From a virus (lineage: Duplodnaviria > Heunggongvirae > Uroviricota > Caudoviricetes): a stretch of 64,000 nucleotides of DNA. The notes under the pieces are model-generated. The model was not told the origin of the DNA, did not search any database, and saw nothing but the letters and a program-made list of their open reading frames with translations. Location: positions 39,886 through 103,885 of the IMG/VR virus record IMGVR_UViG_3300042900_000713, one strand, 5' to 3'. Every line of letters starts with the position of its first letter. Positions within the stretch are counted from its first letter, which is position 1. The translations under genes were made by a program, and so were the position numbers. Shown in pieces: positions 1 through 64,000 of this stretch.

Positions 1-34
1 TCGGAATTGTCCTGAATAGTAATTGCCATGATGA

Positions 35-166
35 TCAGATAAGGTGAGCAGGGGAACCGCAGGAACGATAGAAGTCTACCATGCGCAGAGCATCATCTAG
101 AGTGGAGAATGTTTGTGTTCTCCACTCGCAAGCATTGTACGGAGTTTGGTAACGGATTGAAAACAT
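35..166 (-). CDS. hypothetical small protein (43 aa)
   Basis: ATG at 164-166, TGA at 35-37, ATGA-overlap with next minus gene; no recognizable promoter. Confidence 0.25.
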   Translation of the reverse strand: MFSIRYQTPYNACEWRTQTFSTLDDALRMVDFYRSCGSPAHLI

Positions 167-189
167 GATCGTTTTAGAGAGTGTAAAGA

Positions 190-237
190 ATGGGGGAGGG
201 ATTCTCCCCCTTGTGCCAGTTGCTAGATTGTCACCCG
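190..237 (-). promoter_or_regulatory. cassette E1 (box + GGGGGAG hairpin; no clear -10)
   Basis: gggggagggattctccccc + ttgtgccagttgctagattgtcac. Confidence 0.5.
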
Positions 238-488
238 ATCAGGGCAGCGGCGAGACGATCGCGCTTGCGGATGTTAACAATTGACCACTGATTGCGCTTG
301 CCATTACTAGAACGGGTCGCGGTGAGAATACCATCATCTTCCATGTCTACCATTACGGCATGGATTGTACCTTTGTGACGCTTCGGATCCATACCCATAA
401 TGCGCACGAGATCGCTACATGTTTGCGGTCCCTGTTGAATGAGAACGCTGCGGACTGCGATGCGGGTCAGAGCGGAGAAGTTGAGCAT
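231..488 (-). CDS. hypothetical protein, 85 aa (possible winged-helix-like)
   Basis: Internal ATG (486-488) lies immediately after cassette E2; the 166-aa track ORF 231..731 reads through the cassette and is probably artefactual. Confidence 0.5.
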   Translation of the reverse strand: MLNFSALTRIAVRSVLIQQGPQTCSDLVRIMGMDPKRHKGTIHAVMVDMEDDGILTATRSSNGKRNQWSIVNIRKRDRLAAALIG

Positions 489-572
489 CGGTCGGTGTCG
501 GTGTTGACTCTTTAATCCTAGTCGGTCAGGAGGGGGACCCGTGAGTCCCCCGAACCAGTTGTCAGACTGTCC
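489..572 (-). promoter_or_regulatory. PeSL-like cassette E2 (subfamily A)
   Basis: ttgactctttaatcctagtcggtcagg + GGGGGA…TCCCCC hairpin + box ccagttgtcagactgtcc. Confidence 0.6.
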
Positions 573-750
573 CGGCAGCGGGGATCCGTTTCTCAACTTC
601 TCGAGAATTGCGACCGGCGCCAGTGGCAGCATAAAATCGGGTTTTTGCGCCACCGACGCGGGAGCATACGAGTTCGCTACGCTTTGGTTTCGCAGTGGGC
701 AGGATGGTGACGGTGAAAGTCTGACCGTCAATGATCTCGATGGTGTTCAT
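562..750 (-). CDS. hypothetical protein 62 aa; C-terminal ~15 aa encoded by cassette E2
   Basis: ATG after E3 leader; stop inside E2 box (…GTV*). Confidence 0.3.
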   Translation of the reverse strand: MNTIEIIDGQTFTVTILPTAKPKRSELVCSRVGGAKTRFYAATGAGRNSREVEKRIPAAGTV

Positions 751-837
751 TGGTCTCGTGTGCGGTGTTGACTCTTTAATCCTAGTCGGTCAGGAGGGGG
801 GAACCGTGTCCCCCTTGTGCCGGTTGCTAGATTGTCA
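751..837 (-). promoter_or_regulatory. PeSL-like cassette E3 (subfamily A)
   Basis: Near-identical to E4 over ~85 bp including the first codon of the downstream gene. Confidence 0.65.
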
Positions 838-1089
838 CAGCATCTCGATCAGATGCATCATCGTGGTGATCTGAACCGGGGTCTGCCAGATGATGACATC
901 TTCCAACATATTGCCATTCGGGCGCATTACACCAACCTCGAAAGTGTCGTGCTGAATGTCACCTTTGAGTCCAGAATCCTTCGGACCCGCAACTACACTA
1001 ATGGTCCAATAGTTCCGGAAAGTGTACTCTGCGCGAGTGCCACCTTTGACTACACTGTGATCGAAGAAGTTCAGATCGGAGAAGTTCAT
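835..1089 (-). CDS. hypothetical protein 84 aa
   Basis: ATG follows E4 leader; stop in E3 box. Confidence 0.5.
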   Translation of the reverse strand: MNFSDLNFFDHSVVKGGTRAEYTFRNYWTISVVAGPKDSGLKGDIQHDTFEVGVMRPNGNMLEDVIIWQTPVQITTMMHLIEML

Positions 1090-1175
1090 TGGTCTCGTGT
1101 GCGGTGTTGACTCTTTAATCCTAGTCGGTCAGGAGGGGGAACCGTGTCCCCCTTGTGCCGGTTCTTCAAGTGTCT
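1090..1175 (-). promoter_or_regulatory. PeSL-like cassette E4 (subfamily A)
   Basis: ggtctcgtgtgcggtgttgactctttaatcctagtcggtcaggagggggaaccgtgtcccccttgtgccggttcttcaagtgtc. Confidence 0.65.
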
Positions 1176-1366
1176 TGGAGTTTTATTTGGGCATTATTCC
1201 AACGGCATACCGCACGATGTTTTGTGCCACAATCTTTGGTTGATGTGTGGTTATTATCACAAATCACCTTCCACATATCACGAAAATCCCAATCTTCAAT
1301 ACATTTTGCTTTTGCACCACATCTTGCACAAGGGGTAATGGGTGGAGTTTTAATTTTCTGTGCCAT
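1166..1366 (-). CDS. Cys-rich small protein 66 aa
   Basis: ATG follows E5 TATAAT promoter; stop TGA in E4 box. Confidence 0.5.
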   Translation of the reverse strand: MAQKIKTPPITPCARCGAKAKCIEDWDFRDMWKVICDNNHTSTKDCGTKHRAVCRWNNAQIKLQDT

Positions 1367-1446
1367 CAGTTCTCTGTGTGTATGAAACTATTATAAGGCA
1401 TCCAGAGGCATCCAGAGCACCCCTTGTGCCACTGATCAGACTGTCA
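1367..1446 (-). promoter_or_regulatory. cassette E5 (box + TATAAT -10)
   Basis: Minus: CTGATCAGTGGCACAAGG…GCCTTATAATAGTTTCATACACACAGAG…ATG. Confidence 0.6.
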
Positions 1447-1762
1447 CAAGGTATTGCCAGTTCTGATAGGTTTGCTTTACATCATCAGAGAATCTTACCA
1501 GTTCAGGATAACCTTCGCAGCGAATCCAAAGATAACAAATGATGCATAAGTCTTTAACTTGTGCATATGTTTTTTGAATAAGATCTTTACCACCATTCTT
1601 ATACCATTGTGCAATCTTTGTGCAAATGAAGGAAACAACAGCAACAGAAACAGCAACAAAAACAATACAAACATTGATCAGATTGTAAAAGTGTTTTTTG
1701 TACTCGATCTTTGAAAGTACACTGATCAGATCGTCAACGGGAGGAAAAGATGCGGTAAACAT
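1436..1762 (-). CDS. small membrane protein (~108 aa, one TM)
   Basis: Internal ATG at 1760-1762 preceded by E6 and GGGAtgtgtcTCCCC hairpin; hydrophobic stretch VCIVFVAVSVAVVSFI. Confidence 0.5.
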   Translation of the reverse strand: MFTASFPPVDDLISVLSKIEYKKHFYNLINVCIVFVAVSVAVVSFICTKIAQWYKNGGKDLIQKTYAQVKDLCIICYLWIRCEGYPELVRFSDDVKQTYQNWQYLVTV

Positions 1763-1860
1763 TGTTTTCTGATGAGGGGGGAGACACATCCCTCACAAGA
1801 TTTAAGATAACAGAAAATCAGGGGTCGTGGCGATCTTATGTGCCAGTTGTCAGACTGTCC
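1763..1860 (-). promoter_or_regulatory. cassette E6 (box + leader hairpin)
   Basis: atgtgccagttgtcagactgtcc box; GAGGGATGTGTCTCCCCCCTC hairpin before ATG. Confidence 0.5.
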
Positions 1861-1985
1861 ACCTTGGTGACCTTATGGGTCTGATGATGCTGTAGGATAA
1901 GGGGACAATCAGCAAAGACAGCAGAGGGGTATCTGCTTGATCAATCCATCGCCACTGAAGCACCTCTCAAATAGTAAGATAAAAA

Positions 1986-2014
1986 GTATAAAAAAAGGAG
2001 GCATGATTGCCTCC
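1986..2014 (-). terminator. rho-independent terminator (minus strand)
   Basis: Minus: GGAGGCAATCATGCCTCC + TTTTTTTATAC, downstream of 2031..2225. Confidence 0.7.
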
Positions 2015-2030
2015 AAGTTGATGTAATGAA

Positions 2031-2225
2031 TTAGTTGCCTCCTTCGAATAGAATTGCATCAGATTCTTTCAGATCTTCGAGGGTCATTGTACCTGCAGAA
2101 TCACCCTCAAAATCTGAAGTCTGGCACTCAACAACTTCTAAACCAGCGTCTTCGATTTGATCAATCGATGAACCTCGTATCCAGCAATAGCGACCGGCAG
2201 CATCAGCGCAGAGGAAAACTTCCAT
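2031..2225 (-). CDS. hypothetical protein 64 aa
   Basis: ATG (MEVFLC) directly after E7 leader CAAAGACACACCC; intrinsic terminator downstream. Confidence 0.5.
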   Translation of the reverse strand: MEVFLCADAAGRYCWIRGSSIDQIEDAGLEVVECQTSDFEGDSAGTMTLEDLKESDAILFEGGN

Positions 2226-2316
2226 GGTGGTTGGGTGTGTCTTTGGTTGACTCTTTAATCCTAGTCGGTCCAAAGGGGGAACCGAGTCCCCCTTGTGCCA
2301 GTTGTCAGAGTGTCAC
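2226..2316 (-). promoter_or_regulatory. PeSL-like cassette E7 (subfamily A)
   Basis: ttgactctttaatcctagtcggtccaaagggggaaccgagtcccccttgtgccagttgtcagagtgtcac. Confidence 0.65.
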
Positions 2317-2622
2317 AGCAGAATCAAACTCTTCAATCTTACCATCATAAGCAATAAACCAAGTGTGATTTTTCTGATAGACAGATTCATCACCCTTACC
2401 ATTCTCCCGAAGGAGAGCATTAAGGCGAGACTTAGTTGTTTTAGTCTTCCAACCGCAATGATGAATAGTAATGAAACCTTCACCAATCTCGGCAATCTTA
2501 TGACCGTGAAGGTAAACTCGGGAAACTTCGTTACCCTCTTCATACTCAACACGAGTATTATCAAGGGACCAATCCTTACGGTTAAGGATTGCTGCGTTCA
2601 TCAGGGTTTCGATCTTACGCAT
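2305..2622 (-). CDS. hypothetical protein 105 aa
   Basis: ATG after E8 leader; stop in E7 box. Confidence 0.55.
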   Translation of the reverse strand: MRKIETLMNAAILNRKDWSLDNTRVEYEEGNEVSRVYLHGHKIAEIGEGFITIHHCGWKTKTTKSRLNALLRENGKGDESVYQKNHTWFIAYDGKIEEFDSAVTL

Positions 2623-2708
2623 GGTTTGAAGTGGTTTGGTTGACTCTGTAATCTTAAGGGGTCCGAAGGGGGAACCGTGTCCCCCTTGTGCCAGTTGTCA
2701 GAGTGTCA
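2623..2708 (-). promoter_or_regulatory. PeSL-like cassette E8 (A variant, -10 TAAGAT)
   Basis: ttgactctgtaatcttaagg + gggggaaccgtgtccccc + box. Confidence 0.6.
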
Positions 2709-2942
2709 CGCTGCCACTAGTTCAGTCGTGGGGATGAGCATACGCTCAGCAACCCAACGGCGGTAGGTTTGACCAATCGAACCGGTAGGACTTTCAAGGT
2801 AGTTAACAATCACGTCCTCACTTTCAGTGACGAAAGTGTAAACATTATTCAGATTGCCCTGAAAAGTGATGCTAACTTCTTGACCTTCGACATCAACAGA
2901 AGCGATGCAGGAAGATTGTTGCTCAGTAAAAGTGAAGTTCAT
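2706..2942 (-). CDS. hypothetical protein 78 aa
   Basis: ORF ends in E8 box. Confidence 0.5.
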   Translation of the reverse strand: MNFTFTEQQSSCIASVDVEGQEVSITFQGNLNNVYTFVTESEDVIVNYLESPTGSIGQTYRRWVAERMLIPTTELVAA

Positions 2943-3007
2943 GATAATAATAAAAAAAAGGGTTTGTTTGAGGCAGTTTTACATCTTACCTCAGGATGCT
3001 TATAAGG

Positions 3008-3160
3008 TTAGTCTTTATACAGATTATGAATCTTAGAGCGAATGGTGAACACTTGCTCTGGATCATAATCCTCATTATCCAAAGCATGACCAATGAAGTT
3101 GTAAATCATATCCCACTCATCTTCAGTAAAGAACTCTTTAATGGTGTCAGTGGTAGTCAT
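3008..3160 (-). CDS. hypothetical protein 50 aa (MTTTDT… N-terminus duplicated in 3275..3427)
   Basis: ATG after E9 leader CAAAGGCAAACCA; not in ORF track (<60 aa). Confidence 0.4.
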   Translation of the reverse strand: MTTTDTIKEFFTEDEWDMIYNFIGHALDNEDYDPEQVFTIRSKIHNLYKD

Positions 3161-3243
3161 TGGTTTGCCTTTGGTTGACTTACTTAAGATAACAGATCTT
3201 CAGGGTCTTGTGTGAGATCTCGTGCCACTTTGGAAACTGGCAC
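3161..3243 (-). promoter_or_regulatory. PeSL-like cassette E9 (subfamily B; palindromic box GTGCCA-N10-TGGCAC)
   Basis: ggttgacttacttaagata…cgtgccactttggaaactggcac; duplicate of E10. Confidence 0.6.
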
Positions 3244-3274
3244 ATCTCGACGAGATTGTAGTCTCGACTAGATT

Positions 3275-3427
3275 TTACATGCCCAGTAGTTTGTAATTAA
3301 GTTCGGATACTTCACCAACATCTAAACCAGTAATTTCCTGAACCTCATAAGAACTAAGTTGATTAAAGATCATGAGAAGTGCCGCAATCTCGCGGGCAGT
3401 GAATTGATTGGTGTCAGTGGTAGTCAT
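3275..3427 (-). CDS. hypothetical protein 50 aa (MTTTDT…)
   Basis: ATG after E10 leader; E10 is a duplicate of E9 including the first six codons. Confidence 0.4.
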   Translation of the reverse strand: MTTTDTNQFTAREIAALLMIFNQLSSYEVQEITGLDVGEVSELNYKLLGM

Positions 3428-3504
3428 TGGTTTGCCTTTGGTTGACTTACTTAAGATACAGGATTTTCAGGGTCCTGTGTGAGATCGTGTGCCACTTTGG
3501 AAAC
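3428..3504 (-). promoter_or_regulatory. PeSL-like cassette E10 (subfamily B)
   Basis: ~80-bp duplicate of E9 including MTTTDT codons. Confidence 0.6.
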
Positions 3505-3636
3505 TGGCACACGTAGGTTCATTGGTGAGTTAAAAAATCTACGGAATGCAGTAACAATAATGATACCCGTAGAAACTACACCAATCAAACCCAAAAAAGT
3601 AACCGTATCACCAGTGAAGTTGTAAGTTTCAATCAT
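3451..3636 (-). CDS. small membrane protein; C-terminal part read from cassette E10
   Basis: Hydrophobic N-terminal 40 aa; ORF continues through E10. Confidence 0.35.
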   Translation of the reverse strand: MIETYNFTGDTVTFLGLIGVVSTGIIIVTAFRRFFNSPMNLRVPVSKVAHDLTQDPENPVS

Positions 3637-3791
3637 CAGAAATCATGCCCAGAGTTAAGTGATTCGTTGAATGAAGCATCATCGTATCCATCTTCATCAT
3701 CATCACGAAGATAAGGATCATTCTCAAGTTGCTCCACAAGATCAAAACGAGATAGTTCCTCGATTTGATACCTTTGAGTGTAAGGATCCAT
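3636..3791 (-). CDS. acidic small protein ~51 aa
   Basis: ATG (MDPYTQ) after E11 TATGAT promoter/leader. Confidence 0.45.
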   Translation of the reverse strand: MDPYTQRYQIEELSRFDLVEQLENDPYLRDDDEDGYDDASFNESLNSGHDF

Positions 3792-3876
3792 TTGTTGTCT
3801 TTGGTGTGACTTGTTTATCATAGCAGCAGTTTAGAGACTTGCCTAGGTCTGTTGTGCCAGTTCTTATTCTGTCACA
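3792..3876 (-). promoter_or_regulatory. cassette E11 (subfamily D, -10 TATGAT)
   Basis: ttatcatagcagcagtttagagacttgcctaggtctgttgtgccagttcttattctgtcac; ~60 bp near-identical to E20. Confidence 0.6.
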
Positions 3877-4103
3877 ACCTCATAATCATAATCACTTACA
3901 CACCACCCAGAATCATCAGATAGTTTATCTGTCAATGCTTCAACAATGAAGTCAACAAAGTATTCTGGGTCTTCATCAATCTCAACCGTGAAGATCTTAT
4001 TCTCATAAGATTCTTCAACATCAATCATGTAGTTTTCATCTACATCATTGTCACCAGAAAAATCAAACTGAACATTGTTAACTTTAACCTGAACTTCAAT
4101 CAT
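3864..4103 (-). CDS. hypothetical acidic protein 79 aa
   Basis: ATG after E12 leader; stop in E11 box (…VVTE*). Confidence 0.55.
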   Translation of the reverse strand: MIEVQVKVNNVQFDFSGDNDVDENYMIDVEESYENKIFTVEIDEDPEYFVDFIVEALTDKLSDDSGWCVSDYDYEVVTE

Positions 4104-4186
4104 GATGTTTGAGGTGGTTGACTTGTTAATCTTAAGGGATCAGAGGGGGATCTCATGTCCCCCTTGTGCCAGTTGTCAGACCGTCA
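4104..4186 (-). promoter_or_regulatory. PeSL-like cassette E12 (hairpin GGGGGAtctcatgTCCCCC)
   Basis: Compensatory loop change relative to E3/E4 hairpin; -10 TAAGAT; box at fixed 31 bp. Confidence 0.6.
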
Positions 4187-4354
4187 CATCATACTTCATA
4201 AAACTTATAGTGGCGAATCTCTGACTGATAGAATGCTTCATCTTCAGAATCATTACAGAACCCGAGAAGATAGTTGCAAAGTTCGACCCGATGATTGCAA
4301 ACATCTTGCAGAATCTCAGGATTGCGTTGAAAGCAGTTGTTGAAATCGCGAATC
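4187..4354 (-). CDS. Cys-rich small protein 55 aa
   Basis: ATG after E13 leader CAAAGACACCCAAC; stop next to E12 box. Confidence 0.4.
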
Positions 4355-4440
4355 ATGTTGGGTGTCTTTGGTTGACTTGTTTAGTATAAGGCACCCAGAG
4401 CGGATCTTGGGTGCCTGTCTGTGCCAGTTGTCAGACCGTC
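4355..4440 (-). promoter_or_regulatory. PeSL-like cassette E13 (subfamily C, -10 TATACT)
   Basis: Hairpin ggcacccagagcggatcttgggtgcc + box gtgccagttgtcagaccgtcac. Confidence 0.6.
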
Positions 4441-4642
4441 ACATCAGGTCTTCATACTCACCAGAATCCATCGCATCTTCCAGTGCAGTCACCAGACCGT
4501 CGAAGTCTTCAGATGAAGGTAGGATACCAGTGAGAATGTTGACCAGATCACCATACTCTTCGCGGAGTTCGTCCAGATACTCTTTGCGATCAGCGTAACC
4601 GTTATCAGTGTAGACGGACATGAGTGGTTCGGTGTTGAACAA
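4439..4642 (-). CDS. acidic small protein 67 aa (alternative start MSVYT at ~4619)
   Basis: Degenerate cassette upstream; stop in E13 box. Confidence 0.45.
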   Translation of the reverse strand: MFNTEPLMSVYTDNGYADRKEYLDELREEYGDLVNILTGILPSSEDFDGLVTALEDAMDSGEYEDLM

Positions 4643-4712
4643 ATGTAATGTAGCAGCAATTCTCCACCAACACCAGAGTCCTGTGCCACTTCAGGAACCG
4701 TCTGAGAGGTGC
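4643..4712 (-). promoter_or_regulatory. degenerate cassette (box variant gtgccacttcaggaaccgtctga)
   Basis: Box-like sequence upstream of 4439..4642. Confidence 0.35.
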
Positions 4713-4896
4713 CCACAAGGACCTACAGCACCCTTGTAATAGTATTGTATACTCAAAGTACACAAACAAAAAAATAGATCAGGAACCACCCTGATCTACA
4801 TTATACTCAAACACCTACAAATACTTTAATTATAATTTACTCTACTCATTGGGTAACTTTTCTTATAGTGAGGCAAACCCATTCCTCATATTTAAT

Positions 4897-5064
4897 TTAA
4901 GCAGAAACCTCCATCCATTCAATATCATTACGGTAGACAATCATTGGTGATCCGTAATCATCAACCTCATCAACGGCAAAATTAACTGCATGATGTTCTG
5001 ATGTAAAGAACTCCAGATCATCAGGATTAGATTTAGGAGCAACTGACCAGGAAACGAATGCCAT
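4897..5064 (-). CDS. hypothetical protein 55 aa
   Basis: Internal ATG (MAFVSW) after E14 leader CAAACAAACGTC. Confidence 0.4.
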   Translation of the reverse strand: MAFVSWSVAPKSNPDDLEFFTSEHHAVNFAVDEVDDYGSPMIVYRNDIEWMEVSA

Positions 5065-5144
5065 GACGTTTGTTTGGTTGACTTGTTTAGTATAAGGCAC
5101 CCAGAGCGGATCTTAGGTGCCTCGTGTGCCAGTTCTCAAACTGG
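5065..5144 (-). promoter_or_regulatory. PeSL-like cassette E14 (subfamily C)
   Basis: ggttgacttgtttagtataaggcacccagagcggatcttaggtgcc + box. Confidence 0.6.
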
Positions 5145-5315
5145 TCTGCTGTTCTTTGCTGCATGAATCAATTCTTCTTCTGACAGAATGTCAATGTAAC
5201 CATTCGGATAAACACTGCAGAAGTGATCCAGTGCATCATCTGCTTCATCATAAGAAGCATAAACCGCCAGAGTCTCATATGCATCTGGAGTGATCTCAAC
5301 GATGTAGTGTTCCAT
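5136..5315 (-). CDS. acidic small protein 59 aa
   Basis: ATG after E15 leader CAAAGGACACCTCTC; stop in E14 box. Confidence 0.45.
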   Translation of the reverse strand: MEHYIVEITPDAYETLAVYASYDEADDALDHFCSVYPNGYIDILSEEELIHAAKNSRPV

Positions 5316-5400
5316 GAGAGGTGTCCTTTGGTTGACTCTGTAATCATAAGGTACCTACAGGGTCTTCTAGGTGCCTCTTGTGCCAGTTCTTAAAGTGTCC
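5316..5400 (-). promoter_or_regulatory. PeSL-like cassette E15 (hairpin ggtacctacagggtcttctaggtgcc, -10 TATGAT)
   Basis: Different hairpin sequence, same architecture and spacing. Confidence 0.6.
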
Positions 5401-5735
5401 AATTCTTATTTCCAAACACCAAAATATGACTCCTATGTGATAAGATTAAAATACAAAATCTTATCAGGAATCGTCCTGTTATTTTTTATTTCTTACACTT
5501 CTCATCCTAACCGATCTGTTAGAGACTTATAATATGATGTTTCACTGTTTGATTTATTATGTCCTGTTTTATTACGCCGGAGACAGGATATTATGACCAA
5601 CTCCCTCTTTTTATAATGATCAATAACACATAATGTATCATAAGATCATTTGGTTCTTTTAAGATTGTTACCTCTTAGTGCCGTAGCAAGAGTTCAATTG
5701 CTTATCAGAATTAATGTTCTTATGTATCTATTTAG

Positions 5736-5879
5736 TCACATAAACTCTTCAATGAAGTAATCAACTGTAATATCATGAATCTTACAGAATTCTTCTACAT
5801 CATCAGGTAGTTTCTCTAAGATCTCTGATGCTGTAAACTTAACATAGAGATCATAGAATTGGGTTTCATCAAACGCCAT
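5736..5879 (-). CDS. acidic small protein 47 aa
   Basis: ATG preceded by TTGACA-18-TAGACT sigma70-like promoter. Confidence 0.35.
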   Translation of the reverse strand: MAFDETQFYDLYVKFTASEILEKLPDDVEEFCKIHDITVDYFIEEFM

Positions 5880-5980
5880 AAGTGTTTCTGAAGGGGTTTA
5901 GAGGAACTTAAAGATCTTATAGAATACAATTATTCTCAACCGGGACAAACCTAGTCTAGCAGTAACCTGATGGTCTTGTC

Positions 5981-6013
5981 AAGCCTTATGTTAATATTAC
6001 GTAACATAAGGCT
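5981..6013. other. perfect 12-bp-stem hairpin AGCCTTATGTTA-N8-TAACATAAGGCT
   Basis: Lies between genes 6027..6305 and 5736..5879, overlapping the TTGACA -35. Confidence 0.6.
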
Positions 6014-6026
6014 CTTATGCTATCTC

Positions 6027-6305
6027 TTACCCCATCACCAACTCAGGAGACTTAGTAATCCTATGACTAAACATAGCAGTGCATTCAATACTGTAAGGAT
6101 AAGACTGAGAGTTAAACTCTTGAATCACCTCCCAAGTCTCATGTACACACTTAATGATCACTGCACCATCCATTTCAGGATCTTGAAGGTGTGCATTATA
6201 AAAATTACAAGCATATCCAATGGAAGAAGAACAAGAATGTTGATTGAAGAAACCATGCTCGTTGTTCCCAAAACCAATCACCTTATAAAGCGTTTGAGTA
6301 GTCAT
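6027..6305 (-). CDS. hypothetical protein 92 aa
   Basis: ATG after E16 leader CCAAGGACACCCG; the opposite-strand ORF 5970..6347 is a shadow. Confidence 0.5.
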   Translation of the reverse strand: MTTQTLYKVIGFGNNEHGFFNQHSCSSSIGYACNFYNAHLQDPEMDGAVIIKCVHETWEVIQEFNSQSYPYSIECTAMFSHRITKSPELVMG

Positions 6306-6377
6306 CGGGTGTCCTTGGGTTACCTGAGTATCTTACACGCCTTCTAGGGTCTTACAGGCATCTCTCAGACGGTTCTT
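6306..6377 (-). promoter_or_regulatory. cassette E16 (box variant, -10 TAAGAT)
   Basis: cagacggttcttaaagtggcac. Confidence 0.45.
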
Positions 6378-6511
6378 AAAGTGGCACAGCAACTCACCAT
6401 AAGGACTGTCTTATGTCTTATGATGTATTCACAACCAAACGAGGTCTGATGTAGGACCAGATGTAAATGATCGTCACTGAACCTACCAAAAAATAATAAG
6501 AATTAAAACAT

Positions 6512-6538
6512 AAAAAAAGGGTTCCTTATAAGGAACCC
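6512..6538 (-). terminator. rho-independent terminator (minus strand)
   Basis: GGGTTCCttataaGGAACCC + TTTTTTT, downstream of 6546..7058. Confidence 0.7.
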
Positions 6539-6545
6539 TGATGTA

Positions 6546-7058
6546 TCACCAGTTAGATTGGAAGTAATAATCGTTCTCTTCACAATAATCATGACGTAGA
6601 GAACAATTCCACGTTGCTTCATAATCTATGCACAACCAGGAAGGAATATTTTCACCACTAAACTCAAAAACTCTTTGCACTACAAAATCCTCCACACTAT
6701 TGAAATAACCTTCATAAACGTCCTCAAAATGCTTTAGATCATCTAGACTGTAGAGTGAAATAAAGGCATCCACAGCAGCAGGATCGTGATCATCCCGCAG
6801 TTCTTTATACTTTTCAAAGTATTCTAGGTCATTAATGCTATGTTCTTCGATAAAATCGTAGAGATCACTCTTTGAAGCATCTGTATTCTCAAGAACCTCA
6901 AGAATTACCTCAAGGTTCTTAGCATATTCTTCACCAAAGTAATCATAAACAGACAGAACTTCCTCAAGATCCCGACCATCTTCCACAAGATTGTCGATGA
7001 TCTCAACAATCTCAGAAGGAAGAGTTTCCTTATAGTTGGCGGTGAGAGTGATAGACAT
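6546..7058 (-). CDS. acidic protein ~170 aa
   Basis: Internal ATG (MSITLT) after E17; intrinsic terminator downstream at 6512-6538. Confidence 0.55.
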   Translation of the reverse strand: MSITLTANYKETLPSEIVEIIDNLVEDGRDLEEVLSVYDYFGEEYAKNLEVILEVLENTDASKSDLYDFIEEHSINDLEYFEKYKELRDDHDPAAVDAFISLYSLDDLKHFEDVYEGYFNSVEDFVVQRVFEFSGENIPSWLCIDYEATWNCSLRHDYCEENDYYFQSNW

Positions 7059-7166
7059 TGAAGTTGGTTGGTAGTGTGGTCGGTTGGTTGCCCTTCCGAT
7101 GCACTTACTATACGGCATCAGAAGGGCGGTCTTATGGGATTTTAGACCAGTTTGCGAGGTGTCACA
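7059..7166 (-). promoter_or_regulatory. cassette E17 (box + -10 TATAGT)
   Basis: ccagtttgcgaggtgtcac box; GATGCcgtatagtaagtGCATC. Confidence 0.5.
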
Positions 7167-7362
7167 TTGCCAGAATAAGATTTGCGACACGCTCTTCTCC
7201 AGGAAGTTCCTCCAAACGATTTGAAACCTCCTCAAACTGTTGCATGATGTTTAGATAATATGCAGAGAGATGTGGATTCTCTTCATATACAGACTGTTCC
7301 TTATCACACAATACACTTATAATGTCTAGAAGTTCACCAGATGTCAGGGAGATGGAAGTCAT
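7162..7362 (-). CDS. hypothetical protein 66 aa
   Basis: ATG after E18 (TTGACA in hairpin loop, -10 TATATT). Confidence 0.5.
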   Translation of the reverse strand: MTSISLTSGELLDIISVLCDKEQSVYEENPHLSAYYLNIMQQFEEVSNRLEELPGEERVANLILAM

Positions 7363-7456
7363 GAGATTTCAGTGGTGTGTAACAAATGTAATATAAGGGT
7401 TCTATGGGGGATCTGTCAACCCCCAGAACCATTAGCAATCCTTATGTGTCAGACAC
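7363..7456 (-). promoter_or_regulatory. cassette E18 (hairpin GGGGGttgacagaTCCCCC with TTGACA in loop; -10 TATATT)
   Basis: TTGACA-18-TATATT on the minus strand. Confidence 0.55.
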
Positions 7457-7610
7457 CAAAATCCTCTACATATGACTCTACACTCTCAGCAGGTTCTAGG
7501 TCAAATACTTTCTCAAAATCAATATCCTTGGCATTAAAATCTGAAAATACATTAAACTCCAAGGTTACACGAACCTTTTTCTTTTGTGCTTGAAGAAATG
7601 CAACTGACAT
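7449..7610 (-). CDS. hypothetical protein ~53 aa
   Basis: Internal ATG (MSVAFL) preceded by TTGACA-17-TATAGT. Confidence 0.45.
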   Translation of the reverse strand: MSVAFLQAQKKKVRVTLEFNVFSDFNAKDIDFEKVFDLEPAESVESYVEDFGV

Positions 7611-7631
7611 AAGAACTCCGTGTGGTTGATC

Positions 7632-7670
7632 TGAAGGTACTATACGATGATATGAGAGGTTTGTCAAGGG
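7632..7670 (-). promoter_or_regulatory. sigma70-like promoter TTGACA-17-TATAGT (minus strand)
   Basis: Minus strand CCCTTGACAAACCTCTCATATCATCGTATAGTACC; drives 7449..7610. Confidence 0.55.
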
Positions 7671-7768
7671 TGTTGAGAGTATGTATGTGAGTCTCATGAG
7701 AAATGTGAGTCTTATGAGGTTTTATGTGTATTTTTATGTCCGGGGTCTGGGAAAAATATCGGGCCTGC

Positions 7769-7797
7769 TTGACAAAAATGCCCTCGTGTGATATAAT
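7769..7797 (+). promoter_or_regulatory. perfect consensus sigma70 promoter TTGACA-17-TATAAT (plus strand)
   Basis: ttgacaaaaatgccctcgtgtgatataat; faces the iteron arrays and the HNH gene. Confidence 0.6.
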
Positions 7798-7877
7798 TAC
7801 TTCCAAGATCACAAGGATCTGAAGGGTATAAGTTACATAAGTTACATAATAATCTGATGAATCTGATGTATTTTAAG

Positions 7878-8033
7878 AACATAAGAACCATAATATACAC
7901 ATAAGATTACATAAGAACCATAAGACTACATAAGAACCATAAGATTACATAAGAACCATAAGACTACATAAGAACCATAAGATTACATAAGAACCATAAG
8001 ACTACATAAGAACCATAAGATTACATAAGAATA
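7878..8033. repeat. tandem 19-bp direct repeats TACATAAGAACCATAAGAY (~7.5 copies, 38-bp higher-order unit)
   Basis: Six perfect alternating GAC/GAT copies 7908-8021 plus degenerate flanking copies. Confidence 0.85.
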
Positions 8034-8098
8034 AAGTTTTCCACAAGTATAAAGAGTTTTCCACAAGTATAAAGAGTTTTCCACAGGTTTTCCACAAC
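8034..8098. repeat. tandem 20-bp repeats AGTTTTCCACAAGTATAAAG (2.5 copies; TTTTCCACA x4)
   Basis: Immediately upstream of the HNH gene. Confidence 0.8.
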
Positions 8099-8162
8099 TA
8101 CAGATTGTCTCCATTTACTACCCTACTTTCACCTATATACAAAAAAGTATGAGAAAATCAAT

Positions 8163-8714
8163 ATGTTTCAGAAGGTCACAAAGAAGATCTCTGATATTGA
8201 AGGTATGGAAAACTATAAGTTCTATTATGTTACCACCGATGGAGAGATCTATTCAACCAAATATAAGAAACCAAGAAGATTAAAGGAACAATGGTCTAAT
8301 GGTAATCAATCTTATAGAGTAGTTCAACTCTCTAATGGCAAGGGTAATCACAGATCCTTTTATATTCATCGTATTGTTGTAGAAGCATGGTTACCAAATC
8401 CAACAGACTCATGGGGTATTCAACATATTGACGGAAATGTTGAAAATAATGCTCTATCCAACCTAAGATGGATTGGTAGAAAAAAGGAAAGAGATGGTCT
8501 AATAGGTTTAGATACTGATCAATTAGAATTAAGTAAAGATCTAAGTGATTATATTCGTTTAGTACACGATGCTGCAATTAGAAAAAACATTCCTGTTCCT
8601 GATACATATGAGTTCTTTCATAAAATCTTAAATGAATCATTGAATGAGTACATCAATCGTTATGGTCTCAAGAAGACAATGTACTTGTTAGAGAATTCAA
8701 AAGAAACAATCTAA
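8163..8714 (+). CDS. HNH homing endonuclease (NUMOD4 + HNH_3 family)
   Basis: YKFYYVTTDGEIYS (NUMOD4-like) and IHRIVVEAWL…HIDGN…NLRW motifs; only convincing plus-strand gene. Confidence 0.8.
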   Translation: MFQKVTKKISDIEGMENYKFYYVTTDGEIYSTKYKKPRRLKEQWSNGNQSYRVVQLSNGKGNHRSFYIHRIVVEAWLPNPTDSWGIQHIDGNVENNALSNLRWIGRKKERDGLIGLDTDQLELSKDLSDYIRLVHDAAIRKNIPVPDTYEFFHKILNESLNEYINRYGLKKTMYLLENSKETI

Positions 8715-9101
8715 CGTAACTTGAGAAGGTGTTCCATCAAACTTATAATGATACGTAAGAGCATCTGCTTTTACATAATGATCATGATTTACTGATACAC
8801 CAAGAAGATCACACAGTTCCTTATGATTATCTTCTTGATATTCAATTGCATATAACATATGATTCAGAACATGCTCTTCTGAATGATACAAACATAAAAG
8901 TTCCTTAAGACGCACAATGAAATTACCGGAACCAGCACACAGATCTAAAAACTTGAAATTTGGATTCTTGAGTGTTTCTACTGGTATTTCTGCTAACATC
9001 TCATTGACCAATACTGATGGAGTAAAGACTTCACCAGTATTATCAATTCGGTCTTGAGTTCTTTCAAGACTTGAACCTACATTCTTAACCTTTTTTGACA
9101 T
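8697..9101 (-). CDS. DNA methyltransferase, SAM-binding half (motifs X and I)
   Basis: EVFTPSVLV (motif X) and LDLCAGSGNF (FxGxG); overlaps upstream ORF by 17 nt in another frame. Confidence 0.6.
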   Translation of the reverse strand: MSKKVKNVGSSLERTQDRIDNTGEVFTPSVLVNEMLAEIPVETLKNPNFKFLDLCAGSGNFIVRLKELLCLYHSEEHVLNHMLYAIEYQEDNHKELCDLLGVSVNHDHYVKADALTYHYKFDGTPSQVTLDCFF

Positions 9102-9924
9102 AATACGGATTTGGTATAACTTTTAACATATCACAAACTGTACGGAATCCTCCACTAATTTGACATGCCCTACGATAATTATCTGCCTCACTTGAATTCA
9201 AATATTCAATAATATCATCTGCTTCTTCTTTTGAATCCACTAAAATGTACATACAATTATCAGACACACCATATTGCCCGTCATCATAATACGGATAGAA
9301 GTTTCCACCTTCACGGAACACAACCTTTTTCTTTGTTGCTTCTGGTTCTTCTGTCTTATTATAGCATAGATTCAGTTCTCCTGATGCGGTAGTCTTGTTG
9401 ATACTCACAAATGCACCATCAAAGGCAATCATTGGATCATAAGTCTTTGAACGGCAAATGTGTCGCCATGCTCTTCCAATTTGTGGGTTCAGACGAGGAA
9501 TTGAGGAATCAGTATTCAGGTATTTCTGAAGTAAGTCGAGACTATGATTGGGAATAAAGGGATAGTCACGTAAATCAACATCAGTCCAGTCTTCAGATTC
9601 TTCAAAACGCACCTGTGTCGGTCCTGTACGGGGTGTCTTGTGAAGAACGTACCAGTCATAAGGTGTTCCTGCCTTAAAGGTCTTTTTACCCTCTACGGCG
9701 GAGTGAATGGAGAGTTTCTTTACCTGATTGTCAATTAGTAGATGGCGATGTGGATTATTTGGTTTTCTTAGACCAGGTGGATGTACGGAAATCATCAGAC
9801 CATTATCTTTTGTCAGTTCATATTGAATCTGAGCAAAATCCCCATAGGTACTGCTGCCCGTATTATGAGAATCCAAAGAATATGGTGGATTGGATATTGT
9901 TACATCAAATTGAATTGCGGTCAT
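9085..9924 (-). CDS. DNA methyltransferase, catalytic/TRD half (NPPY motif IV)
   Basis: ISNPPYSLDS near the N-terminus; with 8697..9101 forms a beta-class motif order (IV-TRD-X-I). Confidence 0.55.
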   Translation of the reverse strand: MTAIQFDVTISNPPYSLDSHNTGSSTYGDFAQIQYELTKDNGLMISVHPPGLRKPNNPHRHLLIDNQVKKLSIHSAVEGKKTFKAGTPYDWYVLHKTPRTGPTQVRFEESEDWTDVDLRDYPFIPNHSLDLLQKYLNTDSSIPRLNPQIGRAWRHICRSKTYDPMIAFDGAFVSINKTTASGELNLCYNKTEEPEATKKKVVFREGGNFYPYYDDGQYGVSDNCMYILVDSKEEADDIIEYLNSSEADNYRRACQISGGFRTVCDMLKVIPNPYYVKKG

Positions 9925-9985
9925 TGGAGTTGTTTATTATAGGGTCGTCTGAGATGTTCCGTGTGTCAGTTGTTCAGGTGTCCAT
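9925..9985 (-). promoter_or_regulatory. cassette E19 (box variant + TATAAT)
   Basis: Minus: CTGAACAACTGACACACGG…CCCTATAATAAACAACTCCAATG. Confidence 0.5.
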
Positions 9986-10648
9986 GAAGGACAAAATACT
10001 TTCACTTTGCCCATAGATTCTGTTTTTAGTCATTTCAAAATATTCTGTGTTCATTTCAATTCCAATGAAGTTTCTACCACACTGCTTAGCAGCAACACCA
10101 ATCGCACCACTCCCCATACAGGGATCCAATACTGTATCACCAACATTTGAACTTGCCTCAATCAACCTTGACATAAGTTTCACTGGTTTAGGTGTGGGGT
10201 GATCCTTGTAGTGTTCAATAGAATTACGCCATACGGCAGACTTACAATGCTCATTAAACACCGCTCCAGACTTCTTGGCAAATACACAATTTTCAATGCT
10301 CGATAACCAGATATGTTGCCCATTCATCGGAGAAGGATTAGTTTTTTCCCATATACAGTGCCTTACAGATAATCCATGATTTATCAGGTGACTGCGAATA
10401 TGTGAAACTTGAACCGAACCACAGAAAATATAAATGCTTCCAGAAGTCACACGAACAACTTCATCGATAAAGTCATCCAGTGGAAATGTAATAATATCTG
10501 CATGACTCTTATCGAGGTTTCTTAATCCACCACTTTTACGATTTACCTCATCATATGGTATATCCGTAAGAGTAAGAGAAATGCTCCCGTCAGCAAGTGA
10601 TGGGAGCACATTCATACAGTCTTCATTGTATAATTTTACATTATTCAT
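9974..10648 (-). CDS. beta-class DNA N6-adenine/N4-cytosine methyltransferase (CcrM/HinfI-like)
   Basis: LYNEDCMNVLP…LTLTDIPY (motif IV) and VLDPCMGSGAIG…IGIEMN (motif I). Confidence 0.8.
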   Translation of the reverse strand: MNNVKLYNEDCMNVLPSLADGSISLTLTDIPYDEVNRKSGGLRNLDKSHADIITFPLDDFIDEVVRVTSGSIYIFCGSVQVSHIRSHLINHGLSVRHCIWEKTNPSPMNGQHIWLSSIENCVFAKKSGAVFNEHCKSAVWRNSIEHYKDHPTPKPVKLMSRLIEASSNVGDTVLDPCMGSGAIGVAAKQCGRNFIGIEMNTEYFEMTKNRIYGQSESILSFMDT

Positions 10649-11273
10649 AGTTGAAAATAATTGTACTTGGACATACCTTAATTAGGCGCCCCCAATCAAT
10701 GGTATAACTAATTGTATCATAACTTTTATTTTTTGCAATCTTGCGGCGGCACTCATTAAGAGGGAAACGATTTTTATCAAGACCATTTTTCAATTCTTGA
10801 CGCATCACAAGTGCTGCTTTTTTATGAAAAGGAAGTATATAAAGTATAGCATCATTAATCTTATGATTGCAAATTGCCCATCCTTTTACGATTGGTTTTT
10901 TAGAATTAAATCGAATATAATCCTGACTTACAGTTTCGGCAAGAAAATCATCCCAAGTTGCATTTGGATCACGGAATTTATAATCAAGTGTAAATCCCGT
11001 TTTTACAATCCTACGAGTCTTAATACAAATTAGATTGAATGTAGTATCTACTCCTAACCTGTTTTTAAATTTAGATACGCTGTCATTACCATAATTGTCC
11101 TCAAAAGATTCGAAGTCAATTCTCAAACCAAGTTTCTCAAACTCAATATTCAATTGGTGAATGACTTCAAGATGCTCACCATTTTCAATGATTTTCTTTT
11201 CTTTTTTAATAGATTGTTGAAAATCATGAAGTTTATGATTTTTTAGATAAGGACGCTGAATAGTGTAAGTCAT
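10641..11273 (-). CDS. hypothetical protein 210 aa (possible methyltransferase partner or nuclease)
   Basis: ATGA-coupled to the MTase gene; E20 TATAAT promoter upstream. Confidence 0.6.
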   Translation of the reverse strand: MTYTIQRPYLKNHKLHDFQQSIKKEKKIIENGEHLEVIHQLNIEFEKLGLRIDFESFEDNYGNDSVSKFKNRLGVDTTFNLICIKTRRIVKTGFTLDYKFRDPNATWDDFLAETVSQDYIRFNSKKPIVKGWAICNHKINDAILYILPFHKKAALVMRQELKNGLDKNRFPLNECRRKIAKNKSYDTISYTIDWGRLIKVCPSTIIFNYE

Positions 11274-11366
11274 TGTTGGTCTTAGGAGATTAGTGCTGAT
11301 TACCTTGTTATTATAGCAGCAGTTTAGAGACTTGCTTAGGTCTGTTGTGTCAGTTCCTAATGCACC
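11274..11366 (-). promoter_or_regulatory. cassette E20 (subfamily D, TATAAT)
   Basis: ttattatagcagcagtttagagacttgcttaggtctgttgtgtcagttcctaatgcacc. Confidence 0.6.
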
Positions 11367-11381
11367 GCAGGAGGTGAGAGT

Positions 11382-11588
11382 TTAGGTGCATTCAATTACC
11401 TCAGCAATAGTTTCAACATCCCAACCTGGTAATATGCTATACATCCATTCCATGTGGTCATCAAATTCAGAATCTTCTAACTCAAGAACACGATTGATTC
11501 GTTCACTTACTGCAAGTGCTTCATCTTTTGTATCAAACTTTAAAAGACAAGTTTGTGTTTCTGTAACTAAAACATCGTAAGTCATCAA
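11382..11588 (-). CDS. acidic small protein 68 aa
   Basis: ORF ends in E20 box. Confidence 0.45.
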   Translation of the reverse strand: MMTYDVLVTETQTCLLKFDTKDEALAVSERINRVLELEDSEFDDHMEWMYSILPGWDVETIAEVIECT

Positions 11589-11746
11589 TTTTCCTCAGGA
11601 TAAAGTTTCCAACCATCAGCATAAAGTCCAAGTTCTTCACATCGGACTTCATAGGCAATTCGTTGAAGTAGACGCAGATCCATATCTTCCACTGATTTGA
11701 TGATAGAACGGCGGATTTGCTTGTCCTGGACCGTATCGGTGACCAT
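11585..11746 (-). CDS. small protein ~53 aa
   Basis: Internal ATG (MVTDTV) after E21 TATAAT promoter. Confidence 0.4.
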   Translation of the reverse strand: MVTDTVQDKQIRRSIIKSVEDMDLRLLQRIAYEVRCEELGLYADGWKLYPEEN

Positions 11747-11828
11747 GTGTGGTGTTCTTGATACCTCTGTATTATAGGGGCACACAGGAGCATGTGGAGT
11801 GGTGTGTGTGCCAGTTTGAGAAGTGGAT
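11747..11828 (-). promoter_or_regulatory. cassette E21 (box + TATAAT)
   Basis: gtgccagtttgagaagtggatc box; CCCCTATAATACAGAGG. Confidence 0.55.
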
Positions 11829-13258
11829 CAGAAAAGTTTACCGTGTGGTGCAAAAATGTCACTTAATTTACGATTCTTCTTTAATGAAATGTAGAGCATG
11901 TCAGTCCAAAATTCTTTTTGATCTTTTTGCTCCAAAGATTCTGATAAAAACTCAAGTTGCATCAATTTACTGATTGCAATGTTTTTATTTTTAGTTTCAT
12001 CTGAGTTGAATAAATCTTCAATGTATTGAGAAAATTCCTTTCTATTTTTAATATCTGTCTTTACTCTTTTACGCTTTATCTTTACAAATAAAGTTTCATA
12101 TTTTTTTTGCACTCCTTGCTTTTTAAATTCCTCTAATGTATTTGGATATTTGCTATAGTTATTTTCAAATTTTTTATCTAATAAAGTTTCAACCAAATCA
12201 ACTGGAGCCTTTCCTCCTCTTCCACCTGAATCTTTGATATTACTCTCAAATTTTAAATTTGATATTTTTTTATCTGATCCAGAGTTACTTTTAATTTGTA
12301 TTTTATTTTTATCCAGAGTTACTTGAGATTGCTCTACATATTCTTTTGTACCCTTCTGGTACATATTATATTCTATTTCTATTTTATCTACATTATACTC
12401 ATCATCCATATCTTCACTATTTAAGAGAAAATCTTTCATATTTACATAAACAAATCTTGCTTGATTAGCAGTAACCTTTTTAAGAGAAACTCCAATTAAA
12501 TATTCTTTTTTTATTAAATTTCTAAGAATATCATTTAATTCTGATAATGTTTGTGTTTTGGGTTTTCCTTGGATTGATTGTGATAAGATATCTTTAATTT
12601 CAGATTTTTTATCTTTACGAACAATCCATATGTCACTTGGATTCCAAGTTTCATATCTACCAGAATATACCTTCTTCAAACAGATTTTAATAAATTTAGT
12701 AAAATTATCCCCACTCTCTTTATATTCAATTTTTTCCCATTCTTTACCTTTAAATCTTTCTGTTATTTTTTTATTTTGCTTTAGATAAGATTCAAACCAT
12801 TCTGTTGGAATATGATTATTATTAAATATCTTTTTTAATTCAAGATATTCTGGATCATTTTTAACATCTTTAAGTGATTCAAAAGTTACGTTACCAATTA
12901 GTGATCTGTTGAAAATCCAAACAGATCCATCTTCTTGAGTTTTGGTAGTGAGTATTGGTGATTGTTTAGTAATAAACTTTATATCAATTTTTTGGGTTAC
13001 TATTTTACCAGATTTTTTTTCTTTATAGAGAATGGTGATAATTTTATTACTCTTATTTGCATAATTTAAAGTTGCTGTTGGATCTATTTTTTTCAAAGTT
13101 GCTGGCAATTTAATTAATTTTACAACATCAGAATAAGAACTATCAAACCTAGATTTTGATAGTTCTATATCAATTTCTCCATATTTAATTGAAATATCTA
13201 CGTTTACATCTGTATAAACCTTATCTTCTAATAAAGTCAATATTTCTTTTTCTTTCAT
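11828..13258 (-). CDS. Lys-rich 476-aa protein of unknown function on an AT-rich island
   Basis: Long ORF; GC content far below neighbours; stop in E21 box. Confidence 0.6.
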   Translation of the reverse strand: MKEKEILTLLEDKVYTDVNVDISIKYGEIDIELSKSRFDSSYSDVVKLIKLPATLKKIDPTATLNYANKSNKIITILYKEKKSGKIVTQKIDIKFITKQSPILTTKTQEDGSVWIFNRSLIGNVTFESLKDVKNDPEYLELKKIFNNNHIPTEWFESYLKQNKKITERFKGKEWEKIEYKESGDNFTKFIKICLKKVYSGRYETWNPSDIWIVRKDKKSEIKDILSQSIQGKPKTQTLSELNDILRNLIKKEYLIGVSLKKVTANQARFVYVNMKDFLLNSEDMDDEYNVDKIEIEYNMYQKGTKEYVEQSQVTLDKNKIQIKSNSGSDKKISNLKFESNIKDSGGRGGKAPVDLVETLLDKKFENNYSKYPNTLEEFKKQGVQKKYETLFVKIKRKRVKTDIKNRKEFSQYIEDLFNSDETKNKNIAISKLMQLEFLSESLEQKDQKEFWTDMLYISLKKNRKLSDIFAPHGKLF

Positions 13259-13300
13259 GGGTTTAATCCTCGAATTTATTTTTAATACTTGAGAATGTCT

Positions 13301-13696
13301 TTATCTAAACCTCTTCGGTATCTTTGGTTTCTGTACTGTTCCTGTAGTATTTGAAACTCTTTTAGATGCATACTCTGGATCCATCACTATTGAATAGTGT
13401 CTTCTTCCTAATGCATCAGTACCTCTTTGCCCTTGAGTTTTAACTGCCTTTGCACCTTTTTCTGGTTGGTCTTTAATGGACTTCTTAGGTACTAACATTG
13501 TGACATTTGATGTCTTTTCACCTTTTCTCTTCGCAAATCCACGAGCAGTGTTAGGGTGAGTGGCAGCATGTACCTCATCACCCTTGTATCCTGATTTTTT
13601 GATCTTTTCAGCAGTATCTGATGATGTACCATGATGTACTCTTACCATCTTCAATCGTTTTTCTGCTTCAGAGATAAACTGCGAATATGTTTGCAT
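13301..13696 (-). CDS. basic protein (paralog family with 45167..45580 and 47332..47667)
   Basis: N-terminus MQTYSQFISEAEK resembles MKTFQEFMMIAEA and MKSFSVFMEDVA; Lys/Arg-rich. Confidence 0.55.
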   Translation of the reverse strand: MQTYSQFISEAEKRLKMVRVHHGTSSDTAEKIKKSGYKGDEVHAATHPNTARGFAKRKGEKTSNVTMLVPKKSIKDQPEKGAKAVKTQGQRGTDALGRRHYSIVMDPEYASKRVSNTTGTVQKPKIPKRFR

Positions 13697-14044
13697 TCAA
13701 TTATTTTCAAGAATCTCATTTACCCAATCTTCACTGATATTCATTGCCATTACTTCAGCACTCCTAACATTATCAGCATATCCTTCTACGAACAGATATT
13801 CTGCAACTGATTCAAATACACTAGAACCATCTTTTCTCTTCAGTCCTTGTGATTTTAATTTTGCTCTTCCTGCTTTCTGTTTTGTTGCTTTTTCAGCTGC
13901 TTCCCTTCTTCTTTGAATGGCATCCGATTGTGCAAATTGCGTTGCTTCATCAGGTTCATCGTTTTCGCGTTCAACCAAATGATTCACATTTTCATTAAGA
14001 ATGTGTGCATTAGTAATATTAAAATAATTGTCGGAAGTAAACAT
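13697..14044 (-). CDS. hypothetical protein sharing an EGYAD…MAMNISEDW motif with 44435..45109
   Basis: LFVEGYADNVRSAEVMAMNISEDW vs LLDEGYADTEESATAIMANMSEDW. Confidence 0.55.
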   Translation of the reverse strand: MFTSDNYFNITNAHILNENVNHLVERENDEPDEATQFAQSDAIQRRREAAEKATKQKAGRAKLKSQGLKRKDGSSVFESVAEYLFVEGYADNVRSAEVMAMNISEDWVNEILENN

Positions 14045-14101
14045 AATACGAAAGAATATCTTTAGTATTATTTAGTTTCATTATTAATTGACCATCTAAC
14101 A

Positions 14102-14425
14102 TCATTCAAACTCTTTCCGCAATTTCTCATACTCTTTGCGTCGGTGTTCTTTTGATACGATTTTAGCAGCATCTTTGATTTGTTTTTCTTTCTCCAGTTG
14201 CTTCATTCGTTTCTCATACTCCTTGTCGTTTTCTTCACGATGCTTATAGAGATAAAAAACTTCGTGGTCTTGAGTCCATTGATCACTCCCCATTTCAATA
14301 CCTTCCCAACCCTTATCTAATTTAGATTGAAGTTCGGAAATAATATTTTCAAGAGAATCTTCAAAGTAAGATTCGCAATATCTTTCGGTTTCTTTGACTT
14401 GAATGCGGTTAGGTTGTTTAGTCAT
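14102..14425 (-). CDS. hypothetical charged protein 107 aa
   Basis: Minus ORF in compact array. Confidence 0.55.
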   Translation of the reverse strand: MTKQPNRIQVKETERYCESYFEDSLENIISELQSKLDKGWEGIEMGSDQWTQDHEVFYLYKHREENDKEYEKRMKQLEKEKQIKDAAKIVSKEHRRKEYEKLRKEFE

Positions 14426-14436
14426 CGTTCAATAAT

Positions 14437-14739
14437 TTAAATAAAGGAAAATTCGGGGTCTTTAACTGCGAGAACTATTTTAGAATGTTCTCTCACTCTT
14501 TCTCTCATATAACTCATATAATCCAATTCCTCTACATCTTTCCAAATACCATTGGTATGAGAACGCACCCATTCAAGATACCTACGACGAACACCCTCGT
14601 GCCCACCATCAGGTTCTTTGGTTTCTGGATTATAAGACAAACACATCCAAGTGATAAAGGTTGGTGTCTGCCAGAGGTCAATATCACAATCGGTTGTCTT
14701 ATCGGTCAAAGTTAGATTCATACTCATCGCTCTGCCCAA
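14437..14739 (-). CDS. hypothetical protein 100 aa
   Basis: Minus ORF in compact array. Confidence 0.5.
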   Translation of the reverse strand: MGRAMSMNLTLTDKTTDCDIDLWQTPTFITWMCLSYNPETKEPDGGHEGVRRRYLEWVRSHTNGIWKDVEELDYMSYMRERVREHSKIVLAVKDPEFSFI

Positions 14740-14984
14740 TCCCTCAAATCAATTACTTCATACCAATCACAATTCCTATCATACTCTCCACCTTTTGCGA
14801 CATAGGTTGTGTGAGTGGATTTGATTTCTCCTTTGTTTTTACCTTTGGAATAATAATCGTGAATTTCTTTAAACTCTACTTGTTCCCGTGCTTCCTTTTC
14901 AGTTTCATAGCACCCAATCCAGTCTCCAGTGCCGCTTTCTGGATAATAATAATCTCCTACAATCAATAAAAATGGTTTTCTCAT
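14724..14984 (-). CDS. hypothetical protein 86 aa
   Basis: ATG after E22 (-10 TATACT). Confidence 0.5.
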   Translation of the reverse strand: MRKPFLLIVGDYYYPESGTGDWIGCYETEKEAREQVEFKEIHDYYSKGKNKGEIKSTHTTYVAKGGEYDRNCDWYEVIDLRDWAER

Positions 14985-15066
14985 TTCAGTTCGTTGGTTG
15001 TTCTTTCATAGTATAGTATCCCACACACCATCCCAGAGCACCCCTTGTGCCGGTTCTTCAAGTGTC
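14985..15066 (-). promoter_or_regulatory. cassette E22 (box + TATACT)
   Basis: ccccttgtgccggttcttcaagtgtc. Confidence 0.55.
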
Positions 15067-15288
15067 TCCCCTCACTTCCTCATAAGTCGTCACATCTAAA
15101 CGGGATTTGCCTACCCACATTTTACCACAAGAAAGGCAATTCACTTTGAAAGTTGTTATATTTGCATCGGGGTTAGTATTCACTCCATTTTTATCATAGA
15201 CTGGAATATATGATGCAAGAGTTGATGATCCACCACTATGAGAAAAAGCACAATCCTCTCTAGGACATTCTGGATTTGGGTTTTTCAT
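15058..15288 (-). CDS. Cys-rich zinc-ribbon-like small protein
   Basis: CPRED…CLSCG; stop in E22 box. Confidence 0.5.
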   Translation of the reverse strand: MKNPNPECPREDCAFSHSGGSSTLASYIPVYDKNGVNTNPDANITTFKVNCLSCGKMWVGKSRLDVTTYEEVRGDT

Positions 15289-15983
15289 TCTGGAATACTC
15301 TTCAAAGCATTCTCAATAGTATCAAGAATTTCAGGAATCACATCACTATGCTTCCTCACAGTCTCAAAATCTTTCAGTGCCTGTGATTTTAGAGTTGGTT
15401 TTGGACGACGATACTCACGGAGATATGGAACCAAATGTTCTTGGTCGGTACAGTTCAACTCAATTGAAACCCATTCAATACACCTTTCCAGTTCCTCATC
15501 AGCAGCGAGTTGCTGAAGATACTGGATATTCTCTCGGAGACACTCTACAACTTTCTCTGGTGTTGGAGTTTTTCCTTTCCATTCCCAAAGAGCAGGACTA
15601 TCACCACCAAGTTCATCAATCAATCCTGAGAGTGCTGTTGCCCATCGTTTGGTCTCAATTTCCACCATATTAATTGGTTTGGGTTGTTTTGGATACATAG
15701 GTTCCTCTGTGTTTTGTGTTACGAATACTTTGAGCGTTTTTCCATCATCCTGTAGCGATGTGGTGATTTTATTGTACGGGTTCCAGTGCACATACTCTCT
15801 TGTATCTGTGATTACTTCAACTCTTGTGATTACTGGTTTTGGGGTCCTGAGAGCGTCAATATAACGGTCAAGAACAGCATCTGCTCTCACCATATAGGTG
15901 GCGGCAGGAATCTCCCCTATAGCCGCAAAGTTGCGTATTTCAATCAGACTCTCTGCGAGTTCTTTCGTTAGATTGTTAATCAT
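15285..15983 (-). CDS. hypothetical protein 232 aa
   Basis: ATGA-coupled minus ORF. Confidence 0.6.
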   Translation of the reverse strand: MINNLTKELAESLIEIRNFAAIGEIPAATYMVRADAVLDRYIDALRTPKPVITRVEVITDTREYVHWNPYNKITTSLQDDGKTLKVFVTQNTEEPMYPKQPKPINMVEIETKRWATALSGLIDELGGDSPALWEWKGKTPTPEKVVECLRENIQYLQQLAADEELERCIEWVSIELNCTDQEHLVPYLREYRRPKPTLKSQALKDFETVRKHSDVIPEILDTIENALKSIPE

Positions 15984-16273
15984 TTTAGTTTCTCTATATG
16001 TCGTTTAGCAAATTCACTCATTTTTTTAAGTTCATCTCGTCCCTCATCACTCAAAAAGTATTCGGCATCATTTACCCAGGTGCTCGCCCCAGAACTGTCT
16101 ATTTTTATCTCTGGTTTATAAGGTTTCTTTTTAATATCCTCGTATCTTTTTTTAACATCATCATAAGTTTTAATAGCATCATATCTACTAGGATTGAAGG
16201 CATTTGCGATAGTATAAAATCCTTCTCCAATAGAAGCAAATCCCATAGAAATATATTTAAGAAAGTTAGTCAT
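15980..16273 (-). CDS. hypothetical protein 97 aa
   Basis: ATGA-coupled. Confidence 0.55.
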   Translation of the reverse strand: MTNFLKYISMGFASIGEGFYTIANAFNPSRYDAIKTYDDVKKRYEDIKKKPYKPEIKIDSSGASTWVNDAEYFLSDEGRDELKKMSEFAKRHIEKLK

Positions 16274-16449
16274 TGGAGCGCCTCCAGTTCATCAGCATAC
16301 TTATAAAGAATACCAGGATACCCATTCATAGTGTCTGGGACGGTTCGCAAAGCAGTCACAAGTGCCTCACGCATATCATCTGTGGGTTCCTGGGTAAGTT
16401 CTCCACAAAAGGCGTCCCAGATTTTTTGTGTCCTCTCAGTGATGGTCAT
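16270..16449 (-). CDS. hypothetical protein 59 aa
   Basis: ATGA-coupled at both ends; not in ORF track. Confidence 0.4.
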   Translation of the reverse strand: MTITERTQKIWDAFCGELTQEPTDDMREALVTALRTVPDTMNGYPGILYKYADELEALQ

Positions 16450-16682
16450 TTCCGTGCCTCATAATAATATTTTGCATCTATTCCACAAGTATCAATTGTA
16501 GAATAACTGATTCTTTCGCAAGAGCAGAATGGTTGGACACTCTTTCCAGACACCAAATCATTACCTCTCGGTCTTACGCACCTAGCATACTCAAGTCCGT
16601 CTCCAAACCCAAGGGTGAAAATTATTTCAGCAATTTCGGGGCGGCAGTGCTTACAATTTTTACAGTATTTGAGGTCGGTCAT
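16446..16682 (-). CDS. Cys-rich small protein (CxxC x3)
   Basis: CKNCKHC…CVRP…CSCE. Confidence 0.5.
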   Translation of the reverse strand: MTDLKYCKNCKHCRPEIAEIIFTLGFGDGLEYARCVRPRGNDLVSGKSVQPFCSCERISYSTIDTCGIDAKYYYEARK

Positions 16683-16969
16683 TAATTTAGTGAATGATTA
16701 GGGTCAGTGTGTCCTGTTGCTGGAGTCCAAAGAACAGAGAGTTTTTTACCTTTTGTTGAGATGTTTATGTGGTCTATTTGTCCGCTTTTGCGTGTGATAC
16801 CAATCCACATCGCATCATCATCAAGTCTTTCTGCGTGAAACATCTCAATATCCTGAACGATAATCTCATCAGGATTTTTAGTTTCCTGTTTTGGGAAATC
16901 TGTCCTATTCTCCCGTTCCCTATGTTCTGCTATATCCAACATTTCCTCATAATTCAACGGTTTCGTCAT
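16682..16969 (-). CDS. hypothetical protein 95 aa
   Basis: Coupled minus ORF. Confidence 0.5.
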   Translation of the reverse strand: MTKPLNYEEMLDIAEHRERENRTDFPKQETKNPDEIIVQDIEMFHAERLDDDAMWIGITRKSGQIDHINISTKGKKLSVLWTPATGHTDPNHSLN

Positions 16970-17151
16970 TCTTCCTCCATCTCAAAACTCATATCATAAT
17001 ATGGCCCTAGTACTTCTGCTTTACTATAACACCAATTACAAAACTCCATACTTTCTATCATATCAACATCCCAACCACAACATTCCACGGCAGTATGAAG
17101 TGTAGAAAGAAACTCTGGAGTAAGAAGTTCTTTTAGTTCTTGTTTCGCCAT
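16966..17151 (-). CDS. hypothetical protein 61 aa
   Basis: Coupled minus ORF. Confidence 0.45.
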   Translation of the reverse strand: MAKQELKELLTPEFLSTLHTAVECCGWDVDMIESMEFCNWCYSKAEVLGPYYDMSFEMEEE

Positions 17152-17378
17152 AATAGTTCAAGTTCATCACAAATAGCATCAATTTCGTGAATAGCATCAT
17201 CCCAACCATTCACATAACTTACGTGACAATCATCCCTCCAATTTACATTCTCATTAGTTCCCGAAATAAGTTCTCGTAGTTTCTCAAGAGTTTCTTTGAG
17301 TGCCCAGGCAGTATTATGATGTTTGCTATTGGAGATTACCCGTAGGAGTTCTTCTGCGATTTGTTGATTTGTAGTCAT
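17133..17378 (-). CDS. hypothetical protein 81 aa (MTTNQQIAEELL…)
   Basis: Coupled minus ORF; its 5' end is duplicated at 17950-17985. Confidence 0.5.
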   Translation of the reverse strand: MTTNQQIAEELLRVISNSKHHNTAWALKETLEKLRELISGTNENVNWRDDCHVSYVNGWDDAIHEIDAICDELELLWRNKN

Positions 17379-17542
17379 TTTAGTGCATCAATAAATGTGT
17401 TATACATCCAAGAGATTACGAGTGCTTGTGCCCAAGTGAGAGGAAAGAAAGACACAAGTGCCCAACCAACTAATCCTATAACAACATAAAATCCAATTGT
17501 TTCACCAATCTTTTCGGCAGACTTTTCAGTCATTTTAGTCAT
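17375..17542 (-). CDS. small membrane protein 55 aa
   Basis: ATGA-coupled at both ends; FYVVIGLVGWALVSFFPLTW hydrophobic. Confidence 0.4.
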   Translation of the reverse strand: MTKMTEKSAEKIGETIGFYVVIGLVGWALVSFFPLTWAQALVISWMYNTFIDALK

Positions 17543-17883
17543 TCCACACCCTCACTCATAAGAACTTTAAGAGCATCCCATTCATCCGTAGTCAGCATAT
17601 CTTTCACTTTCTCTATAACTTCTTTACTTGATTCTCGTTTCTGAATTTCTTCTGTGGTATAATACTGAGCGGGTTTTCCATCTGCATCACCATAAGGAAT
17701 TGCATCATACCAACCTTGGTTTGGGAATAGTTTACATAATGCGCCTATATTTACATACCTTGGTCTCTCATTTTCTACAATATCTTGAATATGAGACCAC
17801 GCAACATCTTCTGCGGTCTCACTGTCATCAGCAACTACCATTACATCGTAAATAACAGAGATGGGATAAAGTTTTTTCGTCAT
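17539..17883 (-). CDS. hypothetical protein 114 aa
   Basis: Coupled minus ORF. Confidence 0.55.
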   Translation of the reverse strand: MTKKLYPISVIYDVMVVADDSETAEDVAWSHIQDIVENERPRYVNIGALCKLFPNQGWYDAIPYGDADGKPAQYYTTEEIQKRESSKEVIEKVKDMLTTDEWDALKVLMSEGVE

Positions 17884-17949
17884 TTGGAGTTCCTCTTGTG
17901 TGTATGGGAAATAGAATTGGGAGTAGATGGATTTGCACCATCATTGCTA

Positions 17950-17985
17950 AGTAGGAGTTCTTCTGCGATTTGTTGATTAGTCATT
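17950..17985 (-). repeat. duplicated gene 5' end (copy of 17340-17378)
   Basis: gtaggagttcttctgcgatttgttgatt(t)agtcat; encodes MTNQQIAEELL then diverges into a 34-aa ORF. Confidence 0.7.
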
Positions 17986-18483
17986 TCAGTTCTCCACCAC
18001 TTTGATTTCTTGAGTGTAAGAACTTCTATTTACAAAGCAGTCATCAAGCACTTCAGGTTCAGAATAATACTCCACATATCCTTCTTCTGATGCTTCAAAC
18101 CCATTTTCTTCACAACACATAAAATACTCTTCAGGAGTATAAATCACAGTGCGAATAATCTTCACAAGTTTTAGATTGGGATAGTTCTTCTCTTCCCTCT
18201 TGAGACGGTCAATCTCCTTCTGCATTTCTGCAATCTGATTTTCCAGTTGTTCGTATTTTTTCATAGGTTTGATTTCCTCAATGTGAATGATGTCTCCTGC
18301 GGTGGGTTCATCGGAATCTAACTCAAAACCATCATAGGTATGCTGACACTCATAATCACCTTCATCATTTTTATAATAATAAGGGTTGCCTGTAGCATTC
18401 TTTGTTATTTTACCTTCACAAATACATCCATTCCTCAAAGTCACTCGGACATTCTTATCAACAAACTGTGAAAGGTCAATCAT
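17986..18483 (-). CDS. hypothetical protein 165 aa with coiled-coil segment
   Basis: ATG after E23 TATAAT promoter. Confidence 0.55.
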   Translation of the reverse strand: MIDLSQFVDKNVRVTLRNGCICEGKITKNATGNPYYYKNDEGDYECQHTYDGFELDSDEPTAGDIIHIEEIKPMKKYEQLENQIAEMQKEIDRLKREEKNYPNLKLVKIIRTVIYTPEEYFMCCEENGFEASEEGYVEYYSEPEVLDDCFVNRSSYTQEIKVVEN

Positions 18484-18563
18484 TGTGGTTCTGTGTGTAT
18501 GAGTGTATTATAGGGTATTATGGACGGTTGTGGAGTTCCCTTGTGACGGTTCAAAGAGTGTCC
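18484..18563 (-). promoter_or_regulatory. cassette E23 (subfamily E: TATAAT + CATACACA leader)
   Basis: gtgtatgagtgtattatagggtat…cttgtgacggttcaaagagtgtcc. Confidence 0.6.
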
Positions 18564-18569
18564 TACCCC

Positions 18570-18731
18570 TCAAGTTCTCCATCCAATATCAGTGATTTTA
18601 TCTTCAAGTCGGGAGCACAAGGATTCCAAATCTTCAATCTTACATTCTAATCTAAACTTCGAATCATATTCAAGTTCATAAATGCGGTCTTCAAGTTGTT
18701 GAAATCGTTGTTCAAGTTGTTCTTCAGTCAT
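18570..18731 (-). CDS. coiled-coil small protein 53 aa
   Basis: Overlaps upstream gene start; stop in E23 box. Confidence 0.35.
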   Translation of the reverse strand: MTEEQLEQRFQQLEDRIYELEYDSKFRLECKIEDLESLCSRLEDKITDIGWRT

Positions 18732-18975
18732 TTTCAAGTTCCTTTGCTATTTTTTTAATCCAAATAATATCAAGTGCATCTGCTTTTCTTCCTGTTGCTC
18801 TACCCCATTTATTATAATGAACTCCACCACCATTTCCTAAATCAAATACAAAAGGACGGTCATCATCTGGATGCCTATGAAGCATTACAATTTTACCATA
18901 AAAAGTTTTATCGTCTCTGCGAACAACCTTGACAACATATCCAACACATTCTTCAAGGTCAACAAGTTCAGTCAT
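18724..18975 (-). CDS. hypothetical protein 83 aa
   Basis: Coupled minus ORF. Confidence 0.5.
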   Translation of the reverse strand: MTELVDLEECVGYVVKVVRRDDKTFYGKIVMLHRHPDDDRPFVFDLGNGGGVHYNKWGRATGRKADALDIIWIKKIAKELEND

Positions 18976-19207
18976 TCAAAACATCTCCAAGTTTAATGTC
19001 TTTGTTTCTCTGGTCTTTATGATACACCAAGCAATCCTTATTCCATCCCGATTCTTTCAGTACGATGTGGTTATAGGGAGTAGCATTAACATCTTTAAGG
19101 TATTCAGTATCCATAATCGCCTGCTCAAAAGTTCTTGCTTGTGTAGAATCTTCTGCTAAAACCCAACCAGATTTGGTAACTTCAACATAAAATAGTTTTT
19201 GAGTCAT
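18968..19207 (-). CDS. hypothetical protein 79 aa
   Basis: Coupled minus ORF. Confidence 0.5.
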   Translation of the reverse strand: MTQKLFYVEVTKSGWVLAEDSTQARTFEQAIMDTEYLKDVNATPYNHIVLKESGWNKDCLVYHKDQRNKDIKLGDVLND

Positions 19208-19527
19208 TTGTTCTCTCCTAATGTTTTTTTAAATTGATGTGAATAGTTCATTTCCGACCAAATATCATTCAGTTCTGCCCAGAATACTTCAGGATTTGAG
19301 TGATACCGTCTATCAGTCATACGATAAGACCACGCCTCAAAGGCATAATGAACGCTCTTCCATCCACAGATATACCTATCCAACCACAGAGGAGTCCAAT
19401 CGTCATTTCGGTAATCAAATGGATTCCAGCGATAATGAGGTTGACACCACTCATCCCAGGCATTTGTGTGTCCTTGAAGATAGTTGTAGGTATTGACCCA
19501 CCGTTTGTATTTTTCAAGTAGGTTCAT
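19204..19527 (-). CDS. Trp-rich hypothetical protein 107 aa
   Basis: Coupled minus ORF. Confidence 0.5.
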   Translation of the reverse strand: MNLLEKYKRWVNTYNYLQGHTNAWDEWCQPHYRWNPFDYRNDDWTPLWLDRYICGWKSVHYAFEAWSYRMTDRRYHSNPEVFWAELNDIWSEMNYSHQFKKTLGENK

Positions 19528-19685
19528 TCGTCAGTCTCCAAGTAATCACCAGTAGTATAAAGAAATAAAACACCAGTTAAAACCAGAGCAGAAATCCAAA
19601 GATTACCATCAGAAATTGTGTTTACTCCAATACCCAGAAAGATAAGTAGAGGTATTTGAAGTAGGAATTTGAATACAAATTTCAT
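19524..19685 (-). CDS. small membrane protein 53 aa
   Basis: ATGA-coupled; two hydrophobic segments. Confidence 0.35.
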   Translation of the reverse strand: MKFVFKFLLQIPLLIFLGIGVNTISDGNLWISALVLTGVLFLYTTGDYLETDE

Positions 19686-19686
19686 T

Positions 19687-19956
19687 TTAGTTCATCATCC
19701 AACAGTTGTTTTCATCATCCCAGTGCCGACTATCGTAAAACCTAAAATCTACACTATATCCAAAAAGACCAACCCCTACATTAACTCCTGCGTGGTCGGT
19801 TCTAGTTTTCCAAGAAAATTCAAAGGAAACTATATCAGCAGAGCGAAAGAAGTCAAAATCCCAATACTTATGACGAAATGGAGTTTTACGAGTAGTAGAC
19901 CAGATGTTTCCCCACCTATCAATCGGAAGTTCAATTTTGAAGTTAAAGTTAATCAT
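19687..19956 (-). CDS. Trp-rich hypothetical protein 89 aa
   Basis: Coupled minus ORF. Confidence 0.5.
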   Translation of the reverse strand: MINFNFKIELPIDRWGNIWSTTRKTPFRHKYWDFDFFRSADIVSFEFSWKTRTDHAGVNVGVGLFGYSVDFRFYDSRHWDDENNCWMMN

Positions 19957-20261
19957 TTTAGTTCATCTCCTTTATTAAGAATATCAGTCAGTTGATTTAT
20001 GATTTTATCCAGTTTCCTACCATTACCCAAATATTGAGTATCAGCATCCCACAAATAACAGGCAAGACTTTCAAGTTGAGGAATAATCATAGCACGAATT
20101 TGTTGTTCTTTAGTCATCAGTAATTCTCATCAACATGAAGTTCAGATTCATCTTCTCTACCTTTATCATACATTTCTCGGGCAAACTTTAAGAGTGGTTC
20201 GTTTACAAATTCATCAAGTCCACAGGTTATAGCAAGTTTAAAAATTTCTGCATCAGTCATT

Positions 20262-20651
20262 TCATTCTCCAATAAGTTCTACAAAGTCTCTAAAGTAGTT
20301 ATAGACTTCAAGGTAACCTAAAGAGTGTCCGTGTTCCCAAGCGAGTTCAAAACATTTGAACCTTTTAGGATTATTAGTCACACCATAGTCTTCAAACAAA
20401 TCATTCTTGAACTCTTCGTGAAGTTTAGTACTTTCAGTATCATATTGTTTGAGATGTGCTTTACATGCTTCTTCATCCAAAACTTCTTGAATGACTGCAT
20501 TAGGATATTCTTCTTTTAGTTCTGCTTTATCCTTTTCCCAAGTAGGACCAGACCAAAGAACTACACCCTTATCATAAACATAAGAGGTGATGTAATCCTT
20601 TTTGTTGGGATAAAAAGTTTGTGGTTTGGAATAATAATCAAAAGGTTTCAT
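20262..20651 (-). CDS. hypothetical protein ~130 aa
   Basis: Internal ATG (MKPFDYY) with GGAGAACTGAAATG RBS directly after stop of 20653..20874. Confidence 0.5.
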   Translation of the reverse strand: MKPFDYYSKPQTFYPNKKDYITSYVYDKGVVLWSGPTWEKDKAELKEEYPNAVIQEVLDEEACKAHLKQYDTESTKLHEEFKNDLFEDYGVTNNPKRFKCFELAWEHGHSLGYLEVYNYFRDFVELIGE

Positions 20652-20652
20652 T

Positions 20653-20874
20653 TCAGTTCTCCTTGAAGAGTTTGTAGATGGCATCAGCAATAGCAAGTGC
20701 TTCTTCCTTTCCCATACAAATATGTTGAATTCGTTTATCACCTCGTTCAGTATCTTCTTCCCAATAAGAAATGGTGCATCCATCGCATCCCCCATCAAGG
20801 TGAGTATCCTCTACATTATACCAAAAATCTTGGTGTTGTTGAATGCGAACTTGGTTTGTGATTTCAATAGTCAT
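20653..20874 (-). CDS. Cys-containing hypothetical protein 73 aa
   Basis: ATG after E24 TATAAT promoter. Confidence 0.5.
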   Translation of the reverse strand: MTIEITNQVRIQQHQDFWYNVEDTHLDGGCDGCTISYWEEDTERGDKRIQHICMGKEEALAIADAIYKLFKEN

Positions 20875-20957
20875 TTGGAGTTTGTCTTGTGTATGAGTGT
20901 ATTATAAGGCATCTGGTGACCCTGTGGAGGGTGTTTGTGCCGGTTTCTCAAGTGTCC
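20875..20957 (-). promoter_or_regulatory. cassette E24 (subfamily E; TCCACA-17-TATAAT)
   Basis: ~80% identical to E25 over 80 bp. Confidence 0.65.
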
Positions 20958-21145
20958 CCAACAGAGTTGAGAGCAAGACCAATTCTACTAATTTTATTTT
21001 CTAAACTATTGTAATACTGATAAACATAATTATCATCAAGATTATCATTTTTTGCTTTCCTCACAAGAGCAAGCAAATCGTTAATCTCATAATTACTAAA
21101 GGGTTCTACCGTCCATTCACCGATAGATACAACTTTTTTAGTCAT
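20948..21145 (-). CDS. hypothetical protein 65 aa
   Basis: ATG after E25; stop in E24 box. Confidence 0.45.
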   Translation of the reverse strand: MTKKVVSIGEWTVEPFSNYEINDLLALVRKAKNDNLDDNYVYQYYNSLENKISRIGLALNSVGDT

Positions 21146-21227
21146 CAGGTGTCTTTGTGTGTATGAATGTATTATAGGGCATCTGGTGCCCCTGTGAAGT
21201 ACCCTTGTGCCGGTTTCTCAAGTGTCC
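21146..21227 (-). promoter_or_regulatory. cassette E25 (subfamily E; TTCACA-17-TATAAT)
   Basis: gtgtatgaatgtattatagggcatctggtgcccctgtgaagtacccttgtgccggtttctcaagtgtcc. Confidence 0.65.
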
Positions 21228-21257
21228 TCGTTCTCTATTTCCGAATAGCGAATAATA

Positions 21258-21443
21258 TCATAATGCTTGGTATTCATCAAAACCTTCTGGGTTAAAATGT
21301 CCTATAGTAAGTTTAATTGTTTCACCAGTAAGTTCGTGTTTTAATACAACTCTGTGTGAATATTGTTTCACTACGATATAAGCATCATTAGAGGTTTTAT
21401 GCTTCCATCTGGAATTTATTTCAAGTTGTCTCATAATCATCAA
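21258..21443 (-). CDS. hypothetical protein 61 aa
   Basis: Stop in E25 box. Confidence 0.45.
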   Translation of the reverse strand: MMIMRQLEINSRWKHKTSNDAYIVVKQYSHRVVLKHELTGETIKLTIGHFNPEGFDEYQAL

Positions 21444-21467
21444 AATCTCTGGGTTCTACAAGTGTCC
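21444..21467 (-). promoter_or_regulatory. box remnant E26 (ctacaagtgtcc)
   Basis: Half-box at the 3' boundary of GIY-YIG cassette copy 1. Confidence 0.3.
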
Positions 21468-22139
21468 TTATTCTAATCTTTTTCTTTTGGAAGTATCAAT
21501 ACCTTTTGCTTTTTGATACTTTGTTAGATTTCCCGCATTAGTTATAAATCCAGTTTCAAGGCATTCCCATCGTTGTGCGGCAACTTTTTTTCCAGTTTCA
21601 CTTAATTGCTCTGTTGTAAGTCTGTGAATACCTATTTTTAGTTTTCTTCTCGTTAGCAAACTTTGTCTTGCTGTTTTTTGTCGTTGTTCTTTGGTTAAAC
21701 CACAAATACCAACACCAAGTTCTTTTACTTTTGCTCCACCTTTTTTTGCATTTTCTATTGTTTCTTCTTTTGTAAGTGAGTGAATACCAAGTTTCAATTC
21801 AGTTATTTTTTGACCTCCTTTTCTTCCTGCTATTCTTGCTTGTTTTATTGATATTGTTCCCGCACAACTTTCATTTAGACACCAGTTATCAGTATTATAA
21901 ACTGGTTTTATCAATCTTTGTTCTACTTTATTTGCTTCTATCCAACTTTCATCAGTAAAAGAAAATACTTCCAATATTTGTTTCTTTGGAGTATAAAGTT
22001 CCCAGCACCATTTATGAGTTTCAGGAGAACCCCAATACTCCTCATCAAATCTTTTTTCCTTATGAACTCCATAATAGTAATATGGAACTTCTTCAAATGT
22101 GATTTTATACAAGTATATTCTTGGACTATAAGAAGTCAT
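21468..22139 (-). CDS. GIY-YIG-like homing endonuclease with C-terminal NUMOD3-like repeats (copy 1)
   Basis: RIYLYKITFEEVPYYYYGVH (GIY…YIG spacing); repeated GIHSLTKEE / GICGLTKEQ modules; paralog of 42291..43088. Confidence 0.7.
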   Translation of the reverse strand: MTSYSPRIYLYKITFEEVPYYYYGVHKEKRFDEEYWGSPETHKWCWELYTPKKQILEVFSFTDESWIEANKVEQRLIKPVYNTDNWCLNESCAGTISIKQARIAGRKGGQKITELKLGIHSLTKEETIENAKKGGAKVKELGVGICGLTKEQRQKTARQSLLTRRKLKIGIHRLTTEQLSETGKKVAAQRWECLETGFITNAGNLTKYQKAKGIDTSKRKRLE

Positions 22140-22166
22140 AGTTCTACTTTACTAATACGGCATTAC

Positions 22167-22174
22167 TATTTATA
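22167..22174 (-). promoter_or_regulatory. T4-type late promoter motif TATAAATA upstream of GIY-YIG copy 1
   Basis: ~30 nt upstream of the ATG at 22139. Confidence 0.55.
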
Positions 22175-22175
22175 C

Positions 22176-22198
22176 AAGAAAAGGTGCCCGAAAGCACC
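22176..22198 (-). terminator. terminator hairpin GGTGCttcgGGCACC + T-rich tail (GIY-YIG cassette copy 1)
   Basis: Conserved with copy 2 at ~43135-43155. Confidence 0.5.
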
Positions 22199-22242
22199 CA
22201 ATCTATACTTATTGAAATTGCCGTATCAGTAAGCATCTTTAT

Positions 22243-22491
22243 TTATGTAGTTTCATTTTCTTCCTCTATCACATCATCAAGTTCTTGAACATTACTCTCA
22301 AATTTTATAAATCTCAAATTATTCAAGTCCTCTAAAAGTTCATTCTTTCTTTCATTTATCTTTTGAATTTCTTCTTTGCTTTCTTCTGTATCACTTATGC
22401 TGTTTTCATACCATACAAGATACTGTTCGCAACCCTCAATCTCTTCAAGAACAAGTTTCTCACACCTTTCAATTGTTTCTATGAGTTTCAT
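22243..22491 (-). CDS. acidic hypothetical protein 82 aa
   Basis: Minus ORF. Confidence 0.5.
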   Translation of the reverse strand: MKLIETIERCEKLVLEEIEGCEQYLVWYENSISDTEESKEEIQKINERKNELLEDLNNLRFIKFESNVQELDDVIEEENETT

Positions 22492-22690
22492 TTAGTTTCT
22501 CCTGTGCTTTACGACGAGCATCATATAATTCCCGAAGTCGTTGAGACCTCTCCCCTCGTTTCTTAACTTGTTCTGGACTATTATACCACGCACTATTATA
22601 TCCGTGCTCTGGGCATTCTGGATTTAGATTTTTATTGTCTGATACTGTGGTTCCTATTTTGATATGAGAACAGGTGCAGGTAGAGTTCAT
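22469..22690 (-). CDS. hypothetical protein 73 aa
   Basis: Minus ORF. Confidence 0.45.
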   Translation of the reverse strand: MNSTCTCSHIKIGTTVSDNKNLNPECPEHGYNSAWYNSPEQVKKRGERSQRLRELYDARRKAQEKLNETHRNN

Positions 22691-22691
22691 T

Positions 22692-22970
22692 TCAAACCTC
22701 CAAAATCACAACTTCTTTTCTTTCCATAGCAATTTCACCATCTACCAACTTACCATCAATCTCGTCTCTATACTCACAAGTATTTTCAGTAAATGAGTAG
22801 TATTCAATATTACTCTGCCACTTGGTAGTATAAACACAATGATGTATGCGGGATTGACGAATTACAAACTCATCCTCAATGTGCTCTCTATAGTTGTCCT
22901 TATAAACAATCAGGACTTCCATATCATCTGGGTAGTTCTCCAAAAGTGCTTTTAGATGTATAAGTTTCAT
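22692..22970 (-). CDS. member of MKxKxLKxLLExxPDDMEV small-protein family (92 aa)
   Basis: N-terminus MKLIHLKALLENYPDDMEV shared with 22974, 23500 and 23909 genes. Confidence 0.5.
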   Translation of the reverse strand: MKLIHLKALLENYPDDMEVLIVYKDNYREHIEDEFVIRQSRIHHCVYTTKWQSNIEYYSFTENTCEYRDEIDGKLVDGEIAMERKEVVILEV

Positions 22971-22973
22971 AAT

Positions 22974-23207
22974 TCAATAAAGCAAAAGGACATCTGTATT
23001 CACTCTTTGAAAATTCCAATAATCATCACTGTCTTCTTTATAATATAATGTATATTCAGTAGGGTTATTTAAATATGCAGGTCCCACTGTTGCTGTTATA
23101 ACTACCAAGTCTATTGTTCTATTATAGTCACTACTCCCATCATCTGTAACAATTTCCATATCTTCTGGAAATTTTTTTAATTTTTCTATAAGGTCTTTGA
23201 TTTTCAT
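22974..23207 (-). CDS. member of MKxKxLKxLLExxPDDMEV family (77 aa)
   Basis: MKIKDLIEKLKKFPEDMEI…DVLLLY. Confidence 0.5.
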   Translation of the reverse strand: MKIKDLIEKLKKFPEDMEIVTDDGSSDYNRTIDLVVITATVGPAYLNNPTEYTLYYKEDSDDYWNFQRVNTDVLLLY

Positions 23208-23217
23208 AAGTTAACAA

Positions 23218-23496
23218 TTAGTAACGAACGTCATAAAGTTCTTCCACTTTCTCAATACAGGGGCAGTAAAAATCCATTCTTGTTTTTTCTACGAAGCAAC
23301 CAACTTTAAACATATGGGGAGTTAAACTAAAAGGACTTCTCCAAGAAATCCAATCCTGCCTTTGATTACACCAATAGATGCATTTATAATAAAGATTTAT
23401 ATCCTCATAAGTCGTCAAGTAATATCCAGATTTACTTGGTTTTGTCTCTGGATATTTCGTCCAATCTTCTGTTGGGATGTTGCTATAGTTTTTCAT
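23218..23496 (-). CDS. Cys/Trp-rich hypothetical protein 92 aa
   Basis: Minus ORF. Confidence 0.5.
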   Translation of the reverse strand: MKNYSNIPTEDWTKYPETKPSKSGYYLTTYEDINLYYKCIYWCNQRQDWISWRSPFSLTPHMFKVGCFVEKTRMDFYCPCIEKVEELYDVRY

Positions 23497-23499
23497 AAG

Positions 23500-23733
23500 T
23501 CAATAAAGCAAAAGAACATCTTTTTTAACTCTTCTCCAACTTAAATCATCATCAAGGTCTTTTTTATAATACATCAACATTAGAGGGTCATTTAAATCTT
23601 CAGGATATACTGTTGCAGTTATAACTTCTGAATCTATTTCAGTATCATAGAACATATGGGAAGAAATATCTTTAACCACTTCCATATCATCTGGGTAGTT
23701 CTCCAGAAGTGCTTTTAGATGTTTGATTTTCAT
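23500..23733 (-). CDS. member of MKxKxLKxLLExxPDDMEV family (77 aa)
   Basis: MKIKHLKALLENYPDDMEV…DVLLLY; closest to 22974..23207. Confidence 0.5.
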   Translation of the reverse strand: MKIKHLKALLENYPDDMEVVKDISSHMFYDTEIDSEVITATVYPEDLNDPLMLMYYKKDLDDDLSWRRVKKDVLLLY

Positions 23734-23912
23734 CGTTCCGCAACTACCTCAAAATCTTTCATAGAAATTCGTTTTTTCATCCAATTACTTTTAGCAAGAA
23801 TACCTTGATTCGGAAAATAAGGAATTGCTATAAGAGTGTAATAGGGAAACCTCAAAATGTTCTGATAAAGAGTGTAAAGGCATCCATCTTTTTTGTATCT
23901 GTAAAGTTTCAT
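23730..23912 (-). CDS. hypothetical protein 60 aa
   Basis: ATGA-coupled. Confidence 0.4.
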   Translation of the reverse strand: MKLYRYKKDGCLYTLYQNILRFPYYTLIAIPYFPNQGILAKSNWMKKRISMKDFEVVAER

Positions 23913-24202
23913 CGTTCAACAACCTCAAGAACAAGAACATCTTTTTTAGTTAGAGGGATATCTTCATAAATTTTCTGTCCATCTTTATAGTCCGTCCTTG
24001 CATGATATGTATCAGTAAAAAACTTACCGTAAACTTCTTCTTTGAGTCTCCATTTAGTCGGAAAGGAACAGTATCCCAGTTCCCTATTATCAACTACAAA
24101 ATCATTTTCATAAACAACATATAAATCCGAAGAGTAATGAAGGACGACCTCCATATCATCGGGAAACATTTCTAAGAGTTCTTTTAGTTCTTTGTTTTTC
24201 AT
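23909..24202 (-). CDS. member of MKxKxLKxLLExxPDDMEV family (97 aa)
   Basis: MKNKELKELLEMFPDDMEV. Confidence 0.5.
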   Translation of the reverse strand: MKNKELKELLEMFPDDMEVVLHYSSDLYVVYENDFVVDNRELGYCSFPTKWRLKEEVYGKFFTDTYHARTDYKDGQKIYEDIPLTKKDVLVLEVVER

Positions 24203-24381
24203 TTCGGTGCTTTATGAGAGTTGATATGATAGTAATTCAAGTAATACCAAAAAAGATTTCTCATTCGGTCTTCATTTGTAAATCCGTCAATATGTGGATA
24301 CATATGACTTCTCCAAGAATACACACAATATTCCAATAGGTGAATGGAAGTGTAGATAGTCCATTTAGTATTTTTAGTCAT
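24199..24381 (-). CDS. hypothetical protein 60 aa
   Basis: ATGA-coupled. Confidence 0.4.
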   Translation of the reverse strand: MTKNTKWTIYTSIHLLEYCVYSWRSHMYPHIDGFTNEDRMRNLFWYYLNYYHINSHKAPK

Positions 24382-24563
24382 TCTTCCTCATCAAGTGTGG
24401 CGAGTAATTTTACGATATGATAGTATTCCTTATAATGCTCCGAGTTATTAAAATGCTCCACAGCATCTTCATAAGACAAATACATTATCTCATTTGTCTT
24501 ATGTAAGTCAGTATATACTTTGCCGTCTCGGCGTTTTTGCATAATCACCCAAAAATTAGTCAT
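24378..24563 (-). CDS. hypothetical protein 61 aa
   Basis: ATGA-coupled. Confidence 0.45.
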   Translation of the reverse strand: MTNFWVIMQKRRDGKVYTDLHKTNEIMYLSYEDAVEHFNNSEHYKEYYHIVKLLATLDEEE

Positions 24564-24698
24564 TTTTAAATCCTTTGTGTTTGATTTCTGTTTTTAGTGT
24601 GTGGTGCATTCTTAACTTTGACCGCCTTTCTATTTCTTTTTTTATATTATCAAGTATTTCTTCTGCTGTTTGAGGTTCCCAACTCTGGTTATTCATTT

Positions 24699-24890
24699 TC
24701 ACCAATCCATCATTCGTCCTGCTTTTGTGTCTGTGTAAATCATCACATATCCTGTGCTATAAGGATTGTTTTTACATTCGTAGTAATGCACTTTTGCTCC
24801 ATTTTCATCAGTAGTTCTTCCAACATACTTTGCGTCTCCTCTTCCATCAACACTCTCCCCATCAAAGAGACAATACCAAGTTTCATTCAT
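24699..24890 (-). CDS. hypothetical protein 63 aa
   Basis: Minus ORF. Confidence 0.45.
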   Translation of the reverse strand: MNETWYCLFDGESVDGRGDAKYVGRTTDENGAKVHYYECKNNPYSTGYVMIYTDTKAGRMMDW

Positions 24891-25057
24891 TTCATCATTC
24901 TATAAGTAAGTGGATAGTTGCAGTTGATGTGATTGAAGAAGTCCCAGGCGGGTTGTTCGTCTTCATCATAATAACCAAGCATCACAGTATCATACCATTC
25001 ATCCCAGCAAATTCCAAACCAGTAGAAACCATAAGAGAGTTTATCAAAGAAGTTCAT
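24887..25057 (-). CDS. Trp/Tyr-rich small protein 56 aa
   Basis: ATGA-coupled; further short coupled ORFs likely fill 25058-25404. Confidence 0.35.
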   Translation of the reverse strand: MNFFDKLSYGFYWFGICWDEWYDTVMLGYYDEDEQPAWDFFNHINCNYPLTYRMMK

Positions 25058-25404
25058 TTTCTTTCATAAGTTTTTGGATTTTCTCCTTACCATATTCTGT
25101 AAGTTTTCTTTTATTGTATCGTAATTCTTCTACTTCTTCTTTGGATAAATTCAACCAAGGAGTATCATCGGGAACTGGGAGATTGGGTTCAGTCATAATA
25201 ACACCCTTTTCCATTCCAAATATAGTCTGGTTGAGAATACTCTAAAACTCTTTTATATAATTTGGTTTCTCCTTCCGTATAAACTTCAACAGAATGAGTT
25301 TTCAAGTATTCTTCCATTTGTTTGTGGATTTTTACTCCCCTTTCATATACTTCTTGGTTAGTCATAATGTTTTTGTGTGTTTGTGTAAGAAAACTTGGTT
25401 GAAT

Positions 25405-25593
25405 TCATTCTCTTCCCCTAAATGTATCTGCGATTTCATCTGGAAGTAGAAATGAACCCATCCAACTATCATCTCTAGCAAAGTTACGACATTCAACTGA
25501 AAATGCCCTAATCACTGCTTTTCGCAGTTCATCTTCCGGCATATTCATAATATCTTCCTTCATACATCCACTATACCCAGTTGCGATAGTCAT
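25405..25593 (-). CDS. hypothetical protein 62 aa
   Basis: Minus ORF. Confidence 0.45.
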   Translation of the reverse strand: MTIATGYSGCMKEDIMNMPEDELRKAVIRAFSVECRNFARDDSWMGSFLLPDEIADTFRGRE

Positions 25594-25784
25594 TTTGTTT
25601 TCTCCGTGAGTTTTAGATACTGATATTCAACCTTACATTTTGCTGGTTGTTCCATACAGTAGATGATACCTTTGTTTCTTCCAGTATCTTCTCCTATATT
25701 AAAACCTATAGAATATACCCCAGCAAGACAAGCAGCAAAAGCAGAAACTACTGGAGCAACCCACCAATCATCATTGTACATCAT
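25590..25784 (-). CDS. small membrane protein 64 aa
   Basis: VAPVVSAFAACLAGVYSIGF hydrophobic; after E27 (-10 TATACT). Confidence 0.45.
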   Translation of the reverse strand: MMYNDDWWVAPVVSAFAACLAGVYSIGFNIGEDTGRNKGIIYCMEQPAKCKVEYQYLKLTEKTK

Positions 25785-25863
25785 TCATTCCTTGGTTTCT
25801 CACAGTATAGCAGAAGGCACACCACCTCACCAGAGACAGTGTGACGGTTCTTCAAGTGTCCTC
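25785..25863 (-). promoter_or_regulatory. cassette E27 (box + TATACT)
   Basis: gtgtgacggttcttcaagtgtcc. Confidence 0.55.
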
Positions 25864-26106
25864 AACTATGAGACAATAATGACACTGAAAAGCAAACACA
25901 TCTTTGTCGTGTGTTTTTTTCTCCTCATTTTCATACCAAGAATACACAACTTCATACCAAGGGTCTGTGCTTCCATAAGAATTGAGACCTTCAACAGTCA
26001 CAATACCACCAGAAGCACCAATCCAACGAGAACCAACTTGAATTTCTTCCCCTTTAAAAATGTGACCGACTATAAATTTGTGTCCGTTTTCGATTTTAGT
26101 TTCCAT
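25852..26106 (-). CDS. paralog A1 (METKIENGHKFIVGHIFKGEE…) 84 aa
   Basis: ~60% identical to 30377..30640; -10 TATGAT upstream; stop in E27 box. Confidence 0.5.
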   Translation of the reverse strand: METKIENGHKFIVGHIFKGEEIQVGSRWIGASGGIVTVEGLNSYGSTDPWYEVVYSWYENEEKKTHDKDVFAFQCHYCLIVEDT

Positions 26107-26140
26107 CAGTCCTTTGCGTGTATGAGAGTATCATAGCACC
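26107..26140 (-). promoter_or_regulatory. -10/leader module E28 (TATGAT + CTCATACACGCAAAG) without box
   Basis: Same leader as E29. Confidence 0.45.
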
Positions 26141-26484
26141 TTTGGTGGTGGGTTGGGGTCTGCAGGGACAGTTTGTGAATTGGACTTTTTAAGTTTGAGA
26201 GGTGGTTTGGGTTCTGGACAGTTCAAATTGGGTTCAAGATATTCCACTTTATCTTTTTGACTATATTTAAAATCATCACGAATTATTGCATTCGCCCAAC
26301 CCTCATCTCTATAAGGTCCATCAACAATATTCAACCAAACCCACAGAACTTTCTTTTGTGGGCAATACAAAACTGTTCCATCACCTTTGGTGACTTTTTT
26401 AAGTCTATAGTTATTCATTGGGTCTTGTTCTGGTAGGAAATCTTCACGGATTACTCGTGCTTTAGGGAATTCTGGTTTATTCAT
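26131..26484 (-). CDS. hypothetical protein 117 aa
   Basis: Minus ORF. Confidence 0.5.
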   Translation of the reverse strand: MNKPEFPKARVIREDFLPEQDPMNNYRLKKVTKGDGTVLYCPQKKVLWVWLNIVDGPYRDEGWANAIIRDDFKYSQKDKVEYLEPNLNCPEPKPPLKLKKSNSQTVPADPNPPPKVL

Positions 26485-26813
26485 TTTTCATCATCCCAAG
26501 GTGCTTTACGAGATAACAAATCAGAAAGACCTTGATTAAACTTTGGAGGTTCGGCAAGTCTCGCCTGAAGAGCATCAAAGTCTGTTGGAGACAATAAAAT
26601 TGTTTCGGGTTTCGCATCTCTGCCCCATATTTTCTGGAATTGGTATTTGTAGTGCATATCATAATACCCAGAATTCAAAGAAGTCCAAAATTGAAACTGC
26701 AAATGATTATCATCAAATCTATATACGGAATGGCGTATAAATCTATACCACCACCATATCGGTTTTCGTTGAAGAAACTTATTATCAAGTATAAGTCTGT
26801 TTAGAAATCTCAT
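26481..26813 (-). CDS. hypothetical protein 110 aa
   Basis: ATGA-coupled. Confidence 0.5.
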   Translation of the reverse strand: MRFLNRLILDNKFLQRKPIWWWYRFIRHSVYRFDDNHLQFQFWTSLNSGYYDMHYKYQFQKIWGRDAKPETILLSPTDFDALQARLAEPPKFNQGLSDLLSRKAPWDDEK

Positions 26814-27016
26814 TCTTCAACCTCCATTAGATTGTATTCATCATCACAAGAGTATCCACATTTCTTACACTTATAAACATCAATCATATTTAAAGTTTTG
26901 TGGTTTAGTGGAGTTGGACCCGAAAAGCAAACTCTTTCGTTAAACACTCCACCTGGATTTATAGCAATTCCTATTTGAATTTCACCTTTACATTCAGGGC
27001 ATACTAGGTTAATCAT
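26810..27016 (-). CDS. zinc-ribbon small protein ending …EVEE
   Basis: CPEC…CKKCG; junction GAGGTTGAAGAATGA. Confidence 0.5.
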   Translation of the reverse strand: MINLVCPECKGEIQIGIAINPGGVFNERVCFSGPTPLNHKTLNMIDVYKCKKCGYSCDDEYNLMEVEE

Positions 27017-27150
27017 TCTTCAACCTCATTTTCCTTTACTTCATCCAACCAACTGTAATTAGATTTAAGAAAAATATCTGGAATATAAGGACAATAAAAG
27101 ACACCATCTTCCCACCCTATCTTTACTTTAGGGAAACTAGTTTCAATCAT
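27013..27150 (-). CDS. small protein 45 aa ending …NEVEE
   Basis: Bounded by two conserved EVEE*/ATGA junctions; not in ORF track. Confidence 0.35.
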   Translation of the reverse strand: MIETSFPKVKIGWEDGVFYCPYIPDIFLKSNYSWLDEVKENEVEE

Positions 27151-27365
27151 TCTTCAACCTCCCATTCCTCTACACGAAACATATTGCGATAGCGTTGATA
27201 CTCATCAGTTTTACGATACTCTTCATCACAATAATAATCATAATCTTTTAGAAGTTTATCTATCTTCTCATTTGCCCGTTCTTCTGTTGAAAAGATATTA
27301 CAGATGTTTAGACTTGTAATTCCAGGTCCACTATCGTAATCTTCCACTACGACATAAATTTTCAT
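27147..27365 (-). CDS. MKIYVV…EVEE family protein (72 aa)
   Basis: Shares N-terminus MKIYVV and C-terminus EVEE with 27652..27891. Confidence 0.5.
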   Translation of the reverse strand: MKIYVVVEDYDSGPGITSLNICNIFSTEERANEKIDKLLKDYDYYCDEEYRKTDEYQRYRNMFRVEEWEVEE

Positions 27366-27616
27366 ATAATCATAATGTCCCTTACTTCACGACCTTCATA
27401 TTGTTTTTTTCTCCATTCAAGGAACAGTTCTTTGAGTTCCTTATCTTGAGGATAAAAAACTGGGTTCCAAATTCCACCCAAATAATTTTCCCAATTTTCT
27501 CCAAATTCATCGGTCGTCCTATAAACTGGATAATCTGGGTCATCAGTTTTCACATACCAAGTCAAAGTCTTTGAGACTTCTGTGATTTTCATTTTGTTTC
27601 TTCCAGTTTTTTCCAT
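27362..27616 (-). CDS. hypothetical protein 84 aa
   Basis: ATGA-coupled. Confidence 0.5.
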   Translation of the reverse strand: MEKTGRNKMKITEVSKTLTWYVKTDDPDYPVYRTTDEFGENWENYLGGIWNPVFYPQDKELKELFLEWRKKQYEGREVRDIMII

Positions 27617-27651
27617 TCTTCATATCTTAAGTATTTACAAAATGAATTTAG

Positions 27652-27891
27652 TCATTCTTCAACCTCAACTTCTTCTACTTTATATAACCAACGGGGAAAA
27701 TCTTCTTTTACAAATTTAATTGCTTCTTCTTTACTAACTTCCTCATTAGCAATATAATCTTTAATCTGCATTAGATACTCATTATCTCTTAATTGCTTTG
27801 ATTTTGATTGTGCTTTTTTCTTTGAGATGTATGCAGAATGAATTGCATTATAAGACGCATAACGATTATCAATTACGACATAAATTTTCAT
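27652..27891 (-). CDS. MKIYVV…EVEE family protein (~79 aa)
   Basis: Internal ATG (MKIYVVIDN) ATGA-coupled to 27888..28124. Confidence 0.5.
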   Translation of the reverse strand: MKIYVVIDNRYASYNAIHSAYISKKKAQSKSKQLRDNEYLMQIKDYIANEEVSKEEAIKFVKEDFPRWLYKVEEVEVEE

Positions 27892-28124
27892 ATATTCGCA
27901 ACCTCCGCCCATATTCCATCTACGGTCATAGCATAAAATTTTGGATAGTTTCTCAACATACGAACACACGCTGATGCTGCTGCCCAAGTATCAAAGATTG
28001 GTTGCTCAAAATAAGGACATTCTTCAATTGGTTGTTTGATTACTTGATATCTAACAGTCCAGGTGTTTCGGTCAAGAAACTCGGTGATTGAGTAGTCTTT
28101 TAAAATTTCAGGTTGTTCGGTCAT
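27888..28124 (-). CDS. hypothetical protein 78 aa
   Basis: Coupled. Confidence 0.5.
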   Translation of the reverse strand: MTEQPEILKDYSITEFLDRNTWTVRYQVIKQPIEECPYFEQPIFDTWAAASACVRMLRNYPKFYAMTVDGIWAEVANI

Positions 28125-28390
28125 TTTGTTTCCTCAAGTTCTTTTGCGGTGGTCTTGATGTATTGCATTGCGGCATTCCAACCATTCTCCCAATCATCTG
28201 GAGTAGTTCCCTGAATATGCTCTGCAGATAGCATTCCTTGTTCTGCAGCGGCACGGAGAGCGGCAGCAGCGATTGTGTGAGCGTCAGCAGGGCACAGATT
28301 ACCCCAATCCCAATACACCTGTTTAACAGCGTCAGAGACTACTTGTGTGGCGGGAGAGAGTGGTTTTTCAAACATTTTCAAGTTCCTCAC
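28121..28390 (-). CDS. hypothetical protein 89 aa
   Basis: Coupled. Confidence 0.5.
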   Translation of the reverse strand: MRNLKMFEKPLSPATQVVSDAVKQVYWDWGNLCPADAHTIAAAALRAAAEQGMLSAEHIQGTTPDDWENGWNAAMQYIKTTAKELEETK

Positions 28391-28556
28391 AAAGTTCTAA
28401 AATATCAGGACAGTGAATAATACCAGGAGATACTTGCAACTGATTTATAAGTTCTTTGAATGCAACAGCAAGGGCACGATGTTCGTGAAAAGGTTTTTGT
28501 AGACAATACTCTTCCTCCCAAGCATCATAAATTTTCTGTGCTCTTTCAGTCATCAA
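28368..28556 (-). CDS. hypothetical protein 62 aa
   Basis: Minus ORF. Confidence 0.45.
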   Translation of the reverse strand: MMTERAQKIYDAWEEEYCLQKPFHEHRALAVAFKELINQLQVSPGIIHCPDILELCEELENV

Positions 28557-28722
28557 AATTCCTCCATAATTAGAACACCCCGAAGAGTACTTTTAATAAA
28601 CCACCCATCCTCTTCATCCCAACAACAACCGACAAGTGCCTCTGCAATATCATCCGCTTCTACATCGGTTTCTACTGAAAGAGTTGTAAGTGCTTCAATA
28701 ATGAGATTAAGTTTTTCTTCCG

Positions 28723-29088
28723 TCATAGTCCAAACCTATTATAAAGATACACTTGTGCTTTCCCCTTTGTTTGAACTACAATGTTATAACCGAGTTTAAT
28801 AATAATAGTTGCTAAATTGTTTCCGTGTTGTTTAGCAGCACTCCAATTATGAGGATAATGGTCTATAAACTCCACACCTTTACCTGGATTTTCAAGTGCT
28901 TCTGTGATACTTTTGAGATAAAGTGTGGTAGTTCTTCCAGTTCCTCTGGTTGTTGCTTCTTCGTATTTTTTAGTAAGGTTATCTACTCTTTCCATTAATG
29001 AAACTGGGACTTTATCATAGTCAATAAAATCACTTACTTCTTCAAGTGATTTGTAAAGTTCTTGTGCGAGTTGTTTGTATTCATTCAT
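28723..29088 (-). CDS. hypothetical protein 121 aa
   Basis: Minus ORF. Confidence 0.5.
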   Translation of the reverse strand: MNEYKQLAQELYKSLEEVSDFIDYDKVPVSLMERVDNLTKKYEEATTRGTGRTTTLYLKSITEALENPGKGVEFIDHYPHNWSAAKQHGNNLATIIIKLGYNIVVQTKGKAQVYLYNRFGL

Positions 29089-29432
29089 TTGTGATACTTC
29101 AAAATCATTTTGAGTGTTGTTGCAGGAGACATATCATCTTCAAGTTTATGAGGTTGCAGAAGTTCTACAAGTTCCTCATATTTCTCTTTGTAGTTAGTTC
29201 CCAAATCTACATTCTTATCACACAGAGCATCTTTAAGAATTCTCAAGGATGCTTCTATTTTATCTGGATGGTTTGAAGGTGAGTATTGAAATGCATCAAA
29301 TACAGCACTCATCCATTCCGGGGGATATGCATACTTATGAAGAACTTTTCGGACTTCATCTTCGTCTAAAGTGTAGCGGAAATGATATACTGGGAAACCT
29401 ACTCCCATTTCTTTACAATACTCAAATTTCAT
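29085..29432 (-). CDS. hypothetical protein 115 aa
   Basis: Coupled. Confidence 0.5.
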   Translation of the reverse strand: MKFEYCKEMGVGFPVYHFRYTLDEDEVRKVLHKYAYPPEWMSAVFDAFQYSPSNHPDKIEASLRILKDALCDKNVDLGTNYKEKYEELVELLQPHKLEDDMSPATTLKMILKYHK

Positions 29433-29628
29433 TTTGCCCCTCTTGTTGGTCTAATCGTTTCTCAAGTTTCTCAATCCTATCACACAATTCCGTGATAATA
29501 CTAATCAAGGAAGGATAGTAAATGGTTTCCGTATCATCACCATCATTCATATCAATATACTTGGAATAGTAGAGTTCCTTTCCAAAGTCTCGGTCAGTAG
29601 TCATTTTCATCTCCAATAAGGTTAGCAA
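29422..29628 (-). CDS. hypothetical protein 68 aa
   Basis: Minus ORF. Confidence 0.45.
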   Translation of the reverse strand: MLTLLEMKMTTDRDFGKELYYSKYIDMNDGDDTETIYYPSLISIITELCDRIEKLEKRLDQQEGQNEI

Positions 29629-29890
29629 GGTCTTGAACGGTCATTTTACGAAGGTCTTCAAGCATAATAGTATTTTCTTGTACATTTCTTAATCCTTGTT
29701 TATATCCAAAATCATATCCTTCTTTTTCTGCCTCACGGTATGCTCCATGCCATTCTATATTTAAATTTCGTAGACTTCTATGACTTTCAATTAATTGGAC
29801 AAGAGACATATTGTCCCTAGTGCCGTAGTAGTATTTTCCGTGAATTTCTTTAGAGTAATCTTCAAGTAGTTGTTCGTCTTCAGTCATCAA
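29594..29890 (-). CDS. hypothetical protein 98 aa
   Basis: Minus ORF. Confidence 0.5.
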   Translation of the reverse strand: MMTEDEQLLEDYSKEIHGKYYYGTRDNMSLVQLIESHRSLRNLNIEWHGAYREAEKEGYDFGYKQGLRNVQENTIMLEDLRKMTVQDLANLIGDENDY

Positions 29891-30168
29891 AATTCCTCCA
29901 CAATTAAAACATCATTTACATAGGTAATACCAGTTTTATCAAGTTCTTCTTTTGCTTTTTGTGCATCCATAGCATCAAGTTTTCTACCCAAATAATCTCC
30001 AATATCAACCTCACAATACTCGGAGCAATAATCAGGCAGAGTATCAATCAAATAATCCTCAACACCACAAAGAATTTGAATTGCTTTGCGTTTGTGTTGT
30101 TCAGTAATCTCGGTATCGGGTCGTGCGATAATTTGAGTGATGTGATTAAAGAGTTCGTCCATAGTCAT
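29887..30168 (-). CDS. hypothetical protein 93 aa
   Basis: Coupled. Confidence 0.5.
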   Translation of the reverse strand: MTMDELFNHITQIIARPDTEITEQHKRKAIQILCGVEDYLIDTLPDYCSEYCEVDIGDYLGRKLDAMDAQKAKEELDKTGITYVNDVLIVEEF

Positions 30169-30380
30169 TTAAATCCCTCACAATCAGCATCAAGATATTC
30201 TACCACAGGTTTTCTTATAGTATCACAAAGGGTTTTCTTTGCTTCCTCATAAGAATGGAACCCCTCGTAATAGTCATTCCAAGCATACATATTAATCCAA
30301 ATAAGACCCAAGATTTTCCTTTGGGGATAAAATCTTACAAATTCCCCGTCTGTAAGTTTTGCAATACGATAGTTTTTCAT
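30165..30380 (-). CDS. hypothetical protein 71 aa
   Basis: Coupled. Confidence 0.5.
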   Translation of the reverse strand: MKNYRIAKLTDGEFVRFYPQRKILGLIWINMYAWNDYYEGFHSYEEAKKTLCDTIRKPVVEYLDADCEGFK

Positions 30381-30640
30381 TTCAGTTCCTCACAAATCAT
30401 ACAGTATTTACATTGAAAAGAAAAATGGTCTTTATCGTTGGTTTTCTTTTCTCCATTTTCATACCAAGAATACACAACTTCAGTCCAAGGGTCTATGCTT
30501 CCATATTGATTAAGACCTTCAATCGTTACAACAGTTTTACCACCACCAGCACCAATCCACCGAGAACCAACTTTGAGTTCTTCTGCTTTGAATATGTGGC
30601 GAACAATTGCTTTATGCCCGTTGATGATTTCAGTTTCCAT
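30377..30640 (-). CDS. paralog A2 (METEIINGHKAIVRHIFKAEE…) ~87 aa
   Basis: Internal ATG after E29 (-10 TATGAT); paralog of 25852..26106. Confidence 0.5.
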   Translation of the reverse strand: METEIINGHKAIVRHIFKAEELKVGSRWIGAGGGKTVVTIEGLNQYGSIDPWTEVVYSWYENGEKKTNDKDHFSFQCKYCMICEELK

Positions 30641-30720
30641 CGGTTTGCTTGTGTATGTGAGTATCATAGCAGAAACACACCACCCCACAAGGAGCAGTGT
30701 GCCGGTTCTTCAAGTGTCCT
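30641..30720 (-). promoter_or_regulatory. cassette E29 (box + TATGAT)
   Basis: gtgtatgtgagtatcatagcag…gtgtgccggttcttcaagtgtcc. Confidence 0.6.
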
Positions 30721-31057
30721 ACTTAAGGAGTTCTTCAGGGGACTTTTGAGTGCAAATTTGGTACTGGTTCCCTTCGGTTGCGGTGTGGCGAAGGCATTCA
30801 TTCCACCGAGGGTCGGGAGTTACATTAGAATACTTTGTAGACCAGTCATACCAGCGATTTGCGTGAGGAAGATAGACATTCACTCGCACAAGTCGTTGAT
30901 TAGAAAACCACGCCTTACACTGAACTCCTTCAAATACACGACCACGATTGTTATAATAAACATTACAAGTCGTAGAACGATATACTGTTTGTGAATATGC
31001 AGGAAGAGTGAATAGAAAAACTGAAGCAGCAAGAAGAAGGTTTTTCATAAGTATCAA
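30719..31057 (-). CDS. secreted protein with signal peptide (112 aa)
   Basis: MKNLLLAASVFLFTLPAYS… ; stop in E29 box. Confidence 0.55.
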   Translation of the reverse strand: MILMKNLLLAASVFLFTLPAYSQTVYRSTTCNVYYNNRGRVFEGVQCKAWFSNQRLVRVNVYLPHANRWYDWSTKYSNVTPDPRWNECLRHTATEGNQYQICTQKSPEELLK

Positions 31058-31123
31058 GGTAGAAGGTCAAGAAGAATTGCAAACTCCCAGCACAGGAGAA
31101 TTGCTGTAAAGGAATTAAAGAGA

Positions 31124-31330
31124 TTAATTTGGGTCATTATAATGTTCAAGAATTGCCTTCGCCATCGCAATTACAAGGTCTTTACTTCCAATAGACAAGT
31201 CTTCTCGTGCTCCTTTATGACAAGCAGTCAGGAAAAGTCCGTCATCATCTAGTGTGACCTCTACACGCTCATTTTCAGTTGTGAATACATCAATTTTACT
31301 GCGGATTACATTAGACATTTCAGTTCTCAA
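31124..31330 (-). CDS. hypothetical protein 68 aa
   Basis: Minus ORF. Confidence 0.45.
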   Translation of the reverse strand: MRTEMSNVIRSKIDVFTTENERVEVTLDDDGLFLTACHKGAREDLSIGSKDLVIAMAKAILEHYNDPN

Positions 31331-31492
31331 ATTTCAGGTGATTACGGCAATACTCAAATCGTTTCCATTCCTCATCAGAAAAATTGTCCGAAGCATAAGG
31401 AATACCTACGACATAAGCACAAACCTTGTTGAGTTTTTCGGATGGGTCGTTGCTTGATGCGATAAGAGCACTTGCAAGAAATTCAATCATTT

Positions 31493-31585
31493 TGGATGGG
31501 TGGTTCCTTTGCGGTTATGAAGTCATTATAGCAGAAAACACACCACACCCGAAGGTGTAGTGTGCCGGTTCTTAAAGCGTCACTT
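31493..31585 (-). promoter_or_regulatory. cassette E30: box + terminator-like hairpin + T-run + TATAAT
   Basis: Minus: CCGGCACACTACACCttcgGGTGTGGTGTGTTTTCTGCTATAATG. Confidence 0.6.
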
Positions 31586-32398
31586 GCTAGTGAAAACACC
31601 GTCAGAAAGTGAAAGGACGTTAGCACCGTTGATAAGAATCTTCTGAATGCTACCATTCTTCATTGCTTCACGCAAAATTTCATTCTGCTGATACTTTAGA
31701 TATTCTGGAGTGATGGTAGATGCAATAGACTTATTCTCATTTGCCTTCAGTTCAGCAGTTCGGTTCTTCACAATCTGCTCTCGTTCGGCAGATTGAGCAG
31801 TCACAACACGATTTACAGCATCCACCAAATCAGCAGGAAGGTCTGCTTTCACAACAACCACAGATTCAATCTGAATTTTACCCGCAAGGTCATTCTTCTC
31901 CAGAGACAGATTCAGGTTATTCTTAATAGTATCTTGTATCTTGTCAAGGGAACTATTTACTTCCAGAGCAGGATATTCATCAACTGATTGATTGACCGCA
32001 GAAGTAATCAAACGCTTAATGAAAGTAGACATTAGTTCAATTTGACCATTATCACTAAAGGAATGATTAGAAGTATCATATCCACTATAAAACTCATAAA
32101 GTGATGATGGCGACAAACTATAAGTAACAACAACATCCATATCTTTCATAATGGTGTTGTCTTTAGTTTTTGGAGTTAGGTCATTTGATTGAACTGTAAT
32201 CTTTCGGGTGTTGAAGACCTTAATGCTACCAAAGCCGTCATAGTGAATTCCAGGCAAAAGAATTTCATTTGTTACTTGACCACTGAAATTCGTATAAAGA
32301 CCATTCTCACCAGTGCTAATCGTAGTGAATTGTCCAGCAGTAAATGCAAGAACAATCACACCAGCACCGATACCAATACCAAGTTTTGCGAGAGACAT
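31580..32398 (-). CDS. SPFH/band-7 (prohibitin-like) membrane protein
   Basis: N-terminal TM (IGIGAGVIVLAFTAG), Ala/Glu-rich coiled C-terminus typical of SPFH domains; stop in E30 box. Confidence 0.55.
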   Translation of the reverse strand: MSLAKLGIGIGAGVIVLAFTAGQFTTISTGENGLYTNFSGQVTNEILLPGIHYDGFGSIKVFNTRKITVQSNDLTPKTKDNTIMKDMDVVVTYSLSPSSLYEFYSGYDTSNHSFSDNGQIELMSTFIKRLITSAVNQSVDEYPALEVNSSLDKIQDTIKNNLNLSLEKNDLAGKIQIESVVVVKADLPADLVDAVNRVVTAQSAEREQIVKNRTAELKANENKSIASTITPEYLKYQQNEILREAMKNGSIQKILINGANVLSLSDGVFTSK

Positions 32399-32594
32399 AA
32401 TTAAAAAAAAGTTAGTTAGTTAAGGAAAAAATCAATCAGAAGTTAAACCAGCGTAAATAAATGCTATTGCAACAAAAAGCAAAAGAGCGAGAGGAATCAT
32501 TTTGAGAAAGAACAACACTGGAAGTCCTCTCAAAAGAAGAATGTAGAGTAGAGCAGATACTCCTACTAAAATACCAAGAATTCGTACTACCACA

Positions 32595-32660
32595 TTGGAG
32601 TTTTCAAATCAACAAACATAGTATAGGGTGAATTGGTCGGTTATGCAAGGGGTCTTGTGC
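32595..32660 (-). promoter_or_regulatory. cassette E31 (box + TATACT)
   Basis: cttgtgccagttcaacgagtggcaac. Confidence 0.5.
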
Positions 32661-32664
32661 CAGT

Positions 32665-32943
32665 TCAACGAGTGGCAACTTTTAAAATAATCACATCAAA
32701 AGTAGGAGTATCATATAATATAAAAACTGATGCTTTCACCAAAAACTTATCATCCAAAGTATGAATCACAAAGGTAAGAGGCCATGCTTCTTCCCATCCA
32801 CATTTACCATAATAAAACAGTTTTGCCGCTTCTTCCACAATATCTTCAATTGTCTTATCATAAGGATTCAGAATTGAAAATCTCTCAAAATCAGAAGCAA
32901 GTTCTAAAATTGAAAACTTGTAGTGACGGTTAAGTGTTTTCAT
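32665..32943 (-). CDS. hypothetical protein 92 aa
   Basis: ATG after E31 (-10 TATACT). Confidence 0.5.
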   Translation of the reverse strand: MKTLNRHYKFSILELASDFERFSILNPYDKTIEDIVEEAAKLFYYGKCGWEEAWPLTFVIHTLDDKFLVKASVFILYDTPTFDVIILKVATR

Positions 32944-33302
32944 TGATCTATGAGATGTTCCTCGGTAGTTATACTCACAATCGTATAATCACCAGTCGCA
33001 ATCAACAAATTCGCAACAGCAATCGCCTTGGGCATCGTCTTATGATACTGCCAGCGTCGTTCCAGATCATTTTTGTAGTAGTAATCAATACGATACCGTG
33101 TAGTTTGTTCCACCCATTTATTTAAGTCCTTATCATAGGTTTTGCCCCTTGTAAGTTCGTCAATATTCAGAGTGGGTTCATTATCACCATTCTCATTTTC
33201 CCAAAATTCATCATAGCATTCGCCGGGACATTGTGAGAATGATGGTTGGTCTTTAGTCATTTTCCAAAAATCCCCCAAATAATATAAACAATCAAGTAGC
33301 AT
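32940..33302 (-). CDS. hypothetical protein 120 aa
   Basis: Coupled. Confidence 0.5.
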   Translation of the reverse strand: MLLDCLYYLGDFWKMTKDQPSFSQCPGECYDEFWENENGDNEPTLNIDELTRGKTYDKDLNKWVEQTTRYRIDYYYKNDLERRWQYHKTMPKAIAVANLLIATGDYTIVSITTEEHLIDQ

Positions 33303-33387
33303 ATACCGACACCTAACGCAAACTTTGTGTCTTTAATTCCATGTACTATCCAGATGTTTGCAAGGATTAATAGGATTTGAGAATTAG

Positions 33388-34047
33388 TCATTTGAGTTTC
33401 TCCATTAGAGCATCACGATAAGAATTATATCCATCATCCCAATCATCATCACCAACAACCCTAATAGCATCAGGCATCCACTCCATAAACATTTGAATAA
33501 ACCTCTCTACTTCTTCTTCATAAAGTTCACTACTCCTATTCTTTGGATTTTCCCATTTAAAAGCGAAATTAAACTCCCATTTCTTAAGAAGGTTTTTGAG
33601 TGTTAGTGTTTCGGGTTCTTGTTCATCAAACACCCCATTTTGCTTTGCAGTCTTCATAGCATCTTTGAGACTTTTTTCAGTTTCTTCTGGAGTTTGAGGT
33701 TTAGGTTCCCAATTAGATTTCAGGAGTGTTTTTGGGTCAACATACCAATTGCTCTCTTTGAGTTTTTCTAGTGGAGTTGGTTGAAACTTACTCACTCTTT
33801 CTTCTTTTGCGGCATTATATCCCTGTTGGAAGGAAATCCAACTATCTTCATTACCAATAGTCCATACACCATTCTCACGACCTTTTGGGTAATGACCGTA
33901 AACTCTTTTGAATGCTTCTTTGCAAGGAGTTTTATGATTTTGAAGTTCTTCAAGAAAAGACAGTTTTGCTTCTAATACTTTGATTTCTGCTTTTGTTTTT
34001 TCAATTTCTTGTGCTCCGATTTCTGCTTTTTCGTTTGGGAAAGTCAT
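33388..34047 (-). CDS. hypothetical protein 219 aa
   Basis: ATG after E32 TATAAT promoter. Confidence 0.55.
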   Translation of the reverse strand: MTFPNEKAEIGAQEIEKTKAEIKVLEAKLSFLEELQNHKTPCKEAFKRVYGHYPKGRENGVWTIGNEDSWISFQQGYNAAKEERVSKFQPTPLEKLKESNWYVDPKTLLKSNWEPKPQTPEETEKSLKDAMKTAKQNGVFDEQEPETLTLKNLLKKWEFNFAFKWENPKNRSSELYEEEVERFIQMFMEWMPDAIRVVGDDDWDDGYNSYRDALMEKLK

Positions 34048-34128
34048 TTGAGGTCTTTGTGTGTATGAGAGTATTATAGGGCATCAGGACACAAAGTTCA
34101 AGTGCCTCTGTGACGGTTCAAGGAGTGT
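34048..34128 (-). promoter_or_regulatory. cassette E32 (subfamily E; TTGAAC-18-TATAAT)
   Basis: gtgtatgagagtattatagggcatcagg…ctgtgacggttcaaggagtgtcc. Confidence 0.6.
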
Positions 34129-34130
34129 CC

Positions 34131-34319
34131 TCAATAATCCGTATAAGTTTTCAGTTCTCCACACTTTTTACATCGTAGAGTGTATTTGGAACCAATGGGA
34201 AAGTGTTTTCCTGTTAAAATATCTTCAGGAGTAACCTCAAAATCAAATACTTTTTTCTTGCCTTCTATCTCCCATTCGTGAAAGCATCCAGTCAGTAGAA
34301 ATTCAAGTAGTTTTTTCAT
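34131..34319 (-). CDS. zinc-ribbon small protein ~62 aa
   Basis: Internal ATG (MKKLLEF) ATGA-coupled; CxxC…CKKCG; stop in E32 box. Confidence 0.45.
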   Translation of the reverse strand: MKKLLEFLLTGCFHEWEIEGKKKVFDFEVTPEDILTGKHFPIGSKYTLRCKKCGELKTYTDY

Positions 34320-34483
34320 CCTATGCGTTTCCAGGGTTCCGTAAATACAATCCAGTTTTCTATATTGTGGGACATTTGGGCAGTCCAATGCTGATTATCA
34401 GTATCAATAGCATCAAGATAATGAATTCTAGTCTTGGGGTCAATTACACGAGTAATGTGTATGAATTTTGTTGGTTTAGTCAT
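34316..34483 (-). CDS. hypothetical protein 55 aa
   Basis: ATGA-coupled at both ends. Confidence 0.35.
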   Translation of the reverse strand: MTKPTKFIHITRVIDPKTRIHYLDAIDTDNQHWTAQMSHNIENWIVFTEPWKRIG

Positions 34484-34764
34484 TTAATCCTCTCAATTTC
34501 TGTAATGCGTTTCATAAAACTATCATCACCAAGATCGCCGGAGTACAAATAGTCAATTGCCCTCATAATTTCCGACATCTTACGGAGATGGGGCACTTGC
34601 GTTTTGAGATATTCAATTACCTCTTCACTATGATTGGGAAACCAACCCTCATCATACCTTCCTTCAGGTTTCCCATTGACTAAAATTTCTTCTTGTAGTT
34701 CATCAGCAAACTGATATACTTTGTAGTATTCATAACCGTTGTCGTTAAAATGCCCACCAGACAT
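34480..34764 (-). CDS. hypothetical protein 94 aa
   Basis: Coupled. Confidence 0.5.
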   Translation of the reverse strand: MSGGHFNDNGYEYYKVYQFADELQEEILVNGKPEGRYDEGWFPNHSEEVIEYLKTQVPHLRKMSEIMRAIDYLYSGDLGDDSFMKRITEIERIK

Positions 34765-34793
34765 AGAAAATCTCCTTTATGTATAAATTTAGA

Positions 34794-35336
34794 TCAACCT
34801 TTATGATTTTTATCAAATGGTGCCTTGAAGTAATGATTTGCCGAACTATGAAATACAATTAAACCTTCAACATTCATAAAACCAGGCGAGGCAAGAGAAC
34901 CTTTTCCTTGGAGTTCATACATTAAGTGATTAATCACAGCAGTATCAAACTCTCCAGTATAAAGAGTAGGAACAACATAGCAACATTCTGGTTTGTTTTC
35001 TTCATTCCAGATATTTACATTAAACAAGGAGAAACGCTTCTCACCTTTTGGAAGATTATAACCTCGTTGAATACCACTTCCCCACCATTCTCCGTGATGA
35101 CGACCAGGACCAAGTTTCATCAGTTCGCTCTTATTTTCAGATGCCCAACGACGAAAACCAAAGTTGTCGGCATCCTCACTCAACCAACGATTACGACTGC
35201 CGATAAACATATCTCCATCGTCAGTGATGTAGATAAGACCATTGGTTCCGTCAATCTTTTCGGTGACTACGCATTCTTTATGAAGACGGGGAATCTTGGG
35301 AAAGGGAATAAATTCAGGGTAAACAGTTAGACTCAT
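34794..35336 (-). CDS. Rnl2-like RNA ligase-family nucleotidyltransferase (adenylyltransferase domain only, 180 aa)
   Basis: Motif [10 protein letters not shown] (KxDG lysine), motif IV-like NVEGLIVF, motif V-like FKAPF…K. Confidence 0.65.
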
Positions 35337-35658
35337 TAGTTTTGTCTCCTTTAAGTTGATTACAAGTGTAGCACATTGGTTGAAGATTTTCTAAATCATT
35401 TGACCCACCTTTTGATTTGGGGAAAATATGGTCTACAGTCAGTGGGAGAAAATCTTCAGTATAAACATCCCAGTGTTTGGATTTACCTTTGTCTATTCCT
35501 CTTGCAAGAATAGTTCCTTCAATTCCACAGGAGACGCAGATACATCCTTTTTCAGCGAATACCTTCAGTCGTCTATGTGTTTTGAAAGGAGAATCTTGAA
35601 GAGATGAAATGTCTTTGATTGTATCCAGAGTGTATGAAAATTGTGGAATGAAAGTCAT
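35314..35658 (-). CDS. HNH endonuclease
   Basis: CxxC…[28 protein letters not shown] motif; ATG after E33 (-10 TATGAT). Confidence 0.75.
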
Positions 35659-35740
35659 TGAGGGTGCGTTCTTACCCTACTATCATATGGCATCCTGTGA
35701 GGCAGTGGAGTCGTCTTGGGACAGTTCTTCAAGTGTCTTT
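35659..35740 (-). promoter_or_regulatory. cassette E33 (box + TATGAT)
   Basis: gggacagttcttcaagtgtc. Confidence 0.5.
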
Positions 35741-35928
35741 TTGATTTCTTTGAGATTATTCAGGTGTTGCTTTTTCTCTTCCAAATCAGATTGTAGTTGT
35801 GACCTGAACTGATATTCAGATTTATGAATGGGTTCGTAGTTTATTTCTTCCTTAAGGTCAAGAGAAAGTTCTTCCAAGTATGATTCAAATTCTTCTATGA
35901 TATGATTGAGAGTATTAAGGGGTTTCAT
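35683..35928 (-). CDS. coiled-coil acidic protein 81 aa
   Basis: Stop in E33 box. Confidence 0.45.
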   Translation of the reverse strand: MKPLNTLNHIIEEFESYLEELSLDLKEEINYEPIHKSEYQFRSQLQSDLEEKKQHLNNLKEIKKTLEELSQDDSTASQDAI

Positions 35929-36158
35929 TCAACGTAATAGATTTTTTCTTTTGGTTTTCCAATTTGACGATTCAGAAACTTACGAGCACTTTCAATCGTC
36001 TCAAACTCTATTTTCTTTGGAAACATATTAAATTCCATAAAAGGAAACCAAAAAAAGATAAACTTTCGCTCTTGAGGAACAAAAACCATATTACCACTGA
36101 TATTTTGTTGTTCTATGATCCGATGAGCTTTGAGCATTATCCCACAACACGAACACAA
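35925..36158 (-). CDS. hypothetical protein 77 aa
   Basis: Coupled. Confidence 0.45.
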   Translation of the reverse strand: MCSCCGIMLKAHRIIEQQNISGNMVFVPQERKFIFFWFPFMEFNMFPKKIEFETIESARKFLNRQIGKPKEKIYYVE

Positions 36159-36451
36159 ACACTAGCTCGTCCTTGATCCACAGATGCAATTTTAGAAAAT
36201 GCCCCATAGCTTAGATCAATTCCAGCACCAGAATCATAAGGACCACGATCATTTACTGTCACATATACTTGTCGCCCATTATCTTGATTCGTAACCCGGA
36301 GACGAGTTCCCATACGATAATAAGGATGAGCAGCAGTATTTGCATAAGCATTAAAGGTCCTTCCTGATGCAGTGACTTGACCATGAAATCCGTCACCAAC
36401 ACCATAAAAAGTAGCAATAGTGCAAGTAAGTCCAGCAATCAAAGTAATCAT
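36137..36451 (-). CDS. RlpA-like double-psi beta-barrel (DPBB) protein with signal peptide
   Basis: TFYGVGDGFHGQVTASGRTF…TAAHP…GTRLRVTN…GRQVYVTVNDRGPY…GIDLS matches RlpA/expansin-like DPBB consensus. Confidence 0.65.
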   Translation of the reverse strand: MITLIAGLTCTIATFYGVGDGFHGQVTASGRTFNAYANTAAHPYYRMGTRLRVTNQDNGRQVYVTVNDRGPYDSGAGIDLSYGAFSKIASVDQGRASVCVRVVG

Positions 36452-36504
36452 AAAAATTTAAGTCTCCTTTAGTTTAGTTTTATGTTTTGGACGTTGTTGA
36501 TTTA

Positions 36505-36855
36505 TCAGAGATGTTCTTCAATCAGTTGTGCGATTTCTTCAAATGTTTTGCCGGCATCATTCAACTCAGCAAGGGATAATTCTTCTTTAATAAGTGGATT
36601 TGGCATATCAAGACCCGCCCATTTTTTCACAGATTCAGGAAGAGTAATGGATGCCTCATCAAAATAGTAATAAGTAAATGGAATCGCATCTTCGGTAAGT
36701 TGAATAATCCATTTATTGCCAGTTTGTTTTGCATAAACATCACACAATACACCAAGACAACAGAATCCGTTAGGAGACCGAAGATTTCCTTGTGTTTGAC
36801 TGTATTCGTTGGATCGTAGAGCAGTGACCCATTGTTGCTTGATTTGTGAATTCAT
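36505..36855 (-). CDS. hypothetical protein 116 aa
   Basis: Minus ORF. Confidence 0.5.
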   Translation of the reverse strand: MNSQIKQQWVTALRSNEYSQTQGNLRSPNGFCCLGVLCDVYAKQTGNKWIIQLTEDAIPFTYYYFDEASITLPESVKKWAGLDMPNPLIKEELSLAELNDAGKTFEEIAQLIEEHL

Positions 36856-36871
36856 TTTAATAAGTTTCAGT

Positions 36872-37135
36872 TTAATTTACTAATAGCAGGAAGGCATCCA
36901 AGATCTTTCGCATCTTAGACTTTGGTTTCTCATATGGTCTCTGTTCCCATTCAAGACCATCGGGACCACATTTACCATCTGATTTTCTTAGTTTTTCACA
37001 GTCTTCTCTCCATGTAGTAACTTCACCTTTCACATAATCAGTTGTATCATATGTGAATTTACCACACCAGGCAAAATAGATAGTATCTGGATTGATACAG
37101 TGCTTGCAAGTAATGCAGGATTTGATTTCAGACAT
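36872..37135 (-). CDS. Cys-rich protein 87 aa
   Basis: CITCKHC…CGKF…CEK; ATG after E34 (-10 TATACT). Confidence 0.5.
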   Translation of the reverse strand: MSEIKSCITCKHCINPDTIYFAWCGKFTYDTTDYVKGEVTTWREDCEKLRKSDGKCGPDGLEWEQRPYEKPKSKMRKILDAFLLLVN

Positions 37136-37213
37136 GATGTGTTTGGTTGACTTGTTTAGTATAGGATGTCTTGATCGTCTGTGAGAGACCCTTGTGCCAG
37201 TTGATCAGGTGAC
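37136..37213 (-). promoter_or_regulatory. cassette E34 (subfamily C leader, TATACT)
   Basis: ggttgacttgtttagtatagg…cccttgtgccagttgatcaggtgacc. Confidence 0.55.
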
Positions 37214-37455
37214 CTCTTGGCATTCATTTCATCTTCAATTTTACCACGCTCATAGCATCCACTCAGGTACAGTGGAGCAACCAGAATGCCCATAAGTCCA
37301 GCACCACTCGCAAAACCCCTAATATCATTACTCTTATTCAGTCCTGCAAGTCCACCCATAAGAAGAAATGCGATGAGAAGAGCAGTACCTGGATGATCAC
37401 CACAGGAATCAAGATGTCCAATTCCTTTGATTGTGCGACGAATTGTTTGAATCAT
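37156..37455 (-). CDS. small membrane protein 99 aa
   Basis: Two hydrophobic segments; stop in E34 box. Confidence 0.5.
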   Translation of the reverse strand: MIQTIRRTIKGIGHLDSCGDHPGTALLIAFLLMGGLAGLNKSNDIRGFASGAGLMGILVAPLYLSGCYERGKIEDEMNAKRSPDQLAQGSLTDDQDILY

Positions 37456-37964
37456 TTGTTATCAGGAACGATGTCGATTTGTTCAAAAATACCGATACAA
37501 ATATCACTCAAAAGATTTTCATCCATTTGTCCCATTCGTTCAATCAAAAACCTATTGATTACACTCACCGTAGTTTCAATATATTCTTCATCAGTTTCAA
37601 TATACTTTACTGCCTCGCCAAGAAGAGCATCGGCAAGTTTGGCAATCGTAGCGTCAGAGAGTTGTTGAGTCATTGCTTTTTGAGGTTGTTTGAGTTCAAT
37701 TTTTACAATATCAAGTAGAGACCGTTGCATACTTAGGTCATTAATACCTTCTTGAGTATAAGTAAAAGGTTGACCGCAAGGATGTTCAAAACAATATGAA
37801 TATGAGTGTGCACCATATTTTTTGATTGTCGTCACATACTCTTCATCATTACGAAGAGTAATATAAACTTCCTTATTAACGAACTCTTCAAGATTAATCA
37901 TTTGTTTTTTGTTGTTGTTATTATTTTTATATTCAATTATCTGCATACTGCCAATCACAACCAC
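37452..37964 (-). CDS. hypothetical protein 170 aa
   Basis: Coupled. Confidence 0.55.
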   Translation of the reverse strand: MVVIGSMQIIEYKNNNNNKKQMINLEEFVNKEVYITLRNDEEYVTTIKKYGAHSYSYCFEHPCGQPFTYTQEGINDLSMQRSLLDIVKIELKQPQKAMTQQLSDATIAKLADALLGEAVKYIETDEEYIETTVSVINRFLIERMGQMDENLLSDICIGIFEQIDIVPDNK

Positions 37965-38373
37965 CAGGAGTGACTACAGTTTCATTTCCGTCATACTCAT
38001 CAATTTTGTATATTCCATCAACTTCCTCAATTTGAAGGTCCGCATGATCACCATTTGCTTTCTTTCCAAGTTCTTCTACAACTTGAATTAGAGCAGGATC
38101 ATGACGAGAGACATTCATATAATACCAAGTTTGCTCAGAGTGTGCTTTATTATAAGCAACCCGTTCATCCATAGACATAGCACAGAACTCGTTTGAGCTT
38201 TTATGTTTGATACGTTCTGCAGGAGAAACTAACCAAACAGTAAACATACCCATGATTTTAGGTTTATTGTCTTCAATCCAAACTTGTTGCCCTTTGATGT
38301 CCCAATAACGTTGACATGCTTCTTTGCTGAGACCGAAACCACCGTAGCAGTTGTTGTAAACGACTTTTGCCAT
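37933..38373 (-). CDS. hypothetical protein 146 aa
   Basis: ATG after E35 (-10 TATACT). Confidence 0.55.
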   Translation of the reverse strand: MAKVVYNNCYGGFGLSKEACQRYWDIKGQQVWIEDNKPKIMGMFTVWLVSPAERIKHKSSNEFCAMSMDERVAYNKAHSEQTWYYMNVSRHDPALIQVVEELGKKANGDHADLQIEEVDGIYKIDEYDGNETVVTPGGCDWQYADN

Positions 38374-38456
38374 GAGTGCTGTATGTGTACTTTAATAGTA
38401 TAGGGTGAATTGAATCAGTTGTCAGTGGTCAGTGTGCCAGTTCAATAAGTGTCACA
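38374..38456 (-). promoter_or_regulatory. cassette E35 (box + TATACT)
   Basis: cagtgtgccagttcaataagtgtcac; 31-bp spacing. Confidence 0.55.
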
Positions 38457-38629
38457 TCATAATCCTGCCAGTGAGAGGTGAAGTAGTTATAATGACTGTC
38501 AACGTCTTTTTGATTCATTTCAAGTTCTTTACCCCATCGCTTACACAACCAGTTATTCTCAACGATTAGATAAAACTCATAAGTCTCTTCATTCTCAAAA
38601 TCTTTAACTTTGAAGGATTGAGTAATCAT
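38429..38629 (-). CDS. hypothetical protein 66 aa
   Basis: Stop in E35 box. Confidence 0.45.
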   Translation of the reverse strand: MITQSFKVKDFENEETYEFYLIVENNWLCKRWGKELEMNQKDVDSHYNYFTSHWQDYDVTLIELAH

Positions 38630-38832
38630 AGTGCTGGTTCAATTCCGTTATCAAGAAAAACATAATCATACCTTTCGCCGTATTCTTCACAGAGAGATGC
38701 AATCGTATTCTTTCTCATAAATCTACGAGACATTGCTTCTTCGGCAAGTTTGTAAATTTCGTTGTAGTCCAGGTCTTTGCAAACTTCTTGAGAAAGAAAC
38801 TTTGCGAGTTTAAGAGATACTTCAGTACTCAT
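38626..38832 (-). CDS. hypothetical protein 68 aa
   Basis: Coupled. Confidence 0.45.
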   Translation of the reverse strand: MSTEVSLKLAKFLSQEVCKDLDYNEIYKLAEEAMSRRFMRKNTIASLCEEYGERYDYVFLDNGIEPAL

Positions 38833-39016
38833 TCAAAACCTCCTTATACCTTTTAACTTCGTGATTGCATTTGCTACAGTGAAGAACCCCATCCCAGTCA
38901 TCGTGAATACTGGTTTCTTTGTAGTATCCTTCATCACATTTCTCACAATCTTTTTCCATACGGTCAATGTGAGTATAAAAATCCAGTTGCTGTTCTGGGT
39001 TCATCATTCTCCCCAC
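38822..39016 (-). CDS. zinc-ribbon small protein 64 aa
   Basis: CEKCDEG…CSKCNHE. Confidence 0.45.
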   Translation of the reverse strand: MGRMMNPEQQLDFYTHIDRMEKDCEKCDEGYYKETSIHDDWDGVLHCSKCNHEVKRYKEVLNEY

Positions 39017-39261
39017 CCTTCAAAGTATTCTGTAAAGAAACCAAATGCTAAACCAAATTTGTATTGTTGAAAATCTACACTAAAAAGAGAAGAACCGAAA
39101 AAAGAAAACAAGATGTTAATACCACCAGAAGAATGAATTATACCACCAGGAGTTTCATAATTTACCCAAAGTAGTGCTCGGTTCTTGATAATACCAAACT
39201 GCAAAGTGCGATCTACTTCACCATTAGTCCAAATTTTCTTATCAAATTGAAAGAGTTGCAT
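39004..39261 (-). CDS. hypothetical protein ~85 aa
   Basis: Internal ATG just after stop of 39263..39556; track ORF begins at TTG. Confidence 0.4.
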   Translation of the reverse strand: MQLFQFDKKIWTNGEVDRTLQFGIIKNRALLWVNYETPGGIIHSSGGINILFSFFGSSLFSVDFQQYKFGLAFGFFTEYFEGWGE

Positions 39262-39262
39262 T

Positions 39263-39556
39263 TCAATATTCCTCAATAAAAATGTAACCAACACCACCAC
39301 AGGTTTCGCAAGGATAAAGATAACATTCACCCCAAGAATACTCTGGGTAATCATCAACTACGAAGTTTGTAGCAAATACTTCACTAACATCTTTAAAATC
39401 TTCCAGTTCGTTAGGGTCGTCTGCTGAAACATAATGAAGTGTCCAAGATTTTCCGTGAGTTTCGCAATCAGGGCACTTACGAATTTCTGTTACACCTTTA
39501 ATGATGTTACGAAGTTCATCTGCGTCAAGCGTAATTCCGTTTTCAGAGCGTTGCAT
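39263..39556 (-). CDS. Cys-rich protein 97 aa
   Basis: CPDCETHG…CETCGG. Confidence 0.5.
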   Translation of the reverse strand: MQRSENGITLDADELRNIIKGVTEIRKCPDCETHGKSWTLHYVSADDPNELEDFKDVSEVFATNFVVDDYPEYSWGECYLYPCETCGGVGYIFIEEY

Positions 39557-39558
39557 TA

Positions 39559-39819
39559 TCAGTGAGAAAAATAAAGAACTTGGTCTAGAACATCTTGAAT
39601 ACCTTGTTCGGTGGTAATCAAGTTTGCGGCGACTTTAGATTTGAGATAAGTGTTTGGAGTTTGAATCCAGTGCCTCATCGCATCATAATCCCCACCGCAC
39701 AATGAGTAAAGATGCTTAAAGATTTCAAGAAACTTTACATCATCATACCAATCGGTGACTCCTAAAATTTCACCTGCCTTTCCAGCAGACTTTTGAAGTA
39801 GGTGTTTATCAGAAATCAT
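39559..39819 (-). CDS. hypothetical protein 86 aa
   Basis: Coupled. Confidence 0.5.
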   Translation of the reverse strand: MISDKHLLQKSAGKAGEILGVTDWYDDVKFLEIFKHLYSLCGGDYDAMRHWIQTPNTYLKSKVAANLITTEQGIQDVLDQVLYFSH

Positions 39820-40685
39820 ACTCGAAATCCGTGTTGTTGTGCTTGGGCGATGATGTTCTCGTAGGAATGAGAAGTCAACTCAATATCTCGGTCATACAGA
39901 AAATCCTCTGCGTCTTCTGCAAGAGTTTCTTTAGAAACTTTAAGAATACCTTTTTCCAAGTATCCATAATCCCTTGATTCAGTCACAGATTTAGTTTTCC
40001 CACAAACATCGCACTTTCCTGTCCAATGTGAAGAACAACCGACAGAATATTCACCATACTTAGTTCCACATTGGTTACATACTTGATATGCTTCTTGAAG
40101 AGTCTTCGCAGTAACCGAAGTTTCTGTAGGAAATTCTACGAACATAGGCATAGCATCCAGTTCCTCATCAGTATACTGTGGATTATCAGGATTCTGAGTA
40201 AGGGAAAGTCGTGCTTCAAGATCTTTGATTTTGGAGAGTGATTCCTCATAAGTTTCCATCAACGATACATAATCTTTACTACTATACAACTGCTTATCTT
40301 GCAGTTCGTATTCTTCCATCAGTTTATCCAGATACATCTTTTCGTTAGAATCGCTGAAAGCAAGACGACAGGCACCGTCCATAATACTGTATTCGGCAAA
40401 TCCAACAGCACGAAGAAAACCCCGGAAGAGATCATAATATTGATGCACATTTAGATCTTGTGCAGGTGCCTCAATCGTGATTGTATGCTTATCAACGATT
40501 TCTGGGAAATACTTACTCGGAGTTGATTCGGAATCGTTGACGTAAGAAAACTGGACTTTTGCGTTGTAGGACATAATGAGTTGCGTTTCAATGTAGTTAC
40601 TATAAAACCCTTGACGGCAAAAGTCAAGGGTTAGTGGGCGGTTCAGAAACTGTCTACTCTCCCCAATACTCATAAAGAAATCCAT
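39816..40685 (-). CDS. hypothetical protein 289 aa with C-terminal zinc-finger
   Basis: CNQCGTKYGEYSVGCSSHWTGKCDVCGK. Confidence 0.6.
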   Translation of the reverse strand: MDFFMSIGESRQFLNRPLTLDFCRQGFYSNYIETQLIMSYNAKVQFSYVNDSESTPSKYFPEIVDKHTITIEAPAQDLNVHQYYDLFRGFLRAVGFAEYSIMDGACRLAFSDSNEKMYLDKLMEEYELQDKQLYSSKDYVSLMETYEESLSKIKDLEARLSLTQNPDNPQYTDEELDAMPMFVEFPTETSVTAKTLQEAYQVCNQCGTKYGEYSVGCSSHWTGKCDVCGKTKSVTESRDYGYLEKGILKVSKETLAEDAEDFLYDRDIELTSHSYENIIAQAQQHGFRV

Positions 40686-41097
40686 TTGGAGTTGAGTAGT
40701 GAATATGAACTACTGTGCTACAACTACGAATATAGGACGAACACACAGGGCAGGGTCTCGCATTTCGTAGTTCTTGTCCTCCGTGACCACCTACACGACA
40801 AACAATAATTGTATCAGCATCTTCTTTTGCTTTTATAAGAACTCGCAACTCTCCGTGAAGGTAGATTTTATTTTCCAGTTGTGGTTCGTTGAAAATCCTT
40901 GCAGCATTCTGTGCCGCCCAATACTGAATTGGGTGAGTAATTTCATAAGAATTTACAGCAGAAGCAATAATACGATTTTTCTTCAAAAGAATCGCACCAA
41001 TCTTCTTCGGTGCGTCTGAAGACATAGAAACTGCATATGCTTGCTTAAGTATTTCCCTCTTCAGTGGAGACTTTGTTGCCAAGATTTGCGATTTCAT
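40654..41097 (-). CDS. cytidine/dCMP deaminase-fold protein (start may be internal ATG at ~41025)
   Basis: LHGELRVL (H[AG]E zinc motif) and RPCPVCSSYI (PCxxC); T4-type phages encode dCMP deaminase. Confidence 0.6.
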   Translation of the reverse strand: MKSQILATKSPLKREILKQAYAVSMSSDAPKKIGAILLKKNRIIASAVNSYEITHPIQYWAAQNAARIFNEPQLENKIYLHGELRVLIKAKEDADTIIVCRVGGHGGQELRNARPCPVCSSYIRSCSTVVHIHYSTPNGFLYEYWGE

Positions 41098-41275
41098 TAG
41101 AAAGTTCAGTTAGATCGTTTCGGTCTAAAACTATTAAATCATTTTGTGCTGTGTATGTCCTCACATAATCACAGGAGAGTGAGAGGATTGCAGATACTAA
41201 CTTTGATTCTGTATCTGCACCAGCATTTCTTGCATCCCACACTCGGGTCATAAACTCTTGTGCTTTGTCACTCAT
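41045..41275 (-). CDS. hypothetical protein ~76 aa
   Basis: Internal ATG (MSDKAQEF) 2 nt after stop of 41268..41897. Confidence 0.4.
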   Translation of the reverse strand: MSDKAQEFMTRVWDARNAGADTESKLVSAILSLSCDYVRTYTAQNDLIVLDRNDLTELSNEIANLGNKVSTEEGNT

Positions 41276-41897
41276 TTTCTTTAATGTTGTAGATATAATG
41301 GTTTGAAGTTTCAAATGTTCTTGTGTTTTCCACAGAATATACAGTAGTATCAATCTCATATCCAGGGTTTTTGGAGATGCGATTGAATGTCCAAGCACTA
41401 TCATACCATATAATCCTGTTGTTTGGATAGGCATAATAGTTACCAGTTTCTACCTTGAATAAATGAGCACACTTATGTTCTGGCGTTTCAGAATAATTGA
41501 AATCAGTCATTCCTTTATTCTCAAATCCCCAGTCAAGTGTGAACATATAGTTACCTTGAACTTTAGTATTGTCTGGACGAATAAGTTCTGCTTTCAATCC
41601 AGCAAGACGATTTCTTCGTTGAACATCAATATAAGAAGAAAAACAGTCCCAATACATTATTTGATTGAGTGGTTCTATTTCAGCATCAGGTTTCCAACAA
41701 AGTGAGTGTAATGGTCTGCGTGTCCAGTTTACGCCATTTTCCAAAAAACACTCAAACAATGGAACTCTTTTTTCCATTGATGCCACGGAATGAACATCAC
41801 ATTTCGTAACTTCTCCGTGACCTTGTTGGTGATTATATAAAAATTCATTACGAATGTAACAAGACCAATCTGGTAGATTATGATTTAGATAAGACAC
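41268..41897 (-). CDS. hypothetical protein 209 aa
   Basis: Long minus ORF. Confidence 0.55.
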   Translation of the reverse strand: MSYLNHNLPDWSCYIRNEFLYNHQQGHGEVTKCDVHSVASMEKRVPLFECFLENGVNWTRRPLHSLCWKPDAEIEPLNQIMYWDCFSSYIDVQRRNRLAGLKAELIRPDNTKVQGNYMFTLDWGFENKGMTDFNYSETPEHKCAHLFKVETGNYYAYPNNRIIWYDSAWTFNRISKNPGYEIDTTVYSVENTRTFETSNHYIYNIKENE

Positions 41898-41900
41898 TAA

Positions 41901-42179
41901 TTAATTCTTCTCAAAGTTGTTTCTAAATTCTTCTAATTTTTCTGGTTCATTAAGAACTGTATTAAGACCATATTGAGCAATAAATGAATTAAGAACTGGA
42001 TCGTCTACAGATTCCTCAAGATAAAGTCCACTCACCTTATTGTAGAAGTTCTCAACATCTTCAGTGACATAAGTACCAGTATCACTATCTAATCCTGACT
42101 TTGCATATGAATATAAGGCATTAGTAAGGATTTCAAGTTCTTGCTCGGACAGTTGAAAAGTAACTTTGTATTGTGACAT
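41901..42179 (-). CDS. hypothetical protein 92 aa
   Basis: Minus ORF. Confidence 0.5.
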   Translation of the reverse strand: MSQYKVTFQLSEQELEILTNALYSYAKSGLDSDTGTYVTEDVENFYNKVSGLYLEESVDDPVLNSFIAQYGLNTVLNEPEKLEEFRNNFEKN

Positions 42180-42290
42180 TTGGTTTAATGTTTTCTTTAT
42201 TTAGAATCAATTAAGTTTTTTAGGTTTGCTGCACTCATTACACACAGTAGAAAATCCGTACTTAAAGCGTTCGATTTTTTGAAAGTGTCC

Positions 42291-43088
42291 TTATGACATT
42301 CGTATTCTTTTAGAAGTATCTATACCTCTTTTGTTTTGATACCGGGTAAGTGGTCCTGATGTTGATACATATCCAGTTTCAAGGCACATCCATTTTTGTG
42401 AGTTTGTTATTTTACTACCTATTTTACCACCTATTTTACCATTTTCAATTGTTTGTTCTGCAGTTAATCCAAAAATTCCTACACCAAGTTCTTTTGTTTT
42501 TTTACCACCCTTTTTATTATATTTTTTACCATTTTCCATTCTTTGTTCTGGGGTAAATCCGCATATTCCTATACCAAGTTCCTTTGCTTTTTTACCAGCT
42601 TTTTTACCATCTTCCGTCATTTGTTCTTTTGTTCTTCCACAAATCCCTGTTTTATTTTCCTTATGTTTTTGTCCTGATATTTTCCCACCTTTTTTACCAT
42701 CTTTGGTCATTTGTTCTTTTGTTCTTCCGTGAACTCCTATACCAAGTTCTTTTGTTTTTTTACCAGTTATTTTACCTGAATTTCTACAAATTTCTAAAGA
42801 AACCTTACCACCACAATTTTTATTAAGACACCATTTATCAGTATTATAAAATGATTTAATCAATCTTGTTTCAACTTCTTGTGCTTTAATCCATCCTTCA
42901 TCTGTATAAGAAAAGACTTCAAGTATTTGTTTCTTTGCTGTATAAAAATTCCAGCACCACTTATGAGTATATGGGGAACCCCAGTATTCCTCACCAAACT
43001 TCGTTTCCTTATGAACTCCATAGTAATAGTAAGGAACTTCCTCAAAAGTAATTTTGTATATGTAAATTCTTGGACTTTGTGAAGTCAT
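42291..43088 (-). CDS. GIY-YIG-like homing endonuclease with expanded NUMOD3-like repeat array (copy 2)
   Basis: RIYIYKITFEEVPYYYYGVH; six or more KELGIGxxGxTxEQ modules; ~75% identical to copy 1 over the N-terminal 100 aa. Confidence 0.7.
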   Translation of the reverse strand: MTSQSPRIYIYKITFEEVPYYYYGVHKETKFGEEYWGSPYTHKWCWNFYTAKKQILEVFSYTDEGWIKAQEVETRLIKSFYNTDKWCLNKNCGGKVSLEICRNSGKITGKKTKELGIGVHGRTKEQMTKDGKKGGKISGQKHKENKTGICGRTKEQMTEDGKKAGKKAKELGIGICGFTPEQRMENGKKYNKKGGKKTKELGVGIFGLTAEQTIENGKIGGKIGSKITNSQKWMCLETGYVSTSGPLTRYQNKRGIDTSKRIRMS

Positions 43089-43113
43089 CGTTATTCTATA
43101 AGAACTGCATTAT

Positions 43114-43121
43114 TATTTATA
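43114..43121 (-). promoter_or_regulatory. late promoter motif TATAAATA upstream of GIY-YIG copy 2
   Basis: ~28 nt upstream of the ATG at 43088. Confidence 0.55.
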
Positions 43122-43134
43122 AAAGTTTATAATA

Positions 43135-43155
43135 GAAAAGGTGCCCGGAAGCACC
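43135..43155 (-). terminator. terminator hairpin GGTGCttccgGGCACC + T-rich tail (GIY-YIG cassette copy 2)
   Basis: Paralog of the 22176-22198 element. Confidence 0.5.
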
Positions 43156-43199
43156 TAATCTTGTCCGTAGAGAATTGCAGTTCCTATAGACAATATTAT

Positions 43200-43433
43200 T
43201 TATTCATCTATTTTAATAGGTTTATCGCAAGAATTGCAATAATAACTAAATCCAGTCTTAAAGTATTTAACTGACTGAAAGTTTTCCAAATTCAGTGGTT
43301 TGGTTTCTTTGCACCGAGAACAAGTTCGTTCAGCGGGGAGTGATGATAATGTCTTTTGCACCTTGAGTTTTGATGTGATTTTCCCAAAAAATCGCTCCCT
43401 CCAGGTCAAGAAAAATTGCAGTGTGCTGAACAT
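43200..43433 (-). CDS. Cys-rich small protein 77 aa
   Basis: CSRC…CNSC. Confidence 0.45.
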   Translation of the reverse strand: MFSTLQFFLTWRERFFGKITSKLKVQKTLSSLPAERTCSRCKETKPLNLENFQSVKYFKTGFSYYCNSCDKPIKIDE

Positions 43434-43472
43434 AAGTTTTTTTCTTTGGTTTGAGATAAATGACTTCGTATT

Positions 43473-43658
43473 TCATTTTTCGCTTTCTTTGAGTAGTTTA
43501 ATTTTATCAAATTCTTTGGGATAAATCAAGATGCATACCTCTTTCAGTCTTTCTTCTGGATACTTATTAATACAAACTGTAATGTACGAGTTACATATAA
43601 ACTGAATAGTACCAACATAATCTTTATACTGAACCACAAGACCTTCATAAAATGTCAT
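43473..43658 (-). CDS. hypothetical protein 61 aa
   Basis: Minus ORF. Confidence 0.45.
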   Translation of the reverse strand: MTFYEGLVVQYKDYVGTIQFICNSYITVCINKYPEERLKEVCILIYPKEFDKIKLLKESEK

Positions 43659-44347
43659 TGAAACCTCTTTAGAACCTTATTGTTAATATCATAAAGACCA
43701 AGAGCGCCATCAGGAGAACCACACTCTGGATCCAATACAATAGAGTTTTCATTCATAAAAACTGTATGATAATGACCCGAAACAAGTACATAATCTTGTG
43801 TTCGGTTGTTCTTCCACCATTCAATTCTTTGCTTTTTTTCTCGCTGAATTGGACCGTAGAGCATTGTAGACTTTGTGGATCTATTCAATCTATCTTCATA
43901 TATTAGACAATAATCATCATACTCAGGAACTTCAATACGACTTGAAAAGTATGCGTGTGCAACTCGGTATTCTATTTGATTTTTATCCTGAAATACCACA
44001 CCATAAGGCATTGTATTAAGAAACTCATACAATTCTTCCAAAGAAATATTAGAGTTCTCAAAGTCATTTAGAGTTCTTTGAAGATCTTCACCAATAAAAA
44101 CGTTATTACCTTTTAAATGACGGAGTAATTTGTTTTGATGATTGGATTGAAGACAAATCGCAGAGTTATTCTCAATTTGTTCTTTGACCTGATTATATAC
44201 GGAAACGGAGTTAGTGTTTTCTACACGAGAATCAAATAGGTCTCCCAGAAACAATGGAGTTAAATTGTGATTAATACAATACTCCAGTGCAGATTTCAGT
44301 AAATGTGCCTGAGAATGCACATCACTGATTAATGCAAATGACTTCAT
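43655..44347 (-). CDS. calcineurin-like metallophosphoesterase (candidate RNA-end healing phosphatase)
   Basis: LISDVHSQ (DxH), FLGDLFD (GDxxD), LQSNHQ (GNH-like), VSGHYH; ATG after E36 terminator/TATAAT module. Confidence 0.7.
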   Translation of the reverse strand: MKSFALISDVHSQAHLLKSALEYCINHNLTPLFLGDLFDSRVENTNSVSVYNQVKEQIENNSAICLQSNHQNKLLRHLKGNNVFIGEDLQRTLNDFENSNISLEELYEFLNTMPYGVVFQDKNQIEYRVAHAYFSSRIEVPEYDDYCLIYEDRLNRSTKSTMLYGPIQREKKQRIEWWKNNRTQDYVLVSGHYHTVFMNENSIVLDPECGSPDGALGLYDINNKVLKRFQ

Positions 44348-44428
44348 TGAATTTTTCTTGGTTATGAAAACATTATACCATAAAAAAGAGGGTCTTGAGA
44401 ACCCTCTGTGTGCCAGTTTGAAAAGTGG
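44348..44428 (-). terminator. E36: box + intrinsic terminator hairpin + T6 overlapping extended -10 TGGTATAAT
   Basis: Minus: AACTGGCACACAGAGGGTTCTCAAGACCCTCTTTTTTATGGTATAATG. Confidence 0.65.
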
Positions 44429-44434
44429 TTTTAA

Positions 44435-45109
44435 TCAACGAAGTCCATATTTTTTGATATCTGCTTGTGCATCATCTCTTGCTTGAAGTTCTTTACCTTT
44501 TCTATATTCGCTACCAGATCCTGCTCTATTTTTTCTTGCTTGTGATGTTGAACGCTTACGCCATTCTGGTGTATCCACCATATTAGAAAGACTACGAAGA
44601 ATAATTTCTTTATCACCACCAAGTTTTTTTGCCTGTCTTTCAATTTTACCACGATTCATTTTTTTGAATCCCTCATCAAGAACTTCTTCACAAATACTCT
44701 CCTTCCAATCTTCACTCATATTCGCCATAATAGCAGTTGCTGACTCTTCAGTATCAGCATAACCTTCATCAAGAAGATGTGTGAGGATTAGGTCGTAGAG
44801 GTCTACTTCTTCTTTTCTAGTGTTCCCATGAATTGGTTCCAGTCCTCGTCTACGACGGGATTTATTACCAGCACCTCTGTCTCCAAAATCAGAATATCTT
44901 TCTCCTTTGCCACCTGTTGATTTTTTATCTCGTGGACGTTCATCGCGAACTCCAACATTAAAAGCAGTGGCACGATCTCTTGATGATACATATGGACTAT
45001 GTTGTTTTGCAATCATCTTGTCCTTACGAGGACCATCCATCATTGCCTCATCAAGTTCATAAACACCTTGATATGCGTCTAGAAGATCTAGAAATTCTCT
45101 TGCGTTCAT
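44435..45109 (-). CDS. basic Arg/Lys-rich protein 224 aa
   Basis: TATAAATA 19-26 nt upstream of ATG; shares EGYAD…MANMSEDW motif with 13697..14044; stop in E36 box. Confidence 0.55.
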   Translation of the reverse strand: MNAREFLDLLDAYQGVYELDEAMMDGPRKDKMIAKQHSPYVSSRDRATAFNVGVRDERPRDKKSTGGKGERYSDFGDRGAGNKSRRRRGLEPIHGNTRKEEVDLYDLILTHLLDEGYADTEESATAIMANMSEDWKESICEEVLDEGFKKMNRGKIERQAKKLGGDKEIILRSLSNMVDTPEWRKRSTSQARKNRAGSGSEYRKGKELQARDDAQADIKKYGLR

Positions 45110-45127
45110 TTTACAAATACGTTTTAG

Positions 45128-45135
45128 GTATTTAT
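45128..45135 (-). promoter_or_regulatory. late promoter motif TATAAATA
   Basis: ~20 nt upstream of the ATG of 44435..45109. Confidence 0.5.
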
Positions 45136-45166
45136 AAAAAAAAGAATCCTCTCTTTTTGAAGTGGA

Positions 45167-45580
45167 TCATCTATTTTTATTTAATCTTTCTACATGCTTT
45201 TTATTTAATCTTTCTACATGCTTTTTATGTCCCTCTTCATCTCTATAAATGTGTCTACCGGGAACTGTTAGGTTATATCCAAGTCTATCTTTTCCACCAT
45301 GCCATTTATCTTTTCTTAAAAATTTATCAGCATTTTGTTTAGCAAAAGTCCTTTTACCTTTTTCAGTTTTCTTTTCTTTAAATCCCTTTGATTTTTGTTG
45401 AGGTCCAATAACCTTAATTGCAGTTATCATATTACTAAATCTACTATCAGAGTCCCTTTCACCACGCTCTCTTTTAGCTTTATCTCTTGCAAGATGTCTC
45501 TTCATTTGAGATTGCATTTTAGGTTCATTCATTGGCTTAAATGCTTCAGCAATCATCATAAACTCCTGAAAGGTTTTCAT
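45167..45580 (-). CDS. basic protein 137 aa with tandem KKHVERLNK repeat
   Basis: TATAAATA ~30 nt upstream; 27-bp tandem duplication at the 3' end. Confidence 0.55.
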   Translation of the reverse strand: MKTFQEFMMIAEAFKPMNEPKMQSQMKRHLARDKAKRERGERDSDSRFSNMITAIKVIGPQQKSKGFKEKKTEKGKRTFAKQNADKFLRKDKWHGGKDRLGYNLTVPGRHIYRDEEGHKKHVERLNKKHVERLNKNR

Positions 45581-45610
45581 ATTAACAAATACTTTTTAGA
45601 TATTTATAAA

Positions 45611-45618
45611 TTTTAATC
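45611..45618 (-). promoter_or_regulatory. late promoter motif TATAAATA
   Basis: ~30 nt upstream of the ATG of 45167..45580. Confidence 0.5.
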
Positions 45619-45637
45619 ACTCAAATAGATTCCCATA

Positions 45638-46093
45638 TTATCCTCTAATAATAGTATCAAAACCCTCCTCGTTTGTTGGAAGTTCATATTCTTTTATCAT
45701 TCTCTCAAGGACTTCTGGTGGAATGACTTTACCTGGTCTTTGGGTATTTCTTTTGAGTGCTGTTTCTAATGATACCACAAAGTACACTGCTGTTTTTTTA
45801 TAAGTATCTGGAATATGCTTAAGTTTCTCACGTCTTTGCTTCTTGGTCAAATTTGTTTGATCCCAAATTATACTCTTACCATCTTCTATTGCTTGCCTAA
45901 GAACCTTCATCATAGCAATCTGTGCGAACCTTATGTTTCCTTTAAAAACAGTATTATAAGATTGCTGGCGTTCTTTTGCGACCTCTTGAAGAATGTCATC
46001 AGAAGAAACGCGAACATATTTTTTGTATTTTGGATCATTGGAGAAGGTTGATTTTCCTGCAGTAGGAATGCCAACAAGCATTATCAGTTCCAT
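45638..46093 (-). CDS. polynucleotide 5'-kinase (T4 PseT kinase-domain-like, P-loop)
   Basis: Walker A GIPTAGKST near the N-terminus; 151 aa; overlaps the RNA ligase gene by 10 nt. Confidence 0.7.
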   Translation of the reverse strand: MELIMLVGIPTAGKSTFSNDPKYKKYVRVSSDDILQEVAKERQQSYNTVFKGNIRFAQIAMMKVLRQAIEDGKSIIWDQTNLTKKQRREKLKHIPDTYKKTAVYFVVSLETALKRNTQRPGKVIPPEVLERMIKEYELPTNEEGFDTIIRG

Positions 46094-47244
46094 TTCAAGT
46101 TACCCCACATCCAACGAGCACTTTCAATTTTCGTTTGGGAACTCAAAGATTTTCCAATCATTTTTATCAATACCTCTTGAGAACCTTTACCCGCTTTCAT
46201 TTCATACATTATAGGAACATATTTAGTCAGCAAGATTTTCTGGACGAACTCAACAGCGAAGTCTTTCTTATCAGGATACTTTGTATTTCCAGTCACAAAG
46301 AGTTCCGCCAAATCACAGGCAACGTCTTCCAGACCCACCCAGAATGCCCTCTCAAAAGAGCGTAGGCGTTGAGCGTCCTCTGGTGTCAGCAGCGGCACCA
46401 AATCGTCTACAGAGTCGTCTAGGATGGTCTGAAGGACATTCTTCTCCTGACTGATGCTGTCTTTGGAGCGGTGGCGAAGCACATAATCATCTGCCTTGAT
46501 CTTAATCATATGACCAGAATCAAAACGAATTACCACACCCTCCAAGTCTTCCCATTTACGGATGTGTTCTACAATCTTGGTGATGTCTTTGTCATCACCA
46601 GCAATTGCTTTGACTATAGGAATATTCCATGATTCGGTATATCGCTTCATAATATCATAGGGAACATATTCACCAGTATTTAAATAACGAATGCCAGTCA
46701 GAATCAGTTGATCTTCAGGATAATCAATGACAATACGATTCTTACGAGAGCACCATTCAAAAATAGGAGTGGTTCCCTTTTGGATACATTTATTAATAAA
46801 GGTGGAATAGTGTGATTTATCAGAAATGAACGCTTCTGCTTGTTCAGAAATATCAGTAACACCTGCCTTGGTTGCGAGGAGGAAACCCTCTTTGGTGGAA
46901 ATATGACGAATCATGGATCCATCAAGTTTCTCTAGAACAACGTGAGGTTCATACAGATTGATTCTATTCAGTTGAGTTTCTTCCTTCTCACCAGCATTAA
47001 AGAATTTATTGTATGGTCTTGAAATAAGAACTCCATTATCATCAAAAATCAAACCACGACATTCCCGACGAACAGAAGAACCTACAGGGTCATTAGAGTC
47101 CCACTTAAAGGTTTCCTCAAGTGCGACCATATACTGAATTACGGTGTAACCTTCTTTCTCCATTACCCGGAACTCATCTCTACCTTCAATATGAGGAAGA
47201 ACGTCATGAATGGTTTTAATTTCTGGGAAGTCGTAATTCATCAT
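46084..47244 (-). CDS. rnlA: RNA ligase 1 (T4 RnlA-like)
   Basis: ECRGLIFD…, motif I EKLDGSM (KxDG), IFEWC; length 386 aa like T4 Rnl1 (374 aa); TATAAT after terminator hairpin upstream. Confidence 0.8.
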   Translation of the reverse strand: MMNYDFPEIKTIHDVLPHIEGRDEFRVMEKEGYTVIQYMVALEETFKWDSNDPVGSSVRRECRGLIFDDNGVLISRPYNKFFNAGEKEETQLNRINLYEPHVVLEKLDGSMIRHISTKEGFLLATKAGVTDISEQAEAFISDKSHYSTFINKCIQKGTTPIFEWCSRKNRIVIDYPEDQLILTGIRYLNTGEYVPYDIMKRYTESWNIPIVKAIAGDDKDITKIVEHIRKWEDLEGVVIRFDSGHMIKIKADDYVLRHRSKDSISQEKNVLQTILDDSVDDLVPLLTPEDAQRLRSFERAFWVGLEDVACDLAELFVTGNTKYPDKKDFAVEFVQKILLTKYVPIMYEMKAGKGSQEVLIKMIGKSLSSQTKIESARWMWGNLKWN

Positions 47245-47322
47245 TACTTTGATTTATAAGGTCATTATAGCAAAAAAGGAGGGCGTTGAAACCCTCCTTG
47301 TACCAGTTTAAAAATTGTCTAC
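47245..47322 (-). terminator. E37: terminator hairpin + T6 + TATAAT (degenerate box)
   Basis: Minus: GGAGGGTTTCAACGCCCTCCTTTTTTGCTATAATGACC. Confidence 0.65.
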
Positions 47323-47331
47323 TACAGAAGG

Positions 47332-47667
47332 TTATGGTGATGGAGTAGAATTTTGTTTTTTGTTTTTTACTGTTCGTGCAATTTGTTTTACAAGATCAAC
47401 AGTTCCTTTCACTGCTTGAGTTACATTACGTGATGTTTGTGCAGACTTTGCTTTAGCATTTTGTCTTTGATATTCTTTTCTTTTTTTGAGTGCTTCTGCT
47501 TTTTCTTGTTGTGCCCGAAATAGTTGAGATGTAATTTTTCTTTTAGTTTTTGATTTTTTTCTTGCTGCCCTAGTTAAATCTACGGATCTTTTTTCACGAG
47601 CATCTGATTCTGCCTTAGCAGTTGCAACATCTTCCATAAACACAGAAAAGGATTTCATAAGCACCAA
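47332..47667 (-). CDS. basic Lys-rich protein 111 aa (MKSFSVFMEDVA family)
   Basis: Paralogous N-terminus; intrinsic terminator downstream. Confidence 0.5.
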   Translation of the reverse strand: MVLMKSFSVFMEDVATAKAESDAREKRSVDLTRAARKKSKTKRKITSQLFRAQQEKAEALKKRKEYQRQNAKAKSAQTSRNVTQAVKGTVDLVKQIARTVKNKKQNSTPSP

Positions 47668-47909
47668 AAACTCTTCTAGTATTTATTTAAAGTTCTTCGT
47701 GATAAGGCATAAAGACATATTCTTCAGGTTCTTCACCCTCAACCACAAACTCTTCAAAAATTGCATGTGAGTCATCAAAGTGTTCTTTATTCACAAGATA
47801 TTGCATTCGGTTACAATAAAACTCTTCAATTTGGTAGATGCTCAAGTTGCGCTCTGCTTGTGTCATGTAAAATACTACTTCAAAATTTATACAGTTTGAT
47901 CGTGATTAA

Positions 47910-48146
47910 TTAAGTTGCAAATGCTTCCACCACACGAGATTCTTCATTTTCCACAAGAGCAAATTTTTCTGCTTTCACAATATATTCACGAAGTTTTGGG
48001 TAGTATTCTTCATACCCTTGATATTCATAATGATTAGAAATTAAGACAAAACACTCATCATCAGTTTCAGCAATAACATTCCATAGTCCCCCGTATTCCG
48101 AACAGGGAAAACTGATTGCGTGGTCAACGATATACAGATATTTCAT
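47910..48146 (-). CDS. hypothetical protein 78 aa
   Basis: Minus ORF. Confidence 0.45.
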   Translation of the reverse strand: MKYLYIVDHAISFPCSEYGGLWNVIAETDDECFVLISNHYEYQGYEEYYPKLREYIVKAEKFALVENEESRVVEAFAT

Positions 48147-48233
48147 TAGTTTGGGTAAATTACTCCTTAATTGTAGTAGAGTTTTGTGTTTTAGTCAAGA
48201 GTAGTTGGCGTTTAGTTTCTGTAGTCATTAATT

Positions 48234-48512
48234 TCAGTCTATAGTAGTAAAACGGTCACTCCAAAGAATGTAGAACCTTTCGCTAAGGTTCTGAAGCATG
48301 GTATATCGTTGAACGATTTCGCTGTCAATTGGAAGATCAACCATACCATAAGGACAAGCAAAATCAAAAGAAGTTGACGCTTGCATGAGAACTTCATTAA
48401 TCAGTTCGTGTTCGGCAAAGGTCAAGAGAACTTGAATGTCACCTTGAGCAATGTGAGAATCTTCGTTGGTGTCTTCAACAACCGGATAGTTGGGAGTAGG
48501 AAGAGAAATCAT
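48234..48512 (-). CDS. hypothetical protein 92 aa
   Basis: ATG after E38 TATAAT. Confidence 0.5.
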   Translation of the reverse strand: MISLPTPNYPVVEDTNEDSHIAQGDIQVLLTFAEHELINEVLMQASTSFDFACPYGMVDLPIDSEIVQRYTMLQNLSERFYILWSDRFTTID

Positions 48513-48590
48513 AATTTGATTTTGTTTACAAGGTTATTATAGAGTGTTTGAGTGAGAAGTGAGAGCATCCTTGTGCCAGTTTAGCAATCG
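48513..48590 (-). promoter_or_regulatory. cassette E38 (box + TATAAT)
   Basis: ccttgtgccagtttagcaatcgccac; 31-bp spacing. Confidence 0.55.
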
Positions 48591-48717
48591 CCACTCTCCA
48601 GGCAGGCACTGACATCCTGAATTTCCTTTGCCTTGCGCGTGAGTTCCTTAAGATGCAGTGAGAGGATGTTGAGATCGTCTTCTGTGCGTCCCATAAGAGC
48701 ATCATAGACTCTCTCAA
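48526..48717 (-). CDS. hypothetical protein; C-terminus read through cassette E38
   Basis: ORF continues through box and -10 until TAA in TATAATAA. Confidence 0.35.
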   Translation of the reverse strand: MRESMMLLWDAQKTISTSSHCILRNSRARQRKFRMSVPAWRVAIAKLAQGCSHFSLKHSIITL

Positions 48718-48789
48718 AGGCCGCTGCGGTTTGTAATGTGAGTTGTCTTTCCATTATTTGATATTATGTTAATGAAGGAATAAATTTTT

Positions 48790-49299
48790 TCATTTTTGAC
48801 GAACCTGTTCTACTTTAGTTTGGTTACCATCAAGATTATATTCTTTATTTAAATCTTTATTCCACACAGTTCCGTGAATAAAACCAACGCCACCAAAAAC
48901 AATAGCGGCGATCAGAATGGCGGCACCTCTTTTAACTTCATCTTCAGTGGCATCATCATTATCAGCGAAATCAGAAATGTTAAGTCCTACAATTTTCTGA
49001 GTCAACCAAGTTGCACCAGCACCATAAGCAGTCATAAGAATCAAAGGAGTAAAATACAAAAGAAGGGCTGAACCTCCAAGAAGTCCCATCAACCAAATAC
49101 CACCAGATCCACCACTAAAGTCTAGACTGCTTCCACCAGAATTTTCACGAATCTCACGGAGGTTGATGATTTGTTCTGCACCATAAACATTTTGAAGTTG
49201 TTCTTTTGCTCCACCAGAGGTGCTTGCACCAACTTCAATGTCAACATAACCAGATTTACTCCCAAGCCAGCATTTTGCCGTCCAACGTCGTGATGCCAT
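48790..49299 (-). CDS. Gly-rich membrane protein 169 aa (2-3 TM)
   Basis: Hydrophobic segments IWLMGLLGGSALLLYFTPLILM and AAILIAAIVFGGVGFI; ATG after E39 terminator/TATAAT. Confidence 0.55.
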   Translation of the reverse strand: MASRRWTAKCWLGSKSGYVDIEVGASTSGGAKEQLQNVYGAEQIINLREIRENSGGSSLDFSGGSGGIWLMGLLGGSALLLYFTPLILMTAYGAGATWLTQKIVGLNISDFADNDDATEDEVKRGAAILIAAIVFGGVGFIHGTVWNKDLNKEYNLDGNQTKVEQVRQK

Positions 49300-49384
49300 A
49301 ATAAGATTCCTTTGAGTTACTGTGTAATTATACTAAAAAAGGGTTGCTTGTGACAACCCCCTGTGACAGTTTTTAAATTGGCTC
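49300..49384 (-). terminator. E39: box variant + terminator hairpin + T6 + TATAAT
   Basis: Minus: GGGGGTTGTCACAAGCAACCCTTTTTTAGTATAATTAC. Confidence 0.6.
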
Positions 49385-49547
49385 AACCACCCCGTTCCTG
49401 AAGAGACCTTACCATCAATTTGGAAAATTTTTCCATTTGTTCAAAATGGACTGTTGCTGGATTATCGTTGATTGCTAGTTTAAGTGCGATTAGTTCTTCC
49501 CATTCTTCAGTACTTAATGGTTTAACATTAAATGTAGTAAATGTCAT
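49383..49547 (-). CDS. hypothetical protein 54 aa with late-type promoter
   Basis: TATAAATA 30 nt upstream of ATG; stop in E39 box; plus ORF 49420..49605 is a shadow. Confidence 0.4.
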   Translation of the reverse strand: MTFTTFNVKPLSTEEWEELIALKLAINDNPATVHFEQMEKFSKLMVRSLQERGG

Positions 49548-49577
49548 TTTATCTTATAAATTTGCACATTGTAACAG

Positions 49578-49585
49578 TATTTATA
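49578..49585 (-). promoter_or_regulatory. late promoter motif TATAAATA
   Basis: 30 nt upstream of the ATG of 49383..49547. Confidence 0.5.
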
Positions 49586-49628
49586 CAATTATGTTGGTTT
49601 GCTAACAATTTATTGTAAAACTCAATAA

Positions 49629-49853
49629 TTACATCTCACCAAAGAACGGACCAAAAGATCCGCTGCTGCCAAATTTACGACTATCTAATTTTTCTAGAAG
49701 GATTTGAGTTTTTTCAATGCTATCAACAGCATAAATTAGATCAGCAATTGATTTGATTACCAACGGACTCTCATTTCTTGAGGCAAAAGAAAGTGCATTT
49801 TTTAGATGACTTTGTGCTTCTAATAGTTCTTCTTTGACTTTTTCGGAAAGCAT
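49629..49853 (-). CDS. hypothetical protein 74 aa
   Basis: Minus ORF. Confidence 0.45.
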   Translation of the reverse strand: MLSEKVKEELLEAQSHLKNALSFASRNESPLVIKSIADLIYAVDSIEKTQILLEKLDSRKFGSSGSFGPFFGEM

Positions 49854-49874
49854 TTTAATCTCCAGTTAATAGTA

Positions 49875-50075
49875 TTAATTTAGTTTAGTTTGTGGATTAA
49901 GTAAAGTACGGCAATCCTCCTCTGGAAGCATACACATAGCGCAGGATGCAATTTGATAGACATCTTCTTTTGAAAGTCCGTCCAGTGTCATACAGGGTCC
50001 GTCTCCAAAGGCAATAGAAAAACTATAACCATCATCAGGGTGGCAGGAACCACAAGTTTGGATTTGTTTTTTCAT
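49875..50075 (-). CDS. Cys-rich small protein 66 aa
   Basis: CGSCHPDD…CAMC. Confidence 0.45.
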   Translation of the reverse strand: MKKQIQTCGSCHPDDGYSFSIAFGDGPCMTLDGLSKEDVYQIASCAMCMLPEEDCRTLLNPQTKLN

Positions 50076-50593
50076 TAAAACTCATTCATTCCAAGAGGTC
50101 CAGTTACTTTTTTAAGAAGAAAACTACCATCACCTCGATCTATCCATACTACCTCATCACCGGTTTTAAGATTTGCTTCCTCTAACAGGTCGTCAGGAAA
50201 TTGAATATAATAGTCATCCACACCATTTTCAATTTTTCGCTCAATAGGAAGACGCCACTTGACTACCTTATCTGGTTTAGGTTCTTCTGGAGATAGTTTA
50301 GAAAGATATTCCATATCACTATGTCCCCAGGGTGGCATACAATCATCAATTTCTTGTTGCTTGACTTTACTTACAGTTTCTTTCCAGGCATCTTTAAACT
50401 TTGTATCAAATTCTTGAAGATAATACTGAAGATACTCATCTACAGCATACATAAGAGTTTCTGTTTTCTTTAAATTATGATTCTCAAGAGCATCTATTGC
50501 ACTATCCAGAATCTCACGGGCACTACAGATTTTTGATGATACAGACTCAAGTTCGTTGAGTGAGTTCCACACCTTTTGATAATCAAGAGTCAT
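50075..50593 (-). CDS. hypothetical protein 172 aa
   Basis: Coupled. Confidence 0.55.
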   Translation of the reverse strand: MTLDYQKVWNSLNELESVSSKICSAREILDSAIDALENHNLKKTETLMYAVDEYLQYYLQEFDTKFKDAWKETVSKVKQQEIDDCMPPWGHSDMEYLSKLSPEEPKPDKVVKWRLPIERKIENGVDDYYIQFPDDLLEEANLKTGDEVVWIDRGDGSFLLKKVTGPLGMNEF

Positions 50594-50752
50594 TTTGATT
50601 TAGTCTGTTTTGGATTGCTTGTTGAATTATAACCTGGATTTCAGAAGAAGTAAAGTGATTCATAAATGCCCAAGTAGGGTCATTTTTATCCCAATCCATC
50701 GTATAAGACCCATCAGTATTTTGAGTAATTTTAAGAGAATCTATTTCTTGAG

Positions 50753-51001
50753 TCATTGATAACTTTCCATTACAATATCAATACGAGCATCTACTGCATT
50801 AATAGAATGTATGGTCTCACATAAAACATTTGTAGTCTCAATGTTCGCCTCCTCAAGGCATTTAATGTCCTCAAGAGCACCATTATACTTTTCTTCAAGA
50901 ACATTCATTCTTTCTTCAAGTTCTTGAATGATTTGATATAAACTAGGCGATGCATTTTCATTACCATAACGAGAAATCATATAATCATAAAAATTTTTCA
51001 T
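50753..51001 (-). CDS. coiled-coil protein ~82 aa
   Basis: Internal ATG (MKNFYDY) ATGA-coupled to 50998..51312. Confidence 0.45.
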   Translation of the reverse strand: MKNFYDYMISRYGNENASPSLYQIIQELEERMNVLEEKYNGALEDIKCLEEANIETTNVLCETIHSINAVDARIDIVMESYQ

Positions 51002-51312
51002 TTTGGTTTTTTGATTTGCTGAAAGGGAACATTGAGAGTATCTGCATAAGTAACCGGGCATTCTGACGTTGAACCGTAAGTAATAACCCATTTGTTCAGA
51101 AGTATTATAGCACATTCCTTGCGATATGCAAATGCTTGCTTGCGTTGGTCAAAGTACTCTTGTGATTTGAAAGGAAGGGTCTCTGCATCCTCAAGAAGTG
51201 AATACTCAATAGTGTTCACAAAGTTTAAGTAAGTTTCTTTAAGTTCTTCTGTTGGGTTTTTTACCAGACATTCAATAAGTTCTTCAATGTTCATTTTTTG
51301 GTTTTGTATCAA
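50998..51312 (-). CDS. hypothetical protein 104 aa
   Basis: Coupled. Confidence 0.5.
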   Translation of the reverse strand: MIQNQKMNIEELIECLVKNPTEELKETYLNFVNTIEYSLLEDAETLPFKSQEYFDQRKQAFAYRKECAIILLNKWVITYGSTSECPVTYADTLNVPFQQIKKPK

Positions 51313-51526
51313 ATACTTTATAAGAATCTTTCACTAATTTATATCGTTTGAGATATGAGTCGCAATGTTCCTTACAAACAAAAAAGCATCTTTTAAAATC
51401 CTTACCTTCCATAAACTCCAAAGTTACAGGAAAGCTTTCGTGAAAAGTTTCGGATAGGACTAATACACTTGCAGGAGATTTTAGAGTTGGATTTTTTTGA
51501 ATTTTTGTTGGTTGTTTTCGTTTCAA
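51284..51526 (-). CDS. Cys-containing protein 80 aa
   Basis: Minus ORF. Confidence 0.45.
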   Translation of the reverse strand: MKRKQPTKIQKNPTLKSPASVLVLSETFHESFPVTLEFMEGKDFKRCFFVCKEHCDSYLKRYKLVKDSYKVFDTKPKNEH

Positions 51527-51692
51527 TCAGTTTCCTCATAAAGTTGTTGAGATTTTTCGTAACCCATTCGATAAGCAGTTTTTAACCATTCCATCATAGA
51601 ATCTCGATTTTGTGTCTCATAGTCAGTCCAAAATCTTTCAGCACGGATGTGAAAACCTTCTTGTTCATAAAACCAATTTTCAAATTCATCTT

Positions 51693-51917
51693 TCATTGTT
51701 CAGTAAAAAGTTTCTTATAGTATTCATTGTACCTCATGTAAGAGGTAATGGAAGGTTTAAATCCTAAAGAGTTACAACACTCAATGTAAAGGTTAAAGTT
51801 GTACCAGGGAGTTGAATTGCACAATGCAGGGTAGTTTTTATTAGTGTACCCCATATTTTTTCGTAAGTCAATCATAAATTCTAACTTTTTTTTAGATAAA
51901 GTAAAAATTCTGTTCAA
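51693..51917 (-). CDS. hypothetical protein 74 aa
   Basis: Minus ORF. Confidence 0.45.
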   Translation of the reverse strand: MNRIFTLSKKKLEFMIDLRKNMGYTNKNYPALCNSTPWYNFNLYIECCNSLGFKPSITSYMRYNEYYKKLFTEQ

Positions 51918-52165
51918 TTAACCTTTGATAATTTGTCATTTAATTCTTTTTCAAGATCTTTTGCTATCCTGTCATATTTGAGATTCTGTGTCCAAGTGGT
52001 AATAAAGTTATTAGGATGAAATCTTACCATCCATAAAAATCTTACCATATTTATTTTCATCATTTTGACGACCAATAGAAAATAATCGACAACATTCTGG
52101 TCTGTAATCATTACATACAAAACAATTCCCAATACAAGAAGCAATCCGTAATTAAGTGAAAGCAT
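51914..52165 (-). CDS. small membrane protein 83 aa
   Basis: LLLVLGIVLYVMI hydrophobic. Confidence 0.4.
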   Translation of the reverse strand: MLSLNYGLLLVLGIVLYVMITDQNVVDYFLLVVKMMKINMVRFLWMVRFHPNNFITTWTQNLKYDRIAKDLEKELNDKLSKVN

Positions 52166-52238
52166 ATATCTGTTTATGATGTGAAAATATTTATTAATCT
52201 AAATGTAAATCACCGACTACTTTATTCAAATGGTGAAG

Positions 52239-52442
52239 TCATTTGTCAATCCTCCAGTGCTCATTACCTTCCCGTTGTATCCAAAAAAAATATTTCCTAT
52301 TTATTGAAGCAAGAAAAATCATATTACCATTTTCCTGCTCCACTTCGCAAGCGTGAAAAGATTGCATAATGTTTGAGAACCTGTTCTTTGCTTTGGAACT
52401 CAAAGGAGTCACATTTACAAATTTTTTCTTGGTCACAATCAT
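52239..52442 (-). CDS. hypothetical protein 67 aa
   Basis: Minus ORF. Confidence 0.4.
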   Translation of the reverse strand: MIVTKKKFVNVTPLSSKAKNRFSNIMQSFHACEVEQENGNMIFLASINRKYFFWIQREGNEHWRIDK

Positions 52443-52466
52443 TTGGTTGGTTGCTTTATGAGTATA

Positions 52467-52670
52467 TTATACAAGATTTTTGGGTTCTTTGGTGAACCTT
52501 GTGACACCTGTAGGATTGTCCTCACGGTGCTTCTTGATAAAAATGTTTGCCTGGCGAACCGTGCTCACATCTTCCAGTTGCTCACCATTGTAAATAATGA
52601 CAAATCTCTTTCCCCAAGGGACTGTTGCATACCCATCCTCAAGAATAAATCCTCCCGTCTTACTTGCCAT
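52467..52670 (-). CDS. hypothetical protein 67 aa
   Basis: Minus ORF. Confidence 0.45.
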   Translation of the reverse strand: MASKTGGFILEDGYATVPWGKRFVIIYNGEQLEDVSTVRQANIFIKKHREDNPTGVTRFTKEPKNLV

Positions 52671-53238
52671 AATAATCTAAGTCCTCGGTGTAACGCTTCA
52701 ATATAGTAATACATAATTCGTTGTAGAACTCCATATTCTCACTCAGTTGTTCGGGTGAACTGTCAAAATCATTCGTGAGTAATTCAATAGTTCGTTGAGA
52801 AGGAATATCTGCAAACAGAAGAGTTAAACCTGCAACAATATAAGAAGCAGTATGATGCCCCGGAGAAATATTAGGCATCCCAATGATCTCATCAAATGGT
52901 TTGGGTTCAATTTCCTCATATTGAGGCATGTTCTCACTATACCAGGAAATTGCCCCCATACCACACATATAGACACAACCTTTGAGAAGATAGTCCTGTG
53001 CTTCCGCAGTCATTGTAGAAAGGTATTCTCTCTTTGGAACTTCACCTTTCTTGAGTGCTTCAGTAACTTCATCAGGAGTATCATCAAACTCGTGATCCTC
53101 ATGAAGAATATTTGAAAGGTCATGTCGTTTAATTAAGCACTCAAAAAATTGGAGTGAAAATTCAGTGGTCTCTTCAGTTTCTTTCTTAACTTCAGCAATA
53201 CGAGACTGAAGTGCCTTGATGTCAAATTTTTCTTCCAT
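52660..53238 (-). CDS. hypothetical protein 192 aa
   Basis: Minus ORF. Confidence 0.55.
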   Translation of the reverse strand: MEEKFDIKALQSRIAEVKKETEETTEFSLQFFECLIKRHDLSNILHEDHEFDDTPDEVTEALKKGEVPKREYLSTMTAEAQDYLLKGCVYMCGMGAISWYSENMPQYEEIEPKPFDEIIGMPNISPGHHTASYIVAGLTLLFADIPSQRTIELLTNDFDSSPEQLSENMEFYNELCITILKRYTEDLDYYGK

Positions 53239-53807
53239 TATTCAGTGAGAAATTGTTTTTCGTAGTTTAAAAGTTCTTGTGGTGTTTCTATGTAGTTACT
53301 GACAGAATCTGTTGGTTTATGATACCAGTTTCTACCGTAGTTTCGCTTCATCAGTTGAATATCTAAATGTTGATACTTTTTATCAGTAGGAACATAAATC
53401 TTGAAGTCACCTTTTTGATTTGATGTCAGTAATGAGAGTTGGCGATTCTCTTCTGAGGTGATATCAACAGTTGTACATGCAATGTAAAAGAGTTTCTTAA
53501 ATTGATCATATTCATTCAAGTAAATCTCTGAGTGATCCATAATCATTCTTCCCATAAATTGAGGAGAATAGCAATGATCTTTACAGAGTGGCCATTTGGA
53601 ATCCTCTTGTTTTTTCTGAAGAGCAGTGAGTGTAATGTACCCTGAAGGAATGGAGAGAGCGTGTACTAGATCGTAATAAGGTCTTGTAACTCCTCGTAGT
53701 ACGTCTTTGTCGTTTAGTTTTGACCTCCATAGATCTAGATTTGATGTGAGTGCATTGAACGCAATGAGACAGTAAGTATCAATACGATATTGAGTTGTAG
53801 GTTTCAT
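53238..53807 (-). CDS. hypothetical protein 189 aa
   Basis: Coupled. Confidence 0.55.
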   Translation of the reverse strand: MKPTTQYRIDTYCLIAFNALTSNLDLWRSKLNDKDVLRGVTRPYYDLVHALSIPSGYITLTALQKKQEDSKWPLCKDHCYSPQFMGRMIMDHSEIYLNEYDQFKKLFYIACTTVDITSEENRQLSLLTSNQKGDFKIYVPTDKKYQHLDIQLMKRNYGRNWYHKPTDSVSNYIETPQELLNYEKQFLTE

Positions 53808-53810
53808 GAA

Positions 53811-55169
53811 TTACTTTTTGATTACGTCAGCAACGAAGTTACCCTTTACAAATACCTCGTCAACCACATTCTGCACACGGCGAGCAGTTGCAATGCCAAC
53901 TTTGTTATTGTACACGGGAATGACCACTTTGCCAAATGGTTTGATGTAGTTAGAGAAATCACCTGGTTCCAGTTCACCAGACTTCATACGGGCAGTATCA
54001 TCAGGATTCACCCGAATGCAACGACCAATGCTCTGAACAGTAGAGATAAAGTTTTGTTGACGAAGAAAGATACAAGACTGAATACCAGGAACACTGATAC
54101 CCTCGGTGAGAATACCAATATGTAGAACAACAAACTTACGATTGGAGTCAGCACCATACTCACTCAACGTATCCAGAAACTCAGTACGTGAAACCTTACG
54201 CTTACCCACATATGCTCCCAACTTGGAGGTAATATGCAGAACTTCATAACCATTGTCGTGCATTTCCTCCATAAAGGAAGTTTCAGAGAGCATCTTTATC
54301 ATTACTTTGGTGTTCGGTGCCACCACCAGAACCTTGTTCATATCATCATCATTAAAAATAGTATCACATAGAGTGTAGAAGTCACGTTCGTGTGCAGTTT
54401 CTTTGTCACGGAATGAACCAACTTCCGTCACCGCAACCACAGGAGGAAGAATACTACCATTGAGAAGCAGTTCAGGTGCCTTGACATTATGAATCTTGGA
54501 ACCAAATACCTCAGCATTATTGTTACCGGGTTTTGATGCAACTTGACTGAACTTAGGAGTTGCAGTGAGAGAATAGAAGTTCTTTGCAGTCTTACTGATT
54601 GCCTCTACAGCATCAAAGAACTTACCATTTACGGCATTATGACATTCATCCAAGTAAACAACATCAATGTCCAGTTCTGCTTTTACAATTTTATCCAGAG
54701 AATGATAAGTGGTAAAGATGAGTTTGTGACCTTCTGTCTTCTCATGCCAGTAAGCAAGTTCTAGAAAGTCAGTGATACGAGTGTGCTTGGTTTCACCACT
54801 ATGAATGTGGGCGATAGAAGCATTATCAATAAACTTCTCAAACTCTTCGCTGAGTTGCTGGCAAAGAACTAGTTTCGGAGCAACCACTAGAATGGTCTGG
54901 TTACTTTCACCTTCGGTGAAACGATGCTTCGCATCGGCAATAATCATAATAGTTTTACCCGCACTAGTAGGAGCGACTGTAAGCATCCTAGAGTGCTGTC
55001 GCATCAGTCCAAAGACTTCTTGCTGGTGAGGACGCAAATCAAACATGGGTAGTTTCCTTGTGTACGAGATCATTATAGCAGTAAAAAAGTCCACTAGGAG
55101 GTTCCCAGTGGACGGTTTCTTAAGTGGTTCAGAGGCTTTAGAGATACAATTGTTTCTCAAAAGGAACAA
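53811..55169 (-). CDS. superfamily 2 DEAD/DEAH-box helicase (ResIII-like)
   Basis: Motif I APTSAGKT, motif II LDECH, motif III-like SLTATP; ATG after E40 terminator/TATAAT. Confidence 0.75.
   Translation of the reverse strand: MFLLRNNCISKASEPLKKPSTGNLLVDFFTAIMISYTRKLPMFDLRPHQQEVFGLMRQHSRMLTVAPTSAGKTIMIIADAKHRFTEGESNQTILVVAPKLVLCQQLSEEFEKFIDNASIAHIHSGETKHTRITDFLELAYWHEKTEGHKLIFTTYHSLDKIVKAELDIDVVYLDECHNAVNGKFFDAVEAISKTAKNFYSLTATPKFSQVASKPGNNNAEVFGSKIHNVKAPELLLNGSILPPVVAVTEVGSFRDKETAHERDFYTLCDTIFNDDDMNKVLVVAPNTKVMIKMLSETSFMEEMHDNGYEVLHITSKLGAYVGKRKVSRTEFLDTLSEYGADSNRKFVVLHIGILTEGISVPGIQSCIFLRQQNFISTVQSIGRCIRVNPDDTARMKSGELEPGDFSNYIKPFGKVVIPVYNNKVGIATARRVQNVVDEVFVKGNFVADVIKK
55050..55120 (-). 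terminator. E40: box variant + terminator hairpin + T6 + TATAAT
   Basis: Minus: GTCCACTgggaacctcctAGTGGACTTTTTTACTGCTATAATG. Confidence 0.6.
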
Positions 55170-55187
55170 ACCTATTCTACACAGTTT

Positions 55188-55613
55188 TTATAGGGTTGTC
55201 AAGTAATTTAAATATTCTTGATAAAGTTCATTTTCTCTTTTATATGCTGCTATTTCATGTGATTGTTGATAATACTCCAAATCTTCCATACACTCACCCA
55301 TATAATACCTTTTGGAGGACTTGAGTTTCAGTTCCCCCTTTACCCACTGTAGAATATGTTCACACTCATGTAAAAGTGTTTTCACATAGGTTTCCTTATC
55401 CAAGTGTGTATCCAGTTCTATTAGGAAACTTCTTGGACGATATGATCCTTCAGCAATATCACAATATCCATAAGCACCGTCTTTTTTCAAACTTCGGTGA
55501 AGAACTTCAATATCCAGTTTGTGTCGAGGAAGATACTCAGACACAAACCAACACACTACTTTTTTGCAAAGACGCTTGGAATAACCGTATCCAGTGGTTT
55601 GTAGAAAAATCAT
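55188..55613 (-). CDS. small HExxH protein (possible zinc metallopeptidase fold)
   Basis: LLHECEHILQW; ATG after E41 hairpin/TATAGT. Confidence 0.45.
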   Translation of the reverse strand: MIFLQTTGYGYSKRLCKKVVCWFVSEYLPRHKLDIEVLHRSLKKDGAYGYCDIAEGSYRPRSFLIELDTHLDKETYVKTLLHECEHILQWVKGELKLKSSKRYYMGECMEDLEYYQQSHEIAAYKRENELYQEYLNYLTTL

Positions 55614-55734
55614 TTAGAAAGAATTGAGAATGGTGTAGGTAACACGAGTTCCCCAGTTCATAAGAATCATAAAGGATCCTACGAAAAGCAGTCTCTCAAG
55701 GGTTGAAAAGGTCATCAGGTCTCTTGGGTTGCTC

Positions 55735-55798
55735 ACATACTATAAAGCACCTTGCAGGTGATCCTGAAGGTGCTTGTGACGGTTTGTGGAGTGGTTCT
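55735..55798 (-). promoter_or_regulatory. E41: box variant + hairpin + TATAGT
   Basis: Minus: GCACCTTcaggatcacctgcAAGGTGCTTTATAGTATG. Confidence 0.5.
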
Positions 55799-57041
55799 AG
55801 ATCTCTACAGGTCCTGGGTATCTTGGTCCATCTTTAAGAGCAACTAGGTGAGTATTGACTACAGCAATCTTGGTTCCCTCCCACCAACTAGTTTCTAGTC
55901 TCATAGATGAAAACCTTATATCAGTATTACGAATGAACACTGCTTTGTTTTTATTTGTATAATATGGGAAACTATCTTCATTCCAAAAAGATATATGAGT
56001 TGGATCACACCAAGCACCATTACCTTCTGTAGATGGGACTTCAATAAATGCCCACCCTCCAGGTGCTAGAACACGATGTATCTCCCTCATAGTTTTAATA
56101 GGATCTCTTAAGTGCTCAATCACATGAGAAGCATTGAGTACTCCAACACTATTATCTTCTAAAGGAATACCATCGTTTAAATTGCAAGTAATATCTCCAT
56201 CTTCTTGATCTATAGTGGTATATCCTTCTTTAGGGAATAAACCGCCACCCATATCAATTTTTAATAGTCCTTTATCATCAGCATCCTTTTCCGCAAGTCG
56301 TTGTGCATACTGATTATGGAGTTCTTTAGTTTTAATTTGAATTGCTTCATTTCTTTCTAGGAAACTATTATCTCCAGTAATTCTGTAAATATAAAGAACT
56401 TTAGGAATATGATAAAAATTAGTTTCAAGATAAGTTTTTATCATCAATTCATGGTCATCACATATAGAAAGTTCTACATTATGCCCACCAATTTGATGAT
56501 AAACATCCCTTTTCCATGCTCTTACATGATCTGGAGCATACCAAATATAAGAAAGTGAGTGACTAGATGGTTCAAAAGAATTCATCGCAATCAGTTTCTT
56601 ACCATTCCAGTCATAATTCGTATAAGTCCAACCAAATACGGGACCATAGGGAACAAACTTATCTTCCATATGATAAGTTGCATTATTACTATAAACAAAA
56701 CCACACTCTGGATTATTTTCAAATGCTATTTCAAGTTCGTTTAAGCAATCTGGAGTAAGAATGTCGTCATGGTCAACTTCAACAAGAACATCTCCAGTTC
56801 CTAATGAGAATGCTTTATTTTTTACATATCCGATGTTAGTATTGTTTTCTTTGTCTTCGAAGATTTTTACTTTGCTATCTTTTGTGATTTTTTGCGAAAG
56901 TTGATTTTTAGTTAAAGATCCATTTAAATAAAGAATCCATTCCCAGTCATCGTGAGTTTGTTTTGTGATGCTCTCATAGAGTTCATCAAGATAAGAATGT
57001 TGTTTATGTGAAGGCGTAATAATACTAAATTTCATTTTCAA
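55797..57041 (-). CDS. bifunctional glycosyltransferase family 2 / class I SAM-methyltransferase
   Basis: N-terminus FSIITPSHK…, VEVDHDD (DxD); C-terminus LEDNSVGVLNASHVIEHLRDP…VLAPGGWAFIEV (Methyltransf_11-like). Confidence 0.7.
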   Translation of the reverse strand: MKMKFSIITPSHKQHSYLDELYESITKQTHDDWEWILYLNGSLTKNQLSQKITKDSKVKIFEDKENNTNIGYVKNKAFSLGTGDVLVEVDHDDILTPDCLNELEIAFENNPECGFVYSNNATYHMEDKFVPYGPVFGWTYTNYDWNGKKLIAMNSFEPSSHSLSYIWYAPDHVRAWKRDVYHQIGGHNVELSICDDHELMIKTYLETNFYHIPKVLYIYRITGDNSFLERNEAIQIKTKELHNQYAQRLAEKDADDKGLLKIDMGGGLFPKEGYTTIDQEDGDITCNLNDGIPLEDNSVGVLNASHVIEHLRDPIKTMREIHRVLAPGGWAFIEVPSTEGNGAWCDPTHISFWNEDSFPYYTNKNKAVFIRNTDIRFSSMRLETSWWEGTKIAVVNTHLVALKDGPRYPGPVEI

Positions 57042-59860
57042 TCAAAGAAGAATAAGTGAAATAATCTTGAGTTAGTTAGGTCTGTTCCAAAGTATTCATT
57101 TGCAGAGTGAATACATTTTGCATCAAAAAGAACCAGACGATTAAAAACATTGCCAGCGGTGTCTACAAGTTGAAATTTGGTCTTATCATAATAACCACCT
57201 TCAAAAACATTAGTATCTTTAAAATCATTTTCATTTCTTAATTTTGTATCTTTATGAGCATACAAAGAAGTCCCACAAGAGAATGGTGCATCAGGAGTTA
57301 GATATACCATACCGGCAAGTGTTTGTCCATCGCAGTGATACACTAGAGAATCTTCTGCTGTGCAATACTGAAATCTACCACACATTCCGTGAGTTTCAGT
57401 CCAGTTTGTAATCTTTTTCCCTATAATTTTCTCAAATGCTTCCTTCGTTCCTGGGGCAATATACTGTTGATTTGAACGACTGCCTTTATAGTAATTAAGA
57501 TTTGGTTCAAATTCTTGTTGAAGAGCAAATTCTCTTACAGCATATGGGTCAGCATAAAAATCATCTACAATCCAAAGTCTCGGTTTGGTTGTTGTATTAA
57601 TAGTGAATGAGTTAATAGTTTTTTCTTCACTGACCTTTAACAGAGCATAGTTATGAAGATTTTGTGGGCAATCCCCACTATCTTGATAGATGTTGGTATC
57701 AATTAAGAAGTAATAATCTGGAAATGGAAGTTTTCTTTCCGGATCTACGAGTCTTGTTGTTTGCTCCAGCATCTTATCATACTGCTTTAGTTCATCATAA
57801 GTTTGAGCAAGATATACAATGTGCTCATTTCTTACTGGGCAGTATTTTTCTGCTTTATGAAACCATTCTATTGCTTTCTCATAATTTCCAAGATACTTAT
57901 ACCCAAGACCAATAGAGAATGTAGAGAAATAAGACATCTCGTGAATACCTTGTGCATTTACGTGCTTTAGATATTCTTCAAAGTAGAAAATAAATCTGCG
58001 GGCAAACTCTTTTGAGTGTGCTTCTTTTAAGGGATAAAAATTTCCTCCATAACAATCTTGATAAGATTTTGCAATATACCAGAAGTGATAAGTATCCGTG
58101 AGCATTGTTTCTTCACGAATCATTTTTTCTTCAAGTTTAAGTGCATCAGTAATATACTTAGTTCTTATAGTATAACTTTCCCCATCACTGGTTCCCGACA
58201 TTCTTAAACCGCGAGGAAGATTTAATCTCTCAAAGTTCTCTCCTTTATCATTATCCAGATAAATGATTTCGTGAGCGAGATCGTGTTGAAATCTCCAGGG
58301 TAGTTTTGCATTCCAAATCCAGGCACGATAGTAGATACAACCAGGATTAACTGCAGTTACATGAAAACTTTCAGTATTAGTATTATAGAAATAAGACCAA
58401 TCAAAATCTTCGTCTACTTCTAGATATTCATCACAATCCATTTTCATGATCCAATCACACCCGTGGTCATTACGAAGTGTGGTTTGAAGTAAATGGTCTC
58501 GGTTCCAACCAAAACCAACCCAACCTTCCTCAATATTATAAATGAAACCAGGAATGTTCTTATCTGCAAAAAACTCTTTTACAATATCTGGTGTTCCGTC
58601 AGTGGAACCATTATCTTGAAATACATAAAAATCAATATGTCTCCAGACACTCTCAAGCATTCTACGAATACCCTTCGCTTCATTCTTAAACATAGAAATC
58701 ATACAGATATTTGTACGGATTTCTTGCCCAGACTTGTGTGCCCGAAGAAAGTTATAGTATCCTAGATACTCGTTGAGCATTAGAACTGAACCTTGTTTCG
58801 ATGCTTCTTCCGCATAAATTCCGTCTGCTTCGTAAATATGAGCAAAACGAAGGTTCTTTGCAACACTCCAACGAACCATGTATTGTGAAGTATCAATCTG
58901 TGCAATTTTAGGAGTGTCTGTGGGTGCAGTGCGAGGTTCATCATTTGCCCAGACCTGACCCCAAGTAATGATTGAAGCATCACTGTTGAGGTGTGATTGA
59001 ATATTGCTCCACCAATTTGGATGAATTATATTATCATCATCTAAAATATAAACCCAATCATTATCACTTGGATTTAACTGATTCTTAATATATTCTAGAC
59101 CAATATTGCGATTTGGATTTCCCCAGAACCCAGTCTCTTGTGAATGAATAACAGTAGCATTTTCTACTGTGTGCTCATTCTTTACAGTATCATCAAATAC
59201 TACAACCCATTCACATTCTCTCGGAACTGAACCTACAATAAACTCAAGATTAAAAGGTCTACGAGAAGGAGTGACGATGAATACTTTTGAGTTCAATTCA
59301 ACCTCGGTCTTCTCATAAACCCAACAAGTTTCTTGTGTGGTAATTTTATTTCCAAGAACTTCTTGAACTGCCTTTTCAACTCCAGGAAAATCGACATTAA
59401 GATAATCGTGCCCAGCAATTACGCCCCCTTGCTTTACTTTTGGGAGCCAAGAAATTATATCGTCTTTTACATCTTGGTATTCGTGTGAAGCATCAATAAA
59501 AACAAAGTCTAATGAGTTGTCTTCAAATTGCTTGACTCCTTGTAGTGATTTTGCACGAATACCTTTATAATACTTTCTTACTGGTTCCATATTATTCAGG
59601 AAAGTATCGTAAAGATTAGAAGTGTCCATTTCATATTGTTCGTGTTCAACACTTCCTTCCCACGTATCCACACAGTATAAATCAATATCTTTTCCCGAGT
59701 TTGCAATTTCTACCGCCATATAAGCAGAAGACATTCCTTTCCAAGAACCAATCTCTACAAATTTACTTCCAGATGAAAATCTTTTCACCATAGAACTATA
59801 AAGTTCTGGATAATTAAACCAGACTTCACCGAATTGCGATTGGTTGTAAATGTGGTTCAT
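57038..59860 (-). CDS. 940-aa multidomain enzyme: N-terminal SAM-methyltransferase, two GT-A glycosyltransferase modules, TPR-like segment, C-terminal 2OG-Fe(II) oxygenase-like domain
   Basis: FVEIGSWKGMSSAYMA (MTase), YILDDDN (DxD), FQDNGSTDGT (GT2), YHCDG…NRLVLFDAKCIHSA (oxygenase-like). Confidence 0.7.
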   Translation of the reverse strand: MNHIYNQSQFGEVWFNYPELYSSMVKRFSSGSKFVEIGSWKGMSSAYMAVEIANSGKDIDLYCVDTWEGSVEHEQYEMDTSNLYDTFLNNMEPVRKYYKGIRAKSLQGVKQFEDNSLDFVFIDASHEYQDVKDDIISWLPKVKQGGVIAGHDYLNVDFPGVEKAVQEVLGNKITTQETCWVYEKTEVELNSKVFIVTPSRRPFNLEFIVGSVPRECEWVVVFDDTVKNEHTVENATVIHSQETGFWGNPNRNIGLEYIKNQLNPSDNDWVYILDDDNIIHPNWWSNIQSHLNSDASIITWGQVWANDEPRTAPTDTPKIAQIDTSQYMVRWSVAKNLRFAHIYEADGIYAEEASKQGSVLMLNEYLGYYNFLRAHKSGQEIRTNICMISMFKNEAKGIRRMLESVWRHIDFYVFQDNGSTDGTPDIVKEFFADKNIPGFIYNIEEGWVGFGWNRDHLLQTTLRNDHGCDWIMKMDCDEYLEVDEDFDWSYFYNTNTESFHVTAVNPGCIYYRAWIWNAKLPWRFQHDLAHEIIYLDNDKGENFERLNLPRGLRMSGTSDGESYTIRTKYITDALKLEEKMIREETMLTDTYHFWYIAKSYQDCYGGNFYPLKEAHSKEFARRFIFYFEEYLKHVNAQGIHEMSYFSTFSIGLGYKYLGNYEKAIEWFHKAEKYCPVRNEHIVYLAQTYDELKQYDKMLEQTTRLVDPERKLPFPDYYFLIDTNIYQDSGDCPQNLHNYALLKVSEEKTINSFTINTTTKPRLWIVDDFYADPYAVREFALQQEFEPNLNYYKGSRSNQQYIAPGTKEAFEKIIGKKITNWTETHGMCGRFQYCTAEDSLVYHCDGQTLAGMVYLTPDAPFSCGTSLYAHKDTKLRNENDFKDTNVFEGGYYDKTKFQLVDTAGNVFNRLVLFDAKCIHSANEYFGTDLTNSRLFHLFFFD

Positions 59861-60549
59861 AACTTAGCTCTTTCCTCAATAAGTTTTAAAATTTCTTGAT
59901 TCAGTTCTTGCCCTTTTGATGGGGCATAAAGTGCTCTGGGTCTTGGGTCAGTTCCTTCTGGTGGATCAGTAAGATAATAAACTGCCAGACTCTTTCTATA
60001 AACTCCTTCTGGACAAGTCATTGGAGTTGCAAATCCGTGCCAGGAATTGTGAGTTGTATCAAATAAAACTGCACGATTAAAGATATTATCTACTGTAACT
60101 ATCTTTTCATCCGGTTTATTTATTAAATTATTATGAGACCAAAATTCAAGATTACCACCCCATTCTACATTCCAATTTTGAGTTGTATAAATGATAAGAT
60201 TTAATTTTCTTTGAAGTTTTAATTTAGGATGAATTGAATAATCTAGATGGACATTTAATTTACCATTTTTTCCAAGTAAATGTAACCCACCACCATGCAA
60301 TCCAATATCAGGGTATAGTGTTTTTATTCCTGTTATTTCTTTGAGTTTTTCAATAAACTCTGGAGAATTTAAATATGCAAAAGTTTTATAAGTTTCTGGT
60401 CCAAAATAATACCAGTTATTACAAGATCTTTTAACTTCCAGTTGGTTGTTATATTCAAACCACGCTGGGCAATTATATTCTGGAAATTCTTGTTCTATTC
60501 TTTTTGCTCTTTCAATATCAAAAAAATTATCTATGATATGATATTTCAT
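59857..60549 (-). CDS. 2OG-Fe(II) oxygenase-like protein
   Basis: NVHLDYSIH (HxD) and NRAVLFDTTHNSWHGF; homologous to the C-terminal domain of the 940-aa protein. Confidence 0.55.
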   Translation of the reverse strand: MKYHIIDNFFDIERAKRIEQEFPEYNCPAWFEYNNQLEVKRSCNNWYYFGPETYKTFAYLNSPEFIEKLKEITGIKTLYPDIGLHGGGLHLLGKNGKLNVHLDYSIHPKLKLQRKLNLIIYTTQNWNVEWGGNLEFWSHNNLINKPDEKIVTVDNIFNRAVLFDTTHNSWHGFATPMTCPEGVYRKSLAVYYLTDPPEGTDPRPRALYAPSKGQELNQEILKLIEERAKL

Positions 60550-60699
60550 ATATGCTCATAATCTGTTCTTGAATGTATTTATTATACGTCTCATATGCTT
60601 GTGATCTTCCTGGACCCCAAATAATTCCAATTGCTCCTGGTACTTCTTGAGCAACATAAACACTTAAAGTATCAAGCGTATTCGTCAAGGTGAGAGGGA

Positions 60700-61500
60700 T
60701 TAAATGCCGAACCGTGCTCTCATCGCCAAAAAGTTTTGTGAGATTTCTGATGCTGTGAGTGCTCTGTTGTATAATTTGTACGAATACATTATTCCATTAA
60801 AGGATCTAGCAAAGTTTGTATCCAATCCTGCTGTTATTCTTGTTAGGCTATCTCCAAATATTCTAGTTGTTGATAAAGAACTTCGTATAAAGATACCATT
60901 AATATAATATGAAAATCCATTTGTAGTTTTGATTACAACTAAATGGCATATATTTGGATAACTAGTATAATTCACCAATATTGTTGGGGCAAAATTATTG
61001 TTATGTACTCCTACTACAAATCCGTTAGTTCCAAAACAAAACTGATATCCTGCGTAGGCACTATTGTTATAATTGTAATAAGTATCACCAGATAGTCCAT
61101 TTCCAGACCTATTTCCATAATATGATGTTCCAGAAAGACTTTCAGTATAGGAGGCATATATGGTTGAGTTTGCTTTTAACCAATATTCATACGTAAGTGA
61201 ACCCTCAATTTGTGCAGTTGTTAAATTAGGAGCAATATTGGTAACATAATCATCAACCCCATCAAAACTCAAAGAACCACCATTAGACGCATTATAACCC
61301 ACACCATTCACAAGAGTTCCATTATTTCCATTACCACTCAAATCAGTCCAAGTCGTTCCAGAACCTCCATAAGAACTTGAAACTCCCGCATCCAGATTCA
61401 ATACTAATCCAGACTGAACTACTCCTTTGGTTGCAACGTGAGTTCTTCCTGTGTTTGTGAGTGCTGCCCAGTTCTTTTCAACACCACCATAAACACCCAC
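60700..61500 (-). CDS. LamG/concanavalin-A-like jellyroll domain protein (paralog 1 of 3)
   Basis: TWTDLSGNGNNGTLVNGVGYNASNGGSLSFDGVDDYV … YNRALTASEISQNF. Confidence 0.6.
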   Translation of the reverse strand: MGVYGGVEKNWAALTNTGRTHVATKGVVQSGLVLNLDAGVSSSYGGSGTTWTDLSGNGNNGTLVNGVGYNASNGGSLSFDGVDDYVTNIAPNLTTAQIEGSLTYEYWLKANSTIYASYTESLSGTSYYGNRSGNGLSGDTYYNYNNSAYAGYQFCFGTNGFVVGVHNNNFAPTILVNYTSYPNICHLVVIKTTNGFSYYINGIFIRSSLSTTRIFGDSLTRITAGLDTNFARSFNGIMYSYKLYNRALTASEISQNFLAMRARFGI

Positions 61501-61501
61501 C

Positions 61502-61756
61502 TTACATTACCTCCATAGGTGCAGACCATTCTGGAGTGTTTAAAATATCTAAAATCTCTTCATAAGTGTAATACCCCTGAATGGTTGTGAGTGCCTGTAC
61601 TGATGGTGGTGGAGTTTCTCCGTCCCACTTTACAAACGTCAAAGTTTCATCCACAGATTTTCTTACAGTCTCGGCGGAAGTTTCTAATACCTGTGAGAAA
61701 TCAATAAGATTGAGTTCTGATGTTGCAAAGATGCAAAAGTTTCTATCGTCGTACAT
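61502..61756 (-). CDS. hypothetical protein 84 aa
   Basis: Between LamG paralogs. Confidence 0.45.
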   Translation of the reverse strand: MYDDRNFCIFATSELNLIDFSQVLETSAETVRKSVDETLTFVKWDGETPPPSVQALTTIQGYYTYEEILDILNTPEWSAPMEVM

Positions 61757-61773
61757 ATTAGTTTTTTAAATAT

Positions 61774-62514
61774 TTATGTGAGACCATAACGTCCTTTAAG
61801 AGCATCATAGTTTTGTTTTACTTCTGTTGCGGAGAGTGCTCTGTTGTATATTTGGGTGTTGGAGATGTTGCCTTTAAAAATTCGTGAACCAAAAAAACTA
61901 AAACGAATTTGCGCAATAAACAAATCTCTATTGATTATATAATTAACGTTACCATTACTAGCAGTTCCCGTATATACTTGGATGCCATTTTTATATCCCA
62001 ATAACGATGTTCCATTTTTGGCATAAGTTATATTTTGCCAAACTGAAGTTGTAATTTGAATACCTTTTCCTGCGCCAATTCCACCTCCACCAGTAGGTTG
62101 AAAGGTTGCTCCGTCGTGCCAAGCAAGATAAAAATATCTGTTTGTAGTTGCATCTTCAGATTGTAACACCCATCCCTGATTAAAACTAGTAGTGGCGTGA
62201 TCAAAATCTATCATTGAAACAAGTGCAAGAGTTTGAACTGCGGGATTAACCCAAACAGATAAAGTAAAATTTTGGTTGCGAATAGTTGAGGGATTAGTTA
62301 ATGAAGTATAATCATCAACCCCATCAAAAACAAAAGACCCATAATTGCTTCCACTATATCCCACTCCATTCACAAGAGTTCCATTATTTCCATTACCACT
62401 TCTATCAAACCAAGTCAGTCCAGATTTTGGATAAGACCTTGCATTTGCCGCATCAAGATATAAGACTAATCCTGATGTTACTCCCAGTGGTTCTTTTGCT
62501 CCGTGCATTAACAT
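61774..62514 (-). CDS. LamG-like domain protein (paralog 2)
   Basis: LTWFDRSGNGNNGTLVNGVGYSGSNYGSFVFDGVDDYT … YNRALSATEVKQNY. Confidence 0.6.
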   Translation of the reverse strand: MLMHGAKEPLGVTSGLVLYLDAANARSYPKSGLTWFDRSGNGNNGTLVNGVGYSGSNYGSFVFDGVDDYTSLTNPSTIRNQNFTLSVWVNPAVQTLALVSMIDFDHATTSFNQGWVLQSEDATTNRYFYLAWHDGATFQPTGGGGIGAGKGIQITTSVWQNITYAKNGTSLLGYKNGIQVYTGTASNGNVNYIINRDLFIAQIRFSFFGSRIFKGNISNTQIYNRALSATEVKQNYDALKGRYGLT

Positions 62515-62539
62515 TTTTTATTTCCTCTTCTTTTTATAT

Positions 62540-63232
62540 TCAAAGACCATAGCGGGACTTGGTTGCATTATAGTTTTGTTTGACTTCTGCTGCGGAGAGT
62601 GCTCTGTTGTATCTAAAATAATTATAAACATTCCCTTGCCCATTTCTACCTCCTTGTTGATCACTTCCAATCCAAGTGGATACTGGAGAAGGTGTTGTTG
62701 TTCTTGTAATTGATGTGGTGTTAGTAATCATAAGAGTTCCGTCAATATATACTTTATGCTCGTTGCTACCATTTGTAGTGTAAACATACATATGAGGAAT
62801 TGTTATATCAGATAAAGTAGTAATCCTACCAATCTGGGTAAATGTTACAGAAGAACTTAAAACATAAAACTCTATATCTCTAGTTGCACCATAATAATTA
62901 TTTGGATGTATGATATGTCCATTTGCCTGTCTAGAAGAAGAAATCCAACCATCCTTATTCCAAGTTGTAGTGACAGATTTTGCCCACACTATAACTGTTT
63001 CAGCATAAGGATTAGCAAGATTATATGTAACATAATCATCAACCCCATCAAAAACCAAAGAACCCTTATTAGCACTAGAATATCCAACCCCATTCACAAG
63101 AGTTCCAGTATTACCACGACCACTCAAATCAGTCCAAGTGGTTCCAGACCCTGGATAAGACTTTGGATTTGCTGCGTCTAAACAAAGAACGAGATTATCT
63201 GTTATTATTTTTGGATTGTAATTTATCGCCAA
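62540..63232 (-). CDS. LamG-like domain protein (paralog 3)
   Basis: TTWTDLSGRGNTGTLVNGVGYSSANKGSLVFDGVDDYV … YNRALSAAEVKQNY; GATAAATA ~28 nt upstream. Confidence 0.6.
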   Translation of the reverse strand: MAINYNPKIITDNLVLCLDAANPKSYPGSGTTWTDLSGRGNTGTLVNGVGYSSANKGSLVFDGVDDYVTYNLANPYAETVIVWAKSVTTTWNKDGWISSSRQANGHIIHPNNYYGATRDIEFYVLSSSVTFTQIGRITTLSDITIPHMYVYTTNGSNEHKVYIDGTLMITNTTSITRTTTPSPVSTWIGSDQQGGRNGQGNVYNYFRYNRALSAAEVKQNYNATKSRYGL

Positions 63233-63265
63233 CTTTATTTCACCTGTTTCTTATGAGAGTATTTA

Positions 63266-63628
63266 TCAAATTTTATGAATCTTAATTTCTTTATAAAATG
63301 AGTGAGTGAGTTCATTAATTTCTTTTTTGATTCTTGCTCGTTCATCATTAGTTCGATAAACACTTCTTGCAAGTTCAATAAAATGAGAAGAAAAATCTTT
63401 AGTTCTTTCTAATTTTCTTAAATCATCTTCAATCTTCCATAGTTTTTGATTGACTTCTTTAAGTTTTTGTAAATATGACGAAAGATATACCTGATGATTT
63501 TTTGCAATTTCAATAAGATCATTTAGTTCTTGGGTAATGAAACTACTAGATGAATGTTCTGACTTGATTTGGAGAATAGTAATCTTATCTAATAGTTCAC
63601 CGACTGATGTTTGAATGTTTATTTTCAT
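63266..63628 (-). CDS. coiled-coil protein 120 aa
   Basis: Minus ORF. Confidence 0.5.
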   Translation of the reverse strand: MKINIQTSVGELLDKITILQIKSEHSSSSFITQELNDLIEIAKNHQVYLSSYLQKLKEVNQKLWKIEDDLRKLERTKDFSSHFIELARSVYRTNDERARIKKEINELTHSFYKEIKIHKI

Positions 63629-63661
63629 TTATGAAGACTCATAATAATATTTTTTTAATTC

Positions 63662-64000
63662 TCATAAAACCTCTTGAACTTTATTTTTAATTTTAAGTAT
63701 TCTATTACTCCACCATTTCCTTACATCTTGAGAACTTACTTTACTATCTAGAGTATTTAATACATCACTCCAAGTTTCGGCAAAAATCCAAGGAGGATTG
63801 TCTTCATATTTGAAAGTATTTTCTATTTCTTTTTGTATTCCAACTACAATAGGAATTGCTCCATTCATTGATGCCTCATAAAGACGAAAACAATCCAGAG
63901 AAGAATTACCACGACCACAAGGAACAAAAGTAGATTGAGAATATACTTTACACATTAGTTCTTTTGATAATGAGTCTCCAATCATATAAGGTGTAATTTG
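63662..64000 (-). CDS. partial gene running off the window end
   Basis: ORF open at the right edge. Confidence 0.4.
   Translation of the reverse strand, partial: QITPYMIGDSLSKELMCKVYSQSTFVPCGRGNSSLDCFRLYEASMNGAIPIVVGIQKEIENTFKYEDNPPWIFAETWSDVLNTLDSKVSSQDVRKWWSNRILKIKNKVQEVL

What the first reader, a model, noticed from the sequence alone, without database searches (positions are those of the whole stretch)
21444..22215. Duplicated GIY-YIG/NUMOD3 endonuclease cassette carrying its own terminator and TATAAATA late promoter (copy 1; copy 2 at 42240-43200)
Two genes ~21 kb apart share roughly 75% identity at the N-terminal nuclease domain (RIY[IL]YKITFEEVPYYYYGVH). Both share a 5' flank of hairpin GGTGCttcgGGCACC + T-tract + TATAAATA and a 3' boundary at AAGTGTCCTTAT (a half cassette-box). 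Copy 2 has an expanded array of ~14-aa KELGIGxxGxTxEQ (NUMOD3-like) DNA-binding repeats. Expression from a late promoter, flanked by its own terminator, suggests a self-contained mobile endonuclease unit that has homed into two cassette boxes.
Basis: seen in the sequence. Interest (0 to 1): 0.65.

Follow-up and report, generated by a model that had tools for sequence, protein, structure and literature searches.

The report
Mobile endonuclease cassette, two copies
Two related genes in this T4-like cyanophage belong to a large, unnamed family of selfish-looking nuclease genes that carry their own switch for late-only expression; relatives lacking the gene at both sites show they are insertions, but this is a variation on what is known from phage T4.

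Summary
Two minus-strand genes (21468..22139, 223 aa; 42291..43088, 265 aa) are paralogues: 76% identical over the first 97 residues and 50% overall. Each follows a GC hairpin, a T-run and TATAAATA, and each ends in TAA+GGACAC.

The 5' flank is a conserved leader of about 105 nt, aligned here in 65 loci. A segment upstream of the terminator pairs with the mRNA leader (median 16 bp, ending about 5 nt before the ATG), and all 8 core pairs covary. TATAAATA lies inside this stem. This is the T4 arrangement (I-TevI, segB, mobE) that limits translation to late transcripts.

Relatives without the gene exist for both window sites (L112, L016) and for several other loci.

The "homed into two boxes" reading fails. 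Neither empty site holds a box. The box (a PeSL-like early promoter stem-loop) normally travels at the cassette's 3' end. In the window it is cut to 6-9 nt and fused inside resident genes.

Nuclease activity and target are untested. Verdict: a new variant of a known kind.

The parts
21468..22139 (-). Copy 1 ORF, 223 aa. It has an N-terminal GIY-YIG-fold domain (about aa 1-97), three 26-aa helical repeats (GIHSLTKEE.., GICGLTKEQ.., GIHRLTTEQ..) and a C-terminal module QRWECLETGFITNAGNLTKYQKAKGIDTSKRKRLE.
   Evidence: The exact protein occurs on at least 16 metagenome contigs.
22140..22250 (-). Copy 1 leader. In order: stop of the upstream 82-aa ORF inside CATAAATAA; segment X (GCTTACTGATACGGCA); terminator hairpin 22182-22199 plus T-run; TATAAATA 22167-22174; segment Z (TGCCGTATTAGTAAAGT); 6 nt; ATG.
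   Evidence: (z -5.5).
21462..21467 (-). GGACAC directly after the copy 1 stop codon. This is the stub of the box that follows the gene in most relatives. Homology to the gene-less relative L112 resumes at 21461.
21444..21461 (-). TTGTAGAACCCAGAGATT.., the remnant 3' end of a resident gene (the 84-aa ORF of L112 ends ..FVEPRDFDDYETT*). It overlaps the start of ORF 21258..21443. It resembles box positions 7-16, which is why it looked like half a box.
22243..22491 (-). 82-aa ORF that always accompanies copy 1. Together with the cassette it replaces three ORFs of L112.
42291..43088 (-). Copy 2 ORF, 265 aa. Same architecture as copy 1, with four repeats at a spacing of 30/26/30 aa.
   Evidence: (family D2). 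The exact protein occurs on at least 12 contigs.
43089..43205 (-). Copy 2 leader. In order: stop of the upstream ORF inside GAATAAATAA; X (TCTATAGGAACTGCA); hairpin 43139-43156 plus T-run; a degenerate TATAAAC; TATAAATA 43114-43121; Z (TGCAGTTCTTATAGA); ATG.
   Evidence: (z -5.7).
43200..43433 (-). Zn-ribbon ORF upstream of copy 2. Its last ~26 codons (FQSVKYFKTGFSYYCNSCDKPIKIDE*) are a second, divergent version of the 3' end that also survives downstream of the endonuclease gene.
42205..42290 (-). GGACAC stub plus the displaced original 3' end of the Zn-ribbon gene (FQKIERFKYGFSTVCNECSKPKKLN*). The resident intergenic spacer ATTCTAAATAAAGAAAACATTAA follows and is identical to the gene-less relative L016.

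Best explanation
Each locus is a copy of a free-standing, homing-endonuclease-type gene cassette that is widespread in T4-like cyanophages.

The protein has three parts: a divergent GIY-YIG-fold nuclease domain, a variable array of 26-30-aa helical repeats, and a small conserved C-terminal module. The last two are presumed to bind DNA.

The complete module reads, in order:
- a stop codon for the interrupted upstream gene, embedded in nATAAATA;
- hairpin P1, which displays segment X;
- an intrinsic terminator, P2;
- the late promoter TATAAATA;
- segment Z, complementary to X;
- the ORF;
- usually a PeSL-like box carrying a sigma-70-type early promoter for the downstream genes.

Inferred mechanism. 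Transcripts coming from upstream are mostly stopped at P2. Those that read through fold X onto Z, which buries the whole 5' UTR to within about 5 nt of the AUG and keeps them untranslated. Transcripts that start at TATAAATA lack X and are translatable. The enzyme would therefore be made only late, as for T4 I-TevI, segB and Aeh1 mobE.

The cassette spreads between co-infecting phages by recombination, probably started by the enzyme's own cut in gene-less relatives. In the window, both copies entered with the 3' box truncated. Each joined inside the 3' end of a resident gene at a short box-like microhomology, leaving the displaced gene end behind.

Shown here: paralogy, fold, leader conservation and covariation, and insertion polymorphism. 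Inferred: nuclease activity, target site, and timing of expression.
For: Family and fold:
- 1764 homologues at E<=1e-3, none with a Pfam domain; 351 representatives at 50% clustering.
- PHROG 314 'homing endonuclease', 2.8e-8.
- AF2 model, pLDDT 84, with a beta-beta-alpha-beta-alpha N-terminus.
- Invariant Y9, Y22/Y23-G24, E73 and N89 sit where I-TevI has Y6, Y17-G19, E75 and N90 (alignment by eye).
- Between the two copies, the N-terminal domain shows 25 synonymous against 23 non-synonymous codon differences.

Leader:
- TATAAATA lies 22-30 nt before the ATG in 62 of 68 unique loci.
- RNAalifold finds the X:Z stem, and all 8 pairs show compensatory changes.
- The core stem is 96% paired, against <=51% for the whole structure when the 3' partners are slid.
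- Cognate X:Z duplexes average -23.4 kcal/mol against -11.9 for non-cognate pairs.
- The duplex has a median of 16 bp, starts 5 nt after TATAAATA and ends about 5 nt before the ATG.
- Full leaders fold with z -5.5 and -5.7, whereas the late 5' UTR alone gives z about -0.3.
- The T4 precedent is described in PMC2988022. NATAAATA is the cyanophage late-promoter consensus (PMC2984593).

Mobility:
- Only the gene, not its flanks, matches S-SRM01 at DNA level.
- Several contigs carry two copies.
- Empty sites: L016 for copy 2, L112 for copy 1, and L053, L098, L080 and L015 for other loci.
Against: - No sequence-level link to GIY-YIG. Pfam finds nothing in 83 members, a profile search of PDB sequences finds nothing, hhalign against I-TevI finds nothing, and Foldseek against the PDB finds nothing below E=1.
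- The catalytic Arg of GIY-YIG enzymes (I-TevI R27) has no invariant Arg counterpart. An invariant Lys (K43) may replace it, so activity is uncertain.
- No Shine-Dalgarno sequence is evident in the region buried by X:Z.
- Hairpin P1 also covaries and partly competes with X:Z, so the leader may work differently.
- All transfers seen could come from general or box-mediated recombination with no cut by this protein.
- The two window junctions are illegitimate joins, not clean homing products.
Confidence: 0.62

Rival explanations
1. Passive passenger. The cassette moves only by the general module shuffling of hyperplastic regions, that is, recombination at PeSL-like boxes and microhomologies. The protein would be a decayed or repurposed DNA-binding protein that no longer cuts DNA.
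For: - Boxes flank most small ORFs here, and ordinary ORFs end in the same stop+GGACAC junction.
- The box travels with the gene.
- PeSL motifs are proposed to drive such shuffling (PMC2839356, PMC4122927).
- There is no invariant Arg at the R27-equivalent position.
- Decayed copies exist: L087 has a stop at W44, and L008 keeps only the last ~40 codons.
Against: - The N-terminal domain is the most conserved part of the protein across hundreds of divergent members, with invariant acidic and amide residues at the GIY-YIG positions.
- The elaborate late-only control is typical of toxic nucleases.
- The gene's DNA is conserved far beyond that of its neighbours.
Confidence: 0.17
2. The leader encodes a small antisense RNA. 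The conserved upstream nATAAATA would be a second late promoter. It would drive a ~70-nt RNA made of hairpin P1 (with X in or next to its loop) plus terminator P2. That RNA would pair in trans with the 5' end (Z) of the endonuclease mRNA and throttle translation or trigger cleavage. Under this view the X:Z pairing does not act in cis on read-through RNA.
For: - nATAAATA is present in 64 of 65 aligned leaders and fits the cyanophage late consensus NATAAATA.
- It ends 5-7 nt before X, just as TATAAATA ends 5 nt before Z.
- P1 is 86% paired, with compensatory changes in 5 of 6 pairs, against <=48% in slid controls.
- A hairpin-displayed recognition sequence followed by a terminator is the usual antisense-RNA layout (general knowledge).
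- An antisense RNA linked to a homing endonuclease gene is known in S-PM2 (CfrI).
Against: - The upstream motif also holds the stop codon of the preceding gene, so it may be conserved for that reason.
- Only about a third of the copies are a perfect TATAAATA.
- No expression data are available.
- The cis model explains the same pairing with a documented precedent.
Confidence: 0.15
3. Phage-versus-phage or phage-versus-host weapon. The nuclease would be kept because it cuts competing phage genomes (marker exclusion) or host DNA, with its own spread a side effect.
For: - T4 Seg and Mob enzymes mediate localized marker exclusion (PMC2988022).
- Several copies per genome, with differing repeat arrays, could give several specificities.
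Against: - Late-only expression is poorly suited to host DNA degradation.
- This rival cannot be separated from homing with sequence data alone.
Confidence: 0.06

Closest known systems
T4-type free-standing GIY-YIG homing endonuclease genes (segA-G, especially segB), together with the I-TevI regulatory arrangement
   Same: - Free-standing gene between phage genes.
- N-terminal GIY-YIG fold joined to an extended C-terminal DNA-binding region.
- A late promoter placed inside an RNA stem that buries the translation start on longer transcripts (PMC2988022).
- Presence/absence polymorphism among relatives, and hybrid flanking genes.
   Different: - No detectable sequence similarity to Pfam GIY-YIG or NUMOD models.
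- No invariant Arg at the R27-equivalent position.
- The DNA-binding part is a variable array of 26-30-aa KGG-like helical repeats plus a distinct C-terminal module.
- The stem is long-range (about 70 nt apart) and encloses a terminator.
- The module usually carries an early-promoter box at its 3' end.
S-PM2 p181 (ORF downstream of F-CphI, between psbA and psbD), annotated as a hypothetical protein
   Same: It shares the repeats (TPEQR..KGG) and the C-terminal module (58% identity over 36 aa). tblastn aligns residues 32-209 to copy 1 at E 8e-19.
   Different: Its N-terminal subtype is different (HYTYYSYEEYGRGYIGKRS). It overlaps the end of F-CphI and has no leader of its own. The same subtype does carry the leader in contig L007.
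PeSL (promoter-early stem-loop) mobile regulatory cassettes of T4-like phages (Arbiol 2010; Comeau 2014)
   Same: The boxes combine a stem-loop with a sigma-70-like promoter, lie between small ORFs of a hyperplastic region, and mark exchange boundaries. The leader core (hairpin + T-run + promoter) has the same layout with a late promoter in place of the early one.
   Different: The boxes here have an extra conserved 5' half, GGACACTTGAAGAACYGGCACA, that often supplies the stop codon of the upstream ORF. PeSLs were described in enterobacterial, Vibrio and Aeromonas phages. The term 'cyanophage' does not occur in PMC4122927.
Hybrid genes created by GIY-YIG ORF insertion with a foreign 3' gene end (Allomyces mitochondrial atp6, Paquin et al. 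1994; recalled from memory, not read here)
   Same: At copy 2 the interrupted gene has a new 3' end upstream of the endonuclease gene, and the displaced original 3' end survives downstream.
   Different: The setting is a phage genome, the endonuclease ORF is not fused in frame to the host gene, and the host gene is a small Zn-ribbon ORF.

Membership tests
GIY-YIG nuclease superfamily | Match to the sequence family model (Pfam PF01541 or related) | tested here: not met
   No hit at E<=1 for either copy, for type-B relatives or for any of 83 members. PDB profile search and hhalign against I-TevI were both negative.
GIY-YIG nuclease superfamily | Alpha/beta fold with a three-stranded sheet (beta-beta-alpha-beta-alpha) | tested here: met
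GIY-YIG nuclease superfamily | Catalytic residues: Tyr of GIY, Tyr-x-Gly of YIG, Arg (I-TevI R27), Glu (E75), Asn (N90) | tested here: inconclusive
   Invariant Y9, Y22/Y23-G24, E73 and N89 are at matching spacing. There is no invariant Arg; invariant K43-W44 in helix 1 is the likely counterpart. The alignment was made by eye from secondary structure, not from a structural superposition.
GIY-YIG nuclease superfamily | DNA cleavage activity | not testable with these tools
   Needs biochemistry.
NUMOD3 DNA-binding motif (Pfam PF07460) | Match to the NUMOD3 model | tested here: not met
   No hit in 83 members. The repeats resemble NUMOD3 and KGG only in pattern (G-x-x-H/G-x-T-x-E ... G-K-K-G-G). 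S-PM2 p181 gives a sub-threshold KGG hit at 0.016, and JGI names some members 'YciG'.
Homing endonuclease gene (free-standing) | Presence/absence polymorphism at the same site in related genomes | tested here: met
   Copy 2 against L016; copy 1 against L112; L066/L053, L067/L098, L075/L080 and L080/L015.
Homing endonuclease gene (free-standing) | The enzyme cuts the gene-less allele near the insertion site and is over-inherited in crosses | not testable with these tools
   No target can be deduced. Junctions cluster at the first 6-9 nt of the box, which is suggestive only.
T4-type late-promoter-in-hairpin translational control | A late promoter lies between the two arms of a stem that covers the translation initiation region | tested here: met
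   TATAAATA lies between X and Z in 62 of 68 leaders. The stem covaries and ends about 5 nt before the ATG.
T4-type late-promoter-in-hairpin translational control | Translation repressed on long transcripts and active on late transcripts | not testable with these tools
   Needs transcript mapping and reporter assays.
PeSL-type composite promoter-terminator box | Stem-loop combined with a sigma-70-like -35/-10 pair, repeated between ORFs of a hyperplastic region | tested here: met
   About 24 boxes, all on the minus strand, each with a hairpin followed by TATAAT-like hexamers. Relatives show TTGAAA-17-TATGAT or TATAAT. Promoter function is untested.

The most novel reading that the evidence does not exclude
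The endonuclease would recognise the conserved 5' half of the box (GGACACTTGAAGAACYGGCACA). That half is present about 24 times in one orientation in this window alone. The family would then be the nuclease that starts box-to-box module shuffling in cyanophage hyperplastic regions. On this reading, enzyme and repeat together form a system that generates genome plasticity, and a dedicated antisense sRNA made from the leader keeps the enzyme in check. This would explain two things: why every junction seen lies within the first 6-9 nt of a box or of a box-like sequence inside a gene, and why several copies with different repeat arrays coexist in one genome.
Probability: 0.1. Interest if true: 0.8.

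Novelty: new variant of a known kind. Interest (0 to 1): 0.5.

Why it matters
If the protein is active, it defines a large family of homing-type endonucleases in cyanomyoviruses that current databases do not annotate: more than 1700 members, no Pfam model, and 'hypothetical protein' even in the isolates S-PM2 and S-SRM01. So far F-CphI is the one experimentally characterised free-standing homing endonuclease I found described in cyanophages.

The leader is a clean, strongly covarying RNA element; an Rfam scan of the copy 1 region gave no relevant match. It extends the T4 'late promoter inside a hairpin' control to a distant phage lineage and can be tested directly.

The module layout is terminator, late promoter, gene, then an early-promoter box. 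It shows how a selfish gene can insulate itself transcriptionally and restore expression of downstream host genes. The filled/empty pairs give concrete substrates for cleavage and homing assays. The variable repeat array might encode modular DNA recognition, which would be of practical interest.

Full report
**1. What is in the window**

Both genes are on the minus strand: copy 1 at 21468..22139 (223 aa) and copy 2 at 42291..43088 (265 aa). They are 50% identical overall (E 2e-89). Over residues 1-97 they are 76% identical, and 79% at DNA level.

The hairpin GGTGCYTYCGGGCACC occurs only at these two places in 64 kb, against 0.01 expected. Both hairpins are scored as terminator-like. Each is followed by a T-run and TATAAATA. 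The window holds only five TATAAATA, all on the minus strand.

Both ORFs end TAA+GGACACTT.

The setting is a hyperplastic region of a T4-like cyanophage. It consists of small minus-strand ORFs, with RNA ligase and helicase genes also in the window. The only DNA match among phage records is Synechococcus phage S-SRM01, family Kyanoviridae.

**2. The protein**

Pfam finds no GIY-YIG, NUMOD3 or NUMOD1 domain. This holds for either copy, for relatives and for all 83 aligned family members. A family profile finds nothing among PDB sequences. hhalign against I-TevI is negative, and Foldseek against the PDB is negative. PHROGs places copy 1 in phrog_314, 'homing endonuclease' (2.8e-8).

An AlphaFold2 model built with 83 sequences has pLDDT 84. 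Its N-terminal domain is beta-beta-alpha-beta-alpha, followed by helical repeats and a small beta-hairpin-plus-helix C-terminus.

Invariant residues Y9, Y22/Y23-G24, E73 and N89 have the spacing of I-TevI Y6, Y17-G19, E75 and N90. The catalytic Arg has no invariant Arg counterpart; K43 is the candidate (alignment by eye). I conclude that the fold is GIY-YIG. Catalytic competence is plausible but unproven.

The repeats are units of 26-30 aa with consensus xKELGxGIHGLTKEQxxENGKKGGK. Copy 1 has three and copy 2 has four; relatives have one to five.

The C-terminal module (QKWxCLETGxxxxxGxLxxYQxxxGIDTSKR) also ends S-PM2 p181, the unannotated ORF next to the known endonuclease F-CphI. That protein has a second subtype of the N-terminal domain. 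tblastn aligns its residues 32-209 to copy 1 at E 8e-19.

The family is large: 1764 hits, and 351 representatives at 50% clustering.

**3. The 5' flank is a structured leader**

S-SRM01 and 80 viral-contig loci share the same ~105-nt leader even though their upstream genes are unrelated. TATAAATA lies 22-30 nt before the ATG in 62 of 68 unique leaders.

On an alignment of 65 leaders, RNAalifold predicts a long-range stem. It joins a segment X, upstream of the terminator, to a segment Z, just downstream of TATAAATA. All 8 predicted pairs show compensatory changes, for example CG 31 / GC 19 / UA 12 at one pair.

- The core stem is 96% paired, and the terminator hairpin P2 is 97.5% paired. For the whole structure, versions with the 3' partners slid reach at most 51% paired.
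- Cognate X:Z duplexes average -23.4 kcal/mol against -11.9 for non-cognate combinations. Fewer than 1% of non-cognate pairs reach the cognate median.
- The duplex has a median of 16 bp. It starts 5 nt after TATAAATA and ends about 5 nt before the ATG.
- Both window leaders fold far better than shuffles (z -5.5 and -5.7). The 5' UTR that a late transcript would carry is unstructured (z about -0.3).

This is the arrangement documented for T4 I-TevI, I-TevII, I-TevIII, segB and Aeh1 mobE. There, long transcripts bury the ribosome-binding site, and a late promoter inside the structure yields translatable RNA (PMC2988022).

Two further features are conserved:
- A hairpin P1 overlaps the 5' part of X. 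It is 86% paired, with compensatory changes in 5 of 6 pairs.
- An upstream nATAAATA is present in 64 of 65 leaders. It contains the upstream gene's stop codon and fits the cyanophage late-promoter consensus NATAAATA (PMC2984593).

These two features allow a rival model in which a short late RNA (P1 plus P2) acts as an antisense regulator of the mRNA.

**4. The 3' flank and the 'boxes'**

It consists of GGACACTTGAAGAACYGGCACA, then a GC hairpin, then a TATAAT-like hexamer. In relatives the hairpin loop carries TTGAAA 17 nt upstream of TATGAT or TATAAT.

It therefore resembles the PeSL promoter-early stem-loop motifs proposed to mediate module shuffling in T4-like phages (PMC2839356, PMC4122927).

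Ordinary ORFs also stop at or inside the start of the box. ORF 20948..21145, for example, ends ..GDT* using GGACACTTGA.

In 44 of 64 unique loci the endonuclease stop codon is followed at once by such a box.

**5. Filled and empty sites**

*Copy 2.* Contig L016 has the same neighbours: a 234-aa protein, 61- and 48-aa ORFs, a Zn-ribbon ORF, then the MSQYKVTF.. ORF. It has no endonuclease gene. In the window, the sequence after TAAGGACAC is the original 3' end of the Zn-ribbon gene plus an intergenic spacer identical to L016. A second, divergent 3' end now closes the gene upstream of the cassette. The two ends are 57% identical to each other, and 72% and 75% identical to L016.

*Copy 1.* Contig L112 matches window 22846..22484 at 79% and 21461..21231 at 88%. 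Between these stretches it carries three other ORFs, where the window has the 82-aa ORF plus the cassette. Homology resumes exactly after TAAGGACAC. The apparent half box (TTGTAGAACCCAGAG) is the end of L112's 84-aa ORF.

Both window junctions thus lie inside resident genes, at sequences that merely resemble the start of a box: GGATTACTTTCAA in L016 and CCTTTTGTAGAACC in L112.

*Other pairs among the fetched loci*:
- L066 against L053, and L067 against L098: insertion exactly at the 5' edge of a pre-existing box. The cassette supplies new final codons and a stop for the upstream gene.
- L075 against L080, and L080 against L015: the empty sites have no box. Leader, gene and box arrived together.

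The box is therefore best seen as the 3' part of the module. It would restore early transcription of downstream genes after the module's own terminator. The window copies are the unusual cases in which the box was truncated.

**6. Other signs of a mobile, decaying family**

- Several contigs carry two copies.
- The exact proteins occur in differing downstream contexts.
- The same leader precedes both N-terminal subtypes (L007 and L110).
- L006 has a different C-terminal domain, L008 keeps only the last ~40 codons plus the box, and L087 has a stop codon at W44.

**7. Verdict**

Its core idea, a self-contained and late-expressed mobile endonuclease unit, is well supported by comparative data.

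The NUMOD3 label is not supported. The claim that the unit homed into two boxes is contradicted by the empty sites.

The mechanism I favour is a GIY-YIG-type homing endonuclease cassette under T4-style late-only translational control, spreading by recombination. The steps involving activity, target and timing are inferred.

Relative to known systems this is a new variant of a known kind: a sequence-divergent family with a distinctive repeat array, a long-range terminator-enclosing regulatory stem, and a 3' early-promoter box.

Noticed in passing
window, minus strand, about 24 sites (e.g. 30640-30719, 25780-25861, 21150-21227, 20880-20957, 15000-15067, 1100-1175): Repeated intergenic box: GGACACTTGAAGAACYGGCACA, a GC hairpin and a TATAAT-like hexamer, always in the coding orientation. 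It resembles PeSL promoter-terminator motifs. The conserved 5' half has no obvious role, and it often supplies the stop codon of the upstream ORF (..GDT*).
   Followed up: partly
window 190-5400: A denser sub-family of boxes (repeat families D1, D5, D7 and D9). They have GGGGGA..TCCCCC hairpins and a shared TTGACTCTTTAATCCTAG segment, spaced 250-1500 nt apart.
   Followed up: no
window 7874-8044: Tandem array of a 19-nt unit (TAAGAACCATAAGACTACA), about 9 copies (family D3).
   Followed up: no
window 43200-43433 (-); L017, L018; S-PM2 L002 2060-3114: The ORF invaded by copy 2 is a stand-alone Zn-ribbon. It is 48% identical over 46 aa to the N-terminus of Endonuclease VII-domain proteins with the F-CphI architecture. 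In S-PM2 the type-B relative of this family sits directly after F-CphI. The two endonuclease families may therefore be associated, or may target one another. The Zn-ribbon ORF also overlaps a conserved 48-aa ORF (43330..43476) in another frame, and gene callers skip it.
   Followed up: partly
window 21470-21499 (-): A sigma-70-like promoter match (TTGATA-18-TAGAAT, 10 of 12) lies inside the last codons of copy 1 (GIDTSKRKRLE*). It could drive the downstream ORF now that the box is truncated. It may be chance.
   Followed up: no
window 22692-24210 (-): A run of paralogous small ORFs (77 and 92 aa, MKIKDLIEKLKKFPEDMEV.. / MKLIHLKALLENYPDDMEV..) with conserved 5' ends (family D11).
   Followed up: no
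window 60700-63232 (-): Three adjacent paralogous genes (266, 246 and 230 aa) sharing 70-83% identical DNA segments (families D4 and D16).
   Followed up: no
L087 1501-1632; L008 2676-3128; L006 3001-3675: Decayed or remodelled family members: a stop codon at W44 (L087); an unrelated N-terminus fused to the last ~40 codons plus the box (L008); and a replacement C-terminal domain with WWNDG..CPGEGWFPGRGK repeats (L006).
   Followed up: no
window 22005-22028 (-), copy 1 residues 38-45: SPETHKWC matches I-TevI residues 144-151, NPETHKFC (the start of its zinc finger), in hhalign at E 0.028. Probably coincidence; not explained.
   Followed up: no
window 43122-43136 (-): Copy 2 and about 10 relatives have an extra TATTATAAAC(T/A)(T/C)T segment. 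It is a degenerate duplicate of the late promoter, sitting between the T-run and TATAAATA.
   Followed up: no

What the first reader, a model, noticed from the sequence alone, without database searches (positions are those of the whole stretch)
43655..47244. Split RNA end-healing and sealing set: RnlA-like ligase, PNK kinase, calcineurin-type phosphoesterase, interleaved with late-promoter basic-protein genes
46084..47244 carries Rnl1 motifs (ECRGLIF, EKLDGSM) and overlaps a 151-aa P-loop kinase (GIPTAGKST) corresponding to the T4 PseT kinase domain only. The T4 PseT phosphatase (HAD-type) domain is absent. Instead a stand-alone calcineurin-like metallophosphoesterase (DVH / GDLFD / SNHQ) lies 1.3 kb away, the domain type that bacterial Pnkp uses to remove 2',3'-cyclic phosphates. 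Together these would reconstitute a tRNA-repair pathway against host anticodon nucleases. Two Arg/Lys-rich proteins with TATAAATA late promoters sit between the phosphoesterase and kinase genes.
Basis: partly seen in the sequence, partly recalled or inferred. Interest (0 to 1): 0.7.

Follow-up and report, generated by a model that had tools for sequence, protein, structure and literature searches.

The report
Split phage RNA-repair gene set
A T4-like cyanophage carries, as three separate genes, the same kinase, metal-dependent phosphatase and RNA ligase that bacteria fuse into one RNA-repair enzyme (Pnkp). This is a credible but not revolutionary variant of the known phage defence against host enzymes that cut tRNA.

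Summary
On the minus strand lie an intact Rnl1-type RNA ligase (46084..47244), a stand-alone P-loop polynucleotide-kinase-like protein overlapping it by 10 nt (45638..46093), and a stand-alone metallophosphoesterase, MPE (43655..44347).

- **Closest relative:** by HMM, PDB sequence search and predicted fold (TM 0.78), the MPE best matches the phosphatase domain of Clostridium thermocellum Pnkp.
- **Fusions:** all ten multidomain relatives tested are kinase-MPE fusions, and three also carry an Rnl1-like ligase domain.
- **Synteny:** in four related metagenomic phage lineages the three genes are contiguous. Across 21 non-identical contexts, an RNA ligase of one of two families lies within 3.5 kb of the MPE in 15.

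The two genes between kinase and MPE are a lineage-specific insertion. One starts MKTFQEFMMIAE, close to the T4 internal-protein capsid-targeting sequence, so they are probably packaged late proteins and not part of the repair pathway.

No enzyme activity or RNA target has been shown. A 2021 review already notes calcineurin-like phosphatases in a few jumbo-phage RNA-repair sets, so this is a new variant of a known kind. Interest is moderate.

The parts
46084..47244 (-). Rnl1-type ATP-dependent RNA ligase (386 aa), the sealing enzyme
   Evidence: It matches Pfam PF09511 at 9.8e-33, PHROG 562 at 7.8e-72 and T4_Rnl1_C at 3.8e-5, below cut-off. In the alignment to T4 Rnl1, every residue I recall as essential is kept: R63=Arg54, K80=Lys75, F82=Phe77, K106=Lys99, D108=Asp101, G109=Gly102, K126=Lys119, E163=Glu159, E235/G236=Glu227/Gly228, K248/K250=Lys240/Lys242.
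45638..46093 (-). Stand-alone P-loop polynucleotide 5'-kinase-like protein (151 aa). Its start overlaps the ligase stop by 10 nt, suggesting translational coupling
   Evidence: It matches AAA_33 at 3e-22 and PHROG 505 'polynucleotide kinase' at 1.9e-18, and the TIGR04075 kinase segment at 4e-9. Against T4 Pnk it keeps the P-loop K14/S15, D32=Asp35, D78=Asp85 and KRNTQR=KRNSKR (Arg122/Arg126). T4 Arg38 is not conserved (Leu35). The ligase-kinase overlap recurs in L006, L008, L012, L013, RpAliso and Cr30.
43655..44347 (-). Stand-alone binuclear metallophosphoesterase of the Pnkp-phosphatase type (230 aa), the proposed 2',3'-cyclic-phosphate / 3'-phosphate healing enzyme
   Evidence: Invariant family residues are D9, H11, D36, D39, R41, N69, H70, H131, H192 and D206. 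One search aligns D36/D39/N69/H70/H131 with CthPnkp D233/D236/N263/H264/H323.
43473..43658 (-). 61-aa protein (PHROG 522). Its start overlaps the MPE stop (ATGA), and it is a conserved downstream partner of unknown role
   Evidence: A homolog follows the MPE directly in L012, L006/7, L008/9, L018, L019-22 and L023, and lies near the other ligase type in L010/11. The AF2 model has pLDDT 80 and shows an SH3-like small barrel with no significant PDB match.
47264..47309 (-). Promoter cassette upstream of ligase-kinase: AAACTGGTACA box, GC hairpin with T-run, TATAAT
   Evidence: The same cassette precedes the ligase in L012, L013 and L006.
44372..44419 (-). Same class of promoter cassette upstream of MPE-p61: AAACTGGCACA box, hairpin, TATAAT
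   Evidence: In L012 this cassette follows the kinase stop codon directly.
45167..45608 (-). Inserted late gene 1 with its TATAAATA promoter (45601-45608). It encodes a 137-aa, very basic protein beginning MKTFQEFMMIAE and is probably a T4-type internal (capsid-targeted) protein. It is not part of the repair pathway
   Evidence: The T4 capsid targeting sequence is MKTYQEFIAE (PMC8442874). The gene has no phage homolog. It is absent from this position in every relative examined.
44435..45136 (-). Inserted late gene 2 with its TATAAATA promoter (45129-45136). It encodes a 224-aa mixed-charge protein. It is not part of the repair pathway
   Evidence: Residues about 98-144 form a module shared with hypothetical proteins of T4-like cyanophages S-SRM01, S-CRM01, B3 and S-CAM7.
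47332..47687 (-). Third late basic-protein gene, flanking the ligase upstream. It has AATAAATA at 47680-47687, its ATG at 47658, 108 aa, pI 10.8, and starts MKSFSVFMED

Best explanation
This is a phage RNA end-healing and sealing module that amounts to bacterial Pnkp taken apart.

1. The 230-aa binuclear metallophosphoesterase opens the cyclic phosphate and removes the resulting phosphate, giving a 3'-OH.
2. The 151-aa P-loop kinase phosphorylates the 5'-OH.
3. The Rnl1 ligase seals the ends through ligase-AMP and AppRNA intermediates.

**The likely target.** By analogy with T4 Pnkp/Rnl1 against PrrC, the most likely target is a tRNA anticodon loop.

**Expression.** Ligase and kinase are translationally coupled. 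Ligase-kinase and MPE-p61 are each driven by the phage's recurrent 'AACTGGCACA-hairpin-TATAAT' promoter cassette, which is presumably early.

**The intervening genes.** The two genes between kinase and MPE are a secondary insertion of late-promoter, probably capsid-packaged, proteins.

**Shown versus inferred.**
- Shown: gene content, catalytic residues, fold, fusions and synteny.
- Inferred: the enzymatic activities, the RNA target, the timing of expression, and any physical complex.
For: - **Ligase:** all Rnl1 catalytic residues are present.
- **Kinase:** the P-loop, the Asp general base and the RxxxR lid align with T4 Pnk. These are invariant in seven of the eight Rnl1-linked kinases aligned; the exception is the frameshifted B3 copy.
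- **MPE sequence:** the full metal-ligand and phosphate-binding set is invariant in 35 homologs. It aligns with the CthPnkp residues shown by mutagenesis to be needed for 2',3'-cyclic phosphodiesterase and monoesterase activity (PMC2190708).
- **MPE fold:** the AF2 model has pLDDT 94.6. Its top fold hit is 4j6o, the CthPnkp phosphatase, at E 1e-11 and TM 0.78, ahead of lambda phosphatase, ApaH and PP1.
- **Fusions:** a profile search of 1.8 billion representatives finds about 390-460-aa and about 760-840-aa relatives. Ten of ten tested are AAA_33 kinase + MPE, and three also carry RNA_lig_T4_1.
- **Synteny:** Rnl1-kinase-MPE(-p61) is contiguous in L012 (87% MPE identity), L013 (76%), L006/L019-22 (73%) and L018. 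It is nearly contiguous in L023 and L008.
- **Second ligase family:** in B3/B23, L010/11, L025, L030, L031 and L036 the MPE sits beside a different RNA ligase, PHA02142-OB + PF09414.
- **Overall linkage:** an RNA ligase lies within 3.5 kb of the MPE in 15 of 21 non-identical contexts.
- **Fusion context:** one kinase-MPE fusion lies near a TROVE/Ro60 gene.
Against: - No biochemistry exists for any member of this MPE family.
- Every family member also matches the PrpE Ap4A-hydrolase model nearly as well as it matches Pnkp (best 7e-12 against 1e-14).
- The arginine equivalent to CthPnkp Arg237 is displaced by one position (GDLFDSR against GDLVDRG).
- The kinase lacks the T4 Arg38 equivalent, and its best PDB match is the tRNA-dependent kinase PSTK rather than Pnk.
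- In four or five contexts (S-CBWM1, L027, L032, L033, and the truncated L024) no ligase was found near the MPE.
- The window has no tRNA genes, and no host anticodon nuclease is known for this phage.
Confidence: 0.75

Rival explanations
1. The MPE is not an RNA end-healing enzyme. It would be a lambda-phosphatase-like Ser/Thr/Tyr protein phosphatase, or a PrpE/ApaH-type Ap4A hydrolase or Np4-cap-removing enzyme, acting on host signalling. Its position near the ligase would reflect only shuffling within a hyperplastic region.
For: - All 35 family members match PrpE NF010148 (best 7e-12).
- Fold matches to lambda phosphatase, ApaH and PP1 all have probability 1.0.
- The S-CBWM1 homolog is annotated as a Ser/Thr phosphatase and has no ligase nearby.
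- Four or five contexts lack a ligase.
Against: - The best sequence, HMM and fold matches are all to the Pnkp phosphatase domain.
- Ten of ten multidomain relatives are fused to a polynucleotide-kinase-type domain.
- Linkage to RNA ligases of two unrelated families in 15 of 21 contexts cannot be chance for genes present once or twice per 150-250-kb genome.
- Lambda phosphatase itself has 2',3'-cyclic phosphodiesterase activity (PMC2190708), so family resemblance does not argue against RNA ends.
Confidence: 0.1
2. The module does heal and seal RNA, but tRNA anticodon loops are not its target. It would repair mRNA or rRNA cut by host toxin or HEPN-type RNases, or process or circularise a phage RNA.
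For: - Nothing in the window points to tRNA: there are no tRNA genes and no known cognate nuclease.
- The same MPE partners with PHA02142-OB/PF09414 ligases. From memory, these belong to the nick-sealing DraRnl/NgrRnl kind, which acts on duplex RNA.
- The T4_Rnl1_C domain, said to confer tRNA preference, scores below the Pfam cut-off here (24.4 against 27 bits).
Against: - T4 Rnl1/Pnkp is the paradigm for tRNA repair.
- The C-terminal domain is detected in close homologs (L006, L013).
- The S-CBWM1 MPE homolog lies within a cluster of 34 tRNA genes and a CCA-adding enzyme.
Confidence: 0.25
3. The MPE is an anti-defence phosphodiesterase that destroys cyclic-nucleotide or 2',3'-cNMP signals. 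The ligase and kinase would act independently of it.
For: - Calcineurin-like phosphodiesterases are proposed as counter-signal enzymes in jumbo phages (PMC7824862).
- Some distant MPE loci carry Macro and NADAR genes nearby.
Against: - The invariant His70 and Arg41 are the equivalents of the residues needed for monoesterase chemistry.
- The kinase fusions and the ligase linkage are not expected for a signal-degrading enzyme.
Confidence: 0.05
4. The ligase serves mainly as a tail-fibre attachment catalyst, which is the second function of T4 gp63, and the kinase is a nucleoside or tRNA-specific kinase.
For: - PHROG 562 is named 'RNA ligase and tail fiber protein attachment catalyst'.
- The kinase's best PDB hit is PSTK.
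Against: - All ligase catalytic residues are conserved.
- Translational coupling to a Pnk-like kinase and linkage to a Pnkp-type phosphatase are conserved across lineages.
- The promoter cassette is not of the late TATAAATA type used by the neighbouring structural-looking genes.
Confidence: 0.05

Closest known systems
Bacterial Pnkp of the Pnkp-Hen1 RNA repair system (Clostridium thermocellum Pnkp; TIGR04075; PDB 4j6o for the phosphatase domain)
   Same: It has the same three catalytic modules: a P-loop 5'-kinase, a binuclear metallophosphoesterase and an Rnl1-like adenylyltransferase/ligase. The MPE here is closest to the Pnkp phosphatase by HMM, sequence and fold. The metal-ligand and phosphate-binding residues are conserved.
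   Different: - Here there are three separate polypeptides in the order ligase-kinase-(insert)-MPE, instead of one 850-aa kinase-phosphatase-ligase chain.
- The ligase is a full Rnl1 with all T4 catalytic residues.
- No Hen1 was looked for or seen next to it.
- The MPE motifs are GDLFDSR and SNHQ, against GDLVDRG and GNHD.
- It is carried by a phage, not a bacterium.
Bacteriophage T4 tRNA repair pathway (PseT polynucleotide kinase-phosphatase + Rnl1/gp63) that counters the PrrC anticodon nuclease
   Same: It has the same ligase family, the same kinase fold with the same catalytic Asp and RxxxR lid, and a phage context in a T4-like myovirus (closest cultured relatives are Kyanoviridae B3/B23). 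The expected logic is the same: heal both ends, then seal.
   Different: - The HAD-type 3'-phosphatase domain of PseT is missing from the kinase protein and from the 64-kb window.
- A non-homologous metallophosphoesterase takes its presumed place.
- Ligase and kinase are translationally coupled neighbours, whereas in T4 the two genes are apart (from memory).
- T4 Arg38 is not conserved.
Split T4-type sets in roseophages and Caulobacter phages (Ruegeria phage RpAliso, DSS3P8, Cr30)
   Same: They have the same overlapping Rnl1 + stand-alone kinase gene pair.
   Different: RpAliso supplies the 3'-phosphatase as a separate HAD_PNKP gene 2 kb upstream (PF25109, 1.7e-29). The cyanophage lineage uses an MPE instead.
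Calcineurin-like phosphatases noted in RNA-repair gene sets of a few jumbo phages (Iyer et al. 2021, PMC7824862, citing Burroughs & Aravind 2016)
   Same: It is the same idea. [quoted passage not shown]
   Different: The text I could read gives only a one-sentence survey remark, with no family definition, synteny, structure or fusion analysis. The 2016 paper is not held in the library, so I could not check how much it covers.
Bacteriophage lambda Ser/Thr phosphatase and PrpE/ApaH Ap4A hydrolases
   Same: They share the binuclear metallophosphoesterase fold and motifs. Lambda phosphatase also cleaves 2',3'-cyclic nucleotides (PMC2190708).
   Different: Their structural similarity is lower (TM 0.57-0.69 against 0.78). 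They have no kinase fusions or ligase linkage.

Membership tests
Rnl1 (T4 RnlA-type RNA ligase) | Nucleotidyltransferase motifs with the adenylylated lysine (KxDG), plus the Rnl1-specific residues Arg54, Lys75 and Phe77. The list of essential residues is recalled from T4 mutagenesis literature. | tested here: met
   The alignment gives R63, K80, F82, K106-L-D108-G109, K126, E163, E235-G236 and K248/K250. Pfam PF09511 scores 114 bits against a cut-off of 28.3.
Rnl1 (T4 RnlA-type RNA ligase) | Rnl1-specific all-helical C-terminal domain (PF20819) | tested here: inconclusive
   The score is 24.4 bits against a cut-off of 27. The domain is recorded for the L006 and L013 homologs.
Rnl1 (T4 RnlA-type RNA ligase) | NCBIfam equivalog threshold for TIGR02308 | tested here: not met
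   The score is 140.8 bits against a cut-off of 242. It is a divergent family member, not an equivalog by NCBI's criterion.
Polynucleotide 5'-kinase of the T4 Pnk / Pnkp type | P-loop GxxxxGK(S/T), catalytic Asp general base, and RxxxR lid | tested here: met
   G8-K14-S15, D32 and R114/R118 align with T4 K15/S16, D35 and R122/R126. The P-loop, D32 and D78 are invariant in all eight Rnl1-linked kinases. R114/R118 are kept in all but the frameshifted B3 copy.
Polynucleotide 5'-kinase of the T4 Pnk / Pnkp type | Arg38 equivalent, which contacts the 3'-phosphate of the terminal nucleotide in T4 Pnk (role recalled from memory) | tested here: not met
   Leu35 aligns with T4 Arg38.
T4 PseT bifunctional kinase-phosphatase | C-terminal HAD-type 3'-phosphatase domain fused to the kinase | tested here: not met
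   The 151-aa protein consists of the kinase domain only. No HAD_PNKP homolog is present in the window.
Bacterial Pnkp (TIGR04075) | Single polypeptide in the order kinase-metallophosphoesterase-ligase | tested here: not met
   There are three separate ORFs in a different order. The TIGR04075 scores are 35-46 bits against a cut-off of 750.
Bacterial Pnkp (TIGR04075) | Phosphatase active site: Asp187, His189, Asp233, Arg237, Asn263, His264, His323, His376, Asp392 (PMC2190708) | tested here: met
   - One search aligns D36, N69, H70 and H131 with D233, N263, H264 and H323.
- D9/H11, H192 and D206 are assigned to D187/H189, H376 and D392 by motif order and are invariant.
- The arginine (R41) is invariant but shifted by one residue.
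Bacterial Pnkp (TIGR04075) | Partner Hen1 2'-O-methyltransferase | not tested
   No Hen1 search was run. None of the immediate neighbours has a methyltransferase hit.
Any RNA end-healing/sealing system | Demonstrated 2',3'-cyclic phosphodiesterase / 3'-phosphatase, 5'-kinase and ligase activities on broken RNA | not testable with these tools
   This requires purified proteins.
T4-type internal proteins (for the inserted basic genes) | N-terminal capsid targeting sequence MKTYQEFIAE ending in a prohead-protease site; late promoter; high basicity | tested here: met
   The test is met for the 137-aa protein. It starts MKTFQEF-MM-IAE, 9 of 10 identical with a 2-aa insertion. TATAAATA lies 20 nt upstream, and its pI is 10.4. 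The resemblance is looser for the 108-aa and 224-aa proteins. Packaging and cleavage cannot be tested here.

The most novel reading that the evidence does not exclude
A defined family of about 230-aa phage metallophosphoesterases (motifs GDLFDSR and SNHQ), often followed by a coupled 60-aa SH3-like protein, would be a portable 3'-end-healing cassette. It would have displaced the HAD phosphatase of T4-type Pnkp in freshwater T4-like cyanophages, and would serve two unrelated RNA ligase families (Rnl1 and OB-fold PF09414 ligases). In this phage it would sit in an anti-defence islet together with capsid-injected internal proteins. If so, cyanobacterial hosts would deploy RNA-cleaving defences, not yet identified, that these phages repair.
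Probability: 0.35. Interest if true: 0.55.

Novelty: new variant of a known kind. Interest (0 to 1): 0.4.

Why it matters
**What it would show.** If the activities are confirmed, the phage tRNA/RNA-repair pathway is modular. The 3'-healing step would be carried out by at least three unrelated phosphatase folds. HAD in T4 and the metallophosphoesterase here are covered by this analysis. HD in some phages comes from the review and from memory. The bacterial Pnkp architecture would also have free-standing phage counterparts.

**Practical value.**
- It gives a compact, well-defined enzyme family for biochemical work and possibly for RNA-end-repair reagents.
- It points to RNA-cleaving defence systems in freshwater cyanobacteria that have not yet been described.

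**Limits.** It does not overturn any concept. The logic of heal-and-seal and the use of calcineurin-like phosphatases in RNA repair are both established.

Tried and rejected
- **Megablast:** searching the 4-kb region against 50,697 phage records gave no match, so no close cultured relative exists.
- **Single-sequence locus search:** The search for related loci with the single MPE sequence in IMG/VR found nothing. It worked only with the family alignment.
- **B3/B23 as a counter-example:** I first took B3/B23 as evidence against linkage, because the MPE lies 35 kb from Rnl1. This was rejected when the gene two ORFs upstream of the B3 MPE (gp24) proved to be a second, OB-fold RNA ligase.
- **Sigma-54 promoter:** I considered reading the AACTGGCACA box as the -24 element of a sigma-54 promoter. 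I rejected this because no TTGC -12 element follows at the right spacing, and a TATAAT lies about 30 nt downstream.
- **p61 fold:** the search returned only weak SH3-like barrel matches (E >= 0.08), so no function can be assigned.
- **Neighbouring ORFs:** Pfam and PHROG searches of the neighbours found no further RNA-repair components in the window. No RlaP nucleotidyltransferase, 2H, HD, KptA or RtcB was detected.
- **tRNA scan:** none were found in the window.
- **Burroughs & Aravind 2016:** the paper could not be read because it is not held.
- **TATAAATA enrichment:** the count is not above chance. Only the position and strand of the sites are informative.

Full report
**Observation**

The region 43.4-47.7 kb is coded entirely on the minus strand. 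In transcription order it holds seven ORFs:
- a 108-aa basic ORF (ATG at 47658);
- a 386-aa ligase (46084..47244);
- a 151-aa kinase (45638..46093), whose ATG lies 10 nt inside the ligase ORF;
- a 137-aa basic ORF (45167..45580);
- a 224-aa ORF (44435..45109);
- a 230-aa phosphoesterase, the MPE (43655..44347);
- a 61-aa ORF (43473..43658), whose ATG overlaps the MPE stop codon.

TATAAATA occurs five times in the window, against 5.1 expected. All five copies lie on the coding strand, 14-30 nt before a start codon.

**The ligase**

It matches Pfam RNA_lig_T4_1 at 9.8e-33, PHROG 562 at 7.8e-72 and T4 Rnl1 crystal structures at 1e-24. The residue-by-residue alignment keeps the adenylylated lysine (K106 = T4 Lys99). 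It also keeps every other position I recall as essential in T4 Rnl1: R63, K80, F82, D108, G109, K126, E163, E235, G236, K248 and K250. The Rnl1-specific C-terminal domain is detected just below the Pfam cut-off here, and is recorded for close homologs. The NCBIfam equivalog threshold is not reached, so this is a divergent but catalytically intact Rnl1.

**The kinase**

It matches AAA_33 at 3e-22, PHROG 505 'polynucleotide kinase' at 1.9e-18, and the kinase segment of bacterial Pnkp at 4e-9. Against T4 Pnk it keeps the P-loop, the Asp general base (D32 = Asp35), D78 (= Asp85) and the lid KRNTQR (= KRNSKR, Arg122/Arg126). It has Leu in place of Arg38. Its best PDB hit is the tRNA-dependent kinase PSTK. 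There is no HAD domain in the protein and no HAD_PNKP homolog in the window.

The overlapping Rnl1 + stand-alone kinase pair is widespread. It occurs in Ruegeria phages RpAliso and DSS3P8, Caulobacter phage Cr30, RcXuper and others. RpAliso supplies the phosphatase as a separate HAD_PNKP gene 2 kb upstream.

**The phosphoesterase (MPE)**

Pfam barely sees it (Metallophos_2, 0.006). NCBIfam places residues 30-136 on the phosphatase part of TIGR04075 bacter_Pnkp (2.4e-12), with PrpE second (3.7e-7). All 35 family members behave the same way.

The only PDB sequence hit is 4j6o, the phosphatase domain of C. thermocellum Pnkp. An alignment of 35 homologs (48-93% identity) has invariant D9, H11, D36, D39, R41, N69, H70, H131, H192 and D206. 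One search aligns D36, D39, N69, H70 and H131 with CthPnkp D233, D236, N263, H264 and H323. The others correspond by motif order to D187/H189, H376 and D392. These are the residues shown by mutagenesis to underlie the phosphodiesterase and monoesterase reactions, including hydrolysis of 2',3'-cyclic nucleotides (PMC2190708). The arginine is shifted by one residue (GDLFDSR).

An AlphaFold model built on this alignment is confident (pLDDT 94.6). Its best PDB match is again 4j6o (E 1e-11, TM 0.78, 23% identity). That is well ahead of lambda phosphatase (TM 0.57), ApaH (0.69) and PP1 (about 0.6).

**Domain fusions**

A profile search of 1.84 billion cluster representatives returned 858 relatives. 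Among them are many proteins of about 390-460 aa with the MPE in the C-terminal half, and some of 760-840 aa. All ten that I scanned have an N-terminal AAA_33 kinase. Three also carry a C-terminal RNA_lig_T4_1 domain, which is the bacterial Pnkp architecture. The three window genes therefore correspond one-to-one with the three domains of Pnkp. One two-domain fusion lies near a TROVE/Ro60 gene, which is another RNA-repair context.

**Synteny**

The closest cultured phages are Synechococcus phages B3/B23 (Kyanoviridae, 244 kb; ligase 59% identical, MPE 40%). Metagenomic relatives fall into three groups.

1. **MPE next to Rnl1-kinase.**
   - L012 (MPE 87% identical), L013 (76%), L006/L007/L019-22 (73%) and L018 (81%) have Rnl1-kinase-MPE contiguous. 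The kinase-MPE gap is 68-240 nt.
   - L008/9 (48%) has one 60-aa gene in between.
   - L023 (52%) has the trio plus a second ligase 1.3 kb further on.

2. **MPE next to a different RNA ligase.**
   - In B3/B23, L010/11, L025, a contig carrying P0087, L030, L031 and L036, the neighbour is a ligase with a PHA02142 OB-fold N-domain plus PF09414.
   - L026/L035 have a divergent Rnl1 directly upstream.
3. **No ligase nearby.** None was found within about 8 kb in L027, L032, L033, the truncated L024, or the first 50 kb of S-CBWM1. In S-CBWM1 the MPE lies among 34 tRNA genes and a CCA-adding enzyme.

By my count, an RNA ligase lies within 3.5 kb of the MPE in 15 of 21 non-identical contexts. For a gene present once or twice per 150-250-kb genome, this is far beyond chance.

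**The inserted genes**

This window is the only context with genes of this kind between kinase and MPE. In L012 the kinase stop is followed directly by the sequence ACACTTTTCAAATTGGCACA...hairpin...TATGAT that precedes the MPE. Here the same cassette (44372-44419) precedes the MPE, but 1.2 kb holding two late genes separates it from the kinase.

Evidence on the three basic ORFs:
- The two inserted genes have near-identical leaders (TTTATAAATAyCTAAAAnGTATTTGTwAAwATG).
- The 137-aa protein is very basic (pI 10.4) and begins MKTFQEFMMIAE. The T4 internal-protein capsid targeting sequence is MKTYQEFIAE (PMC8442874).
- The 108-aa ORF upstream of the ligase begins MKSFSVFMED, has AATAAATA 21 nt upstream, and has pI 10.8.
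- The 224-aa protein has mixed charge. It shares a 45-aa module with hypothetical proteins of other T4-like cyanophages.

I read these as T4-type internal (packaged, injected) proteins. That is a hypothesis resting on the N-terminal motif, the promoter and the composition only.

**Regulation**

The box AAACTGGYACA (one mismatch allowed) occurs 23 times, against 3 expected. A looser pattern finds about 30 copies, all on the minus strand. Each is followed after about 29-31 nt, often a GC hairpin with a T-run, by TATAAT or TATACT, and after about 35 more nt by an ORF start.

Ligase-kinase and MPE-p61 each have one such cassette. The arrangement resembles the composite promoter-terminator PeSL elements that mediate gene shuffling in T4-type phages (PMC2839356, PMC4122927). 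That it is an early promoter is inferred, not shown.

**Comparison with the known, and novelty**

Heal-and-seal RNA repair is established in two systems: phage T4 (PseT + Rnl1), and bacterial Pnkp-Hen1 with its calcineurin-type phosphatase. Iyer et al. [quoted passage not shown]

What this analysis adds:
- a defined stand-alone MPE family with a conserved small partner gene;
- its structural assignment to the Pnkp phosphatase clade;
- fusion and synteny evidence;
- its association with two ligase families;
- the recognition that the 'interleaved' genes are an unrelated late-gene insertion.

I rate it a new variant of a known kind, with moderate interest (0.4). The functional assignment is well supported computationally (0.75). 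The RNA target and all the activities remain to be shown.

Noticed in passing
window 45167..45580, 47332..47658, 44435..45109 (- strand): There are three late-promoter (NATAAATA) genes around the repair genes. The 137-aa one starts MKTFQEFMMIAE, which is 9 of 10 identical to the T4 internal-protein capsid targeting sequence MKTYQEFIAE, with a 2-aa insertion. It is very basic (pI 10.4) and ends in a tandem KKHVERLN duplication. The 108-aa one starts MKSFSVFMED (pI 10.8). They are probably packaged, injected internal proteins.
   Followed up: partly
window, about 30 sites on the - strand, e.g. 44372-44419, 47264-47309, 48512-48582, 49299-49372, 21145-21216, 2622-2697: A recurrent cassette reads CACTTnnnnAACTGGCACA, then 29-31 nt (often a GC hairpin plus T-run), then TATAAT, then about 35 nt, then ATG. 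The box occurs 23 times against 3 expected. It looks like the phage's early-promoter/terminator unit, similar to the PeSL elements of T4-type phages, but with a distinctive upstream box that is not a standard -35 element.
   Followed up: partly
window 42291..43088 and 21468..22139 (- strand): These are two paralogous genes, starting MTSxSPRIYxYKITFEEVPYYYYGVHKE, each with a TATAAATA promoter. The longer one has repeated GKK..GxxGxT.EQ units. By eye they look like GIY-YIG/NUMOD3 homing endonucleases, but neither Pfam nor PHROGs gave a hit for the one copy scanned (42291..43088).
   Followed up: no
window 43473..43658 (- strand); L012 6696-6872, L006 10686-10868, L008 10690-10869, L010 11160-11339: A 61-aa protein (PHROG 522) is translationally coupled to the MPE and conserved next to it in most relatives. 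Its predicted fold is an SH3-like small barrel, and its function is unknown.
   Followed up: partly
L002 (Synechococcus phage B3, record 31793-34567); L010, L011, L025, L030, L031, L036: In these phages the MPE is linked to a second RNA ligase family, with a PHA02142 OB-fold N-domain plus PF09414. B3 gp24, annotated hypothetical, is such a ligase. L023 carries both ligase types around one MPE. L030 and L036 carry two MPE paralogs flanking the ligase.
   Followed up: yes
L001 6423-6910 (Synechococcus phage B3 gp131): The B3 kinase homolog aligns in two pieces in different reading frames and contains an ambiguous base. This is either a frameshifted gene or a sequencing error in the deposited genome.
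   Followed up: no
L014 (Synechococcus phage S-CBWM1, 8.9-32 kb): The S-CBWM1 MPE homolog (gp40, annotated Ser/Thr phosphatase) has no RNA ligase nearby. It lies in a region with 34 tRNA genes, a CCA-adding enzyme, an NMN adenylyltransferase and two further calcineurin-like phosphoesterases.
   Followed up: partly
L027 3386-4891, L028, L034 6193-7656; L028 4072-4614; L036 6162-7166: Distant MPE homologs (39-45% identity) sit near DUF2828/DUF7788 proteins and Macro and NADAR domain genes. This may be a different RNA- or ADP-ribose-related counter-defence neighbourhood.
   Followed up: partly
window 50075..50593 (- strand): This 172-aa ORF has a weak C-terminal MazE/AbrB-like antitoxin domain (3.4e-4, below cut-off). 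A similar weak hit is recorded for a 138-aa gene upstream of the ligase in L008.
   Followed up: no
window 1-6000: The first 2 kb of the window has markedly higher G+C (0.47, falling to 0.39 by 6 kb, against about 0.35 elsewhere). The first 6 kb is densely packed with the promoter cassettes in front of very short ORFs (50-117 aa).
   Followed up: no
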